Shown here in pieces: positions 1 to 64,000 of a stretch of DNA of 64,000 nucleotides (the stretch's first letter is position 1; each line of letters opens with the position of its first letter). The DNA is from Obrimoposthia wandeli (lineage: Eukaryota). The notes under the pieces are model-generated. The model saw nothing but the letters and a program-made list of their open reading frames with translations, was not told where the DNA came from and made no database searches. A program made the translations under genes and the position numbers. The stretch lies in NCBI GenBank assembly GCA_977020255.1, contig CDROCS010001029.1, forward strand, positions 1-64,000, written 5' to 3'.

Positions 1-260
1 ATCAGTACTGAGTAAAGAAATCTTTATCATCAAAAAGAATTAAGAGAAGTATGTCCTAGAAAAACAGACATTGTTAACGTGAATGGTACAGATGTATGTC
101 GGAAGGAACACTGAAATGTTCATTGAATATCGATGGAAGAGTATTACAGTTAAATGCTAGAATATTCTACAGATTTCCAGGTAGTCCAGTCATGATTGGG
201 ATGGACGTAATACGAATGTTTGAAGGAATAATTATACTATCAAACAACAAGAGTTATAAG
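1..260 (+). pseudogene. Retropepsin-like aspartic protease 1 (C-terminal part; catalytic DTG would lie just upstream of the window)
   Basis: Frameshift-corrected reading SVLSKEIF...VNVNG...EGTLKCSLNIDGRVLQLNARIF...SPVMIGMDVIRMF fits the retropepsin flap and ILGMD motifs. Confidence 0.7.
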
Positions 261-469
261 AATGATAGTTCAGTGAGAGAGATAAAAATGTTGAGAGACC
301 TATAGTCGAAAAGGAAAAATGCATTACGTTCCGTATGGGAAGTTCGTACCCAGACAGAAAACAGGAAGCGCTAGCAAAGTCGATACTTCACTACAAAAAT
401 GTAAATTTCGGACCACAAGATACGACGAGGAGAAAATAACATATGTAAATCTGTCAGAAAGGGATCCCA

Positions 470-1461
470 TGAGATTCGAGAGAAAGAGACGAAATATATT
501 AGAACAGTACTATTCAAAGCGAAATGGCACGTAAAATGGCAAGATCAGGTTTAGAAATGCTAAACGCGACAAGTAGTTGGTGAAGTCAGGAGATAGTATG
601 ATGCATGGTGTGTATAAAGTTTAGAGAATGGGAACAGAATGAAAACCTAATGACGTCATAAAAGAGATGCACCAAATTGTCTTCATTTCTTTTGAAACTG
701 AAAAACGTCAAATGTACCAGAACCAAACGGAAAAGCAATCTTATTTCCCGATTACAGTGATGGGATTCCAAAGGAGAATCAGCCTCTTAATAACAGGTAG
801 AGCACAACGAATAGTCGAATTGAAGATATATTCGAAGTTATGCGAGAAGTAAACGAATGTGACGAACAGTATCGAGAAGCAACTTTCGAAGATCCAAGAC
901 TTAAAAATTGGCAAAAGGGATTTTTGCTGGCAAAAAGGATGGTAAAGATGTAATTAAATGCCAAGTGTAAAAAAAAGAACGAATTATCGACAGATACACT
1001 TGAGCTACCTAAGAAAAAATTTTACATCATGAATTTTAAGTAATTTTGTACTTTTAAAAACAAAATAAAGCAAAAAAGAACAGAAACCGAATGTATAATC
1101 GAATACCAAATCACACGAAAAGAGATTTTGGTCAACAAGACACACCGGTAAAAGTCATTCGTGAGAAGGTTATATCCAAAAGAAGCTGGTGAAAGAACCG
1201 AGAATGGGTAGACGAAAATAAACTACGCGAAACGGATACGGATCGATTTTTGAATTACTGCGAGATAAAGATGACAGTACAATTGAAACAAAAGAGAAAA
1301 GAGTACATAAATGAATTAGAATACGTACTAGAAGATCCGAATGCGCAGTTTGCATGGTAGTTTCAGCGGACATGTAAGAACATGTCGGAGATGTGCTAAA
1401 TGAAATGGTATCATGTCCGATTTGTCGAAGAATAGCCAGATCGACAAGTGAGAAACATTAG
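470..1461 (+). pseudogene. IAP-like module: two BIR domains plus C-terminal RING-HC (frameshifted)
   Basis: BIR1: MARSG...CMVC-IKFREWEQNENLMT-HKRDAPNC (602-680). BIR2: REATFE...KLAK.GF...DVIKCQV(C) (873-970). RING: CAVCM...GHVRTCRRCAK...CPICRR (1342-1431). Confidence 0.7.
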
Positions 1462-1529
1462 ATTTCACTATCCAAACATAGGAAGTTTAATTAATAGAAA
1501 ATAATTGATAAATACAATATAAATTATTA

Positions 1530-1850
1530 TGGGAAACATAAATGGAGCACAGCGACCAGCAGCTATCATTAGAGTGGGGGGCCAATTCTAAGAGTAAAAG
1601 CCCTTAATTATACAGGTGCTGGGAAGTCATAGTAAGTGAAGATCGTTTGACAGAGGAACAGAAACGAACAATGCAGAACCAGATGAATTCCTTGGTATCG
1701 GCTTCAATGGAATTCCGTAAAAGTGACGAATATTACCATGTACATTTATAATTGGACGTAATACGACTACTATACCAGTTAGAATCATGAAAGAAATGTC
1801 CTGAACCTACAATTTTAGAACATGTATTATCACAACTCAAAGGGATAAAG
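1530..1850 (+). pseudogene. Retropepsin-like aspartic protease 2 (start of pol)
   Basis: 1595-1650 reads KAL-I(D)TGAGKS(I)VSED after single-base repairs; downstream TFIIGRNTTTIPVRIM...TIL. Confidence 0.75.
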
Positions 1851-2279
1851 CATTGATTTACAAGATCCAAGATTGAAGGATAGCACATCAAACAGACAAA
1901 TAAACTAAAATTGATGTAATTATAGAGAATCCTATAAAATCGGTAAAAGATCACAATTTCTCATTCAAGGCCACACATTATCAGAAGATAAAGCACCAGT
2001 TGTGTTCGAACCATCACGAGATTTCATAGAGAAATACGAATTACTAGAAGTTGTGGTACAGTATGTCTGATCGAAAAACTACAAAAATACCAGTTAGACT
2101 GATGAATACAACCAACAATGACATTCTATTATACAGAGGAATGAGGTTGGGAAAAGGCCATAGCACAGATGGAGAATCCCACCGTGTGCTATGAAACTGA
2201 TAAAGATACGAATGATTTGATGAAGAAATAGTAATCCAATCAGAAAGACTGACAACTAGAGAAAAGACAATTACTTGAT

Positions 2280-3000
2280 CTAATACATAAATTTCCAAAA
2301 GTAATTGCAAAAAATCCATATGACATAGGAGAAACACCTGTCATAAAAACATACAATACCACTGACAGAAGATAAAGAAATGTGAAGAAGACCCATATCA
2401 GAGTACCATTACAATTACAAGATGAAGTAAAAAGTCAGGATCAGAAGATATGTGCCCAAAACAGGAGTAATTAGACCAAGTTGCCATTCTCAGCACCAGT
2501 GGTGCTGGGTAAAAAGAAGGATGGGAAAATGAGATTCTGTATAGATTTCAGAGAACTGAACAAGATCACAAGAAAAGATGTGTATCCATTACCTAGAATC
2601 GAAGAGATGCTCGATAAATTGGGTAATTCAGATTATTTTATTAAACATTAGATTTGCAGAGTGGATAATAAGCAAATCGAGATAGAGGAAGAGGATAAAC
2701 AAAACAGCCTTTTCCTGCGGAGATGGATTATACGAATGCGAAAAAGATGCCAGCCCGGACTGACAGGAGCCCAGCAAATATTTCAGCGTTGCATGAATTT
2801 TGTACTCGCATCGTGTGCAAAACACGATGGCTTATATCGATGACATAATAATATTTTCGAAAACGTTCGGAAATAACATTTAAAAAAATCTCGAAGTTGT
2901 ATTTAAAAGGCTGGAAAACGCTAAATTAAAAGTTAAACCTACAAAATGCAGCGGGCTAAAGAGCGAGTAACATTTTAGATTGGCTATAGTAATTAAAGAA
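2280..3000 (+). pseudogene. Gypsy reverse transcriptase (frameshifted)
   Basis: PFSAPVVL.KKKDGKMRFCIDFRELNKITRKDVYPLPRIEEMLD, GLTGAP.IFQR and MAYIDDIIIFS (YIDD 2833-2844). Confidence 0.95.
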
Positions 3001-3249
3001 GGCATTCGAACGGATCCAGCAAAAGATCAGGTGCAAAAGCGCATTTAGCGCCAAAAGACTGTTATGAGATTACAGAGTTTTTTGTGTCTTGCGAATTACT
3101 ATAGACGATTTTGTTGAACATTTTTCAGATATAGCAAATACCATTGAGAAAGTTGACGAGAAAAGATGAGAAGTTCATATGGGAGAAGAAGCCCAACAAG
3201 CGTTCGACATTTAAAAGAAAGACTGATAAAAGCACCAATATTAGCGTTT

Positions 3250-3630
3250 CCAGATATAAAACCAGACAATTCATACTCATGACAGATGCACTATGCTGTA
3301 GGAGCAGTATTGGGAAGGCAAGAGGATGACGAAGGAAGAGAACACGCTCATTGCGTATGCAAGTAGAGGATTAAACAGAGCCGAAAGAGGACAGGCCTTG
3401 TTATCGAAAAGGAAGGTCTAGCCATAGTATTCATGTAGACAGTACAGACACTATTTGCTAGGACAAAAAGTATTCCTGTATACAGATCACAAACCACTAC
3501 AGTTCTTATATAAACATAGAGATGAGATGAGTAGATTAAACAGATGGTTTCTAAAATTGGCCGAATTCGATCTAGAAATCCGTTATAGAACCGGAAAGTC
3601 GAATGGCAACGCAGATTGTTTATCGAGATT
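3250..3630 (+). pseudogene. Gypsy RNase H (frameshifted)
   Basis: FILMTDA, IAYASRGL, EKEGLAIV, YTDHKPL, RWFLKLAEFDLEIRYRTGKSNGNADCLSRL. Confidence 0.93.
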
Positions 3631-3879
3631 GACAAATGTAGATGAGAAAGGAAACATAATTCCAGAAGAAGATGAAACCAATGACCAAAAAAGGAGAAGC
3701 AAATCTACTGACGATTTTATAAAGACGGGTAAATAGACAAAGAGATCATCAAAGAACAGAAAGAAGATGAAGAACTCTGAGTCTAATCAAAGAATTGCTG
3801 GTGAAAGGAGATCTAAACGATGAAATGACGAAAAATACTGATAAAAGAAGGAATCTTGTATATTGTCAATAATGTCGGA

Positions 3880-5083
3880 AAGATAGTAGTAGTAATTCCG
3901 AAGTCATTGAAAACAGCAGTGATGATCCAGTATCACGACGGAACACTGGGAGGACATCTGTCAAGGAAAGACAATAGCCAGAATCAAAGAGAAGTACCAT
4001 TGGGATGGTATGGAAGACGACATAAAACAATGGTGTAAACAATGTAAAGTATGTTTAACCAGAAAAGACACCGGAACTCGTACTAAAGTTCCGTTGAACT
4101 AATGTACAGTTCCCTTGGTACCAATGGAATTCATGATGGATATATTGGGACCATTGAGAGAATCAAGTAAAGGAAACAAGTATGTCATAGTATTTACGGA
4201 CTACATGACGAGATGGGTAAAGCATTATCCCATGCAGAACCAGAAAGCTGAAACAATAGCGCAAAATCTTTAGTGGAAAGGAGATAATATTTCGATACGG
4301 AGTGCCTTGTGAAAGTTGTTAACGGATCAAGGTAAGAACCCCCACTGAGAAGTCATAAAAGCAGTATCGAAGTATAGCTCTGGAATCATGAAGCAAAACT
4401 TCACTATATCACCCACAGACAGATGGTCTGGTGGAAAGTGTTTTAATAAAACTTTATGTAAGGATGGTACAATCCTATTGCCTTTAGACAAGGCAAGAGG
4501 ATTGGGATAAATATTTACCTTCATGTTTATATGCTTACAGGAATTCAGTTCGAGAGGCGACAGGTCACACACCATTCTATCTGGGATGTATTTCCCTCAG
4601 ACAGAACAATATGCCAATGGATCTGGAGTGGACCGAGCCAACATCCCAGTACCTAGAAACTGAACAATACATTGGGTTGTCGTCATGAAGGAAAGATTAC
4701 AAGATGCTTGGATTCCAAAGCCGGATTGAAGTTGAAATTCAATCAAGAAGTTCTTACAAGGAACAATACGACAAAAAGCAAAAACCACATTACGAATTTA
4801 GAGTCGGAGATCAAGTGATGATATTTTATCCAGTCATCGAACCAGGTCTATCGTTTAAACTTCTCATAGACCATACAAAGGACCATACAAGGTGATCCAG
4901 ACAACCTCAACAAATTTGAAAGTAACCAACGAAGAGAATCGGAACAAAGAACTGATGATTGTACATGCAAATCGATGCAAATTAGTACCAAATAAAGATA
5001 ATGCGTCACGATATGAGTTAAGATCACAGAAATCGAAGCCAAATACCAATACCATTAAGCTTTGCTACACGAATGGTAAGTGA
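3880..5083 (+). pseudogene. Gypsy integrase (HHCC, DDE core, GPY module; frameshifted)
   Basis: YHDGTLGGHLS...WCKQCKVC, MDILGPL, FTDYMTRW, LLTDQG, DGLVE, GPYKVI...VHANRCK. Confidence 0.93.
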
Positions 5084-5099
5084 TCGGAACTACATAAAC

Positions 5100-6480
5100 A
5101 TGATGACGAGTGGTAGCGAGAAAAACCAGCGAGAATTGGTATGCTCAGAATGAAGTGCCAAGAGGAAAAGGAAGTAATCCGACACATCGCACCACAAGAG
5201 ATATTAGAAGAAGACGAAGAGATAATAGTTGTCTTCGAAAACACAACCAACAGATGTGGCGAAAGAAGTCATTGTGAAAGATGCACTGACAAACGAATTT
5301 CTGTGCGAACTTAGAGTGTCATACTATGACGGAATACACTAGTCGCAGCGCTTTATCAAAATTCCAATGTGTTTACGACTGAGAAAGGAGATAAATCGAA
5401 ATCACATTGACACCAAACATAGTTGCATGGCAGAACTATGACAGTACTGAAGCAGGACTAGCCAGTCAGGAAGAAAAAGAACCGGCCGGTGGTCACATAC
5501 TGCATGGTACACCAAAAGACTCAAACAAGAATACCACGATGTAATAATGGTATTACGTAATTCACATGGGAAAAGAGATATCATGAGAGTCCATTTAATC
5601 GACGCTGACACTGAAAAGATAATTTGTCAGATGGACACTAAATATTTTGATGGAAAGACAATTGTATGTTGTATACCAGAATCTCACCGATTAGAGACAG
5701 ATCAAACGGAAGTATCTGTAAGGTTGAGCGTAATAGAAGGATTCCATTCGCCAACCCATCCGGAAGTGACTAACAATAAAATCATCAAAGCAACGGCAGA
5801 GTTACGCATTGACAGCGGATACCGGAAGTGGGAAGCTAAAAATAAAAAGCCACAAAGAATCAATATGATCCGAGAACAAGTGACCAACTCAATCCAGCCA
5901 AAATATCATGCTGAAATAGTATCATCCGCGCCAAGTGTAATTACATCGATAAACGACGAAATTATAATTTTACTAAAATCGATGGCCGTCATCAACCGAG
6001 ATACGAGTAAACTTAATTAATTATGCGAAGACACCGATATCTAAGCTGAATGTTACCTATTTTGATGGATTGTCCATCATGGGTAAATTGAAACAATTGT
6101 CATGTGCTATGGAGCACAGTTCCAAGTTGAGATACTTAAAGATAGTGTAATACCGTATCCGATTCACAAATGAAGGGAAATCAATCCAATTGTTCTGACA
6201 CCTTCATTGGTTTCTGGTTCAGACAGACATACCAGAATACCCCGCTTCGAGCGAGTCTAGTGAAGACAGCGAACCGGAAAGTAACGATACAGAATCAACA
6301 GAATTCGAAGATAACATAATAGAGCGATCTGGAAGAACCATGGAGATTGGAATTCGCTAAAGAGAGCAGAAAAAGACAAACATAGAATTTGTGAAACAGA
6401 ATATACAAGAAAGACGAATTAAATTTCGCAGAGGAGACCGAGTCGGAAGAAGACTCAACAAAGGAACAGACATCAGAGAC
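5100..6480 (+). pseudogene. Unknown post-integrase accessory ORF(s), frameshifted, with acidic linker
   Basis: Purine-rich coding-like sequence including the 157-aa ORF 5547-6020 and S/E/D-rich stretches that run in frame into the DUSP ORF. Confidence 0.45.
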
Positions 6481-6484
6481 AAAG

Positions 6485-7141
6485 ATGAATAATCCTCCAG
6501 CAATACGAATGCTGAGAGGAAAGAAACTGGCAAAACTAACTAACATCGACGAACAGATAGAGAAGAGATTAGAAAGACTAAAACTTGAAGAGTCAGAATT
6601 AATGCCACAAATGAGTGAGATCATTCCAGGTAAGTTGTACCTCGGAAATGTGGAGGATGCAACAGATGAAAAGAAACTGTTGGAACAAGGAATAACATAT
6701 GTGATCAACGTTACAATGAATCACAAATCGCAATATCAGACGATCAGAGCTATGACATTAAGAGTAAAAGACTCAATGGACGCCAATCTTCTCGAATGGT
6801 TCGTAGAAACAAACGAAATACTTCACAGAGAACTCCGGAACAAAGGAAAAGTGTTGGTACATTGTCAGAAAGGAATTTCTCGATCAGCAACCCTAGTATT
6901 AGCATATCTAATAAAGACTAGACGAATGCAGGTACTAGAAGCGTTAAAATACCTACAGGAGAGAAGAAGTATTGCAAACCCAAATCTTAATTTTTTGGGA
7001 CAGTTGGCAAATTACCAACTTCTGTTGCAAGAACAAAGACGGATGGACGACATTCCTGAGGATCCAAAGGAAAAGAATTTCCTCCAAGCATTATCACTGA
7101 CTGGGTTATTTTTAGCCGAGTCGACAAAATTACACAGATAA
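6485..7141 (+). CDS. Dual-specificity protein phosphatase (DUSP/DSPc) carried by the retrotransposon
   Basis: SEIIPGKLYLGN, ITYVINVT, D of LRVKDS, catalytic VLVHCQKGISRSATLVLAYLI, EALKYLQERRSIANPNLNFLGQL. The ORF is uninterrupted. Confidence 0.95.
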   Translation: MNNPPAIRMLRGKKLAKLTNIDEQIEKRLERLKLEESELMPQMSEIIPGKLYLGNVEDATDEKKLLEQGITYVINVTMNHKSQYQTIRAMTLRVKDSMDANLLEWFVETNEILHRELRNKGKVLVHCQKGISRSATLVLAYLIKTRRMQVLEALKYLQERRSIANPNLNFLGQLANYQLLLQEQRRMDDIPEDPKEKNFLQALSLTGLFLAESTKLHR

Positions 7142-7843
7142 TGCCAAAAGTATTTTTATGTCATCCAGGAGATATAGATACTGCTGGATTAAAGTTCCAC
7201 AGTATCAACCGAGTAATCAATATTGTTGAAGTCGGAAACGAGATAATTAGTCTGTGTCAAAATACTGAAGACGACACCACTCGATACATACATGCTTCTA
7301 ATCGAGAGATAAACGATGCACAACAACATCTGACGAAATTGACTCAAACCATCCGCTTGAAGTCACAGAAGGAAACGGCGTTCTGATATATCAGAAAAAG
7401 GTACGATGTTAGCGCCTACCATAGGTGTATCCTTGTTGGTAGAGTACCATGGTCACACGCCAGAAGAAGCGATGGTCTACATCAAACAGAATAGACCGAA
7501 TACGGAATTCAAACCGTTACTCGTTCGAGAAATAGAAAAATACACCGAAAAAAGGAAGCAACAACGAGAAATAAATGAAGCTACAACAACAGTGCCCAGC
7601 TTTCAATACCAAAGATTGCTAGCGATAGGCTTGTTAAGTTGTTTAATGCCGATAACGGGAGCACAAGAAATAGACTCCAACCTCGGAAATAGTTCCTGGT
7701 TCAACGAAATCCAAAATTACACCATACAGTACCATACACCGGCACTGATGATGCTATTAGTATTGTTAGGACTAATTGATGTGTGGATCATCCGAAAATG
7801 TCTTCGATCTATGAGAACCGACAGTAAAGATTTCAGTTTGTAA
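7125..7843 (+). pseudogene. Second, catalytically dead DUSP-like domain followed by signal-like and transmembrane segments
   Basis: Single-base repairs join ITQIMPKVFLC...INRVINIV...KENGVLIY(S)EKGTMLAPTIGVSLL...EEAMVYIKQNRP; then LLAIGLLSCLMPITGA and ALMMLLVLLGLIDVWII. Confidence 0.65.
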
Positions 7844-7845
7844 AG

Positions 7846-9054
7846 ATGAAAAGACCAAATGGACCAACAAACAAAGTGCTTGTGTATCTAGACGAAAGGA
7901 TCGAAGACAACATAGTAAATGAAGCGATATTTTACCCACAAAAAATAGAATACTGAATCAATTCCGAATAGATTACGAAGCTGACCGACAGCACACACTT
8001 GACCGAATATCAACAACATTCGCCGGATGCAAGCGAAGTAAACGAGTAGTAAAGGAAATACAAAAAGATGCTGATACAACAGGACCAACGTATATATTCC
8101 ACGGAGATGTCATCAAGACACGCGAGTATGGAAGTAAGAGAGTAATAATTGAAACAATGGAAGGACATCACACATGCTTGTCCGCCAAAAATGGATTCGG
8201 GAAGTTGACGATACAAGGTAAACCGGTACAGTTGATTATCGGAAGAGATGGAATCGAGGAGATGTCAAAACAACGACAGACAACAAAACGATACAATCAG
8301 AAACAGATATCTCTCAAACGATTGATAATTAAAACCCTTTGTAAAGGTCGGTCAAAGCCCTGTGCACCGTTGCACAAGGATTGATTTATGGAGTAGTAAT
8401 TGGATTGGTACTGCAAGCCATGCCAACCAGTAAAGCCGAATTGATGACACTATCCGAATATAATTTACATTTGAGAAATCTAGACAACACCCTAGAAATA
8501 ATCAAGACATCCCACAGTAGAGCCGTGATGATCATGTGTGTAAAAGGATGTCCAGGACGAATGTATAGTCCCAGCGACCGAAATGATAACACTTAATGGA
8601 CATTATGGAGTTAGTGTTGTCACATGTGAAGACTACATATTTGGACAAACTAAAATAGTGCTTCTCAGTGACATGTCCAACCAAAGTGCACACAAATTTA
8701 AAAATATTAACCATCAAGAGTAAAGGAATACCAGCAGTACGTTATGGTATTCTAGAATTGGTTAATCCAATACTCGCACTGATCATTGGATTTATAATAT
8801 TAATATTACTCATCTTGTTTTGTTGTTCAAAGATAGAGTCGAGATCAAAAAAGAAACGTCATGATCTCGCAAGACGAACAGGTCAAATGAACTTACAAAA
8901 ATTCAACACAATTATACCAAGACCACCATTTCTAGATGAACCAGCACCAGAGTACCAGCCAACGATATATGAACATATTGAGGAAAGACCGTACTATATG
9001 AGTAATTTGACTTGTTTCATTGAAGTTCCTGAGTTTAGAATCGAACGATCATAG
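7846..9054 (+). pseudogene. Accessory ORF ending in a type-I-membrane-like protein (frameshifted)
   Basis: Hydrophobic LIYGVVIGLVLQAMPTSKA, Cys-containing ectodomain, TM ILALIIGFIILILLILFCC, basic stop-transfer, Pro/Tyr-rich tail (PAPEY, IYEHI). Confidence 0.55.
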
Positions 9055-9059
9055 GAATC

Positions 9060-9575
9060 ATGCTGATCGTACAAATCACCACTACCAAGGCTAGTTATGA
9101 GATCATGATCAGTAAATGGAGACAAGACGTAATACGGGCAATATACATAGAAATTCCCTTACTAAAAACAAATCACGTAGTAGACATTCATCTACAGACG
9201 TCAGCAACTGACAATATCGATCAGAAATTGTATGTCATTCGACAGGTCAGAATAAAAATCGACCAAAATACACCTGTTTACAATTTAATATTATTGCATC
9301 ATGAAAGAGTGTTATACCTACGGATAACAATATCAAAGAGGAAGCGGATTATCCAAAGTATCCGAACAAAGTCCTTAATATTACCTAGAGATGAGCGCAT
9401 CTGGAAAATTGTCGACAGGATTATGATCACAGGTAGACGACGTAAAGCCGTATGGAATTCCGTTAGGTTATTTTTCAGATTGCTAGAAACTGACAGCGTG
9501 ACAGTAATGTGTCCCAACCCAGATGGCGTAATCAGATTCGAAATCCAAAGCCAAATGTTAGTACCACATTTTTAA
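9060..9575 (+). CDS. Hypothetical 171-aa basic protein (retroelement accessory ORF)
   Basis: Uninterrupted ATG-TAA ORF packed 5 nt after the previous stop and 6 nt before the next ATG; no family recognised. Confidence 0.6.
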   Translation: MLIVQITTTKASYEIMISKWRQDVIRAIYIEIPLLKTNHVVDIHLQTSATDNIDQKLYVIRQVRIKIDQNTPVYNLILLHHERVLYLRITISKRKRIIQSIRTKSLILPRDERIWKIVDRIMITGRRRKAVWNSVRLFFRLLETDSVTVMCPNPDGVIRFEIQSQMLVPHF

Positions 9576-9581
9576 CACAGA

Positions 9582-10330
9582 ATGTCTGTGTAATCGAATT
9601 GCCAGTAATTCTACAGAGACCTCGACCATAATCATGATAATAACAGGTGAAATATTCTACATAACTCTAAGATACCAGAACCGTCGATTTCGCAGATACG
9701 GTATAAGTATCAAACCCAGGAAAATCATTCCCAGAAGACCAATCCTTAGTCAAAAAGAAGGCAAAGGTAATCGAAAGTAAACGACATTCCAAGAAACCGA
9801 CAGTGATCAAAACAAAGACAGAAGTGAAAGAAAAGAGTCCAATCCCAGAAACCAAAGTACAATTATTAAGAGGACAAGAGTGAGGGGAACGATCCCACTA
9901 GATCCCAAACATCATTTCCAATCCAAAATAATAATACCTGTTCCATCAGAAACAAAACACCCAAATTCCCGAATTTTTAGAAAATCGGACATAATACATG
10001 GAAACCGATCAAAACCCATGGAAATATCATTCGAACCGACAAACGACAAAATGAAGTATGATTATAAAACATCAGACAGCGGAATAACAGCGGTCAATGC
10101 CCTAATTGGAATGGCCGTAGTGTCAACAGCGGTGGTTCTACTTTACAATCGTGTGCGTAAAAGGCAGTCAAGTATGCCCAGGAATACGACGAAAATGCGA
10201 AGGATTGCGATGCTGTGACACACCCATCATGGAGGAAGTGGAATAGACTTACCTCCACCTCCCATCAAGATATGATGAGTCTGAGGAGGTTGTAGATAAA
10301 TCAGTGTGTGAAATATGTAGAAATATCTAG
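9582..10330 (+). pseudogene. Accessory single-pass membrane protein (frameshifted)
   Basis: ATG at 9582; ORF piece 9880-10218 contains TM AVNALIGMAVVSTAVVLLY followed by RVRKR; polyproline segment near 10250. Confidence 0.5.
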
Positions 10331-10398
10331 AAGCGATTGTACAAATAGTAGAAGTATATAAAACTCATGTAGAAATTAATCATCATCATGTATTTAGA

Positions 10399-10760
10399 AT
10401 GGCCGAAGAATGCCCAATATGTTTAGAAGATCTAACCGAACGAAGAACAAGACCCGAAACCTGCAACCATTTACACCACGAGGAATGTTTATCGACATGG
10501 ATCAGAACTTATGGACAGTTCGGACACCCAACATACCCTCGTTGCCCTATATGCAGAAGACAATTCGCAAGATTCGTCATGTTAGAACCCAACCAAAGGG
10601 ATGTATATGTACAGGTGGTATTCTGCTGGAAGAATTTCGGAGAGTGTTGGTGTTATTACTGTTTGTCAGATCGACAAAATCAGACCACTTTTTGTGTAAA
10701 GATCACACAACCACCAGTCCTCAATCGAGCCCAAATTCAACATCAACCCTCCCACAGTAA
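10399..10760 (+). CDS. RING-H2 protein 1 (probable frameshift near 10700)
   Basis: C-x2-C-x13-C-x-H-x2-H-x2-C-x18-C-x2-C, followed by CWK-x4-CWC-x2-C. Confidence 0.85.
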
Positions 10761-11065
10761 TGTCTGGAGAATGTTCCATCTGCTACGAGAGCATCGTGGA
10801 CTTCTACACCAAGCCCAACAACTGCGATCACCTTTTCCACGTCGAATGCCTCGAGACGTGGATCCCCATCGCAAACAGCAACAACCCCCTCGACTTCCCA
10901 ACCTGCCCGATGTGCAGAGCGACCTTCTCAGTACACTACGTGTACAACCAAGACAGCCTCCAAGCAGTGGTACCCATCGTACACTGCTGGAAAACCATCT
11001 GCGATTGCTGGTGCTCGTTCTGCGTGGAGGAGCGAAGCACAGGCCAGCCCAATCCCCAACAATAA
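10760..11065 (+). CDS. RING-H2 protein 2 (paralogue of RING 1)
   Basis: Intact 101-aa ORF with the same RING-H2 spacing as RING 1 and the same CWK-x4-CWC-x2-C tail. Confidence 0.9.
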   Translation: MSGECSICYESIVDFYTKPNNCDHLFHVECLETWIPIANSNNPLDFPTCPMCRATFSVHYVYNQDSLQAVVPIVHCWKTICDCWCSFCVEERSTGQPNPQQ

Positions 11066-11407
11066 TCGAAGGTAACTTTCTGACTTGAACGTGACATCAT
11101 GAACTTTACCCTGTGTATCGCATACCGCGATAAATTAGCTACCATAATTGTAATCATAATTATATAATCTTGTGAACTGTAAATTGACCATTACCATTTT
11201 TATGTATGATGTTTAACTGAAATTGTAATTATTATACTGAATTTCTAAAAAAGACAATTTTTATGCTTAGTGTGAATGCGTAAACATGCCTAAAATCGAA
11301 ACAAAACTCGGTAGGATTAGATAACTAAGGATTCATTTTGAAACAAAAATTAAATTAACGATGAGAACGGTGAACCCCAAATTGAAAGGAGTCAATTTCT
11401 CATGCAG

Positions 11408-11905
11408 ATGTTGTGCTCCGTATGCATGGAGAAGATTTGGGCGGCATCAGCATCCCCTGTCGGCTGCCGCCACAAGTTCCACGAATCCTGCCTATATACT
11501 TGGGCCCGACTTCGACCCGAAGGACATGTCAATTGCCCTTTTGCCGCACTCCCTTCGCGGAATGGACACTACATTGTCGAGGGCGCCACAAGGGCACCCA
11601 TTCGCTCACCAGCTGAATTGGTGACGAGCACTGCCAGTGCCCCGACTGTATCGCGCGCCGTCGCGATGCAAAAACTCGCCCTCCGCGAGAAATACCGGTC
11701 AACCCGTGACCCCCGCTCATGGCAGCGTGGCCGTCAAATATGGCTCAAGAATCGCGGAGTACACGGGCGGTACACGACCATTTTTCACCCGAGCCAACAC
11801 CTCACCATGCGCCAGCAGATGATACTGTACGATGGCGGCCCACCATCGTATCCAGAACTACCACTGGAGCAGGTCTTGCTGTTTTTGAGAGACCGGAACA
11901 ATTGA
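11408..11905 (+). CDS. RING-H2 protein 3 (frameshifted at the last ligand; PPxY near C-terminus)
   Basis: CSVC-x13-CRHKFHESC-x14-CPF(C): one extra T in the T-run at ~11539 restores CPFCRTPF. PPSY at 11840-11851. Confidence 0.75.
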   Translation: MLCSVCMEKIWAASASPVGCRHKFHESCLYTWARLRPEGHVNCPFAALPSRNGHYIVEGATRAPIRSPAELVTSTASAPTVSRAVAMQKLALREKYRSTRDPRSWQRGRQIWLKNRGVHGRYTTIFHPSQHLTMRQQMILYDGGPPSYPELPLEQVLLFLRDRNN

Positions 11906-12427
11906 CAAATCCCTGACAATCACCCTTGATCCTTTCCCTTGAATAATTTTTTTTGGTTGTCGTAGTAATAATGTATAAATTGAGACATGCTCCAACTTAT
12001 GCATTATAATTTCCACTAAAAACCGGGTTTTGGAAAATTTTTTTGGGCATGTTTGTTGAGGTTGAATGATTGTTTTGTAGGGATGAACCTAAAATCAACA
12101 GCCAAAGGCTTATTTAAGTAAAATCGATACGTTCCGGGGACGTAACTTTTTTGGAACCCCCGAGGTATGTTAAGGTTGAGAATTAAGAAAATTAAATATT
12201 TTAGTTGATTAAATACTAAAATAAAAAAGCCTTGAAAGCAAGGTCGAAAATCAAATTAAAATATTAAGTTGAATTTTAGAAGTAAAATTAGTGAAATATT
12301 AGGGTAAAATTAGGAGGACCACGAAGGTCGTGTATTATGCGAAAATGTATAAAAGTTAAACTAATTAACCCAAAAAGGGACAATTTCAAAAACAATTAAG
12401 AAAAATTAAGAAGAAAAACGGTTAATT

Positions 12428-12622
12428 AAAACCGTCAATCAAGAAGAAAAAAGGTAAGCACATTTCGTGCAGTAAAATCAAATTTAGTTTTTCAGCTGCC
12501 GTTGACTGACAGGAAGAAGATTCTCCAGAAATCAAACCGTCAATCAAGAAAAGGTAAGCACATTTTGTGCAGTCAAATAACTCTTAAATCTCATTTCAGC
12601 TGTCGTTGACAGACAGGAAGAA
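12428..12622 (+). repeat. Two imperfect ~90-bp direct repeats in putative U3
   Basis: AAACCGTCAATCAAGAA...GGTAAGCACATTT.GTGCAGT...TTTCAGCTG.CGTTGAC.GACAGGAAGAA at 12428-12518 and 12534-12622. Confidence 0.85.
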
Positions 12623-12625
12623 CCA

Positions 12626-12632
12626 TATATAA
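12626..12632 (+). promoter_or_regulatory. Candidate LTR TATA box
   Basis: TATATAA directly after the U3 duplication; position is plausible but unverified. Confidence 0.45.
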
Positions 12633-12727
12633 GGAGAACCCAATAGTGACAAATCACAATCACAAATACGGGATCGACTGAGAAACAACGAGGCAGGAAG
12701 AAACAATCCCCTCGTCAGACGAACCGT

Positions 12728-12982
12728 TAACTGATTTGAAGAAACGATCCTAACTGATTTGAAGAAACGATCCTAACTGATTTGAAGAAACGATCCTAAC
12801 TGATTTGAAGAAACGATCCTAACTGATTTGAAGAAACGATCCTAACTGATTTGAAGAAACGATCCTAACTGATTTGAAGAAACGATCCTAACTGATTTGA
12901 AGAAACGATCCTAACTGATTTGAAGAAACGATCCTAACTGATTTTGAAGAAACGATCCCTGACTGATTTCGAAGACGATTCC
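12728..12982. repeat. 23-bp tandem array in LTR (9 perfect plus 2 degenerate copies)
   Basis: Unit TAACTGATTTGAAGAAACGATCC read directly. Confidence 0.97.
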
Positions 12983-13067
12983 GCCAGGCTCGCAAACACC
13001 ACATACGGACCCTACACCGGACGTCCCACGAGTTGCTGTAACTGGTAAGAACACAGACTAGGTTCGT

Positions 13068-13500
13068 TCATTGCCCCTAGTAGGCAATTAGGATATATTC
13101 ATTACCCCTAGTTGGTAATTCTATATTTCCTTAATAATACACGAATTCATTGCCCCTAGCTGGTAATTAGGATCTTGTCTCTTTAGCACAATCATTGCCC
13201 CTAGTTGGTAATTAGGTTCGGACCTTTATTCATTGTCCCCAGCGACAATTAGGAAACTTACCAGACGTTTTTTCCCGTAAGATTCATTGTCCCTAGCTGA
13301 CAATTAGGTTCCTTCATTGCCCCTAGTTGGTAATTCGGATAAATATTCATTGTCCCTAGTAGACAATTCGGTAAGACTCATTGTCCACTAGCTGACAATT
13401 CGGTTCGCACATTGTCCGTAGTTGACAATTAAGAGTAAGTTTTATTGTCATCTTGACAATTAGGATAATTAGGAGATCCCTTGTCTACAGTAGACAATTT
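13068..13500 (+). repeat. Array of 12 palindromic hairpin repeats with unique spacers in LTR
   Basis: Consensus TCATTGYCCCTAGYWGRYAATTMGG; stems ATTGCC/GGCAAT, ATTACC/GGTAAT, ATTGTC/GACAAT; spacers about 5-30 nt. Confidence 0.92.
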
Positions 13501-13770
13501 GGGTCGAACACACACAGAGAGAGTAAGGAACAAAGAAATATTTGGCTAGAGATAAGAAGTAGGAGCGAAGAAAATTAAGAGAGTTGCGTTATAGATTAAC
13601 CAACCTGAGTAAGAAGACTAAACCTAAGAAACTTAATCACCTGAACGTAAAATCGATACGTGGTTCATCCCCACTTCTTGTAGAGACTCACAGAAGTCCT
13701 TTAGGAATTTTATCATACTTTTTAGAAATACGTACATAAACGTATTGTGGTGTTAGTTACGTGAATTTTG

Positions 13771-13776
13771 AATAAA
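13771..13776 (+). terminator. Candidate LTR polyadenylation signal
   Basis: AATAAA about 205 nt before the LTR end. Confidence 0.4.
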
Positions 13777-14109
13777 CAATTTCCTACATTAGAACAAGTT
13801 GTTTTTACACCCTTCAGACTAAGAGACATCAAATCAATACCTTCAGATAGTACAAGAGATTAGGCAACCATAACACTAAGTAGGCCACGACCAACTTTAA
13901 GACCTGCTTCTATTCGAACTCACGTTGGGGCCCTCCGCACACTAAGAGGATCTGTACAAGTCTCGTATAGAAACCCCAACACATGCACGAAATTTCACTC
14001 CACACACATGCACGGTTTTAAAGGACAGAGTGGGGGAAGGGGTGTGGATTAGACCGGACACATCCACCTACTGTTATCTTGAGTCTGGTTATAAGGTTTA
14101 CATCTATTT

Positions 14110-14340
14110 ACATGAACTGTTTGTATTTCTCTTTTTTTAACTAGAGATTTTACTTTTAAATTTGGTTCAATTACTTCGATAATTTCATATGGTCCTTCGT
14201 ATGGTTTATGGAACTTTTTTATTAAACCTATTTGATGTAATGGTACGTGAATTAATATTTTGTCGCATGTCTGAAATCTATGTTGTTAACCAGTTTTATC
14301 ATAATTTTCCTTCATAGATTCTTAGGAAAATTTTATATTT
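14110..14340 (-). mobile_element. Gypsy integrase C-terminal fragment
   Basis: Minus strand reads KKFHKPYEGPYEIIEVI (GPY motif). Confidence 0.6.
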
Positions 14341-14559
14341 AAATTTGCTTTATATTTTTTAAGGATAGTTATTTAAGTATTTGTTATTTTAATGTTCATT
14401 TAAATTAAACTCTAAAATTCATCTAGTATAAATAATCAGGTTAATAATATTATTTTTCCTCTTTCCTAACCACATTTTCATCATTAATTAACAATTCAAA
14501 ATATTTGGATGATGGCGAAAAAGTAAATATTAATGGAACTATGAAAAAAGAATATCAGT

Positions 14560-14700
14560 TTCAGGAAGATTGATGACGAAACAGATAGAAGACACATTGT
14601 TACGCCTAATTTCATACCAAAAATATCGAAGAAATACAATTTAACGACTGAACCAAACGAAGTATAACGTTCAGTGTAGATTTTAGAGAACTACATGCAT
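14560..14700 (+). mobile_element. Degenerate gypsy RT fragment
   Basis: KPN...SVDFREL resembles KPNGxxRFCVDFREL. Confidence 0.35.
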
Positions 14701-15558
14701 ATGTCACCAGAAGCTGTAAAACAAATATCTTTCATGGAACAGTTCGTAATTTATAAAATAAACAACATATAAGTCTTGTAAAATGAAGACAATCGAAACT
14801 ATGAAAAGTTCAAAAGAAATCTCGAATAAGAATGACAAAACGTATCTAAATTTTTGGAGTAAAATAATTAGAGATAAATTCTTTAGTGCTAATAAAACGG
14901 TTCAAGCAACAGCATTGGCCAGCAGCCAGTGCATCTCCCTGATGTCGGTCTGCCTCCCCAATGCAGCTCCTATGGACCAAGCTGAGTCTACCTCCTGTCA
15001 GTGAGCCGCCGGCTTGTTCCACAAGGAATTGCCAAACAGTTACTTGTTCCCAAAATTAATTTCTACAAGCCTAATTGTTAGTAAAGTTGTTTTTATTACA
15101 AAATTCGATTGTTACCAAAGTAAGCAATGCATTTAAAATTCAAATTATAGCTGAAACTACAATAGATTGAAAATTTGTATTTCAAAAGATATCTGTAACT
15201 TTTCATAAACATCAAAATCAACTCTAAAGTTTGACCTTATTTCGAGAGTTCATTGCATTTGTAAACATAGCTCAGATTACCGACCTTGTTTCTGAAGGTT
15301 GTGTTGGAATGACTATTATTGGTCAGGTGACAACATCACTGGGTGAGTGTTTGGGCCACCAATGGAAAATTAGCAGAGTGAATCTACATCTTGTTGACTG
15401 TTTCGGCCACATTTTGTGTGCGGTACAGCCTCAATTCTAGGTATTTTGTTAACATCTGCAATTAATCCAATTAAAGCTTAGATAAATATAATCCATTGAA
15501 ATGGAAGCGAAGATTATATTTATGAATGTTTGTGTTCGGTAAATCATTTTAGCGGATT

Positions 15559-15669
15559 ATGTTTGATTATTTGATCTGGTTCCATTTTATTGGGCTTATT
15601 ATAATTACTCAACCTCAACTGTACACACTGAATCGCGGTTGCGGCTATATTATCCCAAGACCACAAGAG
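15559..15669 (+). CDS. LMLN: LMLN exon 1 (signal peptide, pro-domain Cys)
   Basis: MFDYLIWFHFIGLIIITQPQLYTLNRGCGYIIPRPQE then GTTATT; matches paralogue exon 61059-61151. Confidence 0.8.
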
Positions 15670-18600
15670 GTTATTTATTTTTTTCTAATGTAATTTTCGA
15701 TAATGAGTCACTCATATTTTCTTTGAATTCAGGAGCTCTTTTTTATCTAAATGAAATTGTAAAACCATTACGCAAAACAATTCTTACGTGGTGGTCAATT
15801 TTTACACATACTACAAAGTAATGTAGAATAATTCTTAATCAGCTTAAATGTGCTATGGCCATAAAAAAACTCAATTATCTTTGTAAGTAAAGTATAAAAT
15901 ACAAAAGATGCATTCCATAAAAATCAAAAAAAATCAAAAGAAGAATTTTTTTTACTATTTGGCTTCGTATCCAGTTAATTTATTTTAGTCGAGTTTTGAT
16001 TGATCCAATGAGGGGTCTTAACTATATGCCCCACATTTTCGATTATATTTAGATCTGGGAAATTGGAAGCCCAACTCTGAAGCTTCGATGTAGTGTTAAG
16101 AAAATAAGGGGAACATTGCTTATATGTTTACGTGCAATAATACTTCCCAAGACATGAGCTACAAGGAGTTTACTAATCCTTTTACCAGTGTTACTTTCCG
16201 AATTTGGTTAGGATTTAAAACAACTATTTTGTGTTTCCCATTTAATCAATATGCATTTCACCTTTTACTGAAAAATGTCTATGTATGACTTACAAATGGT
16301 TTTCAGTGTTTCTGTTACATTTAATAAATATCTCATAAAGATTTGTTGTCAATTTATAAATTGATATTTATTATTTGTTAATAATAAAAATACCGATAAC
16401 AAAGATTAAACTCCGATTAAAAGTGAATATATTCTCTTTCTAAATTAAATGTCAATACAAATCGAATTATGTGAACATTTATACATTTATGTATTCAATA
16501 TAAAAGTGAAAAAAGGCAAGTTTACAAGTCATCTCAAGGAAGGATGATCCTTATTGATGATGACAGATATTTTGGCTTATCAAGATGCAATTTGGAAGAT
16601 AAAAATTATTTCTAAACTGAATGATTTCGTACAAAAAGTTTTGTTATGGATCGTTGTCAGTGCCAATGGAGACAATAAACCATTAAACCATAGATTAACT
16701 TTTAACAAAGAAATGTTCAATAGACCTTTAACTCACAACAAACATTCCAATGACGAGTTGTGTTTTCGACAAGATGAAGCTTCCTCCCATTATCGAATAT
16801 GTCACTAAAATCCTATTGTTCCACTTGTTTGAAAATATTACAGATCTACCACGATGGAGACTGATATAATATTTTTTGGAATTTTAGCACAGAATCTATG
16901 TACAAAAGGCTGGGCATCTAAAGATCAGAAGCAGTTAGATAGTCGAATCAAAGTATCTTTTATTAAAATAAGCATTGACTTGGTACAATCAACTTGTCAA
17001 TAAACCCGAAAAAACCTTCGAAAATATTACGTAAAGGGTTCTTACCATTGGCAACATTAGTTTTATATATTACACAATATAGTATTATTATTATTACTGT
17101 TTTCATTTTCACTTTCAATTTTTTATCCAGAAATTATTAGAACGTAATCACTGAGAATTAATGCAAATGGTTTTTGTAAATATTTATCCATTTTGATTAA
17201 ATTAAAACTTGCAAGTACAAAAAATCTTGTTTGCTTGGTAAAGAGACTCTGTATTTTATTGTGAAAATTGCAGCCCTCTCTAAGCTCTATATTAATCAAC
17301 ATGAGATTGTCCATTCAGATCGTCACCAGTGGTCCGATCTCAGTCGCAAGTCAGGCTAAACTGAGTCAATCCAGATCGATCACCAAAGCCAACAATTTGA
17401 GGATACTCTTCCACTTCACTGACTCGTTCAATGAAATAAACGGCTCTGAAACCCTCAAGGTATTCCATGTTGGGCTATATAACCCCGTTGGAGTTGATTC
17501 ACATATATATACATCACATATCTGCTACAGCAGTCTTGTTCAACAAATGAAACAAAGAGATGATAATAAAACCAGGTTCACCAACACAGTTAAATCTCAT
17601 TATTAAATCCAAGTAAAGCATACATTTCAAAATCAAAATTATGTTATTATAGAATGCGTTCATACACACATTTGAGGCAGGAAAAAAATTATTTTAGACT
17701 AAATGAAAATGAATAATCTGGAATAAACGATAAAATTCACCACCCGGCCACTTTAGATAGTAAAATGTCATTTTATAAATTTCTGATCATTAGGAAAGAT
17801 ACTTTTAAGGAAATTTACAAATAAAATCTTATGAAACTTTAAGCAAATTTGGACCGATAAAAAACGACACTTATTTAACGAGAATTTAACAATGACACTT
17901 GTGTGACATTGAAAACGAACTAAAATTAAAGGATAGCACTAACAATGAAGCAGCCAAATTATAAAGAACAAATGGAATAAAAATTATATGGCCTACAACT
18001 GGAATATTACAATCTAAAATCAATTTCTTAAGTGTATTTAAAGTTAAAATTATTATTATTTGCAATTAATGACCTTTACAGTCAGCACATTTATTTTGAT
18101 TATATGTACTAACAATTAACTCGCTGCACGGTTTCGCAAACAACAATGTTACTGGACTAATAATCGAAACAACTGACAATAAGTTTCTAATCAGGGTTTT
18201 ACATACAATTTGCCAACAATACTTGCAGTGACGAGAATTATAAAAAAGAAACATTTAAACCCATCACGGGCACTTAAATAGTCAATTATAAGCACATAGA
18301 GTGGAGTGCATGTTAGTTTAATCCTTTCTTTCACGCTGTGCTACATATATGGAACAATTGGAAATCGTCCAAGAATTGACATTACAATCTTAGCATTTGG
18401 GTTTTCATTTAAGAAGCTCCGCCTACCTTTCTAATGACAGACTTGTTTGCTTTCACAAATCTTTCTGTTTTTAAAATAAATGCTCAAATCAAGTTAAAAA
18501 TGTTTTCTTGACCATTTGGGGTGGTATTAAATTGTATTTTGTTGGGTAGTCAACCTTCGATGCGAGCAGACAGCAACTAAGTGATGGGGTGCAGATAGAG

Positions 18601-21600
18601 GGATTGATTTAGCTGACTAGCCAATGGAGAGTTTAGGCGCGATCAGTCTTCCAGTGTTACTGTTATCTACGTAAGCAGCTGACATAATTTGCAAATGAAA
18701 GCCTTAGGCCGGGATTGCTCCCGAGGCTCCCAGAAATATTCAAATAATACAAAAAATAATACTTTTGCTTTATATTAAAATAAGTTTGATACAAAATAAT
18801 CCCGAAGACAGCCAAATCGGATAGTCAGCTGTGGAATTTGGTTTCTAAAAGTTTACTAAAGAAACATTTCTAAAACTCAGTTATCAATTAAATAACTTGG
18901 AAAAATTGTATTCTCTTGCAAAATCCCAAATATTTATATGAGCTTCTCGAGCATGGTACTGTGAGCATGCATATACATCTTAGGAACAAAGATGATGACT
19001 AAATATTTAAATTCTCAAATTAAAGAGTGATGGAATATTTGAAATTTATGCTCCGAATTTTTACAATAATTTACCAATGGATATAAAAAACTGATGAAAA
19101 ATTCAAAACTCACTTTACTAATCAGAACATGTATGGAAGAATAATGGAACCAGGTAGCGTTTTTGAGGAATAAATCATAGCTATATTAAATATATTATCG
19201 TTATTGTTAATAACCATAATCCATTTAATTCCTCTAAAACACATTTAAACTTACCCATCTGCCTGGAATGACACTCAATGATGTCTAGTCAAATGAAACG
19301 GAAGATTCTAAAATGTTGTTATTTTATTTTAAATGTTAAATCGTTCTTAGTAATGATCGAAAGTTAGATAATCGATGGGCACAATTCCATGTAATTTTTG
19401 CGTACAATACAGTTTTCAAATTTCCTCTATCTTTTCATATATTTTCTTTCCCGATTTAGCAAGAAAAATATATGAAAATAATACAATTTTCGATACTTTT
19501 AATCAGTTTAACTATAACTTGCATTCCTTTCATAGAAAGAAGTATTCGATCCAGCCCAAAAACAGATTCAAGACGTTCTAGCTCCGCGAAATGCCCCAAC
19601 GGCTCCTATCAGGGTCGACAGGTCAGAGCCAATGACGAAATGTTGATTTTTCAGTTTTAAATATTCAGAAATATTCAGAATTAGAACTACGCATTTACGG
19701 ATTATTTTCTCAGTATTTATATATTTCAAAGAACGAATAATCTTTTCAAATGACTTTCTATTTCATAATGTTCCAAAATAATTTATTTTCATGTTACAAT
19801 TAACTAAGATATTATGTAACACTGATCGTAAAACTGCTTTTTAAATAGACTTTCAAATCTGTCTTACATTTTTCTACGTTACACGTCATCAGTACACCTC
19901 TAATTAATTTGAAGTAGTTAAAGAAAATACTACCGTAAAAGAATTATTTTTCACCTTTTAGACAAATTTTGACTAAAGAATGTCAACGGAAACTGTAAAC
20001 ACAATTTAATAGGACTGGAGTTAATAAAATTAAAAAATTAAAATCATCTTATTATGAAGAACTATTTTTCCAATTTCCAGCTTTTAATCTCAAAATAAAC
20101 AACTAAAGCTATTATTCTAAATAAAGACATCATATGCAAGATTTTAAATTCCAAAATCAATACAAACAACGGATAACTTCACTTCAAAAATGATTTATTC
20201 AGTCGATTTGGAGATAAATTCTATACTAAACATGATTGTCTTGTTCTAATGATCTTACTATAAGGACAATCAAATGAAAGAATTTCCATGAGCATAAGAT
20301 TGCACTGTCATTTGACCATTGATAAAAAGATTATATATACTGTGTAAAATTATAATCCGATTTCTTAGCTGACGTTTCTTTGTTAGATTATCGAAAAAAT
20401 AACTTTCAATTAATTTATCGAAATTTTTGAAAGAAAATAAATTAATTCTAAGTTCTATGCAGCTTATCGAAAATTTCATTCCACTGAAACTCTACTTAAG
20501 ATCAATAATGATATAGTGAGTAGTGTTATAAATCTAAAATGTCTATTATTTGTATACTGTTAAATTTAACTTCAGTTTTTGATACAGTAAATCATGATGT
20601 TTGACTCGATGAATTGAAATCGATAAATATGTGTGAGTTCTCTAAAAACAGTTTAAAAGTTATTTAGAGAATAGCAAACAAGTAGTGATGGTAGAAAACA
20701 TCTTTTCAAAAGAAGTCACTCTAAATTGTGGAATTTTGCAAGGTTCAGTACTTGAAACAATTTTATTTTATATTCATATAACTGGAAAAGAGAATATATT
20801 AAATAAACATAGAAATAAATTCCTTGTGAAGATGGATGATTTTCAAATTTACACGAACGTCGATGATGAAGGAAATATTTAAATATTTGCTAAAACCAAA
20901 ATTTTAAATGAATTATATAGAAACGAGAGAGAGAGATGTCTGCTGAGAGTGGCAGAAATCGACAGTGGTAGTCGGTCAGTGTTGCTGACTGGAGAAGTGG
21001 TAGGAGAGATTCCACTAGGGAGAGGAGAACTGCAGATCTGGCAATTCCTGGCTCTGTACACATACACAGATGTGCAGCCGGGAATTGTCAATGTCACCCA
21101 AGGCGATCCTCGGGACAGTCCGGTCTGGACTCGTCTGCGCGGATTTTTTTACAAAATCATTCTCAACATTTAAAAAATTGCCTATTGAAGTCAGTGAACT
21201 TCTGGAGACGGAAGAACAACTCGCAGAAAGTCTTGGGTTGAAATACAGTGAAGAAGAGACTGATGTACCTGATGTTGAAGAATCAGAGGGAGCAAACAAT
21301 ACTGTTATGTTAGACCAAATTTGCAAAATTGTTGTTTTCGCTAATTTGGTCTAACATATATATATATATAATAGATTGAAAATATTGGTTGTGCTAAATT
21401 TAACAATGCCAGATCAAATTAACAATTTTTTAAAAATGTGAAAAAGTGTAAATAAAAATAACTCTGAAAATCTTGAGTAATTGTCTAAAGAAATTCTAAT
21501 AACGTTGACGTACGATTATCTGCAATTCAAGTTTAGATCTCATAAAATAAAACTGTGTTTTTCGTCCTACAGTGTGTTATTCAAGAGTATTAATATAGTT

Positions 21601-24600
21601 TTCAAAAAAGGTTTACATATAATATTTTTTCTAATAAATTAAGATTTTTTATTCCTATTTATTTTAAATTCAGTCATGAAATATACTACTTATGAACGTT
21701 AGTAATTCATAAAATTTAATGATTATTTTTGCAGATCATGTGTGGATGGTTTATACCGCATTATAAATTATAAGAAAGGATGCGCCTTCAATTGTACAGT
21801 TTCTACCACTTGTTTGGATGTGCCAATTCCCGAGAAATTTCTCAAGGTTAGTTGATAAATTTTTAAGATTGAAAATAAAATACTTTATTGTCGTGTGACT
21901 CATACTTATCCTTAGGACAATCAAAATGCATAAGCTTCAATTATTTTGTGCACATTGTAGCCATATTTGTCATGTGCAGCAATGCTACATCATTGATGAC
22001 AACCTTGGGGAGACCTACTATGGCACAGAGGGAGAGGGTGCGATCGACTACGACATGGTGCTGGTCGTGACTTATGACGCCTGTCAATCTGGGGCAATTG
22101 CCTATGCAGCCTCATGCTTTCACGACTCGTATGACAGGTCCATCCTTAATTTATCTGTTCCCAAAACGAGCCAAGCAATAAAATAATGGACATATATTGG
22201 TCTTACTTTATAACTGTCTCCAGATAACAATAATATATTATAAATGATGCTTATACATAATAAATCTGTGATTTATTACTCAAAACTTCTTCTAGTTTTC
22301 AAAGTTAAAGATTATCCTTCTTTCCATAAAGAATTTTACCAACATTTTAACAGTGTCTATTACCCATTGGCAAATGGTTACAAAGATTCAAGGCATACGT
22401 TTCAAAAATTTCATAACTCTGTTTGTTACTTAAGTTTTAAAAATACCAATCTGCAGTTATCATCGATGCTTTTAAGATATATATGCATGTTCACTGCACC
22501 AGACTCGAGAAGACTTTTGTGACAATACATTTTTTATCATAAGTAGGATCTCGAATTCAATTCTAGCATTGATCAATGGAGTTTCATTAACTGTTCAATT
22601 GTAAAAGCACATTTCTTAAATTTTTATGTATTTCTGGTGACGTTGTTAAACTGTTTTATTAGTGATTTTATTGATAATTTGAAATATTAAACAAAAAATA
22701 ATTTTGAAAATCAATTTTGGTTGATTATTGGCACTAAAAAGAGACTCATTCTAATGATATATAAGTTTCATACTACGAGACATAATTAATTTATAATTTA
22801 CAATTTTATCGAATACTATAAGGTTAATATTTTAATTATATAAATTATAATAAACTTAGACATGAAGACATTTAAATATTTTCATATTTTAGATTTTTGT
22901 GGCAATGAGAATAGAAAATTTTCTGTCTATAGAATATTAAATCGATAACAGATGAAGCGAAATGCGGGAAATGGAGGTTTTAACCATGAAGCTGATGATA
23001 AAATGCAAAGAAAACTCAAAACTTATGTGAATATTGAAACTGAAATTTCTCAAAGAAATCTATCATCAAAGTTTAGTGTTAAATTTCTCGTACAATTACA
23101 AAGGTTGGAATACCATAATGGGAACGCAAGAAGTTTGACCTGAAAATATTCTCTTTGTGAAAGGCATTTAAAGTACATTCTCTCGATTCTTGTAGTCTAA
23201 CTTCGCCTGCTTCTCAGTCATTTATTGAATTCACATTTATCCTAGTATATGCATTCTTATTGTTTAGCTTCTGGCGCTTCAAAAAATTATTCTGAGACTC
23301 TTTTTGACTACTGTTCTTCGTGCAATCTTGAAACTGATTAATTTCCCACGGATGAAATTGGAGAAATTATTATCTATATTTTCCAATGATTTGGTTTCTC
23401 TAATATGCTGCAAAGTCATAAATCATCTGAACATTTGAGCTGTAATAGAGCTTTTCCAGTCTCATCACTGATCTTCACTTTGGATTCACCTCTTTGACTA
23501 ATGGTAATTTGTCTTTTTACAGTGAAACATAAGAATTATGAAAAACAAATACGACTTCACTTTCCACTGTTTAGCAATAAAGGTTTCAGTGGAAGGTGGG
23601 ACATTTTTCTCACATGGTCAGTTCCATTCATTAAAAGTCCTGTCATATCATGAAATTATATATTTTTCTCGTTAAACCAACCCCCAAAGAAACGGCAGGC
23701 ATATGCAACTTCAGTTGATTCCTTATTGACAAACATAATTATCTTTTATGTCTTATACCTCTTTCTATTTCAGTATGCTTCTAATGCATTTTTTACTTCA
23801 AATGGTTATCATAAATCATATTAGTTACCATGTTTGATTTTCAGTTAAGTACTATACATTTACATAAACCATCCCATTTTCGTGTTTTTCAAAAATCCTA
23901 TACTAATATCACGTTTCAATTTCAATTACATCCAAGAAATCCATTTAATTTAGTAACTACTTCAATGTTTCGATAATTTGTTTATTTTATATTAAAGATA
24001 TCAACATCAGTTTTGAATTATCATCGACAACTTCCAGTTGGTTAGGACTTTTCTTATTAGAAAAGACTTTTTGATATGACTGTTTATGGATAATTCAATA
24101 TAATGTTTCTTTTATAAAGCAAACATCGTTATTATGAAATGTATTTATCTTTTAATAGAGTTATAATTTTACAATATAAGCAAGCTATTTTTAACCATTT
24201 TTAAAATATTTTATTATTAACAGTACATTGTAAATTTACAATTTTCATAAAACTAATTGTCACAACATTTAGACATTCTGATTCTATATACGCCAGACAA
24301 TACCTATACATACACATCAAACTGATTGGTCAAACAACAAAATATACTTTTATGTGCACTATTAAAATTGAACACTATTCAAATAGCTCCGACAAAATAT
24401 TCCTATTGATAAGTAGAGTTTATCTTTTGAAGCCAACTTTAAGTACAGTTAAAGCTCACTTTAACGAATCAATTCGTCCCGAGTGTTTGTTCGTTAAGCA
24501 GGACTTTAGTAAGTGAGGTATTACTGTATATTCCATTTACAATGTATTCAAATGATTTCAGTCCGTATTTTGATTCCTCTTCTGCAACTTTGCAGTAAAC

Positions 24601-27600
24601 TGTTTATCCAGCCTGTTATGAACTCTACACAGTATATTATTACACAATCCAACAGCAGACTCTTCGTATTTTAGATATGGACCAGGAGTTTTTTGGTAAT
24701 GAGGTAATCGGAGGATTCATAATATTCATACAATCATTCGACACGTACCGTACCAAACACCCAAACACAACATATGGGTAAATTATAAAGTATACATTAC
24801 ACTGTCAATTATGGATTTCTAATTTATTTTTGAATTTATTCCATGAGGAGCATTAGATAAAGCATGAAACAGATGGAAGTCAAAACGTCTTGAAATATTA
24901 CTATAAATAAAATATTTTCTAAAATAAAAATACATTGCATTGAACAAAGTTCCTGTTTATGCAGACCCATTCTGGGGGTCGTCAATGTCTGTGAGGGAAT
25001 GATTATCCCTGGACGACTCGTATTGGAAAATATCAAGGTCATCAAACATGAAATCATACATGCATTAGTAAGTAATATATTTATAAATAAATTTCGATCG
25101 ATTTATTTTCAATTCTTTACTCAACTTGAAAATGTCTTTATAACCCTAGAACTATATCTTCGTTTTGAGAATATGCGTATTATTCGAGACTATGCAATAC
25201 CCCAAGTGTCAATAACAACTTTGATGTACCTAAAAGAAAAATGTCTCCTCATTAAACAGCCAGCCTAATTTTTACATGAAATCTGCATCTGGTACCTCTT
25301 TGAAAGTCAAAAAAAGTCTATTTTAATTTCAAAGAAGACATTCCTTACCATAAATTACCACTATGTACTGACGAAATAATGACAGTAGATTTTCAACAAC
25401 AAAAAATACACGAAGACATGCATAAGGATTTATCGAATTGGCGCTTATCTAAAATACTTTATTTTGTATTTTTTTAATATTACAATGAAATGTGTGTAAA
25501 CTATTTATAAAAACCATCAATAACACGGCTTTATATGGCTTAACTTACACTTTATGGTTAAAAATACAATTGCGTAAAAATGATCTTATTATAATCCCAA
25601 AAAAATAGATAACATTACACTTGGTTCTCAAACAGCAGCTTTAATTATTGTTTTAGCGCATATACAGTATAGATAACATATTAAAACAGCGAATTTACAG
25701 TATAGATAACCTATTAAAACAGCGAATTTACAGTATAGATAACCTATTAAAACAGCGAATATACAGTATAGATAACCTATTAAAACAGCGAATTTACAGT
25801 ATAGATAACCTATTAAAACAGCGAATTTACAGTATAGATCAGGGGTGGCCAACAAGTCGATCGCGAGACCAATTTTGGTCGATCACTCGCAAGTTCGGGG
25901 TTTGCGAAAAGTATCTCATAAAAACTTTTAACTTAAAAAGTATAAATACTTTTTATTCAAATGTTTTCTGTGATTAGCTCATAGAAAGGATATAATTTTT
26001 ATATTATCATTATTTTTATTAGTTTGTTTTGACATTTGAAATGGTTTTATTAAGTTCTTTTTCTTTGCACTTTTGCAATTCTGTTTTCTATTTAAAGCTT
26101 TTGTCGGTAGATAACTTTTTTGCTGCTGCTACTTTTTGCTACCTATATAAAATTTATTTGAATTGGGATATTACAAAATCAGCATAATACTTCGGCTTAT
26201 GATAAAAACTTATACAATACATATAAAAACGTATATAAATGATGTTTATTTAATAAATCTGAAATACAGTGCGTTTAAAATTGACTTGTATTTACACTTC
26301 TGAGAAATTTATGACTATTAAAATAAATAATTTTCATATTTACAATTAACTAAAACTAAACTTCGTTCCGTCCTGACCGATTCTCATACTGAGGACTCAT
26401 TGTTATTGTCTTTGTCAGGATATACTCCAAATTATGATGCACTAGTAAAGGAAATGCAGACTCAGGTTTCTCATTAATTTAAAAAGTTTGAATGAATAAA
26501 TGTTATTAATAAGTGCTCATGTTGTTTTAATTCCTCTGGACATAAGTTTTTTAACCCATTAAATAAATACTCATGTATGTAGATTATTTACCCCTTAATC
26601 ATGGAGCTCGCCAAAGTGCACGTCGGTATAAAAGCACATTGCAAAAACATCCCCTTCTTACCTAAAAAATAGGTCGATCGCGACACAATTTATAAATAAA
26701 AAGTAGATCTTATGTGCACCAAAGTTGGCCACACCTGGTATAGATAACCTATTAAACAGCAGATATATAGTATAGACTCGTCGAGGCTGGGTATCTCCGT
26801 GTGCAAAAAACGATACATATTTCTATTAATGTACAGAAATACTCACAAATAAAATATTTCAAATGTATATTTGTTTTTTCATATAAAGTATGATTCATAT
26901 CAAAATGAAAATAAATTTTATTCCAATTAATTGTTTGTGTAATTAGTATATTATTTAAAAAGAAGTTAACACATTATATACACAAGGGAATGCTTCCAAA
27001 TTGAACACTCGGAATTGAATGTAATTTTGTATATATTATTGGTAAAATATTATACAAGTTTCGAGTACTATAAAACTTTGGTGCAAACACAGGTAAAAAA
27101 ATAATAAATAAGTTATTAGTGTCTCCAACATCGTGGGAGTGTTGGGGTTTCTATATGAAACTTTTCTAATATAGATCCTCAGACAGAGGGCCCCAACGTG
27201 AGTTCTATAGAAGCAGGACTTGTAGATGTTTGTGGCCTACTTGTGTTATGCTTGCCTATCTCAATATATATCTGAAGGTTTGTTATCTCTAATTTGAGGG
27301 TCTATAACAACGCTGTCTAGTTGCAGGAAATCTTTATTTCTAAAACACACGAATTTACGTCTTAACACATTCTAAAAAACAGCAATACTAATCCTAGTTA
27401 CTTTACACAAAATCCTTACACAAGTGGGGATGAACCACGTATCGATTTTAATTTTAGGGTTGATTGTTTACTTGAGTCTTTACTCTAAAAATAACGGCTG
27501 ATTTTAGAGAGCTGGTTGCTCTAAAAATATGAATTGATTTTGGATAGGTCTAACAATTGTACTGTGTCCGGCTCAGTGGGACTTGTTCAAATGGGGAAAA

Positions 27601-30600
27601 ATCAACTTCCTATTTTCCCAAAAACTCTAAATTGAATATGATACAATATAATTTTATCAAAATAATGCTTTACAATACACTTTAACTCTCTCCACAATGT
27701 TTAGAAAACAAGTAATTCAAAATTATAACGGTTTACAATATACTTTATCTATCTTCACAATGTTTAGGACAACAAGTAATTCAAAATTATAACGTTCTAC
27801 AATACACTTTAACTTTCTTCACAATGTTTAGGACAACAAGTAATTCAAAATTATAACGGTTTACAATATACTTTATCTTTCTTCACAATGTTTAGGACAA
27901 CAAGTAATTCAAAATTATAACGGTTTACAATATACTTTATCTTTCTTCACAATGTTTAGGACAACAAGTAATTCAAAATTATAACGGTTTACAATATACT
28001 TAATCTATCTTCACAATGTTTAAGACAACAAGTAATTCAAAATTATAACGTTCTACAATACCACTTGCTCACCACTTATCCGTTCTGGAGAGCTGACTGT
28101 TGTCCGGTCGCGTTTCCAAATGTCCTCATATTCCGCCTCGTCCTAGTCAATCGAGGGAAATCTGTTTCTTTCCGTGATTTGGATTTTGCTGTCTTCACTT
28201 TTTGTTCTCTTTCGATTCAATGTGATACTCAGTCTTTTATACTGAATTTCTGAAATTCAATTAGTTTCAGCACTTAACTTATTGTTCACTTACTTCCAAC
28301 AAGTTGCAGAATCGAGGAGGTCTGGCGGCTGGCTTGGTAAGTGTTTTTCTTTTTTGTATTGTTTAACTTTAGCTCCTGGAACGATTTTAAGTAGAGCACT
28401 TAATAAAAAGCACTTTCTTACAGACGGCTGTCTCTGCTCCCGGCGCGGCTCTTTTCAGAAATGGATTGCTGCTGTATTTCGTCTGTCTCTGCAGCTGACT
28501 CGATTCTCACAATGAATCGATCTGATATTTTCCTTAATTGACTCGCTTAATTCAATTTTCCTTGGGCTTTTTCTAACCGTCTAACTCTGTTTTTTGGGGC
28601 TCTTTTCAATCTAAACTCTCCTTTAAATACTGCACACTAAACATGACCTTCGTGGTCCTAAATATTTAATTTTCCATTTTACTTTAATGATTTTAATTTT
28701 ATAATTAATTTTATCCTAAATATAACCTTGCTTTCAAGGATTTTTATTTTAGTATAAAATCAATTAATTATTTTAAATTAATCAAAACCCAATCCTAACA
28801 GGAGTGTGAGGCCGCATTCAGTCAAATGACAGTATTAAAGAATGAATACAGAAACAGACTGGATCTTGAAAAGTACTTAAGAATTGCTGTCAGTTCATGT
28901 GAAGCAAGAATTGAACACATTATTAGTAAACAAGAAAAGCAGCATCATTCTTTACATTAATACATTTTTTGTTTATTATGTTTAACTCAAGTAAAAATGA
29001 ATATTTATTTTAAAAAACGTCATCTTTTAAAGGGGATAAAATCCAAACATATGTCCAAACATATAAAATAGTTTGGGGACCACTGATCAAGTTATTAATA
29101 AAATTAGCAAAATGAATTTTTAAATAAAAAAAATTTAAAGTATATCATGTGAGATTTTTCATGTTTATTTTGAAATTGTTATTTATTTGATTATATTTGG
29201 TAATTATTGTAAAATTTCTTTATATATTTTTTTAGTTTTTCTCAAAATTCTAAAATTTTCATAACCCTCAAATTAATTTTTATATTCATATATATATTTA
29301 TAAATATTCCTTATATATTCCTTAATTCAGAATAATTTGAGCGCGTATGAAGAAACAAAAATTCAATTGTGAACGTCCAAACTAAAAGCCTTCCTTAGTC
29401 AGTAGAATATTTCAAACTTCTTAGTACATTTTCTACAATTGGAAGTAGTTAAGCTAAGTTGAAACAGATTACAGTTGAACTATTCTTCGGAAGGTTTTTA
29501 TCAAGTTAAGATTTTAAAATTAAGTTTTTAACATGGAAAATTTTTTGAGACAAACAATAATAATTTCTTCTTATTTTTTCAGTAATATTTTATTCTTTAG
29601 GGTTTTGCAGTGGACCAATTTGCATTCTTTCGAACACCTGATGGAAATCCTTATGTACCCCGTAATGATGCTGGATTACCAAATTTAGGCCTTGGAGAGG
29701 GGAACAGGTGAGTTCGGAACGCTTTTGTGAGATTGTGTGAGTCCGAAATTGTTCTAATCTCATTCATGAATTTAATTTTGATGCTGTGATTGAATTTAAA
29801 ATATATTGTACACCATTTCATTGTCGGAAAAATATTACACTTTTATTCACATAAATTTATTTCCATATTTGTAAAAGAAATCATTTTGTAATTATTTTAC
29901 AAATATATAATAATAAATTACATAGTCCATTCAAAATATAATCTTCAGAATTATTTCTAAATTTGAAAACACCCAAATATGCATATTTTTTAGTATTTTA
30001 ATTTATTCATTATTAAAATTAGATAATATCATTAAATATGCTCCAACTAAATGATGAACAAAGGAAGATTGGTATCCAATTACTTGAAGGCGGAATTTAG
30101 AAAAAGTAGATAACAAATTTGTGTTTCCCCATCTATCATTACTCGATAATCACAAACATCAGCAAAATTTGGAACAAGTCATCGCATCAGAAGCTAAACA
30201 GAGCCGACACATCAAAAATTCAGAAATCACGTATTCAATTAAACACATAAAATTCTCCAACACTGTAACGTTGTAAATTGAGTTAAATTAGCAAGTTTTG
30301 TAAATAAGAGAACACATAGACAAATGTGAGGGGAACGATGCATTTAAATTAAAGTGCTTCCCTTTGATCGCTATGCAGTGCAATAATCGAAATGAACCTA
30401 AACTTTGGAACAAGTTAAAAACTATACCAAGTATTTGGGTCGTCCTGTCACTCATGTCCATCTTTTGTATTCCAATTAAAAATTGACACAACTTGGTTTA
30501 CGTCATTGAATCTGTTCGACATACTGACAAGCTCTCTCTATTATCCTGACTTCTTACGTGAATGTTTACCGAAAAACCTATTATAATCAATTATAAATGT

Positions 30601-33600
30601 TCGTATTTCATTAACAGTAGTTCTGGCGTTATATATTTCGATAAAGAAACTTCTATGATAATATAAAAAGAATTAATATGAAAGAGTATATGTAATGAAG
30701 CTAAATAATAATGCCATATTTCAAATAGTTGGTCCCAGTGGAAGTGGAGAACACATTTCGTATGTAAATTTTTACAAAATAAAACTCTTTCCAAATGCAG
30801 TTTCAAACATATCTCTTGGCATCATGGTGGAGGGAACAGTACATAAGTTTGCAAGGTGAAGTGAATAATTTGTTTGAATGATTTGATGCAAATAAGTGAT
30901 GATTTGTATCAAGAAGCAAACAAGTACTCAGACTTTATTAGTTTAATGACGAAAGTTACAAGACATCATGAAGTAACAGTTATATTTATCATTCAAAATC
31001 TTTTCCATCAAGGAGGTCATAATATAACCAGAAATTATAATGTACATTACTTAGTATTATTTAAGAATCCGAGAGATCAAACAGTTGTAGATTTTTTGGT
31101 CAGACAAGCCTTCCCCCAAAATATAAACTTTCTAGTTGATTCATTCATTATGCTGCTTAACAAGCATATGGATATTGAATTATTGATTTTATGCGAGTGT
31201 TTTCAGACTATGTACGTGTTTTAACGGATATATTTAATTCTAAGCGAGTAACTGTTTATAAACAAACAGAAAAAATTCAATAAAAAAACAATTGAAATGT
31301 TTTTCAAGAAATTGTAAACGTAAATGCAAAGTAAAATCAAAGACTAATAGATTGAGTGAAAAAAACAGCAAGAGAAGAAAAATTGGTCGGGTAAAAATTG
31401 GTTAACAAAAAACCGTATTAAAGAAATATAGAAAAACTCTTCTAGAGATTGCTAATGTTAAAAATAAAAAAATTAAAATATTTCTTAAACATAATGAATG
31501 ATTCATAGGGACTGTAATACCAGTTGTTGCTTCATGTATTGGCAGTATTATAGCCGAAATATGAACATCATTAAAAATACAACATCCTATATATTTAAAT
31601 TGCTGTAAAGGAGAAGATGTGGTTCAATCCAAAAGATTCAATTGACTACACGGGAGTTTCAAAATTGGTAAAAAACAAAACCGAATTGCAACACAACACT
31701 GAAATGGCAAAGCGATCAGTTGGCTTACCGTCTTAATAAGCCGATGAAAAGAAGGTTTCCAACTAGAGCATATAAAACCAGCGGTCCTAATAATTTATTG
31801 CAAAAAGATTGGATGGAGATGATTTAATATTATTCCATTAATTATAGATACATATATTTTAACCTGTATTGATGTATTTAGCAAGTTTGCTCGTGCAGTT
31901 CCAGTTAATGCAAAACATTCAAATAAATATTAAAAGAGGACAATCCGCAAAATGTGAAAACCGATTTAGGAAAATAAATTTAGTGAAAGTTAATATAATA
32001 CAATGAACAAGAAAGAGCAAAAAAATTGAAGTTGATATTAAACCATATTTTTCATAAAGCGTAAATGTTGAATTTATTAATTCCTGCTTTTAGACATAAT
32101 ATTAATTAATCCCAAACTTAAAGAAGTGATAATTAGATAATTTATTTTTCATCCATAATAGATAATACAATTTCTTTAACACTTTGTTAACTCCATAAAA
32201 AACTTTAAATCATCCCAGATTTTGGGACCTAAAAAGAAGGAGCTCCCACATAGTTTTCTCTTCCTCAATTTAGGTAAGTGTATTCATTTACATGTAAGTT
32301 GATCACATTGGAGCTAGGCGTACAAAGAGAGCGTGTAATGCAAGATTGTATTAACTTTGAAAACTGTTGAAATATATGTAACAAATAATCCACCCCTTTT
32401 TCCCGACCCGTTCGTACGCCATATGAGAAAATGTAACATGATTATTTGGTGGAGTCTTGTTACACAGAAAATCATAACATCGAAAGTTAGATTTCACCTT
32501 TTCCAAATACTGAAAAATTAAAATTCACTAAAATACGGTTTATATCTTGATAAAACAAATGAAATCATTTTATTGTCATCCATTATAATGATGATTATTT
32601 CCATCAACTCGTTTTCAATTATAGTGTGTCAGAAAAAGATCTTCCTATCTTCATATTTATATTAAACATATCAAAATATACATTTAATAACTTGACATTT
32701 AGGTATACCATAAATTGAATAAAGTTTGATTTTTATTTAAGTCTATTAATTATTGAAAGTAATATATTTGAGAGGTAAAATTGTTGCCAAAAATGTCGCT
32801 ATTAATATTATTTATAAATTTCTTTATATTCATATTGATTATATTATGGCATATAATATAATATGGACATTTTGTTCAAAAAATAAACATTTATAGGAAG
32901 AAGAATTTTTAAATAGAAATGTTTTTATCAAATAGAAATGTTGGAAATTTTTAAAATAAAGACACTAAATCCCAAATATGATATGAATTTTTAGGCAGGG
33001 GTTCCCAAACCTTTTTTGGCTGCAGAACCTTTTGGTAATATTAAAAAACTATTGGAACGCCTCCCTATTTAAAAATACTTAAAACCATCAAGTAAAGAAT
33101 AAAAATTTATTTATATTGAAAAAATTATTAAAAATTTAAAGTTAAAGTAATGAAGTATTTATAAAGTAGTTATAGTGGGCCTATCTCGGTAGGCGAGTAC
33201 CGTTAATGACAATTTCTGGATATTTATTTTTTATTAAATTTCGGCTTGCGGAACCCACTTTGGGAACCCCTGCATCAGGTAATACACCCGAGAAATGACA
33301 AATTTGAGACACCTTATTTCCATTTGACATTACCAGTAAAAAGAACACAAAAATGTTTGTAAAAAATCATATAATTTTAAAAAGATAATATGATAATTAA
33401 AATGTAAAATGATTTGAGAAAACATGTATCGATTTTCAAAGTAATTCAATAAATACACTTGATTTCTGTAACAGAAACGTATTATGCAACAAAATGAAAC
33501 TGTTTTACTAAATAAAGATAATTTATAAATCACAATCCACAAAATAGTTTTTGAATTTTCTGTGTAAAATTCCCGTTAAAATTTGTCCATTTCAATGATT

Positions 33601-36600
33601 TCCTAATAATCAACTCATTATAACTGTAAGTAAGATAAATAAACCGAGATTTATTTGAACAAACTGAATTATAAATAATTGTACTGATTATAGATTTCCG
33701 ACAAGTACAACATTATGTAGTGAGTATTATGTTGGGTAAATGTGATATTTCAATCATGTCAAAGGTACTACAATTGGAATGAATTCATTGCAAAAACCGT
33801 AACGCGACAGCGACAATCAATAAACGGACAAATAAGCAAAAACTTTACAGGATTTGTTTTACCGAAGGTTTTGGTAAGTTTATCGATAAATATTTACAAT
33901 GATTTTGAATATAATGTAACATAAGATCGCATTTAAGTAATGAATTAAAACAATATAACATTGTTGTTGGCCGCATGTTGGTTTTATGGAACAACATTTT
34001 ACTTGATAATAGTAGAAAATAATCCAGATTGTAAAAGTATACTAATTTATGTACTGGTTGTAGGGTTAGGGAGAAAATTGAACCACGAGTCCTATTTTTG
34101 ACAAGTCGCTCATTCTAATATTGAAACATCGTAAATCGTAATATCTCTCAATAATCGAATACGAATTTTGAATGAATATTATATATTTAAAATTGTCAGT
34201 AGTTGCATTTTGTTAAACTTATATCGAAATATATTCGCCTTCAATTAAGGTTTATCTCAAATTATCAGCTTTTTGTTAAAATGGCTAAATATTATATTAT
34301 AGTGGACCTTGCCTTAAAATCTATCGTATGATCGGGTTATTTAGCATTTTTTAACAAAATTTTCCGAACAATCAAGCAACTGTTTATAATGTATTTGTCA
34401 TCAATACAAAAATAAGAATTGATAAGAATACAAACATTTCAGTGTCATCATATTACAAGAAGAGTCAGTGTTGTTTACTTCAATGGTCCCTTTCGTCGTA
34501 TGTCAGCGTTGATAGTGTCTAAAGGCTGCATGACACCAAATCCGAGATTTTCAAGATTGCTTTCTAACCGAACAAAGCAAAGTCCATTACATTTTTTGAG
34601 GCCCAAGGACTTCTTCATCATCATCCACTGAAACACTTTATTTAACAGATTCCGTTTCCTCTTTCTCAAATTGCATACTGTCATGAATGAGATCGCACTG
34701 TCGTCTTCCCTCTCCAGAGCAACAGTGGCACCATGATACCCTGACAAATAATTCTTCAGTCAGACAATTTCATTAGGTCCTTTTGCAAAGCCGGCTTTGG
34801 TCCAGTAGTCTTTGATAGGGAACTTTGTGTCCCGAAGACCATTTGGCTACACGAATCGTCCCCTGACATCGATGATCTTCAGGCGCATCTGGTGTCTGAA
34901 ATAAACTTTACAGGTCTTGTTGATGCTCATATCCCATATCATGTTGGAGAGAAGAAATTGTACAGTGACATTCTTCAGAACATCGACGGCTGGATTTATT
35001 AAGCAAGTGTTTTACAAGTAAAAATTCCATCGCCGGCCAACATGAATGCATCAAGAGTGGGGATTTATTATCGATGGATTTATACTGTTTTTGTAAAATA
35101 ATTTTGATTCAAAATAAATTTCAAAATTTATTTTCTAAAAGCTGAATTGACAACATTGTGCCGAATAACCTGCTTGCAGGAAACAGCTAAAAGCTATTTT
35201 AAATGCTCTTCTCTGAGTTCAGTGGATCTTGAAGACTTTGGGGGCTCCGGAAGTGCTTTGAGTCATTTTGATGAATTGGTTTATAATGTGAGTAATTTTC
35301 TTCACCTTTGTGATTTAAGAGCAAATTTTACACGGTCATTGATTTACTTGCAATATAAGTTACCTCTGGATATTTACTGTGAATATAAAATTAATATTAA
35401 GAATTTGAATAAATGTTAAAATCTGCAAAATTTCCTTGTTTTCTGATTTTGTTTTGTTCATTCTTAGTTCATAGTTGTAATTTATTTTATTTTTACTACT
35501 GCATGACTTTTTTTATCGGGAAAGTCTTAAAAGGTCGAAAATCATAAATTTCCCTTTTTCATAACACCTTTATTTTCGATTATAAATAAAAATAATTCGA
35601 ACTATACTGCATGGTAGTAAAAATATTTTAGATACTTTATTTAAAATTTTAAGGTGTTCTAAAGAAGTAAAATTTAACTGTTGCTATTTGAAAATTTTAA
35701 ATTCAAATTTCGAAGTTATGAAAAGGGAAAATGTAAAGGTTTTCAATGTTATGATTTTGGGTGAACTAAAACTTGAACGTATTTTTTGGCAAGAGCAGCA
35801 CCATTTAATATTTTTTACACATGTATGATTTCGTTTATAATTTTCAACTTTAATAATAAATTTAAACATTTAGTTACTAATATTGACTTTTGTTATTATT
35901 AATCATTTTTCTAAAACTATTTGTTTGAATAATATTTGATTAGTTTACATTTTTGAAAATTAAAATGAAAAAAATTATTAGTATATCAATAAATAATTTG
36001 AAGCAAAAAATTACTAAAATTTCTATATTGTATTTATTTATTATTTGTAAATATCGAAGGTAAAAAATTTATTGAGTACAGAAAAGAAACATGAGGTTAA
36101 AATATACACGGAAATTGGTAACAGTTTAAGTATTCCTCGGTTTACAGTAAACATTTATGTGTTTATAAGTACATATGATTAAAATGCAAACGTAACCAGA
36201 AAAATTTAGTTATGTCATAAAGACGCAAGTTATGTCTATCAAACGGGAGAAGAGGAAACTGTCCCAAAATGAATAAATACGTGATATTAATGTCTCAAAG
36301 TGGACTATTTTTCTCATTAAATATTTGTTAATATATTTTTTGTTATGACTTTAGAGATATAATGAGTATTTACGTAATTATTACATTATTAAGAAAAATT
36401 ATAAAAGTTATAACATGTTTTAACGTTTATTTTTAATGTGGAAAACTTCATTTTTCGGACAAAAGTTATTCCCCAGACGTATTAGGAATAGACAAGTCCC
36501 ACTGTACACACAAATATACTAATATAAATAAATGGGTACACATTGAAAGAGTTACCATGTTTTAATTGCAAACCTTTGACCCCTAATGAAATCGTTGTGT

Positions 36601-39600
36601 TTTGACTTTCTTTATATTTGCAACCAGTGACATTTCTTTTGGGGCACCATTGACCAATACCAGTTGTGGCGGAAGTATTCCAAGAGAGAATCGAGAAAGG
36701 TGCATTCACAACAATGCAGTTTTAAAATTGTTATTCGTTTAGTTTAAATTATTTAAAAAGTATTTGAATAATTAACTATTTGAATGAAATTTGTTGATTG
36801 ATTAATTGCTATGGACTGTTATTAAACAAAGTCATGAGTATTAGTGTATTTTATAAATGGTGTCGTATATGTGGCATTGATTATTTCTCTCTACTTTGAA
36901 GTTATTTCATAAATAAAATATATCTAAATGGTGTAAAAATATTTAATTTACTTACAATTTAGATTACATTTTGGGAAAATTCTCCTATGCTAAAACTATT
37001 TCTCCTTATAAACTACAGAAAAGTTGTGTAATTGCAGAATGAACTTATGACTCCAGTCACGAACAACGCAGTCGATGCTTTGTCTAACTTGACCCTGGCG
37101 CTACTAGAGGATACTGGGTTTGTCTTATATTGTACCTATTCACTGAATTGATGTACTACACAAAATTATCTACGATAAATCTCTACAAAACATGTGCAAA
37201 AGTTTCTTTATACAATTTTATTATATGTTATTGGTTAATTGTATAAATCGTCAACAATGAGCACAGTAAATTTTCTCACACAGATAAATCTAAAATCTTT
37301 GATTTTAAACGCAATAATGAATAGAAAGCTCTCTGAATACGAAGCTCTATATGGAAAACTTTGAAAAGTGAATTGCTCATACGAACCCAGCCGAAAATTA
37401 TAGAGTTAATATCAGATATAAACAGACAATAAATGCAGTCCGTCTTTGATAATATTCTAGATCCAACTATCAATGTCAAAACCTACTCAACGATGAAGTT
37501 GATGATGCTCTCAAATACTGTGATGAAAACCATCGAAAATGATTACATACTGTAACTATATTTTCAACTAAAACATATCCATTCAAAATATACTGATAGG
37601 TCAAAATTAAATGTAAATAATTGACAAAATATAAGAAAAAGTTAAATATTGTTGAAGGAACAAACATATATTAAGATAATTCGTTGGATCTGATTGAACA
37701 GCCTCATCCACTTCTCTCTTTTGTCATCTCCACTTGAAGTGACTTTGTGACTTTTTCCAGTTTTCACTTTCTGTTCCACATTCAACTTCACAATTCATCT
37801 TGTCACTTGTTCGTTTTCAAATGTAATTGTACAGCTGCTGCAAAGAGTTTCTAGTTATCAGTGAATATAAAGATTTATTAAAGTCCAATCGATGGTCATG
37901 TGAAAAGTATTTCTGAATTCAATGTACGTGTACATGTATTCAGCAAATCGTTATGCACATTAAGTCTGGGAAATAAGTCAATAAGAAACTCCATAGCAAA
38001 AATAAAGATAATGCAAGAAGGAATGGAATACAGACTCTTTGTCACAGCTGTTGCAACCATATCCAAGGGTTTAATTGTTTTTCAATGTTAGCATCTTACC
38101 ACTTCTGTGCCTTATGGATATTAGAATTTATACGGATTTTGGAGATAGATGTACAAAACTTTCAAAAGACGATTTAATACGAATACCTAGGGGTCCATTT
38201 CTGATCAGCAGAACTGGTTATGTGAGATTGCACAAATCGTACCCATTAACAGCTTGAGAAATATTCACGTTATACTTGAAACAATGACTTCAGAAGTTAT
38301 ACAATTTTTAAAATTGAGGTTACATTACGAACACTCTATACTGTGCATTTGTGAATTTGGGTAATCGAGGCTGAAACTTCATTTTATAAAAACTTAATTC
38401 TGAACTCAGTTGGTACTTGGTGGACTATTCCAAGGCGGATAGGTTCACGCATGGAGCCGGTCTCGGCTGTACATTCACAAATTCCGGGTGCTATACATTC
38501 ATGCAGGAGCAAATGAGCAGGTTCGTTCTTTAAGATTATTTTTCTGTTCTTAATACATGTATAAATAAAACATGGTTCGGTTATGAAAACTTATCAACAG
38601 TTCGGACGTAAAATGAAATTGTCAAACAGTAGCGTTGCTCTACATCTAAAAAAAGTAAGATTATGCAATCACGTTAAATTTGTTTAAAATTGTAAGGCAT
38701 TTCTTTAGTAGGTTTAATAAGGTTTTGTCGTTTTAAATGAACAATATAATTAAAGTCAATCCTATTTCCAAAGAACAAATTATCATGTTCCTTAACTCTA
38801 GTTGGGAGGTGACAATTTGTCTCTCCTATGTTTGCGGCATCACACACGTGACAATGGAACTTATCAACTAAATTAGAGTTAGATATCCCATTAGCAACTC
38901 AAGCCTAATTGCTTTGTCAAAGACTTAGTTTAAAGTCATTTTGAACCTATCGAGTATGGGACGATCAGACAATTATTACGCAGGATTTCACTACAGTTTC
39001 CGCTATAACCCGATGAATATAATATGAATTTAAAACGGAATTTGTTTCTCAATAAACATTTCATTTCAATAAATTTATTTCAGACTAGCCAAGTCTCCCA
39101 AACATCCGTATAACTATTCAAATATTTCCTATGTCTTACATTTCAATAAATTCTTAACACAACGGAGTCCGTCGGAAAAATGCATTAAAATATATTAGTG
39201 GATGCTATTTCATATTAATTGGTTTCTAATATGTTTATAAAATAATATGCTTTTCTAGATAATTTTGTTTGTTTACTTTACTTTCATTTTTTTGGTTTGA
39301 GATTTTTTATCGAATTCTATCGTGAACAATATAATGTCGGGATCAAATTCAGAAAGCAAGTAACAAAAAGGCTAATAAATGGAAACTTTGTGGATCATTG
39401 GTGTTGATAACTAAATTTTTTGAAAGTTGTTAATATGAACATACTTGTTTTATGTAATTGTATTATATATTTACATGTATATTTAACTCATTATTGTATT
39501 AACGGTATAGTAAAGCCTATTATAGCAAATTATATTTGTAGTTTAAATGTGTTCAAAATAATAAAAATGTTGCCTTTCAGTCTCGAAAGCAAGATTTGGA

Positions 39601-42600
39601 TATATTTGGGAAAATTTCGCAAACTTTTTAATGATTTTATAAATGGGATATTTTAATAACATTTCGTTTTAATTCTAAGAAAGTGACATTTAGCTCAAGT
39701 TCTCCATTATGCATAAAATTTAATGAAAATTATTTCTCATTTTTCGTTTAGAATTTTCGTTTTTTTTTGAATTCTTTGAAATTCTTTGAACGAATTTAGA
39801 TTCTTAATTTGAGAATATCATTCCTGCATACGACTTATGATAAAATTAAAATAAGTTATATTTTAAAAAATAATGTAATTCTGTAATTTCAATATTTTAG
39901 AATACAGTAGCTGAAGTACTGCAGCTTTTTAAATGACTTTGGGTAGTTACAATGAAAATAATGTCTTTAATATAGCTCTAATATCTAATAAATCTATTAT
40001 GTAATATTTGATCGATTTTTAATTTTCCGCTAGACGATATTTCAAATAACAGCATTAAGTGACAAAAATAACTTTTAATTTTTTCCTTTTAACGTTTCTA
40101 AAATTAATTTCTAGTCTAAATATTATGAAAATGTTATAGGAAAAAATTCCATCTCGTCAGGATTTAGGGATATCGAAATTATCAGAAAACACATTTTTAT
40201 ACACAAAATAATATTTTGACATGCAAAATCTAAAATTGGGAACGATCAGTTACGAAAACATGAAATGCTTCTTTGGTTTCTTATAGATTCCATTGTTCCC
40301 AAAGTTAGCTAAAAATTTCAGCTTGCCGCTTAGAAAAATTAAAATGTCCTACTAAGTCATTTAACTGACTCTGAATTATTAATAAAGGTTCTCTAGATTT
40401 CGACATTTAAAATTATGCATCAATATTATCTTCATTCAACAAATACATTTAACAAATTACAGTAATAATAATTTTTTTATGGATATAAAGTTTTTTGTCG
40501 TTATCAGGATGCAAAACTATTCTTAGTAACTGTTTTCAAATGAAAAATCAAAAAAATTAACTTTATCCACATACGAGTGCTAAATCACCGAGAATTATTG
40601 GAACGAAGTTGAAAGTGAGCAAGGATGCATATTTTATTATAATGATATGGACTGGTTAAGTCAAGGAACCGTTTCAAAACGTTAAACAATTAAAATATGT
40701 TTTCTTGGATTCAAAAAAATCCAGACTGCATCTTAGTTTTTACCACTGTTGTAGACTGTTCTGCAGCATTTTATAAAGTATAGATTTGTATATATCTCCC
40801 AAACTCTCACAGGAACATGTCTATCGATCCGTACTGCAATCAGCCCATAGAGCCGGGTGATATATTCTCCTGCTCAAAAGCCAGAGACCACTACCACTTT
40901 TGTAACCTGAAACAACAGAACTACGTGTCACCCCAGTACCAGTACTTCTCCAGTCTCCCAGGGGTGCCACCTAGCCTCGTCAAATACTTTTCCGGCAGTA
41001 TGGAGTACAATGAATACTGTCCAAGCTACCAGGTACTGTCATGTTATTGTACTTTCTGTCTAGGTGTCGACCATACCTAAAGTTTAAGCCTTTTCCATGC
41101 CTGAACCGGAATTCGTGAAGCAATATTCAAAATTGGAAATAACCTTACTGTAGTTGGGTGTGTGCAGATGATTTCTTAAACTATCATGCGTAAAAAATAA
41201 AATGTTACTCTATCTCAGTTAACTCAAAAAGATCCAATTACTAGCATTTGAACACACAATTTTCATTAGCGATATTTTAAGGATCAAAGGATCCTCATTT
41301 ACACTAAAGTTATTCCAACCACCAAAAACCAAACCGGAGTGTTTTGTGAATTTCGTTTCTCCATCGACCAATGATAACGAGTATTGATTATGAATTGTGA
41401 AGATTGAGATGAGCTGATTACTCAAAGTATCTTTATTGATAATTTGTCACTTCATTGGCATATTGGCAAAAATAATATAGATAAATTAAAAATTTTAATT
41501 CAACGTTGGCCCACTTAAAATCGAAAACTGTGATATAATGAAAAATGGACTATTTAGACTAGTTTCTTAAAAAAATGTGTGCTTTATTTTGGCAAGTTTT
41601 ATCAGGGTTATAAATTACTCTTGATACGAGCTTCTACTTTTGTTGTTACATTTTCAAATTTCCATTGATTTTTGTCTCTGCCGTATATATTTTAAGAAGG
41701 TTAAGAATTTGGCTATTTCTAGGCCAGTAAAGATTCATGCACTCTTGTCTTCCGGATAGTTATATATATGATCTCGGAGGTATGACATACATATGCCATT
41801 TTCTTCAGGATACCACTCATCCACCTGTCTTTTCATGTGACTCTCCAAAGCTGTCAAGTACTGCTTCTTTCTCTTGGTACCCTTTATCAAAAATTGTTGT
41901 CACTACTGTAAACAAATATAAGTGTTTCAATAAAAGTAAAATTAAACTTTTTATAAGTCCAGATTCGTTTATGCACTTCATATAAAAACGGTTAAATTGA
42001 CTTCATACTTTGTTTCTAAATATATAATTTTTAGCAACATTTTAAATACATTGATCTTACCGTTGCGTAGAAATGTTGTGTCCTTCATAAAATTACGTCT
42101 TGCTCCATAACCTATCGTAAATGAGACTTTTTGTGATTATATTTACATTTTAAAAATATTCAAGTGACTCCGTCATAATTATGAAAATAAGTTCAATTGT
42201 AACATTTAATGTGAGCTACATAAAAACATTTATTTTTGATTTGTGTATCAAATATGCATCAGATTTAATACAGTTTCTCTAAATAAAACTTGATTGGCGA
42301 TGTTTGCAGTGTTTGCAGTGTTTCTCACTTCGAATAAGTATGGAAAAAGGTACAACTTGTAAATCACGCAAATATAAATACGGACATTGACATCTGTGAA
42401 ATGATATATATTCTTAATTTAATTCTAAGCGATATCAAATATGATACTATATAAATAAAGTGGTACAAAATAAGTTAAAAAGACTATATATACAAAGAAA
42501 ATGATTATTTATTGGGTGAAGAAACGTGTTTGTTTTACAAACTAGTTTTAAGCCATTCAAGTCATAATAATTACTTTGGCCAAGATCAATATTATGCTGC

Positions 42601-45600
42601 CATTTGTATGGACAAAAATTATGGAGTCTCTCTTGTATATAAGATACCAAGGGAGGCTCGATAAGAAAAAAATCTTTATGTGATTTTTTGGTACTGTTTT
42701 AGATTTAATACAGAAGTCTACAAGTTTTATTGTGGTTTACATATATGACTAAGTAGAAACAATATTGTAAACAGTTTCTATCAGGACGAAGACAATTAAA
42801 ATATGCACACTTATTGCACTTAACTTAACTTATTGCTTGTATAGTGCTTGTACACTTTGCATTTTCTATCTTTGTGGCTTCACCATTGCTGTGCAATGTC
42901 CCACTTTATCAAACTGTATTATCTTTTAGCAATTTCTGCATATAATACCAATTTGTTACCACCTGAAACTTCAATAGTGTGATTCCCACGTCGAGGAGTA
43001 CCATTTGATGACTTTGTTTTATCTGTAAGTAATAACACTGAGCTGATTGATGTTGTGAACTTCAAGAGATCAATATTGATCTGCATTTCATTTGTAATAA
43101 ATACAACTTCTTCATGATCAGAATCTTCATATTTTCATAATTCAAGACCTTATTATCTGACAAACCAGCACCCAGAAGAGCCGTTAAAATAGTTTTCCAT
43201 CTCCCAAACTGATTAAGTTTTACTTTGTTATCCATATCAACTCAAGGGGACTTTTAATCATGATGGGTTAAGAAATAGACGGTTTAAGCGGATTTTCAAA
43301 AATAAAGATAAACAGAAATTCGTGTAGCAAATAACATTACATATTTTATTTAAAAAATCGATTATATTAGTTTGTTTTTTGCTATTAAGAAAGCGACTAT
43401 AAATTCCCTAATTCAAAGATGAAAAAGAGAATGAAGTTATGTCCATACTTAGTTGTTCCGTGTATTAACGATGAGTCTCAACAACATTGATGGTATCCAT
43501 CAGTTTTATTACTTGTGGCTCATCTTTTGAAAGATCCTCAATATTTTCAATTAATATCCCATTTTTCACTGATATTTTGAAATTGACAAATGAAAACGTC
43601 ATCTCGGTCGATTTTGGGTACATTTAGTCCACAATTTCGAGTTGTTCCTAAACTTACAAGAAAACGTACTTTGATGTCATAAAAATTAGGAGTTCGCAAT
43701 TTGTATAAAAATTAGGAAATGAATTCTACATATAAAAGTAATTTAATTATCTTCTAGTTTTCAGTATATAAAAAGTTAGCGTAAGAAATATTTATGTGAT
43801 AAATTTATAAATGTGTTTAAATATATTAAATTATAAAAACACTAACGTGATTATATGAATAAATACCAAATAAAAATTTATTACTTAAAATATTAAATTG
43901 TTATTAGTTTAAAATAAAACCTTAACAAATTTCTATTGTATTTTAAAATTAGCAACACTATTTCAACTAGTGCGCTTAAAATTTTGGATTTAAATTATTT
44001 CAATTTAACCAAATCATAAAATTTATTTTATAAAAATTTAATACATATAACTTTTTTATTATAAATAAATAGCAGCTAAAACTACATTTTTAATATTGAA
44101 ATATATTATGTTTATTATATACTAAAATTTCACTGAGTTCTTTTTATGAAACAGATTAACAACAAACCCGAATGTCTGGTGCAATTAACCACATAGCTAA
44201 TTTTGACTGTCTTCTAAGCCAACCTCAAAAAGTTGAAACTGTTCAAAAGTGTTGACTGAAATATATTTTTAGTGACAATAGATCATCCAAGAAAGCCATT
44301 ATTTCAGATAATTATGGTTCATATTTGTATTACTTTCATATGTAAGTAATACGATAAACTACTTTAATTTTTTAAAACTAATATTATTTTGTGTAACCAT
44401 ATTTAATTTAGAATAAATAATAAATTTAAATCGTAACTTTGTCATAAATTTAGTTTACTAACATTTTTAATACTTTGTATTATCACTGCTGAACTGATTT
44501 AAAATGACTTTGATTATGAGTTAAATAGTATATTTTACTATCATTGTCACACTTTCTTGGAGAGTTACGAGTTAGATGGTTAGACGTGTTAAAATTGACT
44601 TAGTCTTTATTTTTCTGTGTGGATTTTTATGGCTGAAGTCTACTGTATCATTTATTATGATTACTCTTAAATAGTAGTATCTACTAAACTATGATGTAAT
44701 ACGATAAGGAACTGCAGAAAATTTGACTAAATTATGTATTGAATATAAAAACTTATGCCTAATTAAAACAGGAAAGTGAGTTTAATAAAATAAATATGTT
44801 CTATCAAAAGTAAACATGTTTACTGATGCACACATCCTTACATTTGGGTGAAATATTATCTCGTAATGGAACAGCATATATGTGGTGTCCAGGAGAACAA
44901 AAGCGGAATAAATTGAATATATCATGGTGTTTTACCGGTTTAGAAGATTATTTACATTCGGAATGAAGTTAGTTGATTTAAATTATTTCTATAGAGCCAG
45001 CTCCAGCTCGCTGAAACTGTTGTTGAACATATTGCAATAACACATGTTCATTCATTGAATAGAATGCGTCAATTTCTGTGTTTATCCCATAATACAAATA
45101 TGTGTTTCCAATGACAATATAAACCATCTTCTCAATCACTATGTAAACAGTTCAACATGCTGTTTAAATAAATATAGATCACTCACAAAATCAATGATTA
45201 TAGGCTAAGCAATAAACTGAAGAGCTGATGATGATTCACAACAGAGTATCACAAAAGTGAAAACAGCGTCAGTGTCATTATATTGTACGGATGGCACGGA
45301 TGCTGGGGTAATTGTCTTTTCTGATGAAAAATTGTTCACTGTTGAGGCCCAGTTCAACTTGCAGAACGACAGAATTTTAGCTAAGAGTGCTGATAGCATT
45401 CCCAGTTCGGTAAAATCCGTTTACCGTCGCCAAAAACCTAGCTCGGTAATGGTATGGGCTGCCATCTCTGAGAATTGGAGATCCTCTCTCATTTTTATTA
45501 AATAGGGTGCCAAAGTTAACGCAAACTCGTACATCCAGGATATTTTGACTCCAGCCCATGTTGAAATGAAGAAACATTCCAAAAATGACCCTTTCACATT

Positions 45601-48600
45601 CCAACAGGACGGTGCGCCCTCTCACACTGCGAACAAAACTCAGGACTGGTGTGAGAATCACTTTCCAGCTTTCTGGAGGAAGGAATTGTGGCCTCCTTCA
45701 TCACCTGACTTGAACCCTCTGGACTTTTGTGTCTGGTCCATCTTGGAGAGAGAGGCCTGTGCTACAGCCCATGATAATACAGAAGCTTTGAAGAAGTCTC
45801 TTAAGCGGGAATGGGCCAAAATTCCCCAGGAATCCTTTCGTGCCGCAGTGAAGAGCTTCAGGGGGAGACTTGAGCGTGTAATTGAAGCCAAAGGCGGCCA
45901 CATTGAAAAATACATAGTATACATGTTAAATAGAGCTCTAACAAATTGTGTGTGTTATTTTTTGTTTAATTTCAACCTTTATTAATTGTTAAATTTAACG
46001 TTTTATGAGATCGGGGACTTTCTCCGCACCCTGTATAGCCCAAACTTCATAATGAACTCCAATTTGGAAACCAAAATACAAACGGTATCAAGCTTAGGCC
46101 TAGGATACATTTTATTTCTTGTGGTCATCAATTTGCCACTAACTTAGCAGAATTATTTGGAAGGTTTTTGGATTAAAAATCACTGCCAATGATTTCATTA
46201 ATTATCGGCGTTGTAGAACTGTGACATAACTCAAAGAATTTGAAAAATAATGTTAAAAATATAAATTAAAATGTTTAATTTAACCTCAAAATGAAGCATT
46301 TAAACAAACATAAAAAATCTTTTGAGAATCATTCAAATTAAAACAGTCTAATTTTCTTTCGAGCAGTAAAATTTTTGCTAGTCGTGTAATTACTTTCTGC
46401 ACGTTACTGTTTATAATTGACAAATGATAATAGACATACTAGACTCTAGTAACTAGTAATATTAGCCCATTTAGGGCAGTGTAAGCCGCTTTATAATGCA
46501 AATAAATAAAATTTACATTAATAAGTTTAAAGTAATTTCGGAGAATTAATGACATGTTGATGGATGATCAAGCCAATATCCTCAGCCGGGTATCAGTCCT
46601 TCTGACACAGCTCTATTTCAATGTTGCTCAATAGCTAAAATCTTGGGGAGTTCTCTGATATTGGAGAAGAATTTGTTGTATGTGTTGGGGTTTCTAATTG
46701 AAACGTTTCGCTTTGATTCGATTAGATTCTCGTATGGGGCCCCCAACGTGAGTTCTGTAGCAATATGGCTTACAGATGGATGTGGCCTATTTTGGGTTTA
46801 TCTTACTTAACTTAGTCTCAAACTGAAGGGTTTGTGATATTGTTTCGTGAGATATGTACAGAGATATCTTCACAATACATATATTAGGGTTCTCACTAGT
46901 GTAGTGTGATGTGTAAAGTATTTAGTGGTGCTTTACAAGTATACGATAGAGACCTGAAGTAATCCTAGTCAAACTGTAGGAGAACTATATTATTACACAA
47001 ACTAAAAAGGGTTTAACAATTTGACAAGTAGGTTGTCGTACAACAATTAATTCAGACACGCTATAACAAGGAAATGACCCTCTACTGATTTTACGCTCCT
47101 AAACCAAAATTGCATAGTTAAGGAAAATGTTATTTAGCCACAACTTTGGTTCCTTCAATGTAACTTTTACTTTACCTAGAAATATAACCAAATTTACTTT
47201 TACTTTACCTAGAAATATAACCAAATTCCCATTTACTTTATCTTGAAATATAACTAAATTTCCGTTTACTTTATCTTGAAATATAACTACTTCTCTTTTA
47301 CTTTATCTGTAGATACAACAAAATTCATTTTTAATTTTTCTTGAAATAAAACTACTTCTCACTAAGATCAGTTTTGATGTGAATTGATTCGGTCCAGACG
47401 TCTGTGTCGCAGTTCGTTCCGAAAATGTTCTAGATCCGTTACGAGCTGGTATGGTGGTTCCGGAATGTCACACCGCGATCCGTTCTGCTGATATCCCTTC
47501 GGTTTTAGGTTCTGAATATTGTAGTGTTGAGATTCTTCTTCTCGCAAGCTATAGTCCTATTTATATTAATCTTCTATTGAGTTTCCAATTTATCAATCCT
47601 CTATCGAGTTTTCAATTTATATCAATAAAACCTGTGCTTCAGCTGTGAATTCCCGACTTATGTAATGGGAAAAATATTCAATTAAAATGGCACTTAGTTT
47701 AAGTGCGTCTTACCTTCGCTAGTCCTGGCAGTTGGTAGCTCGCACGTCCTAATGGACTCCGAGTCTAGGAGTGAATAGCAACTGGTTTATTTCCCAGCGG
47801 TTGGGCTACTTGCTATTTAAATTAGCTTATTGTTCTTCTTTCCCTGGGTTTTTCGTTCTGTCTTAATAGTCTTTTCCTTATTCGTCTTAATATTATTCTC
47901 TTGACCCCGTCCATTTAATTTTACCCCTTCAAGATCCTAAGTTATTTTAATTTTATTTTAAAACAATTTTTTGATTTTTTAATTATATTAATTCTATTTT
48001 AACCTTCAATTCAAGGTTTACGTTTTCTATAAACAGCTATTACTTTAATTTTATTTTAAAACTTTCCTAATTTAAACATATGCATGGTCAGATAGGAGAG
48101 TTATTGTATATGTATCTAATTTATCTTTATTTTTTCAGTTGCTAGACCATCGCATTACTTCACTCTCAAGTTCTGATGAAAATGGTAATACATGATATCA
48201 GTTTTCACACATACATAGAAAGCGTAGCTATTGCTTTTGTAAGAAAACAACAGTACACACACGTAAAATAACGAGTCGTAAAAAACATTCTAATTGGAAA
48301 GAAGTAAAACAAAATGTTCCTCATAGTATAAAATAGGAATATTTAAACAAAATTAAATACTGTTTCGAAATAAATGGAATTTGTGAAGCGGGTATGTCCA
48401 TTCAACTAATGTACACCATGAATCCAGCACTGTTTTTATTTATCATTTCAAAGATTTCATTGACTTATTAGAAAGAAATGTAAAAATATCGTCTAAACCA
48501 AAGTTTACTCTCATTCAGATTCTGACAAACCCAAATACGATTTGTTCGGACGTCAGCAACTTCAACCTTTCTGGTTAGTAAGAATAATTTTATCTAAGTT

Positions 48601-51600
48601 TCACAAAATATCAATAAAAATATAATCGTTTCTATCCATTTTCAGATAGTTTGACTTCAGTTCCTTCATATTTTGGAAACGATTCAATGTGTTTTGAGAC
48701 TGAGGTGCCGAAAGAAGTTTTTAATTATTTTGGAGCTTCTTGTCAAAAGGTTTTTCTATTATTTATAAATATTTATACTCTTTATAAATATGAGTAGTTG
48801 AATTAATACTCTTTAATTAAATTATTATGTTTATATATTAATATATTTGTGATGTTTAGCATGTGGTTCTAGTTAAAAGTGCACGTAAATACAATTTATA
48901 ATACGAATATTAAAAAGAAAAAAGTCAATGTAGTTAAATATGGATTTACAATTTTACAAAATGTCTGTAATCTCTGATTGTTGATTTCTTGAAAACTGAA
49001 TGGTCTGGATTTCATCATTTAATTTCCTGGAAATTTCAGCAATTTTTTGGTTATCGACGATAGCTTATCTTACTTCAAATCGCATGGGAAAAAATCGTCA
49101 GCACATTTTATTGCATTATTTTAATTCGTCATCTTTTGATTGGAGTCGGCAATTACTTCATCGTCAACGACTAGATCTTAAGGAGAGAAACCGAAAGATT
49201 CGAGGCATCAGCACAGATTTGAACACCATTGTCTATCGCAGCATCTTCTTCCATTTTCGTTTCATCGAAAAAATGCCCACCAGAATGTGACTCAAACGAT
49301 CTAAAGTCAGAATTTTTCTATTTCGGCCACAAATGGTATAGCCACGTTTGATTGCAAGTCAGGATTGGAAACAGCTGCTAAAATAAAATAATCTAAATGT
49401 TAAATATTAATTATATTTAATGTACTACTTTAATATGCAAGTGATATATTTATAATTAACTTAAATTAGTTTTAAAAAATATAAAATATGTTATATAGAA
49501 AGAATAATTAAAGCGAAATGTATAAATACTATTTATTTAAAGCAGGGGTTCCCTAACTTTATTGGCTTCGGAACTCTTTGGTATTATTTAAAAAATAATG
49601 GAACCGCTACCTATTTAAAAATACTTAAAGTGATACCATAAAGTGAAGAATAAAAATAAAACCTATTTTTGTAGATATAAGAATAAAAAAAAAGTTATAC
49701 AAATGAAGTACTTTTTAAGTAGCTATGCCTGGTAGAGGCGAGTAACGTTAAAGCCAATTTTTGTAAATTTATTTTTTATTAAATTTCAGCTTGCGGAACC
49801 CCTGATTTTGTCTACAGAACACTAGGGTTCCGCGGAACCCACTTTGAGAACACCTGATTTAAAGCAAAGATTGTTAACAAATGCTTCTTAAAAATGCAAA
49901 AAGATAAATTTTAAATTGAAAAAGTAAATTTTTTTGAAATATATAGAGTGATATTTGGTAATTTTTAAGAATAAAATAAGATACCATCAAATACTTTTAA
50001 AACTCGAATTTTTATTGTGCTATTGGTCGTATTTCGCGTTGTTTTGATGAATAAAGAGGATAAAATCTGTATTTAGACTTAATCCGTGACCTTGAAATTA
50101 AACTTAAATTCTTTTTAGCTTTTCCTAAAGATCTACTCTTATGATGAAAACTAAATTTCTTCCTTTTCCATGTGTAAGAAATTCAAATTACCAACAAAAA
50201 TATTCTGATAGACCAAATAAGTTTATCTCAAGCTATACATGTTTTAAATGAATTACTCTTAATTACACGGGATGACAGCTATGGGATGTTAAAGTAATGA
50301 TTAAAAACTTCCACGTAAAACATTTATTTAAATTCTATTAACACCTTCTAATGCGCTGTGACATTTTTAAGAAAAGTTGTAGAGTCAAAGAAATTTTTAT
50401 ATATAATGTTGCTTATATCATTTTATGATTTGTGACAAATTTTCCTTAGAATCTGTCATTTCGTTATAATTATATATTAAAATAATTTTTAAATGCAATA
50501 CATAATTAAAAAAGAACCCTAATATAAAATAAAATGATCAAAAAATCCAATTAATATTTCTTTACTTCCATTAATTTGCATTTTCATAATTAAATATCAG
50601 TTTTGTTGTCTTAAAAATACTTGTACATCGCTTTTCGACCAAATTTATTCTACAAGAATTTTTCTTCATAAAATTTCTATATTATGCATTTCTTGAAGTC
50701 TTCAGTCCACGTTCATCAGAATATTTGCCTATGTAGCGTGATTTTTGTGCTAGGTGTTGTTGAATATGGGGAATCCGTTTCTTTACAACGTAAAACTAAA
50801 TTTGCATGCTTTATATTCGTGCAATTATTGCAATCGAAATATTCAATTACTTTGATGAATCATTTTTCTCAAATGTGCAAAAATGACAATCATGTTTTAT
50901 ATGAGTTGAGCATTCCGTTTACATATCAGGTCTACTAAATGAGATTTCAGTTAAATTGCTCTATTGAACAATTGGTCTGAACAACTGGTTGCGAAATAAT
51001 TCCATAACGTGCATTTCAGATTTATCTTCCATTAATAATATTTGCACATATGCAACAAAATTTCTTTTAACCGTTCATATGACACCGTTTTCTAATTTTT
51101 AAAATATTTAGGCCCCTTTTGAAATTACAATAACAAATTATTAAAATGTATCTTTGATTTAAATACCAAATATAACGTATGTACTCTCATGTAAGCTGCA
51201 CTTCAATTTCGTTCAATTATATTAAAAACTTTATTAAAATATTGTGCTCTAATACTTATAAGTCAGAGAATTTAATAAAATCATTGTCGTCATTTAAAAG
51301 ATAATCAAATGAAAAACAATCTTAAAATTTAGTTTTTTCGAGGTTTATCGAGAGGCCCTTTCAGGTATAGTCTCAAAATTCGAACGGAAATTACAAATCT
51401 ATCTTGTATTCATATAACAAAAATATTTTAATTTTATAAGAACTTCTGTTTAAATTTTAAGTGGTTATCTCTAATAAATAAAAAGTTATTAACACTAGAA
51501 CTACCAAGCAATCAATTTTACTGCATTTTATTTTTCAGACATTTGTAGCTCATAGATTACTATTGCTGGATACTTGAAATTTATTGACTTTTAATATAAT

Positions 51601-54600
51601 GAGACACATAATGATGGTGTCAAATATCATTTAAATCGATTTCATAGTGTTAGAGATAGAGCTTTCCCTTACACGAACTACCAAGCAGTCATTTTGACTG
51701 CGCCTGACAAAATCTACATGTGTGCAAAACGGTCTCTCAGTGATGACGCAATTCTAAAACACCTGCAAACAATTGCTGATGACGTATCAGAAGACGAAGA
51801 AATAATCAGTAGCGAGGATGAATATGTGCCACAAAATGTGGACAACTCCTCTTCTTCAGAGTCTGAAAATGATGATATCCAACATGAAGTAAGGTTACAG
51901 TTATGGCAGAATGAAGCTAATTCCTCAGCTGGACATAATGAACAAGGTAAAATATTTATGTATAAACGTCCTCGTATTATATTGATATTATTTCTGTTTG
52001 CAGATAAAGGACGTAAAGCCAAAAAACATATACAATGTACAGATGATTTGAGAGTTGCAGCTTCAAGTCTAATAAGTAAGGACGGCACAAAATGGGAAAT
52101 TGTAAATCAAGGCGCAAATGTCCCTGGAAGGGTAGGAACTCAAAATATATTGCGAGAAGAACAAGGACCTACACCTCTTCCCAAACGTGAAATTGAAAAG
52201 GGCAATGCTTTGAGTGCTTTTTGATTGTTGATCGACGACTTTATTATCAAACATATACAAAAATGTACAGAAACTGAAGCATGGATAAAGTCAAAGAACA
52301 ACTCTTGGACAATATCATTTGAGGAAATATATGCCACTATCGCTATTATGTATGATAAAGGACTTCTTGCCAAGGGTCAATCAATAACTCAACTTTGGTC
52401 AACAACGTGGGGGTCCGCATTTTTTGCAATACAATGTCGCGAAATCGTTTCACAGAAATAATGAAGTATCTTAGATTTGACATGCGATCAACACGATCTC
52501 TTTGAATAAAGACAGACAAGTTTGCAATGGTGTCCGAAATTTGGAATATATTTATTGAGAACTGTGTGACTTGTTACAAACCTGGGCCGAATATATCTGT
52601 AGATGAACAACTTTTCCCGTATAAATCAAGATGCCCATTTACGCAGTATATAGCGAGTAAGCCTGATAAGTTTGGAATCAAATTTTGGCTAGCAGCAGAC
52701 AACAAATCCAAATACCTATTGAATGCACTCCCATACCTTGGAAAAGATGACAGCCGTCCCTCAAACCAACCAGTAGCTGAACATGTTGTTCTCAGCTTAG
52801 TAAAACCTTTCGTAGGTAAAGGAAGAAATGTAACTATGGACAATTTCTTCACATCTTTGAAACTGGCAGAAAAATTGCACGCCAAACAGATAAGCATTGT
52901 TGGCACTTTGAATCGAATCTGCAGGGAGGTACCCCGGAGTGTAAAATCATCCAAATGCAATAGATATTGCACACACATTCTCAGAACAGACAAATGCACT
53001 CTCACAGTGTATCAGGCAAAGAATGTTCTACTATTGAGTTCTATGCACAGAAGTGTAGCAGTTGATAATCAAAAGAAGATACTCCCTGAGACTGTTGCGT
53101 ATTATAATAATACGAAATACGGTGTTGATGTCTTGGATCAGATGGCCAGAAGGTATAGTACTAAAAATAGTTCCAGGCGATGGCCCATCCAAGTGTTCTA
53201 TAATATGTTAGATTTAGCTGGCATAAATGCGGTAATATTGTACAGGGAGGTCACTGGCGAGAAAATATCTCGCAAAGATTTCCGGCTTTCTCTTGCGACA
53301 GAAATGCAACAAGCTTTCAAGAAGAGTGTTGCCACAAACGATGATATTGAAAGTGACATTGAGGTTGAAGAGGTAGTGGCATCTAACAAAAGGAAGCAAT
53401 GTCAAGTCAGACTATGAAAAAACAACAAAGCCGCAGATACATGTTACAAATGCAAAAAACAAACTTGTGGAAAATGTACTAGCAAAGTTTTCAAGAAACT
53501 GTTGTGCAAAAAATGTGACAAATAATTTATTTCGTCGTCGTTACCAAAAATAAATACTTTTATTTGTTCTAATTTTATTGAAGGATTTAATATTCTATAA
53601 TATGATTACTTTAATGTGTTAATTCATATAAATTAATCCATGATTGTACTTTATAACATTATAGTTGTTTATGTTTTTTATAAACATCGAAAAGGTTCTA
53701 TATCTTGTTTTGATTACCTCAATTGAATAAATAATTATTTATTAACCATAAATGACCGCGTATAATAGAAAAATATGAAAAGCAGTCATTTTGACTGCCT
53801 GGTAGTTTTAAATGCGTGGTAGTTCTAGTGTTAATGCACAAATATAAATGGAAATGTTATTAATTTGTTAAATTAAAATTATATCGAAATTAACTTTGGG
53901 AACTATTTTAAATTTAAGTATAATTTCAAGTATATTTCAAAAATCCACCATAAAAATATCGATAGTTTCCAAAACACGTTTCCATTTTTCAGTTAACCAG
54001 TGTAAAGTTTCAATAAATGAGCTTTGTTAAGCTCATAATCCTGCTGTACAAATACTTCTTAAAATTGCTGTCATGTATTTTCTCGGTCAGTATAAATATA
54101 ATAAGATACTTTAGCTTTTTCTTCCTTTGTGAATCCGGGAATAATTTAATTTAATTTTCTATCAGATAATGAGCCTTCATCATTTGTAGTCATCTAAAAC
54201 TGACTTTTTAATACTTGTTCAATAAGAAACGCATTTTGTTCGGAAACCCTTCCTTTAACAACAAGTTTTGATATAAGAATTTCATTTTTTTCAACATTAG
54301 ATAAAATGATTCGAGCGATAATACTATGTTTAATATTTATTGATATAAATATGGCATTGATGTAATTAGGATTAACTTAATTAAACTGTAAAATAAAATA
54401 TCTATGTAGATTATTAACTGTTTTGTTCCATTTTTTATAAAAATTAATATACTATTAAAAACGAAAATTATATGAAATAATATAAAAGCAAAATTAATAC
54501 TGGTTAATGTTTTTGTTCTAAGAATTTTTTTTATAAGTGTTCTATATACTATACTATACTATAATAATTAATCTGAAATCAATTTAGTTTATTTCATAAT

Positions 54601-54897
54601 GAAATTTTCATTCAAGTGCGATTTATTTGAAATTTTTATTTCCGTGTCTTTATCCATTTGAATGTGGCTGTTTATGATATGAAGTAGTTAAATATCTTTG
54701 AACTCATCTTGTCTAGATGATTTTTAAATTGTACTCAGTTCGAGTTTGTCAATGGATCCTTGTCGGTATTGATCCAGGATAAATCATTTTCCTGTCAAAA
54801 TGCCAACACTAAATTCTATTTTTACCTGGATGACGGAACTCCAGCAACTATCACGTGTCCGGATTTACCAAGGTTAGATCTGTATTTTGTGAATTGA
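15559..54897 (+). CDS. LMLN: Leishmanolysin-like peptidase / invadolysin (M8), 15 coding exons; 3' end uncertain
   Basis: 15 GT-AG exons join in phase to give ~577 codons: signal peptide, HEIIH (25047-25061), third His (SHF) and Met-turn (NELMTP...SNLTLALLEDTGWY). The end coordinate assumes read-through of exon 15 to TGA 54897. Confidence 0.9.
16520..17000 (+). mobile_element. Decayed Tc1/mariner transposase fragment
   Basis: DDDRYF, KVLLWIVVSANG and FRQDEASSHY resemble DDETYF, VMVW and FQQDGAPSH. Confidence 0.55.
17319..17459 (+). CDS. LMLN: LMLN exon 2
   Basis: IVTSGP...NNLRILFHF...ETLK; 141 nt, phase 0-0. Confidence 0.85.
18830..19100 (+). mobile_element. LINE (CR1/L2-like) RT 3' fragment
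   Basis: PKYLYELL...H.Y.LRN...APNFYNNLP pattern. Confidence 0.45.
19536..19621 (+). CDS. LMLN: LMLN exon 3
   Basis: KEVFDPAQKQIQDVLAPRNAPTAPIRVD(R); phase 0-2. Confidence 0.8.
20440..20870 (+). mobile_element. LINE (CR1/L2-like) RT fragment
   Basis: LNLTSVFDTVNH, SYLENSKQVV, GILQGSVL...LF, DDFQIY. Confidence 0.75.
21735..21846 (+). CDS. LMLN: LMLN exon 4
   Basis: SCVDG...CAFNCTVSTTCLDVPIPEKFLK; phase 2-0. Confidence 0.88.
21980..22137 (+). CDS. LMLN: LMLN exon 5
   Basis: QCYII...DYDMVLVVT...AIAYAASCFHDSYD(R); phase 0-2. Confidence 0.9.
24965..25067 (+). CDS. LMLN: LMLN exon 6 (HExxH)
   Basis: RPILGVVNVC...KHEIIHAL then GTAAGT. Confidence 0.95.
25663..25839. repeat. 33-bp minisatellite (~5.5 copies, continuing after the hAT insertion)
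   Basis: Unit TACAGTATAGATAACCTATTAAAACAGCGAATT. Confidence 0.92.
25840..26737 (+). mobile_element. Non-autonomous hAT (Charlie/SPIN-like) element
   Basis: TIRs CAGGGGTGGCCAAC / GTTGGCCACACCTG, 8-bp TSD GTATAGAT, residual transposase C-terminus TKLRSVLTDSH...QVSH*. Confidence 0.92.
27140..28800 (-). mobile_element. Solo LTR (1661 bp) related to the 12168-13981 LTR
   Basis: TGTT...AACA, 4-bp TSD GGAG, shared terminal motifs and a 29-nt identical block. Confidence 0.93.
27657..28060. repeat. 64-bp tandem array (~6 copies) inside the solo LTR
   Basis: AATTATAACG recurs at 27721, 27785, 27849, 27913, 27977 and 28041. Confidence 0.95.
29601..29707 (+). CDS. LMLN: LMLN exon 7
   Basis: GFAVDQFAFFRTPDGNPYVPR...GN then GTGAGT. 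Confidence 0.93.
30720..31910 (+). mobile_element. Polinton/Maverick relic: packaging ATPase and integrase fragments
   Basis: VGPSGSG, ISDDL, VIFIIQNLF...HYLVLFKNPRD (30720-31230); KPMKRRFPTR...YILTCIDVFSKFARAVP (31715-31910). Confidence 0.8.
32996..33272. mobile_element. hAT MITE (same family as 49543-49856)
   Basis: TIRs CAGGGGTTCCCAAA / TTTGGGAACCCCTG and internal similarity to 49543-49856; no TSD recognisable. Confidence 0.8.
33765..33873 (+). CDS. LMLN: LMLN exon 8
   Basis: YYNWNEFIAKTVTR...FVLPKVL then GTAAGT; phase 2-0. Confidence 0.85.
35180..35287 (+). CDS. LMLN: LMLN exon 9 (third Zn His)
   Basis: ETAKSYFKC...LEDFGGSGSALSHFDELVYN then GTGAGT. Confidence 0.93.
37038..37117 (+). 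CDS. LMLN: LMLN exon 10 (Met-turn)
   Basis: NELMTP...SNLTLALLEDT(G). Confidence 0.93.
38410..38520 (+). CDS. LMLN: LMLN exon 11
   Basis: WYLVDYSKADRFTHGAGLGCTFTNSGC. Confidence 0.92.
40540..40700 (+). mobile_element. Decayed hAT transposase fragment
   Basis: LNHR...EVESEQG...WLSQG resembles the Charlie/Buster RWLSRG region. Confidence 0.4.
40813..41032 (+). CDS. LMLN: LMLN exon 12
   Basis: PYCN...CNL...QYQYF...GSMEYNEYCPSYQ. Confidence 0.92.
45300..46033 (+). mobile_element. 5'-truncated Tc1/mariner DD37D (maT-like) element
   Basis: FSDEKLF, VMVWAAIS, FQQDGAPSH-(37 aa spacing)-PDLNPLD; one stop at 45503; right end ...CACCCTG followed by TA. Confidence 0.9.
46683..48078 (-). mobile_element. 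Solo LTR (1396 bp), third member of the family group
   Basis: TGTT...AACA, 4-bp TSD TATG, conserved AGAACTCACGTTGGGG motif. Confidence 0.9.
47165..47360. repeat. ~33-bp degenerate tandem array (~6 copies) in the solo LTR
   Basis: TTTACTTTACCTAGAAATATAACCAAA-like units; period 33 between 47171 and 47204. Confidence 0.85.
48139..48184 (+). CDS. LMLN: LMLN exon 13 (short)
   Basis: Strong acceptor, LLDHRITSLSSSDEN; phase 0-1 bridges exons 12 and 14. Confidence 0.65.
48646..48749 (+). CDS. LMLN: LMLN exon 14
   Basis: SYFGNDSMCF...FGASCQK. Confidence 0.85.
49543..49856. mobile_element. hAT MITE (314 bp)
   Basis: TIRs CAGGGGTTCCC / GAGAACACCTG; 8-bp TSD ATTTAAAG on both sides. Confidence 0.9.
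51493..53830 (+). mobile_element. Full-length piggyBac element (2338 bp), transposase inactivated
   Basis: TTAA TSDs, 13-bp TIRs CACTAGAACTACC, subterminal palindrome GCAGTCATTTTGACTGC at 51685 and 53782. Confidence 0.95.
51718..53525 (+). pseudogene. piggyBac transposase pseudogene
   Basis: SVDEQL, TMDNFFTS, GVDVLDQM, C-terminal Cys-rich domain; TGA at 52222 and 53415, frameshift near 52450. Confidence 0.92.
54739..54872 (+). CDS. LMLN: LMLN exon 15
   Basis: FEFVNGSLSVLIQDKSFSC...GTPATITCPDLP. Confidence 0.82.
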
Positions 54898-57800
54898 GTT
54901 GTAGCAGTTATTTGAATCACTCTGTATATGATTATGATTAATATGATTTGTTGAATATTTACTTAAAATATTTGTAAGTTTGTCATGGAAATTTGATATT
55001 AAATAATAAAATACATTGAAAAGTCAATCATAATACCTCAATCTTATATAATAACAATGAAAATTCAAATAGAAGTTTTAAGGAAAATACTATATATTTC
55101 TAAGAAATGGATATTTTACAAACTGGATAGATAAACAAAATGAAACTTAATGTCAAATGACCACCACATACCAAACTTATCATTCAAAATTGGAATTTTC
55201 TGAATGCCAAATCTCTTTACAATCTTCCATGACCATTTTAACAGTATATTTTTTAATTTTAGACGAAATAAAACCTATTTCTCATGTACAGAATCTCTTC
55301 AACAGCCACTTCACCTTCAGTTTCGACTGAATCCAAAATACCGATCAGCAAAGAGGCCGCTTCTACACAAGAACTTTACCACAGTTTCTATTTCTTTTTA
55401 CTCTGTTTTATGTTATTATTCTGAAATTATTGTCACTTTCTGATTTATACACAAATTCCCACACATATATTCTACACCCAAACTTTGCGATCTGATAATC
55501 TGGCAAACTTATTGGAACAATAAAATGCAGTGATTCTCATGGTTCATTGATATTGCTGGGGTTGGATATTGTATACTTCTTAGCCAAGGTTCCTACTCGT
55601 GAGCTCCTAAAGGATTTACTGAAGATACTTCTGGCTACCGTGTCAGATAATGTAGGTTCAAATTTGTCGAGTTTGGGGAAGAAACCATGTTGGGTCTTTC
55701 GATTTTTATATTAATTATGATTAGATTCGACAATTATAAGTTACAATGATATTAAATTATCTCAGGGAGCGTACAATTTATTTTATCATATGTTAGTCTA
55801 TTTTATAGTTCTTAACACAATTCCTGGATTGAAATTCTAGAACCAATAGAGTATGGGAAGTGTCTGGCTCACTTGAGATACCTACCAATGTGAACGCACA
55901 CCAACGGAAGTGAATGTGTGTATAACATAAGTGATTGCGTCATCACCCAAGGGTGGTTGCCCATACCATAAAGATATGGCTGAGAAAGGTTGTGAAAGAT
56001 TAAAGGTATGATTGGGACCGTCTATAGTTGCTAAACATATGTAAAGAGTTGTGGTCGACCACAGATAAAAGAATAGGGCTAAATATAAAATCAAGTTTCA
56101 AATGTCAAGGATTGAATAAATAGTTGAGTTCAACCTTAGAAGACCAGTTCTCATAAGAAGACTTATCTCATAAGGGAATGATCAATCATAAATGAAAGGG
56201 TCGGGGGAAAAGTTGAAATTATAAAGTTTTAAGTACATGCTTGTGTTTGTCGAAAAAATTGTAAGTTTAACCATGTATTTATTTTATGGTCGTTCATAAG
56301 GTAAAAGTTGGATTCAGAATAAACATTACTGGATTCGTTTATCAAAAACGTCTTCAACCATACCTTCATGGTCATGCATAAGTTAAGCGGTGCTGATAAA
56401 AACATCAAAAACAAAAAATTTAAATAAATATTTCACCACAATAAAAATTATTGTTTACATTTATATTATCTTTTTAAAATTGTGCCATAAATCAAATATT
56501 AAATCTCAAATTATTCTTCTTTTTCAAATACAATTATAGCAAATTGTTTAATTAAAACTAAAAGATACTTATTGGGGAAAAATTTTAATTTATGTAAAGT
56601 ATTTTTGATATATTTAGACTTTTTTGATACATAAATGTAAAAAAAATAATTTTACAAGATAAAATGAAATTTTTGTTTAAAAACTTCGCAAAATTAACAA
56701 TTTCGATAAATATTTCACTTACTAAAAGTTTTCATCATATCTATTGACGTCAATATGAAACGATTTTATCTATTTTATTTAAAACGTATATGTACATGAT
56801 TGATATAATACAACATCAAATATGAATACTTTCATTATGAGTTGTTCAACTATGAGTATTTTTATCCAATTTCATGAATTTTACAATTTTTAATGTTTAC
56901 CTTTTTGTCTTATTTGAATTATTTTAGTCTTTGATTTAGTAATTTGCAGCTTATAAACATAAAAGAGTAATTATAAACGTTAGTTAGTGTAACATTATTT
57001 ACTTTCCGAAAATATGTTAACTTTTATATACATAAAAAAGTTGAAAATAGGGTAGACTTATGGCAGTTTATCACTTACCAAGTGTAGGTTCCATATAAAG
57101 TTCATATCTGATTCATTTAAAACAATTATATATCAAAATACACTTCAAAATGATTGTAACATGAAAATATATTAATATTCTTTAACAGATAAATAGTAAA
57201 TGTAAACAAACGCTTAACCTTTAACTGTATAGCCTGGGTCAATCCGTAATTAATAAAATGATACTAGTATATGCAGCATATATATGTTCATAATCGCATA
57301 ATAACCAAATAAAGCGATGCCAAAAAGAATTGTAATGTGAGAAGATGAAAATACTAATCAATCTTCAATTATATTTTTGTCAAAAATTGTGTTCAGTCAA
57401 TTATTTTTTGAGGCAGCACTTGCTGCCTTTATTGAGGCAAAACAATCGATGCCGAAAAAGATTGTCAAAGAGAGAGATTGCTGGTTAGAAAAAACTTGCA
57501 CACCAAACACGCACACAAGAACAGTACACCGACATTCTAACTGAATTCACACATTCACCGAAAAGCGAAGAGAGCAAGGACGGTGATATGGAGTGAGACA
57601 GGGATTGTACGTGAAGAAAAGTCACCTTGTGAGAGGTAGATCAAAGGAGCAGAATTACACACAAATATGAAATATACATATGAAATGGTTGACAAGGTGA
57701 GAAGACACGGGAAGAAAACAGGCTGCAGTGAGAAGACCGAGACGACCGAAATAAGTAACGGTCGGGGAACCACGTGAGACGGGGGAAACAGCAACTTGTC

Positions 57801-58134
57801 AGTAGCTGTACATGCTGTTGGCAGGATTGAGACACTGGTAGAAAGATAATGAAGAGGGCCAGAACAGTCTATTCTAGGCCGTCCTGCTTGTTCTGTGATC
57901 GATTGCGGTTGTGTTACCACTGTTGTAGAGGGACGCCAAGAGAGAGGTAGCATTGATAGATAGTTGTAGGATGGAGATGAAGACTGATCAGTGTTGTCGC
58001 GGCCGCTCGGATAGATAAGCTATCCGGAAAATTCTGGGTGGCACTTTGATGGGGTAAATCGCATCTTGTAATTTTTGTCATTGTTTATATCCAACTTCAC
58101 GGTAGACACACAAGGTCAAATATAAAAATACACA

Positions 58135-58170
58135 CCGTCTCCCTGAAGAGTCCGGCAGGACGAAACGGGG
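58135..58170 (+). ncRNA. Hammerhead-ribozyme-like motif (minimal or degenerate)
   Basis: CTGAAGA-GTCC-GGCA-GGAC-GAAAC core with perfect stem II; upstream CCGTC can pair with ACGG; stem I missing. Confidence 0.55.
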
Positions 58171-58329
58171 CTATTGAAAGATTGAATGATTTCACGTCCA
58201 TACTTTGGGAATTTCTGTTGTTCAAATTAATTTTTAAAACCCCGCAGATACGTTTTTGAACATTACATATGCAAAGATTCTACGTGCATAATTTTAAATA
58301 TCAGTAACAATCCTATTTACATACATAAA

Positions 58330-58700
58330 GGTTGTCAAAGTGCGTTTGTCACCAACCCCGATACAGTTTACGGTTCGACTACTTTTTTCAGCAAGTACAT
58401 TTGCTGGAGCATTTGGGACACTTGATGATCCGTTCTCATCGATTTTCAAAATTGATAGGTGACTAACATTATGACTCAGAACCTCTGTAAGGATGGTGAA
58501 ATAGGAATTGATCCTTTCTTCATTGAAAGCCTGAGCCTTTTTTTGACGAAAAACTTTCTGGATTCCTCAAAGCCGATTGGTTTTTTCTCGATCGAAATAA
58601 GAGCACAAATCTTAGTCAGCCATTTATTCTTCTCCCAGGAAGCTGGAAAATAGACATGTTATTTTACGTTTTTACTAAAGCGACATCGTAGTTATATTCG
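58330..58700 (-). mobile_element. pogo/Tigger-like transposase relic
   Basis: Minus strand PASWEKNK..., KAQAFNEERINS, IDENG..SVPNAPANVLAEKSSRTV...GDKRTLT. Confidence 0.6.
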
Positions 58701-61058
58701 CATTTCTGCAATTGTTTTATTGTGACTGTGAAGCCTCTTTTAGATAGAATAAGAATATGTTCAGCTAACTTTGCTTTCTGTTCATTCAAAAGTACCCTGC
58801 TATGTGTGCTGTATTGTTTTATGTTTAACTACCTCACCATTACAAACGGTATATTTCTAAACGTTATCGGAAAGATTCATATGCAGAATGTTGTAGTTCT
58901 TTGCGGCCTGTCTATTTCAGAGTATAAAATATTACATCATTTATACCGCTATTTATTCAGTTTTATTTTTATTTAATTAACTTAATTTTTATTTGATTTG
59001 ATTAACAATAATGTGTTTACTAGCAGCATTATTATTGGCTTTTGAAGAACTAAAATTATTGATAATCCACGGCGATAAAGACGACGAAAGTGATATTGTT
59101 GAAATACCAACTGTACTTTTATAAGTATTGGAAAGGTTAAAAATATGCGATATAGAAGATGCTTTTTGACTTTTCTGTGTATAATACGCATCCCCTATGT
59201 TTGATTAAATTTAGTTTATCGTATCTTCTTTTTTTATAATGCTCTTACTACAGTCGGAATTTTAGGTACCCTATAAACTTAAGATAGTGAACTAATGATG
59301 AAGAGAGAGAAATTCAAGTAGCATGACTAATAAAACATTTAACCATTCATAGCCATAAATTTCCACAAATTACTTACTATAACTCAAAATTTAAGTGAAT
59401 CTGAAGGGTATTAGAAGGATAATGGTAAAAGTGATAATTGTAAATAGTCTACGATAGATTACATATTTCAACTTAAAACAGTTTCTTAATCCTATCTTAT
59501 TGACATGGGGTTAGGGTTATAGTAAGGGTAAGGGTATATAACAAAAACCATAATTTATAAAAAAAAACAATTTTTTAATGTATATCTTAAAAGTAAGAAA
59601 ATTCCGCTAACTCTGCTGGGTCCTATCTTCCCGAATATCGTTTCTCTATAAATGTATTTTTTAATTTAACTATTCACTTTAGTCATCACTTAAATTGTCT
59701 GGTAAATAATTTGAATAATAATGATAAAATCTGCCAAGCTTTAAATATTACATAGCAGTGGAATTTCTAATTCCATTCTTTCTACTCAGCAGCAGTCTAC
59801 CAGTGATACGAAGAAAGTTGTGAAAGGTGGAAATCAAATATTTTATAATATTTTAAAATTTACTTATTTATCATAAAAATATATGGTTAACAAAATTTTG
59901 CTCTTCATTATTTAAATTATATAGACCTTACTCAAACTTTATTAATCACATCCAATTAATTTTAAATTAGTGCTATTATTTTGGGGCTTTCTTTTTAATT
60001 TTAAATATGATTTAATTTATTGTTAACTTGATATCCCTAAATTATCAGTAGACTGGACTATAAATATTTCAATCATTTCAATTATTTAATTAAATTCGTC
60101 TATGTCCGGACCTCAACATAATTAAACTTTTTAGATGAATTTCTATAATAACTCATACATTAGAAACCAAACACAATTTTAAAGCACAAATTAATTCTCC
60201 TTGAAAAAGGTATATTTTGTATAAAAAGCGCACCTTATAGAATAAGAAGTAGAAAAAATTTGCAATACTAATTCACACGCACACCTGCTCATAAATATTA
60301 GCTGATCCTCTTCAAAGGCACATCATGTTGACTCGGGTATTCTATAGGAACTCTAAAATAAATAAAACCAAAATTTCGAGATATATGGTTAGATAAATTC
60401 TTACTGTCATCTTGACCGGTAAAATAATTTGGTATAGGGGTTGCGATAGTTTTGGTCACAGGCTTCATCATCGTGGTTGAACCTTTATTATATAAATGTT
60501 TAATAAATATCCCAATTGTAGGCCCTGGTTTTGATTTTATTGTAGTTCAAGTTGTTATATTGTTGTAATGTCATTAATAAAGTCATTTATAGACACGAAT
60601 CTTGACATTCCAATAATTGAAGCCTAACACAATAATACAAATGTGTAATTCTATCATTAATGATTTTATATTTAAACGAATAGAACTCCGATGTTTAATT
60701 GGAGCAAATACGGTAATTTACACGGTTAAAACATTTAGGATATAAGTTATGAAGAGGCGAAGAATTACTCTTCTCTTGTAGGTCCTATGTTTAGTAACGA
60801 GACAGATGCAACATTTCAATGCGGCCAATCAAAGTTGCTGAGCTTGAGTATGCATCGGGTAGACATTCTGCAGCCTAAGCGATCTAAGATGACACGGAGA
60901 ATCGGCTGCAGTTCCACATCTACGTGAGTTGACATTGTTAAATATTGTAAAGAAACTACAACCTATTAATAGTGCAGTGTGGCGTAGAATTTTTAGTTGA
61001 ACAAGACACTTGTAGTTTTTGTGAATTTGCTGTTGTAAGAACTAAATCTTGTCTGTGC

Positions 61059-63073
61059 ATGCTCGGAATAATCGTTTTTTTCCTCCTCACAAGTTTCACT
61101 GGATATTTTTGTGATTCGATTTGTGGATATGTTATACCCAAACCAATCGAGGTTATTTTTCATCTTTCCAGTTTCAATAGTGTTTATTTGGTATAAAATA
61201 GCTTTCAAATTTTCATAAATTTCACCCAAGTTCCAAACAAATATTAAATAGAAAGATGTGTATTTATGATACAAACGCGGGTTACAGTTGAATAAATGAA
61301 CATAATTCTTTTGTGTGATTGCACGCTGCATTGCAAAAGAAGTTGTGTAGGTAATTGAGTACTAAGCGTAATTTTGTTGAGGAGTCACAAATGTATAGCT
61401 CAGCGTAAAATTCTAGTGTTGCCTGCCACAATATTTGTACTTTTTCTTCAAATTTTTTATTTTTCTAAATAAAGAATGTTGAAATGTTTCCAATAGAGCT
61501 TGTTGGTTAAATGTGATCTTTGTGCTTCACTGATTGTAGATGCTGGTCTAAATCAGCCTTGCATTTATTTGCAATGGAAACAGGTGGATTGTATACCCCA
61601 CACAACACTTCGTGGTTTACCTTCGATCGTTTTAACATGGGAGTTTTTTCCAGCTCATAACTAAATTTACATTTTTGTCAGGACATTTTATGACTAGACG
61701 GTTTCGAAAATATATTAGAAAATGTAATAATAAATAGTAAGTTCAAAATACTAACCATACAAACAAAATCAATAACAAATTTACGATACAAAACAGTGCA
61801 GTGCAGAATGACGACAATGAATATAAATCCATCAAATAAATCACGAGAAGTCTTTGTCAAATTTCTGAAGGGCCCTTTGTGTGTGAAATTTCGTTAACAA
61901 TTCGTTGAAAACTTTTTGAAAATTTTTCAAAGAGAATTTTTGACCACAGTTATAATAACACTCTTAGACAAACCATTAACTAAATGTTCTAATATTATTT
62001 ACAGTAATTAATATTCACCGCTAGGATGTATTTCAAACATTTGTAAATCCAAAATTAAAAAATTAAACAGAAGAGAATTAGCATGTACACAGCTCAAATA
62101 GAGTAGATCTAGTCTTGAAAGAGTACGGTTGGTAACCCTATTGTTGTGTATTGAACCTGGAACACCGTTTCACGCAACTTGACATACAAATTGGAAATGT
62201 GACATTTTCCCAGACTATGTTTCTATCTCAAGACATCTACGTGCATATGACAAATTCAGTTTGGCGTCTGATATAACCAAGTTTATAACAAATCAAAGTG
62301 TGGTGTCGATTGCTTGGGGAAATGATTAAACTGTACACAACACGGTGTACTTGTATACTCTGGTCAGTGTACTTTCTACATACTCCTTAACATGACGACC
62401 ATAATGCGTGAATTCTAAACGAAGAAAGATTAAACATCAATACCACGAGGTGAGATTCCATGCTGACTCTTGATGAGGAATGGTGCAGTTCATGGAGTAT
62501 GGCGGCAACATGGGACAGCAATTAGGCTCTTCGTCAAATGATGAGATACAAAAATCTCATATTAACGACGTATTCCAAGTGCAATGAACTCTGTTACGGA
62601 AAGCGTTTGTTAATAATTTTTTTTGTTAAATGTTAATCAAGATTATAAAAATACATTAATTTCTCATTTTGAATTAAAATTCACATAAAATAGCATGTGT
62701 CAATGTGACAAACTCCCAGAATTGAAGGAACATTGCTTTAATATTTATAATAACCTTTACTAATACGAAATTTTATGTTAAGAAAATATATTTTAAAATC
62801 GTTATAAAAGTAGTTAAAAGAAACGATTGTCACAGTAAATAAGAGTATAAAATTGTCATTTTGACACACTGCAATACTTCAGTGTTAAAATCCTCTGAGT
62901 CTGAAATCATTCTACATCTAAATTTTTCTCAGATTGTAACCAATGTGGATATATCAACACCTTCGGTTTCTCGGGTCAGTTATTCTGTAGCAGGGACTCC
63001 TCCAAATAATTTGCGGATCTTCTACTCCTACACGAACGCATTTAATCAAGTGGCAGGTGCCGAATTGATTAAG
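61059..63073 (+). CDS. LMLN: Second leishmanolysin-like paralogue, exons 1 (61059-61151) and 2 (62933-63073); continues beyond the window
   Basis: MLGIIVFFLLTSF...CGYVIPKPIE then GTTATT, and a 141-nt exon IVTNVD...NNLRIFYSYT...ELIK; same phases and same exon-2 length as the first gene. Confidence 0.88.
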
Positions 63074-64000
63074 GTTAGAGCCGATATACGCTTGTTTCAC
63101 AAATTGGCTACTTGAGAATTTTGAGAATTCCAAATTTCAATCTATTAATATCTTATTTTTGTAGCATAATCCTGCTAATCACTTTTGATAATTTTATATA
63201 GCATATTTTTGAACTAAAATACATAATATTGGCCAAAATGCGATTGGCTAAACGGGCACGCACAAAAGGAATACTAATCACAATAAAGATTTTTATGATC
63301 TTTGATACGAAAAGTTGATTTGTACAAACAGGATTAGCACATAACCTGGTTCAAATATAGTGAAATCGACTCCAATACGCAATTAAAAGTAGTCTCTTGA
63401 CATAACTTTAAAGGGTTCATCAGAAAAGTGACTTATTCTGACAACCTAACTTTAATTATCTACAATTATTGATGAATACAAAGATAGTCCAAAAGCTTAT
63501 CAAATACGGAATATAGTCATTATATGTGTTTGCAAAATCGTTACATTGTAAAATGTTAGTATCAAAACTATTCATTAAAAACAGTTATTTATAAAATGAA
63601 TACTTTTACTAATGCTGTATTTGGTCATTTTTACGCATAGCTAATTAATCGAATCAAATAAAAAAATCCAGAAATCTCTTCCTGTTGGATGGATGGATAT
63701 TTGTTTAGGTTTCTTTCAACTGTAAAATCAGTGTAAATCCAAATGTTCTATACATGGAATAGTTATGCATCTATTAAACACGTAAATGAGTTGTGTGTTA
63801 AGAAATAATTTCGTATTTGAATTTGAGAATTTGAGTTGAATAATTTTCATTTTTCTCAAATGTTTCAAGTGATGCTTTAATTCAAACTAAGGATTCTGAG
63901 GATAATTGTAACTCGAAAATATTTATTCGTGATACAAAAACAAATGGCTGAGGATGACCTTCAATATATTTTTAACCGGCGTGGGCATTATAAATCTACA

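Follow-up and report, generated by a model that had tools for sequence, protein, structure and literature searches.

The window analyzed here comprises 64,000 nucleotides of Obrimoposthia wandeli, at the start of contig CDROCS010001029.1 (GCA_977020255.1). The contig start truncates a gypsy LTR element, of which the window keeps the 3' 14 kb. Six full copies measure 23.2-23.7 kb, and the 5' start of the element lies ~9.4 kb upstream of window base 1. The protease, reverse transcriptase, RNase H, integrase, IAP, DUSP, pseudo-DUSP, three RINGs and hydrophobic segments listed in the first-pass annotation are all present, and all are on the + strand, as are the remaining features for which coordinates are given below. 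The PR-RT-RH-INT order, the paired TG...CA LTRs and the TGG primer site are hallmarks of gypsy/Ty3 (Metaviridae-like) elements; no clear polypurine tract was seen in the element. For elongator Met tRNA, a candidate primer, no gene was found.

The 3' LTR (12168..13981; 1,814 bp, TGTT...AACA) matches both LTRs of the full copies and holds a 23-bp tandem array, a TATA-like box at 12626 and AATAAA at 13771. The 3' ends of the LTRs are 98.9-99.9% identical in four of five full copies and 96.4% in the remaining one, and a 4-bp target duplication (TSD) flanks four of the six. The leader of 1,898 nt is free of ATG (0 against 49 in shuffles), which is weak evidence because the leader consists in part of tandem repeat and contains just 4 CAT. 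There are 5,598 exact primer-site matches genome-wide; as an upper bound, if all these sites were full length, they would make up one-tenth of the assembly (~130 Mb). The element is recently amplified, with thousands of young copies. Its cargo is not peculiar to the window but occurs in other copies, and a chimeric assembly was rejected in view of the six full copies with paired LTRs. Among loci picked by DSPc, region A occurs in 30/30, the pseudo-DUSP in 29/30 and the next region in 29/30; among those picked by Env, protease 1 and the IAP occur in 12/12.

A single polyprotein frame

The natural copy C1996b has a single frame of 5,461 codons. Its order is Gag, a ubiquitin-like domain, a weak BCL2-like region, a mononegavirus-type Env, protease, IAP, a second protease, RT, RNase H, integrase, unknown repeats, DUSP, pseudo-DUSP and membrane segments. 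Copy C76 can be aligned in a single frame, interrupted by one stop, over aa 1-5446, and other long frames in the search tables reach 4,633, 4,002, 3,412 and 5,145 aa. Only the three RING-H2 ORFs lie outside the polyprotein frame. The first-pass annotation had described eight or more accessory coding units, most of them lying 0 to a few nt apart. The window gives this appearance because its copy has 164 frameshifting indels relative to C1996b (3-151 in 24 other copies, median 13.5). Each of 16 junctions tested is spanned by one natural ORF in 15-23 of 24-25 other copies, and the eight-gene reading has been rejected.

That the accessory domains are separate genes, the window copy being a decayed or differently organized member, is thus extremely improbable. 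The window frame is indeed broken at 12 of the 13 junctions covered, being intact at one, and some of its indels may be real post-insertion decay. Against this stand the single natural frames of C1996b and C76 and the mostly private nature of the breaks, with only 19 of the 164 indels found in any other copy. In addition, gaps are about as numerous as mismatches (208 and 220) against a sister copy, at a contig end, and contigs of runs X1, X2 and X5 contradict the window at the listed indel places. Matches for the IAP, RT and the two proteases were obtained on intact C1996b and then transferred to the window by alignment. The single frame is under purifying selection in the post-integrase arm, where the pN/pS of shared variants is 0.11 (113 synonymous, 42 non-synonymous), compared with 1.5 and 1.7 in shifted frames and 2.4 in the pre-Met leader as controls.

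Gag, Env and the enzymatic core

Gag has one CCHC knuckle. It is followed by a ubiquitin-like domain, for which PF00240 gives E 0.0045, under the curated cut-off, and ubiquitin variants in the PDB match at E 0.005. Before Env, a BCL2-like region stands in the expected position with a GGW motif and a weak hhalign match to host Bcl-2 exons (best of 33 windows, p 0.012, probability 3.5%) and without a Pfam match. Two AlphaFold models made without alignments were unusable (pLDDT 33 and 40), the BCL2-like region being among those modeled. Env, in frame between gag and protease, is of mononegavirus type (PF24664 E 1.3e-94), intact and constrained (pN/pS 0.07); no homologues were found among viral or metagenome contigs. 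The reading of the element as a giant gypsy with virus-like cargo is borne out and is strengthened by this Env.

The 3' part of aspartic protease 1 (1..207; Asp_protease_2 E 1.7e-11, C1996b aa 2017-2104) opens the window, and its DTG motif lies just upstream of base 1, as EVDTGSA in 24/25 aligned rows. Aspartic protease 2 (1550..1842; RVP E 9.8e-8) keeps LIDTGAV in 24/25 rows, and the two proteases are 28% identical. A conserved segment of ~110 aa (1879..2199) at the site of the Burro dUTPase-like domain has no Pfam match (E 0.05), and its shared variants are 10 synonymous and 1 non-synonymous. Reverse transcriptase and RNase H (2508..3566; RVT_1 E 6e-38, RT_RNaseH families) and integrase (3895..4979; H2C2, rve core and C-terminal domain in the Pfam scan) complete the core.

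The IAP module and its relatives in Polintons

The IAP module (419..1472; BIR E 1.3e-9, zf-C3HC4_3 E 3.4e-11) comprises a BIR (523-689), a degenerate second BIR-like segment, UBA-like helices and a C3HC4 RING (1334-1445). It does not belong to the 3' cargo but lies within pol, flanked by the two proteases. The top PDB match is cIAP1 3t6p, with a weak stretch in the UBA region, and the BIR is divergent. A homologue search returned one match.

Two types of Polinton in the same genome carry an IAP of the retroelement lineage, and the element IAP groups with theirs with 99/99 support, in a tree of 12 rows whose branches are long and which lacks a host BIR-UBA-RING gene. In the RING, identity is 34/58 to both Polinton types vs 17/41 to 21/48 for host RING exons; in the UBA linker, scores are 112-120 vs 24-33. 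A host BIR-UBA-RING gene was found neither by a PF00653 search nor by a second search, though one split by introns could have escaped them. In the former, two host exons scored above the Polinton copies; we take them to be survivin-like and BIRC6-like. In the latter, the 12 of 149 matches inspected were RING-only exons and copies of Polintons and of the element. The IAP sequences suggest that the gene was likely passed between the element and the Polintons, or that both acquired it from a single host gene. The grouping points to gene traffic between RNA-based and DNA-based mobile elements in one genome.

The post-integrase arm and the DUSP pair

The arm after integrase is ~1,740 aa long. It begins with region A (5195..6223), where an unknown beta-rich domain occurs as three distant repeats; the shared-variant pN/pS of the region is 0.11, and hhalign relates A1 to A2 (81%, E 1e-5) and A2 to A3 (E 1e-3). 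Region A has no Pfam match and no homologues in a search of longer proteins only. IPT/TIG was considered as its identity on a weak Atlas lead (0.90) only, and was rejected: a PF01833 search of the assembly gave 16 matches, 0 of the 15 fetched matched region A, and a profile of the assembly TIG matches gave no support.

The DUSP domain (6635..7016; DSPc E 8.5e-35, window 6395-7138) has an intact HCxxGxSR motif, identical in 25/25 rows, and an intact acid-loop Asp. Its best PDB matches are DUSP10/MKP5 (E 1e-24), MAP-kinase phosphatases being nearest among solved structures; no rhodanese domain was seen with it. With the HCxxGxxR loop and acid-loop Asp of such enzymes, it is predicted to be an active MKP-type DUSP. 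In the adjacent pseudo-DUSP (7153..7535; DSPc E 7.8e-7), IYQKKGTMLA replaces the catalytic loop, and the shared variants are 15 synonymous and 0 non-synonymous. A homologue search with the pair returned generic DUSPs only (28-52%). One of the two Polinton types has a motif-less DUSP-fold ORF, and the DUSP tree does not join it to the retroelement DUSPs.

A signal-peptide-like segment, a short ectodomain-like stretch and a transmembrane segment (7604..7790) are predicted from hydropathy and sequence. They are followed by a second signal-like segment, a Cys-bearing ectodomain-like stretch and a transmembrane segment (8357..8824; hydropathy 2.13 and 3.49), also of predicted topology. The polyprotein ends in an unknown beta-rich and basic region (9039..10250; pN/pS 0.06-0.39), with the last transmembrane segment at 10102-10157. 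The C-terminal 901 aa (aa 4561-5461) gave 0 matches in 1.84 billion representatives and nothing usable in the Atlas.

The RING-H2 open reading frames

The three RING-H2 ORFs match zf-RING_2 in the window with E 2e-9, 8e-9 and 3e-6. ORF 1 (10399..10698; 99 aa in other copies) has an extra C-terminal Cys motif, ORF 2 (10760..11065; 101 aa) is its paralogue (37%), and ORF 3 (11408..11905; about 165-176 aa) occurs in two allelic types. Constraint on RING1 and RING3 is weak, or their variants are few (1 synonymous and 1 non-synonymous; pN/pS 0.42). A 229-aa ORF overlapping RING1 and RING2 was rejected as non-coding (shared-variant pN/pS 1.0).

Complex retroviruses make 3' accessory ORFs from spliced RNAs. 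In the element, a conserved splice-acceptor-like site stands immediately upstream of each RING ATG: TTTAG for RING1, CACAG for RING2 and, directly abutting the ATG, TGCAG for RING3. These sites are kept in 25/25, 24/25 and 25/25 rows, respectively; they also occur in a diverged subfamily and before the RING2 of a 37-44% relative. Among 444 sense ATGs, 50 are preceded by YAG at 0-2 nt, including all three RING starts, which have the three highest pyrimidine counts of that set in a test window chosen post hoc, after the sequence had been seen. A TATA-like box ~45 nt upstream of RING1 counts against the spliced-RNA reading.

Proposed expression and functions of the cargo

The one frame, the domain order, the intact motifs, the paired LTRs, the 4-bp duplications, the copy number and the selection are observed. 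They are probably best explained by a Burro-type gypsy element encoding one ~5,300-residue polyprotein cleaved by protease and signal peptidase, with spliced RING-H2 RNAs and host-facing regulators. The polyprotein would likely be cut by its own proteases and by host signal peptidase, as suggested by signal-like and stop-transfer-like segments alternating along the chain, and the IAP may be released by the twin proteases that flank it. The products would be parts of virus-like particles and host-facing regulators, and the three RING-H2 proteins would likely come from spliced subgenomic RNAs.

In large DNA viruses, IAP, DUSP and RING domains damp apoptosis, MAPK signaling and restriction factors. 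By analogy, the IAP, the DUSP/pseudo-DUSP pair and the RINGs would likely damp apoptosis, stress-MAPK signaling and restriction factors in the producing cell, and the cargo would be retained because damping host responses aids replication of the element. From domain identity, intact motifs and selection, the element would be expected to manipulate host cell death, signaling and ubiquitination, as already suggested for Burro. The cargo might instead serve the particle or the protein turnover of the element (assembly, budding, removal of surplus Pol) and not host cell fate. One ORF would yield equimolar Gag, Env and Pol, with surplus Pol one-to-one with Gag; the ubiquitin-like, RING and membrane segments and the common Pro-rich C-terminus could act in budding, and the divergence of the BIR agrees with such a use. 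We consider this quite unlikely, given that a BIR-UBA-RING IAP of the same lineage is found in Polintons, which have neither Gag nor Env, and given the resemblance of the DUSP to MAP-kinase phosphatases.

Host-facing regulators remain the preferred reading. A more far-reaching joint claim can be put forward only tentatively, and as a whole it is doubtful: the element would be an active gypsy virus with an envelope, living in a flatworm outside Dugesiidae and expressed much as complex retroviruses are, through a ~5,300-aa polyprotein threaded through membranes and three RING-H2 accessory genes made by splicing. It would also be the first LTR element to carry a phosphatase/pseudophosphatase pair, and an anti-apoptotic gene would have been exchanged directly, within one germline, between a retroelement and Polinton DNA viruses. 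The DUSP, pseudo-DUSP, IAP and three RING-H2 proteins offer small testable modules, suited to asking if giant retroelements, like large DNA viruses, interfere with cell death and signaling in the host.

Comparison with known systems

Animal Polintons (adintoviruses) can carry IAP and Bcl2 homologues, according to the available text of PMC8502044. Polintons/Mavericks, unlike the present element, are DNA elements; they have PolB or long inverted repeats, an A32 ATPase and a jelly-roll capsid, and their IAP is a stand-alone ORF, whereas that of the retroelement is inside the polyprotein. No report of Polinton cargo common to an LTR element was found in the literature search. Bdelloid LTR retrotransposons resemble the element in having captured extra ORFs, which distant mobile elements share; their cargo is described as additional ORFs (PMC5408684, in part). 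As to the bdelloid precedent for such domains named in the first-pass annotation, the words "phosphatase", "RING" and "apoptosis" are absent from the available text of that paper. Complex retroviruses have 3' accessory ORFs like the element, and so do foamy-like fish ERVs (PMC6431247, in part); both have separate gag, pol and env, whereas the element joins all three in a single frame in which Env precedes Pol.

The first-pass annotation was right to point to planarian Burro elements. The accessible part of a 2019 review (PMC6431247) describes Burro-1 to -4/GYPSM1 of Schmidtea mediterranea and a Burro-like element of Dugesia tigrina as giant gypsy elements, with ORFs of 4,873 and 5,140 aa. Its HHpred re-annotation lists AIR1, Smc, MATH, Ubl, BCL2, Env, dUTPase, BIR and ankyrin, MATH being already variable among the elements, and meddling with apoptosis and ubiquitination was already proposed there. 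In Schmidtea, BURRO1 RNAi failed to rescue the smedwi-2 phenotype, so that no host effect of Burro cargo is recorded in the available text of PMC8532177. As described in that part of PMC6431247, Burro and the present element share a gypsy LTR organization with thousands of copies, a single ~5,000-aa ORF joining gag and pol, a Gag with CCHC knuckle, a ubiquitin-like domain, a BIR, and a mononegavirus-type Env in frame between gag and pol. The present element is shorter (23.5 kb vs >30 kb; PMC6431247, in part). It differs further in that its Gag has one CCHC knuckle, its IAP is flanked by two intact proteases, and its integrase is followed by ~1,740 aa that hold the DUSP, the pseudo-DUSP and the membrane segments; it also has three RING-H2 ORFs at the 3' end, and its host is likely outside Dugesiidae. 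It is Burro-like by its gene plan as described, which is not proof of family membership by RT clade; no search returned a Burro sequence.

It is unlikely that the element is an already catalogued Burro/GYPSM1 member, with its DUSP and RING cargo shown in Grohme et al. 2018 or in Repbase. The overall plan and size class do agree with the 4,873- and 5,140-aa ORFs. However, the available text of the 2019 review lists no phosphatase and no second protease for Burro (PMC6431247), the Pfam scan of the polyprotein and RING ORFs finds neither MATH nor ankyrin domains at E 0.1, the C-terminal 901 aa are without public homologue, and the mitochondrial gene order of the host is unlike that of Dugesiidae (PMC12870015, in part). 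The literature search, with subscription papers, figures, supplements and Repbase outside it, turned up neither a DUSP nor twin proteases in any gypsy element, and part of the extra cargo may be catalogued already (original Burro paper, Repbase). The DUSP pair, the ~1,740-aa arm, the twin proteases, the RING trio and the Polinton-grouping IAP go beyond the Burro description in the accessible part of PMC6431247. Burro-type elements have so far been described in one planarian family; the present element bears a different cargo set on a Burro chassis, and selection has maintained this set in thousands of young copies.

Element Structure and Copy Number

The window opens contig C1029 of an assembly totaling 1.35 Gb. 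Positions 1-13981, which are A-skewed and higher in GC than the flank, align over their whole extent with the 3' portion of five complete elements, each 23.2-23.7 kb long. Every one is bounded by paired LTRs (TGTT...AACA) and has a TGG primer site located 8 nt after the 5' LTR; three of the five show 4-bp target duplications. A sixth full copy, C1996b, measures 23,524 bp and has a CTTG target duplication. The giant gypsy element with cargo proposed in the first-pass annotation is real, the window holding its 3' part. The 3' LTR of the window copy (12168-13981) matches those of the full elements. LTR ends are 98.9-99.9% alike in four of five full copies, which shows recent copying. The element DUSP DNA gave 2,735 candidates in the assembly, the best 40 scored being 99-100% identical. 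Matches to a 14-base pattern of the primer site number 5,598 (control pattern, 0), and other families or tRNA genes may contribute to them. The LTRs are near-identical between copies outside a tandem array (12728-12975 in the window), whose unit varies, with periods of about 23, 29, 38, 44, and 64 bp. Just past the LTR, at 14049-14285 on the minus strand, lies a piece of another gypsy integrase C-terminus, 40% identical to the element's own.

A Single Reading Frame

In C1996b, 5,461 codons follow in one frame without a stop. The segment before Met119 is unconstrained (pN/pS 2.4), so the polyprotein length is about 5,340 aa. Against 16 copies, C1996b has a frameshift near the C-terminal end, the commonest ending being slightly shorter. 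In the copy C76, aa 1-5446 aligned in one frame with one stop. For comparison, 25 other copies were drawn from the best 40 DUSP-DNA matches, a sample therefore biased to young, DUSP-bearing copies. At the 16 junctions tested, a single natural ORF covers 60 aa on either side in 15-23 of 24-25 copies. Apart from the three RINGs, the separate genes counted earlier are parts of one ORF in most copies; in the window copy, one of 13 junctions is covered. It carries 164 frameshifting indels (110 single-base, 19 common to another copy); the other copies have 3-151 each. Decay of this copy may account for them, but read errors are most likely, since gaps are about as many as mismatches against the copy C906 (208 and 220), the region lies at a contig end, and contigs from three runs, which represent two samples and may include the one assembled here, contradict the window at listed indels.

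Polyprotein Organization and Selection

The polyprotein begins with Gag, with one CCHC knuckle, followed by a ubiquitin-like domain (E 0.0045) and a helical segment ending in GGW, of weak Bcl-2 resemblance. Env comprises a signal-like segment, a Monjiviricetes-type fusion glycoprotein (E 1e-94), and a membrane anchor. Two proteases with DTG motifs enclose an IAP made of a BIR, a degenerate BIR-like segment, UBA-like helices, and a RING. A conserved segment without assigned identity then precedes RT, RNase H, and integrase, in that order. Downstream are three distant repeats of a beta domain, also without assigned identity, an acidic linker, a DUSP whose HCQKGISR loop is intact and whose nearest solved structure is DUSP10, and then a pseudo-DUSP. 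The C-terminal ~900 aa have four clear hydrophobic segments and no homologue found among 1.84 billion representatives. Three RING-H2 ORFs (RING1-3), 31-37% alike to each other, lie 3' of the stop. Of 25 aligned rows, 24-25 preserve both protease DTG motifs, YIDD, and the DUSP loop intact.

For variants common to at least two copies, pN/pS is 0.02 for protease 2 to integrase, 0.07 for Env, 0.12 for the IAP, 0.11 for the post-integrase arm, 0.13 for RING2, and 0.42 for RING3, with RING1 variants too few for an estimate; shifted-frame controls give 1.5 and 1.7. Shared synonymous and non-synonymous variants number 1 and 0 in DUSP, and 15 and 0 in pseudo-DUSP. The 3' order is retained in a diverged subfamily (79-88% aa) and in a remnant (37-44% aa), indicating that the cargo is old and maintained. 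The subfamily, on C906, has the same layout with an internal deletion from RT to the beta repeats, and is flanked by Polinton pieces. The decayed remnant, on C147, keeps the order C-terminal arm, TM, RING1, RING2 and adjoins a host Bcl-2-like exon. RING3 occurs as two types, ~61% identical, among copies otherwise 96-98% identical, a pattern that suggests recombination between subfamilies.

A Related IAP in Polintons

Polintons adjoin C906 and occur elsewhere, with A32 ATPase, integrase-chromodomain, a weak capsid match and, in one type, PolB. Their IAP aligns over its full length with that of the retroelement at 34-36%. In a 12-row tree, two retroelement and four Polinton IAPs fall on one side at 99/99, opposite six public IAPs, mostly viral, with long branches flagged. 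A shared UBA-linker match is absent from host RING exons and from the viral IAP tested. The IAP may have been exchanged between retroelement and Polintons, in either direction. Capture of both from a hidden host gene is also possible, because searches for a host BIR-UBA-RING gene, which found none, were swamped by more than 12,000 candidates.

The Polinton type of C906 and C777, from which most top BIR matches in the assembly derive, is ~14 kb long with 4-kb inverted repeats 99.7% identical. Each repeat holds the IAP, a TBP-like ORF, and at least the greater part of a DUSP-fold ORF without the motif, which the DUSP tree does not group with the element DUSP. Between the repeats are A32 ATPase, integrase-chromodomain, and capsid-like ORFs, with no PolB in the stretch read. 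A second, tandem type (C3067) has PolB, integrase-chromodomain, A32 ATPase, and a weak jelly-roll capsid match. It also has a TBP-like ORF, and its IAP shares 41% identity with that of the first type. Adintovirus IAPs are already described in PMC8502044.

Proposed Expression and Role

Each RING start sits 0-2 bases after YAG, as do 50 of 444 ATGs, and the three have the highest pyrimidine counts among those ATGs, in a test framed after sequence inspection. Acceptor-like sites before the RINGs are retained across copies and in the subfamily, and also before RING2 of the remnant. These features point to spliced subgenomic RNAs for the RING ORFs, which would be cis-spliced or trans-spliced to a spliced leader. 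Spliced-leader trans-splicing occurs in flatworms. An internal promoter may operate instead, given a TATA-like box upstream of RING1.

The polyprotein chain is predicted to thread the ER membrane. Its signal-like and stop-transfer-like segments alternate, so that cleavage by signal peptidase together with both aspartic proteases would release Gag, Env, the IAP, the enzymes, both phosphatase-fold domains, and two small membrane proteins. Going by what IAPs, MAP-kinase phosphatases, and RING ligases are established to do, the cargo would most likely serve to sustain survival of the producing cell and hold down its stress signaling.

Host Affiliation

Multi-copy mitochondrial COX1 translates best with table 9, a code that rhabditophoran flatworms share with echinoderms. 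Many nuclear copies exist of a mitochondrial genome that fits table 9 best, with AAA at four conserved Asn sites. The divergent, T-rich, single-strand mitochondrial layout suggests a flatworm host. The gene order is nad1-cox1-cox3-nad4l-nad4, with cox1 after nad1, whereas the implied ancestral triclad order, nad4-tRNAs-cox1, is kept by Dugesia according to PMC12870015. Probably, then, the host lies outside Dugesiidae; the placement is tentative because the assembly is contaminated. The assembly further holds numerous COX1 genes that lack stops and look bacterial, along with a second mitochondrial genome of animal type, all of them probably from contaminants or prey.

Comparison with Burro

On the most far-reaching view, which we consider less likely than not, the element would be a gypsy virus that has an envelope, a phosphatase pair, RING genes expressed by splicing, and an IAP exchanged with Polintons. 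No gypsy element with a phosphatase, a second protease, or RING ORFs on its 3' side came up in the literature searched, Grohme 2018 and Repbase lying outside the comparison; these features are likewise not named for Burro in section 7 of PMC6431247. As described there, Burro/GYPSM1 elements exceed 30 kb, reach thousands of copies, and have ORFs of 4,873 and 5,140 aa with Gag, Ubl, BCL2, in-frame Env, dUTPase-like, BIR, MATH, and ankyrin domains; meddling with apoptosis and ubiquitination has already been proposed for them (PMC6431247). The present element is shorter and gave no MATH or ankyrin match in its polyprotein or RING ORFs. At the position of BCL2 it has the GGW segment, and at that of the dUTPase-like domain the conserved segment preceding RT. 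By its single ORF, Env, Ubl, and BIR it is Burro-like.

Follow-up and report, generated by a model that had tools for sequence, protein, structure and literature searches.

Because acceptor-like sites are kept before three RING ORFs near the 3′ end of a giant Ty3/Gypsy element, and introns have been lost exactly from its LTRs, ordinary splicing probably makes the RING messages. On balance, we favor alternative cis-splicing from LTR donors. A first-pass annotation had proposed a wider cassette of accessory genes starting just behind AGs. Its letters and coordinates were all right, with AGs at 7845, 9054, 9580, 10397, 10757 and 11407, ATGs at 7846, 9060, 9582, 10399, 10760 and 11408, and an LTR donor CTG/GTAAGA with its G at 13045. 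The RING ORFs at 10399, 10760 and 11408 are indeed separate genes, but 7846, 9060 and 9582 start no accessory gene.

The window, the 64,000-nucleotide stretch of Obrimoposthia wandeli DNA that was analysed, contains the 3′ 14 kb of one Burro-like Ty3/Gypsy element. The whole element is 23–24 kb, with an internal part of 19–20 kb, and has at least 2,923 copies in the genome, counted as sites with one 22-nt motif. The LTR pairs of its copies are 98.9–99.95% identical. Its long gene lies as follows.

1 to 10275, + strand: 3′ two thirds of the Burro-like polyprotein gene, with many frame shifts here (from copy and domain comparison)

The domain order in this part is BIR, RING, PR, RT, RH, IN, two DSP domains and a tail. 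Pfam places the BIR (E 5.5e-10) and the RING (zf-C3HC4_3, E 1.5e-12) upstream of the protease. A mononegavirus-like fusion (env) domain, PF24664 (E 6.5e-95), lies in frame after zf-CCHC and before the BIR and protease. Among the 120 matches listed, the closest were ENA proteins at 52–58%, the named matches were Gypsy-type pol at about 40% and none was a named Burro protein. The element lacks the retroviral pol and separate env ORF of Retroviridae: its named pol matches are of Gypsy type and its fusion domain is inside the polyprotein. It has the Burro-like single ORF of ~5,000 codons from gag to integrase, the fusion domain, BIR and RING, giant size and thousands of copies, an architecture that would suggest a triclad host.

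In other copies, 7060–10275 is the tail of a single polyprotein of ~5,350 codons. When 12 copies were sampled at 10-nt steps, starting at the gag ATG and stopping 40 nt short of the end, each step fell within an open frame of at least 250 codons in at least one copy, and the frame breaks differed from copy to copy. Between 7820 and 10240 the window copy is set apart from 31–39 of 37–39 copies by 11 indels that change the frame, and these produce the apparent small ORFs. The long polyprotein gene is broken in this copy and the upstream "small genes" are an artefact. The case warns that indels near a contig end can make a false small-gene cassette out of one polyprotein.

ATG 9582, the lead example for the cassette, opens a frame of only 3 codons in 39/39 copies and does not match the reading frame of the long ORF, where its letters belong to Glu-Cys codons; the T-tract before it is gone in 3/3 sister copies. 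ATGs 7846 and 9060 encode Met residues inside the polyprotein, preceded by at least 51 open in-frame codons in 34/37 mapped copies and at least 57 in 32/38 copies, respectively. The AG at 7845 ends a Lys codon; 2/37 copies have lost it, and so have the two sister copies aligned there. The TAG at 9054 falls within Ile-Gly codons, yet is retained in 3/3 sister copies. Thus the proposal that each accessory gene is spliced to its own mRNA fails at 7845, 9054 and 9580, which all belong to the polyprotein. It fits the RING trio, judging by conservation and by the cis-splicing of the element, though no RING junction was observed.

The RING region is laid out as follows; slashes mark splice points.

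10355 to 10363, + strand: TATA-like box TATATAAAA, 36–44 nt upstream of the RING1 ATG
10375 to 10397, + strand: candidate 3′ acceptor A1 (TTAAT ... ATTTAG), from copy and sister comparison
10399 to 10699, + strand: RING1 ORF, 99 aa in 22/31 parsed copies, lengthened to 229 aa in the window by a frame shift close to the ORF end
10735 to 10757, + strand: candidate 3′ acceptor A2 (CCCTCCCACAG), ending a 60-nt AUG-free spacer
10760 to 11065, + strand: RING2 ORF, 101 aa
11072 to 11407, + strand: intron-like spacer of 336 nt, from a conserved donor AAG/GTAAC at 11072 to acceptor A3, GCAG
11408 to 11905, + strand: RING3 ORF, 165 aa in the window, 176 aa in many copies

The three RING ORFs have dN/dS values of 0.07–0.44, and their products are probable E3 ligases. 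A YAG is retained before all three in 39/39 copies and in most sister-family copies. The gap from AG to ATG is 1, 2 and 0 nt at RING1, RING2 and RING3. RING ORFs were present in 4 of the 40 upstream flanks of sister LTRs that were examined. Compared with the sister family, the 40 nt upstream are identical at 37/40 positions for RING1 and 36/40 for RING2, whereas synonymous sites differ by 24–31%. The A1 AG is lost in 1/4 sister copies (L088), and in a distant RING2 homologue the AG lies 7 nt upstream. At RING2, sister copies read CAATG in place of the overlapping TAATG, with the CAG unchanged; stop-start coupling there was rejected because TAATG is not conserved. Searching the genome with the RING2 protein gave identical copies only.

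At RING3, GCAG/ATG was found in 6/6 compared sequences. In four divergent sequences only 8–16/40 positions match in the 40 nt before the GCAG, and YTRAY occurs at −23 to −25 before A3; the window and L123 are without YTRAY. The spacer 11072–11407 is 31% GC, and the flanking coding DNA is 48% and 57% GC. Of 66 candidates 90–289 aa long, none was homologous to RING3 at E 0.001. ATG 11402 was rejected as the RING3 start, as it is missing from 3/39 copies and from sister families. Out-of-frame ATGs lie 11 nt before the RING1 ATG and 47 nt before that of RING3, and the proposed splices would remove both.

The features of the LTR are listed below.

12168 to 13981, + strand: 3′ LTR (TG...CA), 1814 nt, ATG-free past LTR position 178
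12348 to 12356, + strand: first TATA-like box, after a conserved GGACCACGAAGGTC motif, likely the promoter
12454 to 12495, + strand: LTR mini-intron 1, 42 nt, GT-AG, exactly lost at 12 sites elsewhere
12554 to 12599, + strand: LTR mini-intron 2, 46 nt, GT-AG, exactly lost at 3 sites elsewhere
13045 to 13050, + strand: candidate major donor CTG/GTAAGA, adjoining a hairpin-repeat array, with GTAAG after the exon end in 24/25 cases
13719 to 13776, + strand: acceptor-like TTTTTAG (ending at 13725) and AATAAA (13771), both in every LTR type listed

The mini-introns, the donor at 11072 and the TATA-like box before RING1 had been missed by the first-pass annotation. Exact GT-AG loss was seen in 15/18 non-native mini-intron sites, and 648 sites keep the intron (42–46 nt). 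The losses involve three different mini-introns, span LTR groups 8–10% apart and occur in both LTRs of one element; a further one was found in an unselected sister LTR (L092). RNA of the element is processed by the spliceosome in cis. Exact losses of short introns across many near-identical LTRs let intron loss by reverse transcription be counted in the genome (15 lost, 648 kept). Beyond LTR position ~200 there are no ATGs in 4/4 family LTRs or LTRs with leaders, where 20–54 are expected. In the polyprotein, GTRAG occurs 20–23 times against 40 expected, and the minus strand is low too. Other LTR subtypes lack donor 13045 and carry different donors. Donor 13045 also has nearer possible partners, namely 13725 and 10 TTTYAG in one leader.

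Taking the element anatomy, RING selection, site conservation and mini-intron loss as observed, we infer the transcription start, the use of A1–A3 and the identity of their donor. A single long RNA would start from a promoter near the LTR start. Ribosomes would scan its AUG-free leader to the lone ~5,350-codon polyprotein, and the RING ORFs behind it would be beyond scanning reach. An LTR donor, of the 13045 type or that of a mini-intron, would be joined to the weak acceptor 0–2 nt before each RING ATG, about 18–19 kb downstream in a full copy. Local splicing from 11072 to A3 would give a multiply spliced class.

No genomic copy showed a junction into any of A1–A3, or one leaving donor 13045 or 11072. 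This is expected for LTR-donor splices, because they remove the primer site. That reason does not apply to 11072–11407, whose exact loss was found 0 times beside 2,923 native sites. Further points against splicing into A1–A3 are the A1 AG lost in L088, the differently placed AG of the distant RING2 homologue, the lack of YTRAY before A3 in the window and L123, the nearer partners of donor 13045 and its absence from other LTR subtypes, and the mismatch of all three acceptors to UUNYAG, the acceptor motif reported for parasitic flatworms (PMC12582326). The searches for single junctions gave 2 matches for donor 13045 (both small local changes), 3 for donor 11072 and 3 for RING1 (all local changes), and 3 for the RING3 start, which were small insertions; this last pattern is blind to exons ending in CGAAG. 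RING2 gave 6 matches, of which 2 were examined (a local change and a distant homologue) and 4 judged on their matched letters. The LTR terminal acceptor gave 7, and the 6 examined were short insertions. Matches starting at query position ~803 were rejected as splice products, being colinear copies. Four contig runs of uncertain kind from one sample had depth across the full element; among the 15 joints listed, out of 193, there was no donor-acceptor pair, and we counted the runs neither way.

An internal promoter could instead give a subgenomic RNA starting just before RING1, while local splicing (11072 to 11407) or re-initiation would give access to RING2 and RING3. The position of TATATAAAA agrees with this, as does the pre-RING1 spacer, which is conserved well past the AG in a promoter-like manner, and Oikopleura Tor3b/4b use such a promoter for env (PMC4402516). 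However, the box is altered at its place in sister copies L086–L088, RING2 has no TATA, and several ATGs within RING1 would keep leaky scanning from reaching RING2. Nor would an internal promoter account for the AG conserved before RING2. We consider this explanation unlikely.

More doubtful is that the closeness of AG and ATG arose by chance or as a remnant of RING duplication, the ORFs being translated by internal entry or re-initiation. A YAG lies within 0–2 nt of 50/453 element ATGs (11%), so a single such site is unremarkable, and three of the six flagged cases were just such chance matches. The missing losses of 11072–11407 also fit. The chance of YAG at 3/3 RING starts is ~0.001 if independent, and the true figure is larger because the RINGs are paralogous and the rule was set post hoc. 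Against this explanation, the GCAG and branch-like motif before RING3 survive amid random neighbouring DNA, the spacer starts at a conserved donor and its GC content changes sharply at either end, and the gaps differ among the RINGs.

The other route named in the first-pass annotation, SL trans-splicing of an operon at the same AGs, is the least probable and less likely than cis-splicing: genomic evidence exists for cis-splicing in the element and none for SL. Planarian SLs end in AUG. So do those of parasitic flatworms (PMC12582326), and such an SL would give RING1 and RING2 an AUG immediately upstream in the wrong frame, the frame being right at RING3 only. Planarians do have SL trans-splicing (PMC10899757), flatworm acceptors are often common to both kinds (PMC12582326), and the AG conservation is compatible with either. 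But cis donors lie upstream at 11072 and in the LTR, at least those of the mini-introns are used, and a cis donor is said to out-compete SL (PMC4558846, citing Hastings 2005). The RING1-RING2 spacer also lacks AATAAA and ATTAAA.

Returning to cis-splicing, we suggest, more tentatively, that Burro-like elements have a complex-retrovirus expression programme that evolved within Ty3/Gypsy. The ~2 kb LTR would be mostly a spliced 5′ leader, its own short introns repeatedly lost by reverse transcription, and the three accessory RING E3 ligases would be made from mRNAs formed by alternative and multiple splicing over an 18–19 kb intron. If the RING ORFs do have their own mRNAs, these three conserved ORFs are candidate host-modulating accessory proteins.

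Complex retroviruses splice to multiple acceptors, and several weak acceptors are shared with this element, here as candidates. Also shared with foamy and complex retroviruses are a splice donor that lies within the LTR ahead of the poly(A) signal, and accessory ORFs near the 3′ end (PMC3694450). In contrast to these viruses, the element has Ty3/Gypsy-type pol, its fusion gene within the polyprotein, a ~3 kb leader and whole introns in the LTR, and no Rev/Tas-like regulator was identified in it. Oikopleura Tor elements are likewise invertebrate LTR elements, whose downstream ORF is expressed either by splicing of the transcript that starts in the 5′ LTR (Tor3a) or through an internal promoter (Tor3b/4b); Tor has one such ORF (env), with Tor3a donors near the gag start, whereas three RING ORFs are present here (PMC4402516). 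Flatworm operons resolved by SL also have close-set ORFs, each with an AG just upstream, but in the present element the same RNA carries cis donors further upstream, and none of A1–A3 matches UUNYAG (PMC12582326).

The closest likeness is to the planarian giant Ty3/Gypsy Burro / GYPSM1, with its very long single ORF, gag zinc knuckle, a fusion protein of mononegavirus type that separates gag from pol, BIR and RING ahead of the protease and RT-RH-IN after it, thousands of copies and accessory ORFs (PMC6431247). Burro elements reach up to 25 kb internally and over 30 kb in all, above the sizes found here; the two DSP domains after IN and the three 3′ RING ORFs distinguish the present element (PMC6431247). 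MATH, BCL2, ankyrin and dUTPase had no Pfam match here and ubiquitin only a weak one (E 0.019), where the Burro review used HHpred (PMC6431247). Section 7 of that review does not mention splicing, and a 2026 Burro1 paper (PMC13047482) may already describe transcripts. A role for Burro1 in supporting planarian stem cells, exerted through its BIR-RING region, has been reported (PMC13465017, citing Lee et al. 2026).

The window opens with the 3′ portion of an LTR element (1–13981) that the contig start truncates. Three features lie at its end.

12168–13981: LTR
12454–12495: LTR mini-intron 1, GTAAG...TTTCAG, 42 nt
12554–12599: LTR mini-intron 2, GTAAG...TTTCAG, 46 nt

The Pfam domain order is gag zinc knuckle, Monjiviricetes fusion domain, BIR, RING, protease, RT, RNase H, integrase and two DSP domains, which is the Burro layout as given in an excerpt of PMC6431247. 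We class the element as Burro-like Ty3/Gypsy and not as a retrovirus; from this layout we infer a triclad host. A 2.9-kb query gave at least 41 matches (40 scored of 5,846 candidates), and a genome search placed a single 22-nt element motif at 2,923 sites. Three full-length copies measured 23–24 kb, with LTR pairs 98.9–99.95% identical and 4-bp target duplications. Six proteins of 2,600–3,100 aa (P0062, P0100, P0108, P0110, P0112 and P0116; five unnamed ENA entries, one labelled bacterial) have the fusion domain within the same polyprotein as RT-IN, at 52–58% RT-IN identity. They probably represent related giant elements outside the studied genome. DNA transposase remnants were seen at 45566–45985 (DDE_3) and 52527–53417 (DDE_Tnp_1_7).

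Genomic copies indicate that RNA of the element is cis-spliced. We searched the genome for intron loss, taking the downstream exon with non-native letters before it, and obtained 18 sites. Exact GT-AG removal was found at 15 of them (mini-intron 1 twelve times, once followed by a 9-nt duplication; mini-intron 2 three times), compared with 648 intron-bearing sites; since a single loss may have spread by template switching, the number of loss events is uncertain. Slippage explains the losses poorly, since the ends have only AG in common. Intron-less LTRs form groups 8–10% apart, and one element lacks the intron in both LTRs, which are identical across 630 aligned bases. A third unit (44 nt) is exactly lost in L092, a sister LTR chosen regardless of introns. 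Other LTR types contain different intron-like units of 39–46 nt. Many mini-introns, in the window (12454–12470) and in sister LTRs, have a short GCAC...GTGC hairpin right behind the donor.

The first-pass annotation had read six AG-ATG sites (7845, 9054, 9580, 10397, 10757 and 11407) as an accessory cassette resolved by cis- or SL trans-splicing. All the motifs and the LTR donor (CTG/GTAAGA, 13045) are where it placed them; three RING genes remain of the cassette, and the first three sites belong to the polyprotein. Between the gag ATG and the tail end, each part of the sequence is open in at least one of 12 copies, so the element has a single ORF of ~5,350 codons. We discarded the three sites because ATGs 7846 and 9060 encode Met residues within this ORF, ATG 9582 is out of frame (opening three codons in 39/39 copies), and neither the 7845 AG nor the 9580 T-tract is present in a sister family. 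Eleven frame-changing indels from 7820 to 10240 each set the window copy apart from 31–39 of 37–39 copies. Nearer the contig start, frame breaks are even denser, a pattern suggestive of uncorrected read errors.

RING1, RING2 and RING3 (ATGs 10399, 10760 and 11408) match zf-RING_2 in Pfam (E 2e-9 to 3e-6), show dN/dS of 0.07–0.44 against sister copies, and are real, separate genes. Since hundreds of AUGs precede them (453 ATGs in one internal region), they require either separate 5′ ends or some special mode of initiation. Stop-start coupling at RING2 was ruled out by the change of TAATG to CAATG in three sister copies. Our best reading, ranked above all rivals and held at slightly better than even confidence, is alternative cis-splicing from LTR donors. 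A distant RING2-RING3 pair (L161; L163, G000:C3856:238600–240470, minus strand) has no RING1 within 540 nt upstream and points the other way from an LTR end and primer-site-like sequence, a placement either rearranged or antisense.

The candidate acceptors A1, A2 and A3 end at 10397, 10757 and 11407. Their AGs are conserved (39/39 copies each), which carries little weight because the copies are 89–99% identical. Sister families were reached via two solo LTRs in the window (27140–28800 and ~46680–48100, both minus strand), which share the LTR end motif and each have intron-like units and their own tandem array; 4 of 40 fetched stretches contained RING ORFs. A1 was retained in 3/4 sister copies, A2 in 4/4 and A3 in all. 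A3 is the strongest conservation case. GCAG stands there in 6/6 sequences, among them a RING3 with just 34% identity and a more distant third family; L128 has one additional base between A3 and ATG. The four divergent sequences among these match at 8–16 of the 40 positions preceding A3, and each has YTRAY at -23 to -25. A1–A3 are weaker than the mini-intron acceptors and do not fit UUNYAG, an acceptor motif reported from parasitic flatworms (excerpt of PMC12582326).

That the AG-ATG sites have no role in splicing is improbable. YAG lies 0–2 nt before 50 of the 453 ATGs and before all three RING starts, ~0.001 by chance if independent, which as paralogues they are not. SL trans-splicing at the RING acceptors is, by a shade, the least probable reading.

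An internal promoter with local splicing is an unlikely source of RING messages, though the best placed of the rivals. A TATA-like box lies 36–44 nt upstream of RING1 and is changed in the sister family.

A donor, AAG/GTAAC (11072 in the window), follows the RING2 stop by 6 nt in 6/6 sequences. The spacer from it to A3 is 306–347 nt long with 26–31% GC (window flanks, 48% and 57%), and its first 84 nt are 79–95% identical. A3 may be used by this local intron as well as by a distant donor. No junctions into A1, A2 or A3, or out of donors 13045 or 11072, were found among the genomic copies searched. For LTR-donor-to-RING splices this is expected, because the primer site is removed and the element should not copy them. 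An 11072–11407 splice would retain the primer site; its exact losses numbered 0 beside 2,923 native sites, which weighs against its being common in packaged RNA, unless replication depends on the conserved 5′ half of the spacer.

No ATG occurs past LTR position ~200 in 4/4 family LTRs or LTR+leaders (20–54 expected, first-order model), and three sister LTRs have 1–2 vs 16–24 expected. This scarcity points to a long scanned leader and to transcripts that begin downstream of the first TATA-like box. Every LTR type examined has a GTRAG donor just ahead of the repeat array and upstream of AATAAA; the major donor of foamy viruses likewise lies upstream of AATAAA (excerpt of PMC3694450). Behind donor 13045, an array of short CATTG...CAAT palindromes (13059–13500) folds better than 100/100 shuffles (z -2.9) and may act in packaging or against splicing; the C408-type LTR lacks it. 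The LTR middle (window 12500–13630; C408, C447 and C31) is entirely different in copies that are 95–98% identical over their internal regions. LTR ends are conserved, each middle has a different tandem repeat (23, 29/58 or 67 nt), and the middle is probably an exchangeable core. The motif TAAAATCGATACGT is present twice, shortly ahead of the LTR (12119–12132) and within it (~13650); no plain polypurine tract immediately precedes the 3′ LTR.

By title or abstract opening, we found no literature on Burro RNA splicing or introns in Burro LTRs, and the text of PMC8532177 lacks "splic" and "intron"; a 2026 Burro1 paper lies outside this scope and may bear on novelty. In the proposed splicing-based expression of its RING genes the element resembles complex retroviruses, yet it is Ty3/Gypsy by type.

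What the first reader, a model, noticed from the sequence alone, without database searches (positions are those of the whole stretch)
13068..13500. CRISPR-looking array of 12 co-varying hairpins with unique spacers inside the LTR
Seen: 6-bp stems around a mostly 7-nt CCTAGYW loop. Stem changes are compensatory (ATTGCC:GGCAAT, ATTACC:GGTAAT, ATTGTC:GACAAT), and the only non-Watson-Crick pairs are G-T (units at 13149, 13194, 13316). These are tolerated wobbles on the element's sense RNA but A-C mismatches on the other strand. Spacers are unique, about 5-30 nt. Inference: a selected multivalent RNA element (Gag packaging, export or protein-binding array, like MS2 or CTE/RRE repeats). Alternative: a DNA enhancer, since many units contain the Sox/HMG core CATTGT/ACAAT.
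Basis: partly seen in the sequence, partly recalled or inferred. Interest (0 to 1): 0.85.

Follow-up and report, generated by a model that had tools for sequence, protein, structure and literature searches.

The report
Hairpin-repeat array in a retrotransposon LTR
Twelve short palindromic (hairpin-forming) repeat units sit in the variable, probably transcribed middle of a gypsy-type retrotransposon LTR, and their two arms have changed together, which suggests a selected stem-loop array, but rests on one locus and few independent changes.

Summary
Twelve units of about 26 nt lie at 13067-13502 (+). Each has a 6-bp stem and a mostly 7-nt loop, and the motif occurs nowhere else in the 64 kb.

The array is inside an LTR, which I could delimit at 12168-13981. 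Two diverged copies of the same LTR family lie elsewhere in the window. One is a solo LTR with a 4-bp target-site duplication.

All three LTRs carry a tandem array in the same slot, after a TATA box; in LTR_A and LTR_B it also lies before a conserved AATAAA, so it is probably in R. The unit sequences differ between the LTRs. The other arrays show no structure, except that each 64-bp unit of LTR_B keeps a related 6-bp hairpin.

Pairing holds in 71/72 stem cells here and in 83/84 when LTR_B is added. Three of the six pairs show changes on both sides. The two covarying arm columns are uncoupled from the variable sites between them.

The weak points:
- Few independent events underlie the covariation.
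- The G-T versus A-C strand argument is not significant.
- Predicted hairpins are marginal (-3 to -5 kcal/mol) and compete with inter-unit pairing.
- LTR_C shows no pairing.
- No close relatives could be fetched.

The CRISPR likeness is superficial. The best reading, at about 0.4, is a multivalent stem-loop platform on the element's RNA. The rivals are palindromic DNA binding sites (0.3) and a neutral minisatellite (0.22).

The parts
12168..13981 (+). LTR_A, the LTR that holds the array (1814 bp)
   Evidence: Both ends are homologous to a second copy, LTR_B. The termini TGTTAAG...CCCAACA fit the TGTTRNR...YNYAACA signature of animal Metaviridae LTRs (PMC3601003). Three copies end at the same ...GAAACCCCAACA.
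12454..12599 (+). Two short GTAAGC...TTTCAG intron-like pieces (12454-12495 and 12554-12599) inside a ~100-bp direct duplication, upstream of the TATA box
   Evidence: Read. LTR_B and LTR_C have GTAAG...YAG pieces in the same relative place. Function unknown.
12626..12633 (+). TATA box (TATATAAG), candidate promoter of the LTR
   Evidence: A TATA box sits in the same relative place in LTR_B (28241-28234) and LTR_C (47565-47558), although that region cannot be aligned. The start site is predicted, not shown.
12728..12975 (+). 23-bp tandem repeat, 10.7 copies, mostly 100% identical
   Evidence: No excess RNA structure (z +2.45).
13067..13502 (+). The array: 12 hairpin or palindrome units of about 26 nt with variable spacers
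13067..13092 (+). unit 1, stem ATTGCC/GGCAAT, loop CCTAGTA
13098..13123 (+). unit 2, stem ATTACC/GGTAAT, loop CCTAGTT
13146..13171 (+). unit 3, stem ATTGCC/GGTAAT (one G-T), loop CCTAGCT
13191..13216 (+). unit 4, stem ATTGCC/GGTAAT (one G-T), loop CCTAGTT
13229..13253 (+). unit 5, stem ATTGTC/GACAAT, 6-nt loop CCCAGC
13283..13308 (+). unit 6, stem ATTGTC/GACAAT, loop CCTAGCT
13313..13338 (+). unit 7, stem ATTGCC/GGTAAT (one G-T), loop CCTAGTT
13346..13371 (+). unit 8, stem ATTGTC/GACAAT, loop CCTAGTA
13377..13403 (+). unit 9, stem ATTGTC/GACAAT, 8-nt loop CACTAGCT
13408..13433 (+). unit 10, stem ATTGTC/GACAAT, loop CGTAGTT
13441..13464 (+). unit 11, stem ATTGTC/GACAAT, 5-nt loop (or 7-bp stem with 3-nt loop)
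13477..13502 (+). unit 12. The outer pair is C-T in the common register. Read one step inwards, the stem is TTGTCT/AGACAA with loop ACAGT.
13649..13674 (+). Block identical in LTR_A and LTR_B (the 26 nt searched match exactly; about 29 aligned columns are identical), the best-conserved stretch of the LTR. It starts with the 15-nt word that also lies at 12118-12132.
   Evidence: Role unknown.
13771..13776 (+). AATAAA polyadenylation signal, followed by a GT-rich run (13798-13806)
   Evidence: AATAAA is conserved on the same strand in LTR_B (27338-27333). The motif set matches PMC3601003.
27140..28800 (-). LTR_B, a diverged solo copy of the same LTR family, flanked by a 4-bp duplication (CTCC). 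It carries a 64-bp tandem array (27640-28124). Each unit contains ATTGTA-N6-TATAAT, with 5 Watson-Crick pairs and one G-U on the sense strand.
46683..48080 (-). LTR_C, an older third copy whose 5' bound is approximate. It carries a 33-bp tandem array (47163-47360) in the same slot, with no supported pairing.
2253..5062 (+). Broken Ty3/gypsy-type pol (RT, RNase H, integrase) upstream of the LTR, in the same orientation
   Evidence: tblastn against relatives gives 32-46% identity. The aligned pieces contain 50 in-frame stops and at least 5 frame changes. These are counts only.
5451..11905 (+). Same-strand ORFs between pol and the LTR: an intact DSPc phosphatase ORF (6485-7141), two RING-finger ORFs (10399-11088 and 11402-11905), and several ORFs with no family match
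   Evidence: Whether they belong to the same insertion as the LTR is not settled.

Best explanation
The array is this lineage's version of a roughly 32-bp tandem-repeat array that occupies a fixed slot in the LTR of a Ty3/gypsy-type retroelement family. The slot lies downstream of the TATA box and upstream of the AATAAA signal. It is therefore predicted to be in R, which is copied into both ends of the element's full-length RNA.

In this lineage each unit is a 6-bp stem with a conserved CCUAG-type loop and conserved immediate flanks. Complementarity of the two arms has been kept while the arm sequence, the loop length and the spacers changed.

I read it as a set of about 12 weak stem-loops displayed on the sense RNA, or on the equivalent single-stranded DNA during reverse transcription. 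These would act together as a multivalent binding platform for a protein, encoded by the element or by the host. That protein would handle the full-length RNA, for example in selection for particles, pairing of two RNAs, export or stabilisation.

Shown:
- The units and their position in an LTR.
- The sense strand.
- The covariation.
- The absence of such structure in neighbouring arrays.

Inferred:
- That the region is transcribed.
- That the pairing is selected at the RNA level.
- That a protein binds.
- Which step of the cycle is served.
For: - Pairing: 71/72 stem cells pair, two pairs show changes on both sides, and 1/500 shuffles matches.
- Linkage: the columns of pair 5 show only two allele combinations (C:G in 5 units, T:A in 7). 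Each of them shows all four combinations with loop columns 16-17 and flank column 25. The arms are therefore linked to each other but not to what lies between them.
- Register: own-unit pairing gives 1 mismatch in 72. Random pairing of 5' and 3' arms gives 6.8% mismatches, and neighbouring-unit pairing gives 3 in 66.
- Units 11 and 12 have shorter loops but gained an inner pair.
- The 26-nt unit is 82% conserved per column, while the spacers differ in length (about 4-29 nt) and cannot be aligned.
- LTR_B keeps ATTGTA-N6-TATAAT in 6/6 units of its 64-bp repeat, on its sense strand, with pair 6 switched from C:G to A:T. Such a fully paired relaxed motif occurs only twice in the other ~126 kb of strand, so p is about 0.01-0.03. 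The joint count is 83/84 cells paired, three of six pairs with double changes, and 0/500 shuffles.
- The region folds better than shuffles (z -3.05). The other tandem arrays of the three LTRs do not (z +0.38 to +2.45).
- All non-Watson-Crick pairs except one are G-U on the sense strand.
Against: - Independent events are few. There are perhaps two double changes within the array and one more in LTR_B, because tandem units inherit states. The shuffle control ignores relatedness.
- The LTR_B hairpin was found with a pattern that already fixed pairs 1-4.
- G-U versus A-C may be only one or two events.
- Single hairpins are weak (-3.0 to -5.3 kcal/mol). In the full region they are out-competed by inter-unit helices. 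Mean pair probability is 0.19 globally, and 0.41 (+) versus 0.29 (-) with local folding only.
- The minus strand folds at least as well.
- LTR_C units pair no better than slid controls. The other arrays in the same slot are unstructured, so the slot does not need hairpins.
- There is no Rfam match.
- There is no expression data.
- No relatives closer than 32-46% pol identity (46% over one 455-aa partial protein, 32-35% for the longer ones) could be fetched.
- This copy sits next to a heavily broken pol.
Confidence: 0.4

Rival explanations
1. The units act as double-stranded DNA. They form an array of palindromic binding sites for a dimeric host or element-encoded transcription factor. This would be an LTR enhancer or insulator, comparable to tandem enhancer repeats in retroviral and retrotransposon LTRs.
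For: - Tandem repeats in LTRs are common and can regulate transcription (PMC3601003).
- Planarian gypsy-type elements show tissue-specific expression (PMC8532177), although the host here is not identified.
- All three LTRs of the family carry a tandem array in the same slot, and most are not hairpins. This fits a sequence-level function, or none.
- Palindromes are typical of dimer sites.
- A distant relative (L011) encodes a bZIP protein after pol. It carries five copies of a 17-19-nt palindrome in its 3' non-coding region.
Against: - A homodimer selects each half-site on its own. It gives no reason for the two arms to switch together.
- The 7-nt centre and the flanks are conserved but not symmetric.
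- Half-site spacing varies from 5 to 8 nt, which dimers rarely tolerate.
- Five units lack the Sox-type core.
- Unit spacing of 30-54 nt is not helically phased.
- No accessory ORF of this element shows a DNA-binding domain, and the first ORF after pol is not related to the L011 bZIP.
Confidence: 0.3
2. The array has no function of its own. It is a hypervariable minisatellite in a repeat-prone part of the LTR. Palindromy was present in the founding unit and was spread by duplication. Apparent compensation comes from inheritance, conversion between units, or arm-to-arm template switching during reverse transcription or replication.
For: - The slot is hypervariable. LTR_A, LTR_B and LTR_C have different units (23 bp plus hairpin units, 64 bp, 33 bp), while the LTR ends remain alignable.
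- If the slot is in R, misaligned strand transfer between repeats would make arrays expand, shrink and reshuffle. This is inference.
- TRF sees a 95-bp higher-order repeat of three units, so blocks of units were copied.
- There are few independent events.
- LTR_C has no pairing.
- The adjoining pol is long dead.
Against: - The four-combination pattern shows recombination or recurrent mutation inside the units, yet the arm columns stay perfectly matched.
- Unit cores are conserved while spacers have diverged beyond alignment.
- Shortened loops were accompanied by new inner pairs.
- A hairpin with a different loop and a switched pair survives in LTR_B.
- Arms of 6 bp are short for arm-to-arm template switching.
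Confidence: 0.22
3. The array is a CRISPR-like or small-RNA-producing locus whose spacers are acquired from other nucleic acids.
For: Only the look of it: repeated palindromic units separated by unique sequence.
Against: - Units are 82% rather than about 100% alike.
- Spacers run from about 4 to 29 nt.
- No 12-mer of any spacer recurs in the window.
- There are no cas-like genes. The neighbours are retroelement pol, a phosphatase and RING ORFs.
- The context is a eukaryotic LTR.
- Stems of 6 bp are far too short for Dicer-type processing (established knowledge).
Confidence: 0.01

Closest known systems
Tandem repeats in the LTRs and untranslated regions of retroviruses and LTR retrotransposons (for example U3 enhancer repeats and the Tnt1 repeats cited in PMC3601003)
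   Same: A tandem array inside an LTR, variable between related lineages, and lying between conserved LTR ends.
   Different: Here the units are hairpin-forming with covarying arms. The array lies downstream of the predicted TATA box rather than upstream in U3. The spacers are variable.
The gypsy (mdg4) insulator of Drosophila: a cluster of about a dozen binding sites for the Su(Hw) zinc-finger protein in the transcribed 5' untranslated region (from my own knowledge)
   Same: About 12 short conserved units with variable spacers in a transcribed non-coding part of a gypsy-type element.
   Different: As far as I recall, those sites are not palindromes and work as DNA. They lie after the 5' LTR, not inside the LTR.
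Stem-loop response elements in the R or LTR region of complex retroviruses (TAR-type and RxRE/RcRE-type elements) and constitutive transport elements with repeated motifs (from my own knowledge; stem-loops in long R regions are also noted in PMC3601003)
   Same: RNA structure in the LTR-derived part of the transcript, binding a protein. The element may also carry extra ORFs after pol.
   Different: Those are one to a few larger structured domains, not 12 minimal 6-bp hairpins. No Rfam family matches. No binding protein is identified.
Dispersed packaging-signal stem-loops of single-stranded RNA viruses, and operator hairpins of the MS2/PP7 coat-protein type (from my own knowledge)
   Same: Many short stem-loops sharing a loop motif, individually weak and proposed to act together.
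   Different: A different kind of genetic element. No capsid-binding evidence here. Those signals are scattered through coding RNA rather than clustered in a repeat array.
CRISPR arrays
   Same: Palindromic repeats alternating with unique sequence.
   Different: Every defining feature fails. See the membership test.

Membership tests
LTR of an animal Ty3/gypsy (Metaviridae) element | Short inverted termini of the form TGTTRNR...YNYAACA | tested here: met
   LTR_A starts TGTTAAG and ends CCCAACA. LTR_B starts TGTTAGG and ends CCCAACA. The signature is from PMC3601003.
LTR of an animal Ty3/gypsy (Metaviridae) element | Repeated copies with the same ends, and a target-site duplication around a solo copy | tested here: met
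   Three copies end at the same ...GAAACCCCAACA. LTR_B is flanked by CTCC on both sides.
LTR of an animal Ty3/gypsy (Metaviridae) element | TATA box, AATAAA and a GT-rich run on one strand | tested here: met
   TATA at 12626, AATAAA at 13771, GT-rich run at 13798-13806. TATA and AATAAA are also present in LTR_B on the same strand. Their use is not shown.
LTR of an animal Ty3/gypsy (Metaviridae) element | A matching second LTR of the same insertion, with polypurine tract and primer-binding site next to the LTRs | tested here: inconclusive
   The 5' part of the element lies outside the window. No clear polypurine tract lies directly before 12168. The pol upstream is much more decayed than the LTR repeats.
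CRISPR array | Near-identical direct repeats of constant length | tested here: not met
   Mean column identity is 82%, and unit lengths are 24-27 nt.
CRISPR array | Spacers of near-constant length, derived from foreign nucleic acid | tested here: not met
   Spacers are about 4-29 nt. No 12-mer match is found elsewhere in the window. The unit motif has no array-type match in viral or metagenome contigs.
CRISPR array | Neighbouring cas genes in a prokaryotic or viral genome | tested here: not met
   Neighbouring ORFs are retroelement pol, a DSPc phosphatase and RING fingers. The window also holds piggyBac-type and Tc1-type transposase pieces.
Any curated RNA family (Rfam 15), including retroviral cis-acting elements | Match to a covariance model | tested here: not met
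   No match at gathering score in the window. None at E up to 1 in 12000-14100.
Structured cis-acting RNA (generic) | Base pairs kept through changes on both sides | tested here: met
   Two of six pairs within the array and three of six with LTR_B added. Caveat: few independent events.
Structured cis-acting RNA (generic) | Thermodynamically favoured fold on the transcribed strand | tested here: inconclusive
   z is -3.05 (+) and -4.0 (-). The unit hairpins have low equilibrium probability.
Structured cis-acting RNA (generic) | The region is transcribed | not testable with these tools
   No expression data are available. Any part of an LTR is copied into the full-length RNA at least once, provided the element is expressed (established knowledge).
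Dimeric transcription-factor site array (Sox/HMG or other) | A conserved half-site sequence at fixed spacing in every unit | tested here: not met
   The half-sites come in three sequence types, the Sox-type core is in 7 of 12 units, and spacing is 5-8 nt.
gypsy Su(Hw)-type insulator | Match to the Su(Hw) binding motif and binding of that protein | not testable with these tools

The most novel reading that the evidence does not exclude
An invertebrate Ty3/gypsy-type element carries, in a very long R region, a twelve-fold array of minimal stem-loops. These recruit many copies of one RNA-binding protein to both ends of its RNA. That would be a multivalent counterpart of the single response elements of complex retroviruses, evolving by repeat turnover in the LTR.
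Probability: 0.25. Interest if true: 0.7.

Novelty: new variant of a known kind. Interest (0 to 1): 0.45.

Why it matters
Cis-acting RNA signals of LTR retrotransposons outside yeast and vertebrate retroviruses are almost unknown. A repeat array whose units keep their pairing while everything else turns over would be an easy-to-recognise candidate signal.

It would also show how such signals can arise from ordinary LTR minisatellites. The family here offers three stages of that in one window: full hairpins, a hairpin in every second sub-unit, and none.

If the array turns out to be a DNA site array or neutral, the case still serves as a caution. Tandem inheritance can mimic covariation.

Tried and rejected
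Searches for other copies, to allow a proper covariation test:
- The RING ORF next to the LTR has no homologue in the protein collection.
- The phosphatase ORF has only distant cellular relatives, at 35-44% identity.
- The unit motif gave 0 hits in viral contigs.
- It gave 8 single, chance-level hits in metagenome contigs.
- A pol piece found only distant elements.
- The contigs I could fetch (L009, L011, L012, L013) have no such array.

The host could not be identified:
- A piggyBac-type ORF is 96% identical to a contig of run SRR6069114, but no paper names that run.
- A planarian origin is only a guess, from 30% GC and Burro-like distant relatives.

Defining the LTR from terminal inverted repeats and purine tracts alone was inconclusive. 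It was solved only by finding LTR_B.

I considered that the tail might belong to the minus-strand integrase fragment at 14056-14351. I rejected this because the LTR ends at 13981 in three copies and its AATAAA is on the + strand.

Other ideas that led nowhere:
- A pseudoknot or alternative hairpin between loop and 3' flank. It occurs in only 2 units and is sterically unlikely.
- Homology of LTR_C units to a hairpin. The slid controls do as well.
- A deleted LTR remnant at 12054-12167. Only the 15-nt word is significant.

- One search printed the bounds of open stretches across 1-12000, which coincide with stops in the broken pol.
- Alignment tools printed consensus lines by themselves.

Full report
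**1. What is there**

Between 13067 and 13502 on the + strand lie 12 units of about 26 nt. Each unit has a 3-nt flank (mostly TTC), a 6-nt arm, a loop, the complementary arm, and a 4-nt flank (TAGG or TCGG). The loop is CCTAGNT in 7 units and 5-8 nt in the rest.

| Arm type | Units |
|---|---|
| ATTGCC/GGCAAT | 1 |
| ATTACC/GGTAAT | 1 |
| ATTGCC/GGTAAT (one G-T; at 13149, 13194, 13316) | 3 |
| ATTGTC/GACAAT | 6 |
| Last unit: pairs one step inwards (TTGTCT/AGACAA); C-T at the outer position in the common register | 1 |

The strict motif occurs 11 times here and nowhere else on either strand of the window. A covariance model of the units finds no further significant match.

Start-to-start spacing is 30-54 nt. 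TRF sees a degenerate repeat with periods 30 and 95. Once the conserved flanks are counted as part of the unit, the unique spacers are about 4-29 nt. No 12-mer of any spacer recurs in the window.

**2. Where it is**

The first 5 kb of the window hold a Ty3/gypsy-type pol on the + strand (outer bounds 2253-5062). It is 32-46% identical to the nearest proteins found. It is badly broken: the aligned pieces contain 50 in-frame stops and at least 5 frame changes.

Same-strand ORFs follow up to 11905. They include an intact dual-specificity phosphatase ORF and two RING-finger ORFs.

No second LTR was seen at first. A sensitive comparison of 11906-14056 with the rest of the window then found a diverged copy on the minus strand. 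Reading it and aligning it gave the following.
- LTR_A runs from 12168 to 13981.
- LTR_B runs from 28800 to 27140.
- Both start TGTTA(A/G)G and end GAAACCCCAACA.
- LTR_B is flanked by CTCC on both sides, so it is a solo LTR.
- A third, older copy (LTR_C) ends at 46683 with the same terminus.

The termini fit the TGTTRNR...YNYAACA signature reported for animal Metaviridae LTRs. That report also lists the expected TATA, AATAAA and GT-rich motifs (PMC3601003).

The sense strand of LTR_A is the + strand, because AATAAA at 13771 is conserved in LTR_B on the corresponding strand.

The minus-strand integrase fragment at 14056-14351 belongs to another element.

**3. The array slot**

LTR_A and LTR_B align only over the first ~170 nt and the last ~330-480 nt. 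The middle is different. All three LTRs nevertheless share the same architecture:
- GTAAG...YAG intron-like pieces,
- then a TATA box (12626 in A, 28241 in B, 47565 in C),
- then a tandem array about 100-450 nt further on.

| LTR | Array in the slot |
|---|---|
| LTR_A | 23-bp repeat, 10.7 copies, followed by the 12 hairpin units |
| LTR_B | 64-bp repeat, 6-7 copies |
| LTR_C | 33-bp repeat, 5.8 copies |

The periods of 30-33, 64 and 33 nt, together with short shared words, suggest common descent from a ~32-nt unit. That homology is only suggestive.

Because the array lies between the TATA box and AATAAA, it is predicted to be in R. It would then be present at both ends of the full-length RNA. 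This is inference, since no start site is mapped. Whatever the subdivision, any part of an LTR enters the full-length RNA at least once.

**4. Is the pairing selected?**

Within the array:
- 71 of 72 stem cells pair.
- Pair 4 is G:C in 8 units, G-U in 3 and A:U in 1.
- Pair 5 is U:A in 7 units and C:G in 5.
- 1 of 500 shuffles reaches these values, and slid registers collapse to 10-66%.

Tandem units inherit their states, so I looked for signs of independence.
- The two columns of pair 5 show only two allele combinations.
- Each of them shows all four combinations with the variable loop columns between them and with the 3' flank column.
- Pairing within a unit (1 mismatch in 72) is better than between neighbouring units (3 in 66) or random arm combinations (6.8% mismatches).
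- Units 11 and 12 have shorter loops but an extra inner pair.

The related LTR adds one event. Each 64-bp unit of LTR_B contains ATTGTA-N6-TATAAT on its sense strand. That is five Watson-Crick pairs and one G-U, with a different loop, and pair 6 switched from C:G to A:U. A relaxed motif that is fully paired occurs only twice in the remaining ~126 kb of strand. Its presence in that ~800-nt slot therefore has a chance of about 0.01-0.03. The joint count is 83 of 84 cells paired, three of six pairs with double changes, and 0 of 500 shuffles. The caveat is that the search pattern fixed pairs 1-4.

LTR_C units pair no better than slid controls.

**5. What does not support the RNA reading**

- The G-U argument rests on one or two events.
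- The minus strand folds at least as well: z is -4.0 against -3.05.
- Single hairpins are worth only -3.0 to -5.3 kcal/mol.
- In the whole region they lose to helices between units. Mean pair probability is 0.19 on both strands. With pairs limited to 40 nt it is 0.41 (+) and 0.29 (-).
- The 23-bp, 64-bp and 33-bp arrays show no excess structure. The slot as such does not require hairpins.
- No Rfam family matches.
- No close relative of the element could be fetched.

**6. Explanations**

I put the stem-loop platform on the element's RNA first, at 0.4. It is the only reading that explains three things together: arms that change together, a conserved asymmetric loop and flanks, and tolerance of loop-length change.

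The DNA-site reading (0.3) fits the general habit of LTRs. It also fits the fact that sister LTRs have plain direct repeats in the same slot. A distant relative (L011) encodes a bZIP protein after pol and repeats a 17-19-nt palindrome in its 3' region. However, a dimer site does not predict covarying half-sites or variable spacing.

The neutral minisatellite reading (0.22) fits the turnover of the slot. If the slot is in R, repeat misalignment at strand transfer would explain that turnover (inference). This reading has to treat the arm linkage and the LTR_B hairpin as luck or as templated correction.

The CRISPR reading fails every test.

**7. Open points**

- The pol next to LTR_A is far more decayed than the LTR's 23-bp repeats (mostly 100% identical) and the intact phosphatase ORF. 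The LTR, the ORFs and the pol may therefore not share one history.
- A 15-nt word at 12118-12132 recurs at the start of the best-conserved LTR block at 13647.
- No clear polypurine tract precedes 12168.
- The host is unidentified.

**8. Slips**

One search printed bounds of open stretches that coincide with stops in the broken pol, and they are not repeated here. Consensus lines printed by the alignment tool were not used.

Noticed in passing
window 5451-11905 (+): A run of same-strand ORFs lies after the broken pol. It includes an intact DSPc dual-specificity phosphatase ORF (6485-7141; best relatives are cellular metazoan DUSPs at 35-44% identity). It also includes two RING-finger ORFs (10399-11088 and 11402-11905) that sit in GC-rich islands (0.5-0.6) within 30-40% GC surroundings. 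They may be accessory or captured genes of a large gypsy-type element, or unrelated retrogenes.
   Followed up: partly
window 2253-5062 versus 6485-7141 and 12728-12975: There is an age mismatch. The pol carries stops at nearly the random rate (50 in the aligned pieces, at least 5 frame changes). The phosphatase ORF is intact and the 23-bp repeats are mostly 100% identical.
   Followed up: partly
window 27140-28800 (-): Solo LTR of the same family with a 4-bp target-site duplication (CTCC) and a 64-bp tandem repeat (27640-28124).
   Followed up: yes
window ~46683-48080 (-): A third, older LTR of the family with a 33-bp tandem repeat (47163-47360) and a 27-bp repeat (47564-47620). Its 5' bound is only approximate.
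   Followed up: partly
window 13649-13674 and 27424-27449; also 12118-12132: A block identical between LTR_A and LTR_B (26 nt confirmed by search), far better conserved than the rest of the LTR. Its second half begins with TGG and looks like a primer-binding site, although it is inside the LTR. Its first 15 nt recur just upstream of LTR_A.
   Followed up: partly
window 12454-12495 and 12554-12599; LTR_B ~28421-28368 and ~28294-28251: Short GTAAG...YAG intron-like pieces lie upstream of the TATA box in all three LTRs. Conserved small palindromes lie in the first 170 nt of the LTR (CCTTGAAAGCAAGG at 12230, GACCACGAAGGTC at 12316).
   Followed up: no
window 14056-14351 (-): C-terminal integrase fragment of a different gypsy-type element on the other strand, abutting the region after LTR_A.
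   Followed up: partly
window 52527-53417 (+) and 45545-45985 (+): A piggyBac-type transposase ORF, 96% identical to a protein on a contig of sequencing run SRR6069114 (organism not found). Also a Tc1/mariner-type DDE fragment.
   Followed up: partly
window 25622-25872: A 33-bp tandem repeat of about 6 copies, unrelated to the LTR family.
   Followed up: no
L011 5741-6328 and 6679-7958: A distant gypsy-type element from a Tara Oceans metagenome. It encodes a bZIP-domain ORF right after pol and has five copies of a 17-19-nt palindrome (TGTAATCAGTGATTACA type) in its 3' non-coding region. This could be an element-encoded factor with its own sites.
   Followed up: partly
L009, L012, L013: Distant relatives with unusual gene content. 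L009 and L013 have a fusion-glycoprotein domain (Monjiviricetes_fusion) between gag and pol, as described for planarian Burro elements (PMC6431247). L012 has an RNase_T exonuclease ORF after pol.
   Followed up: no
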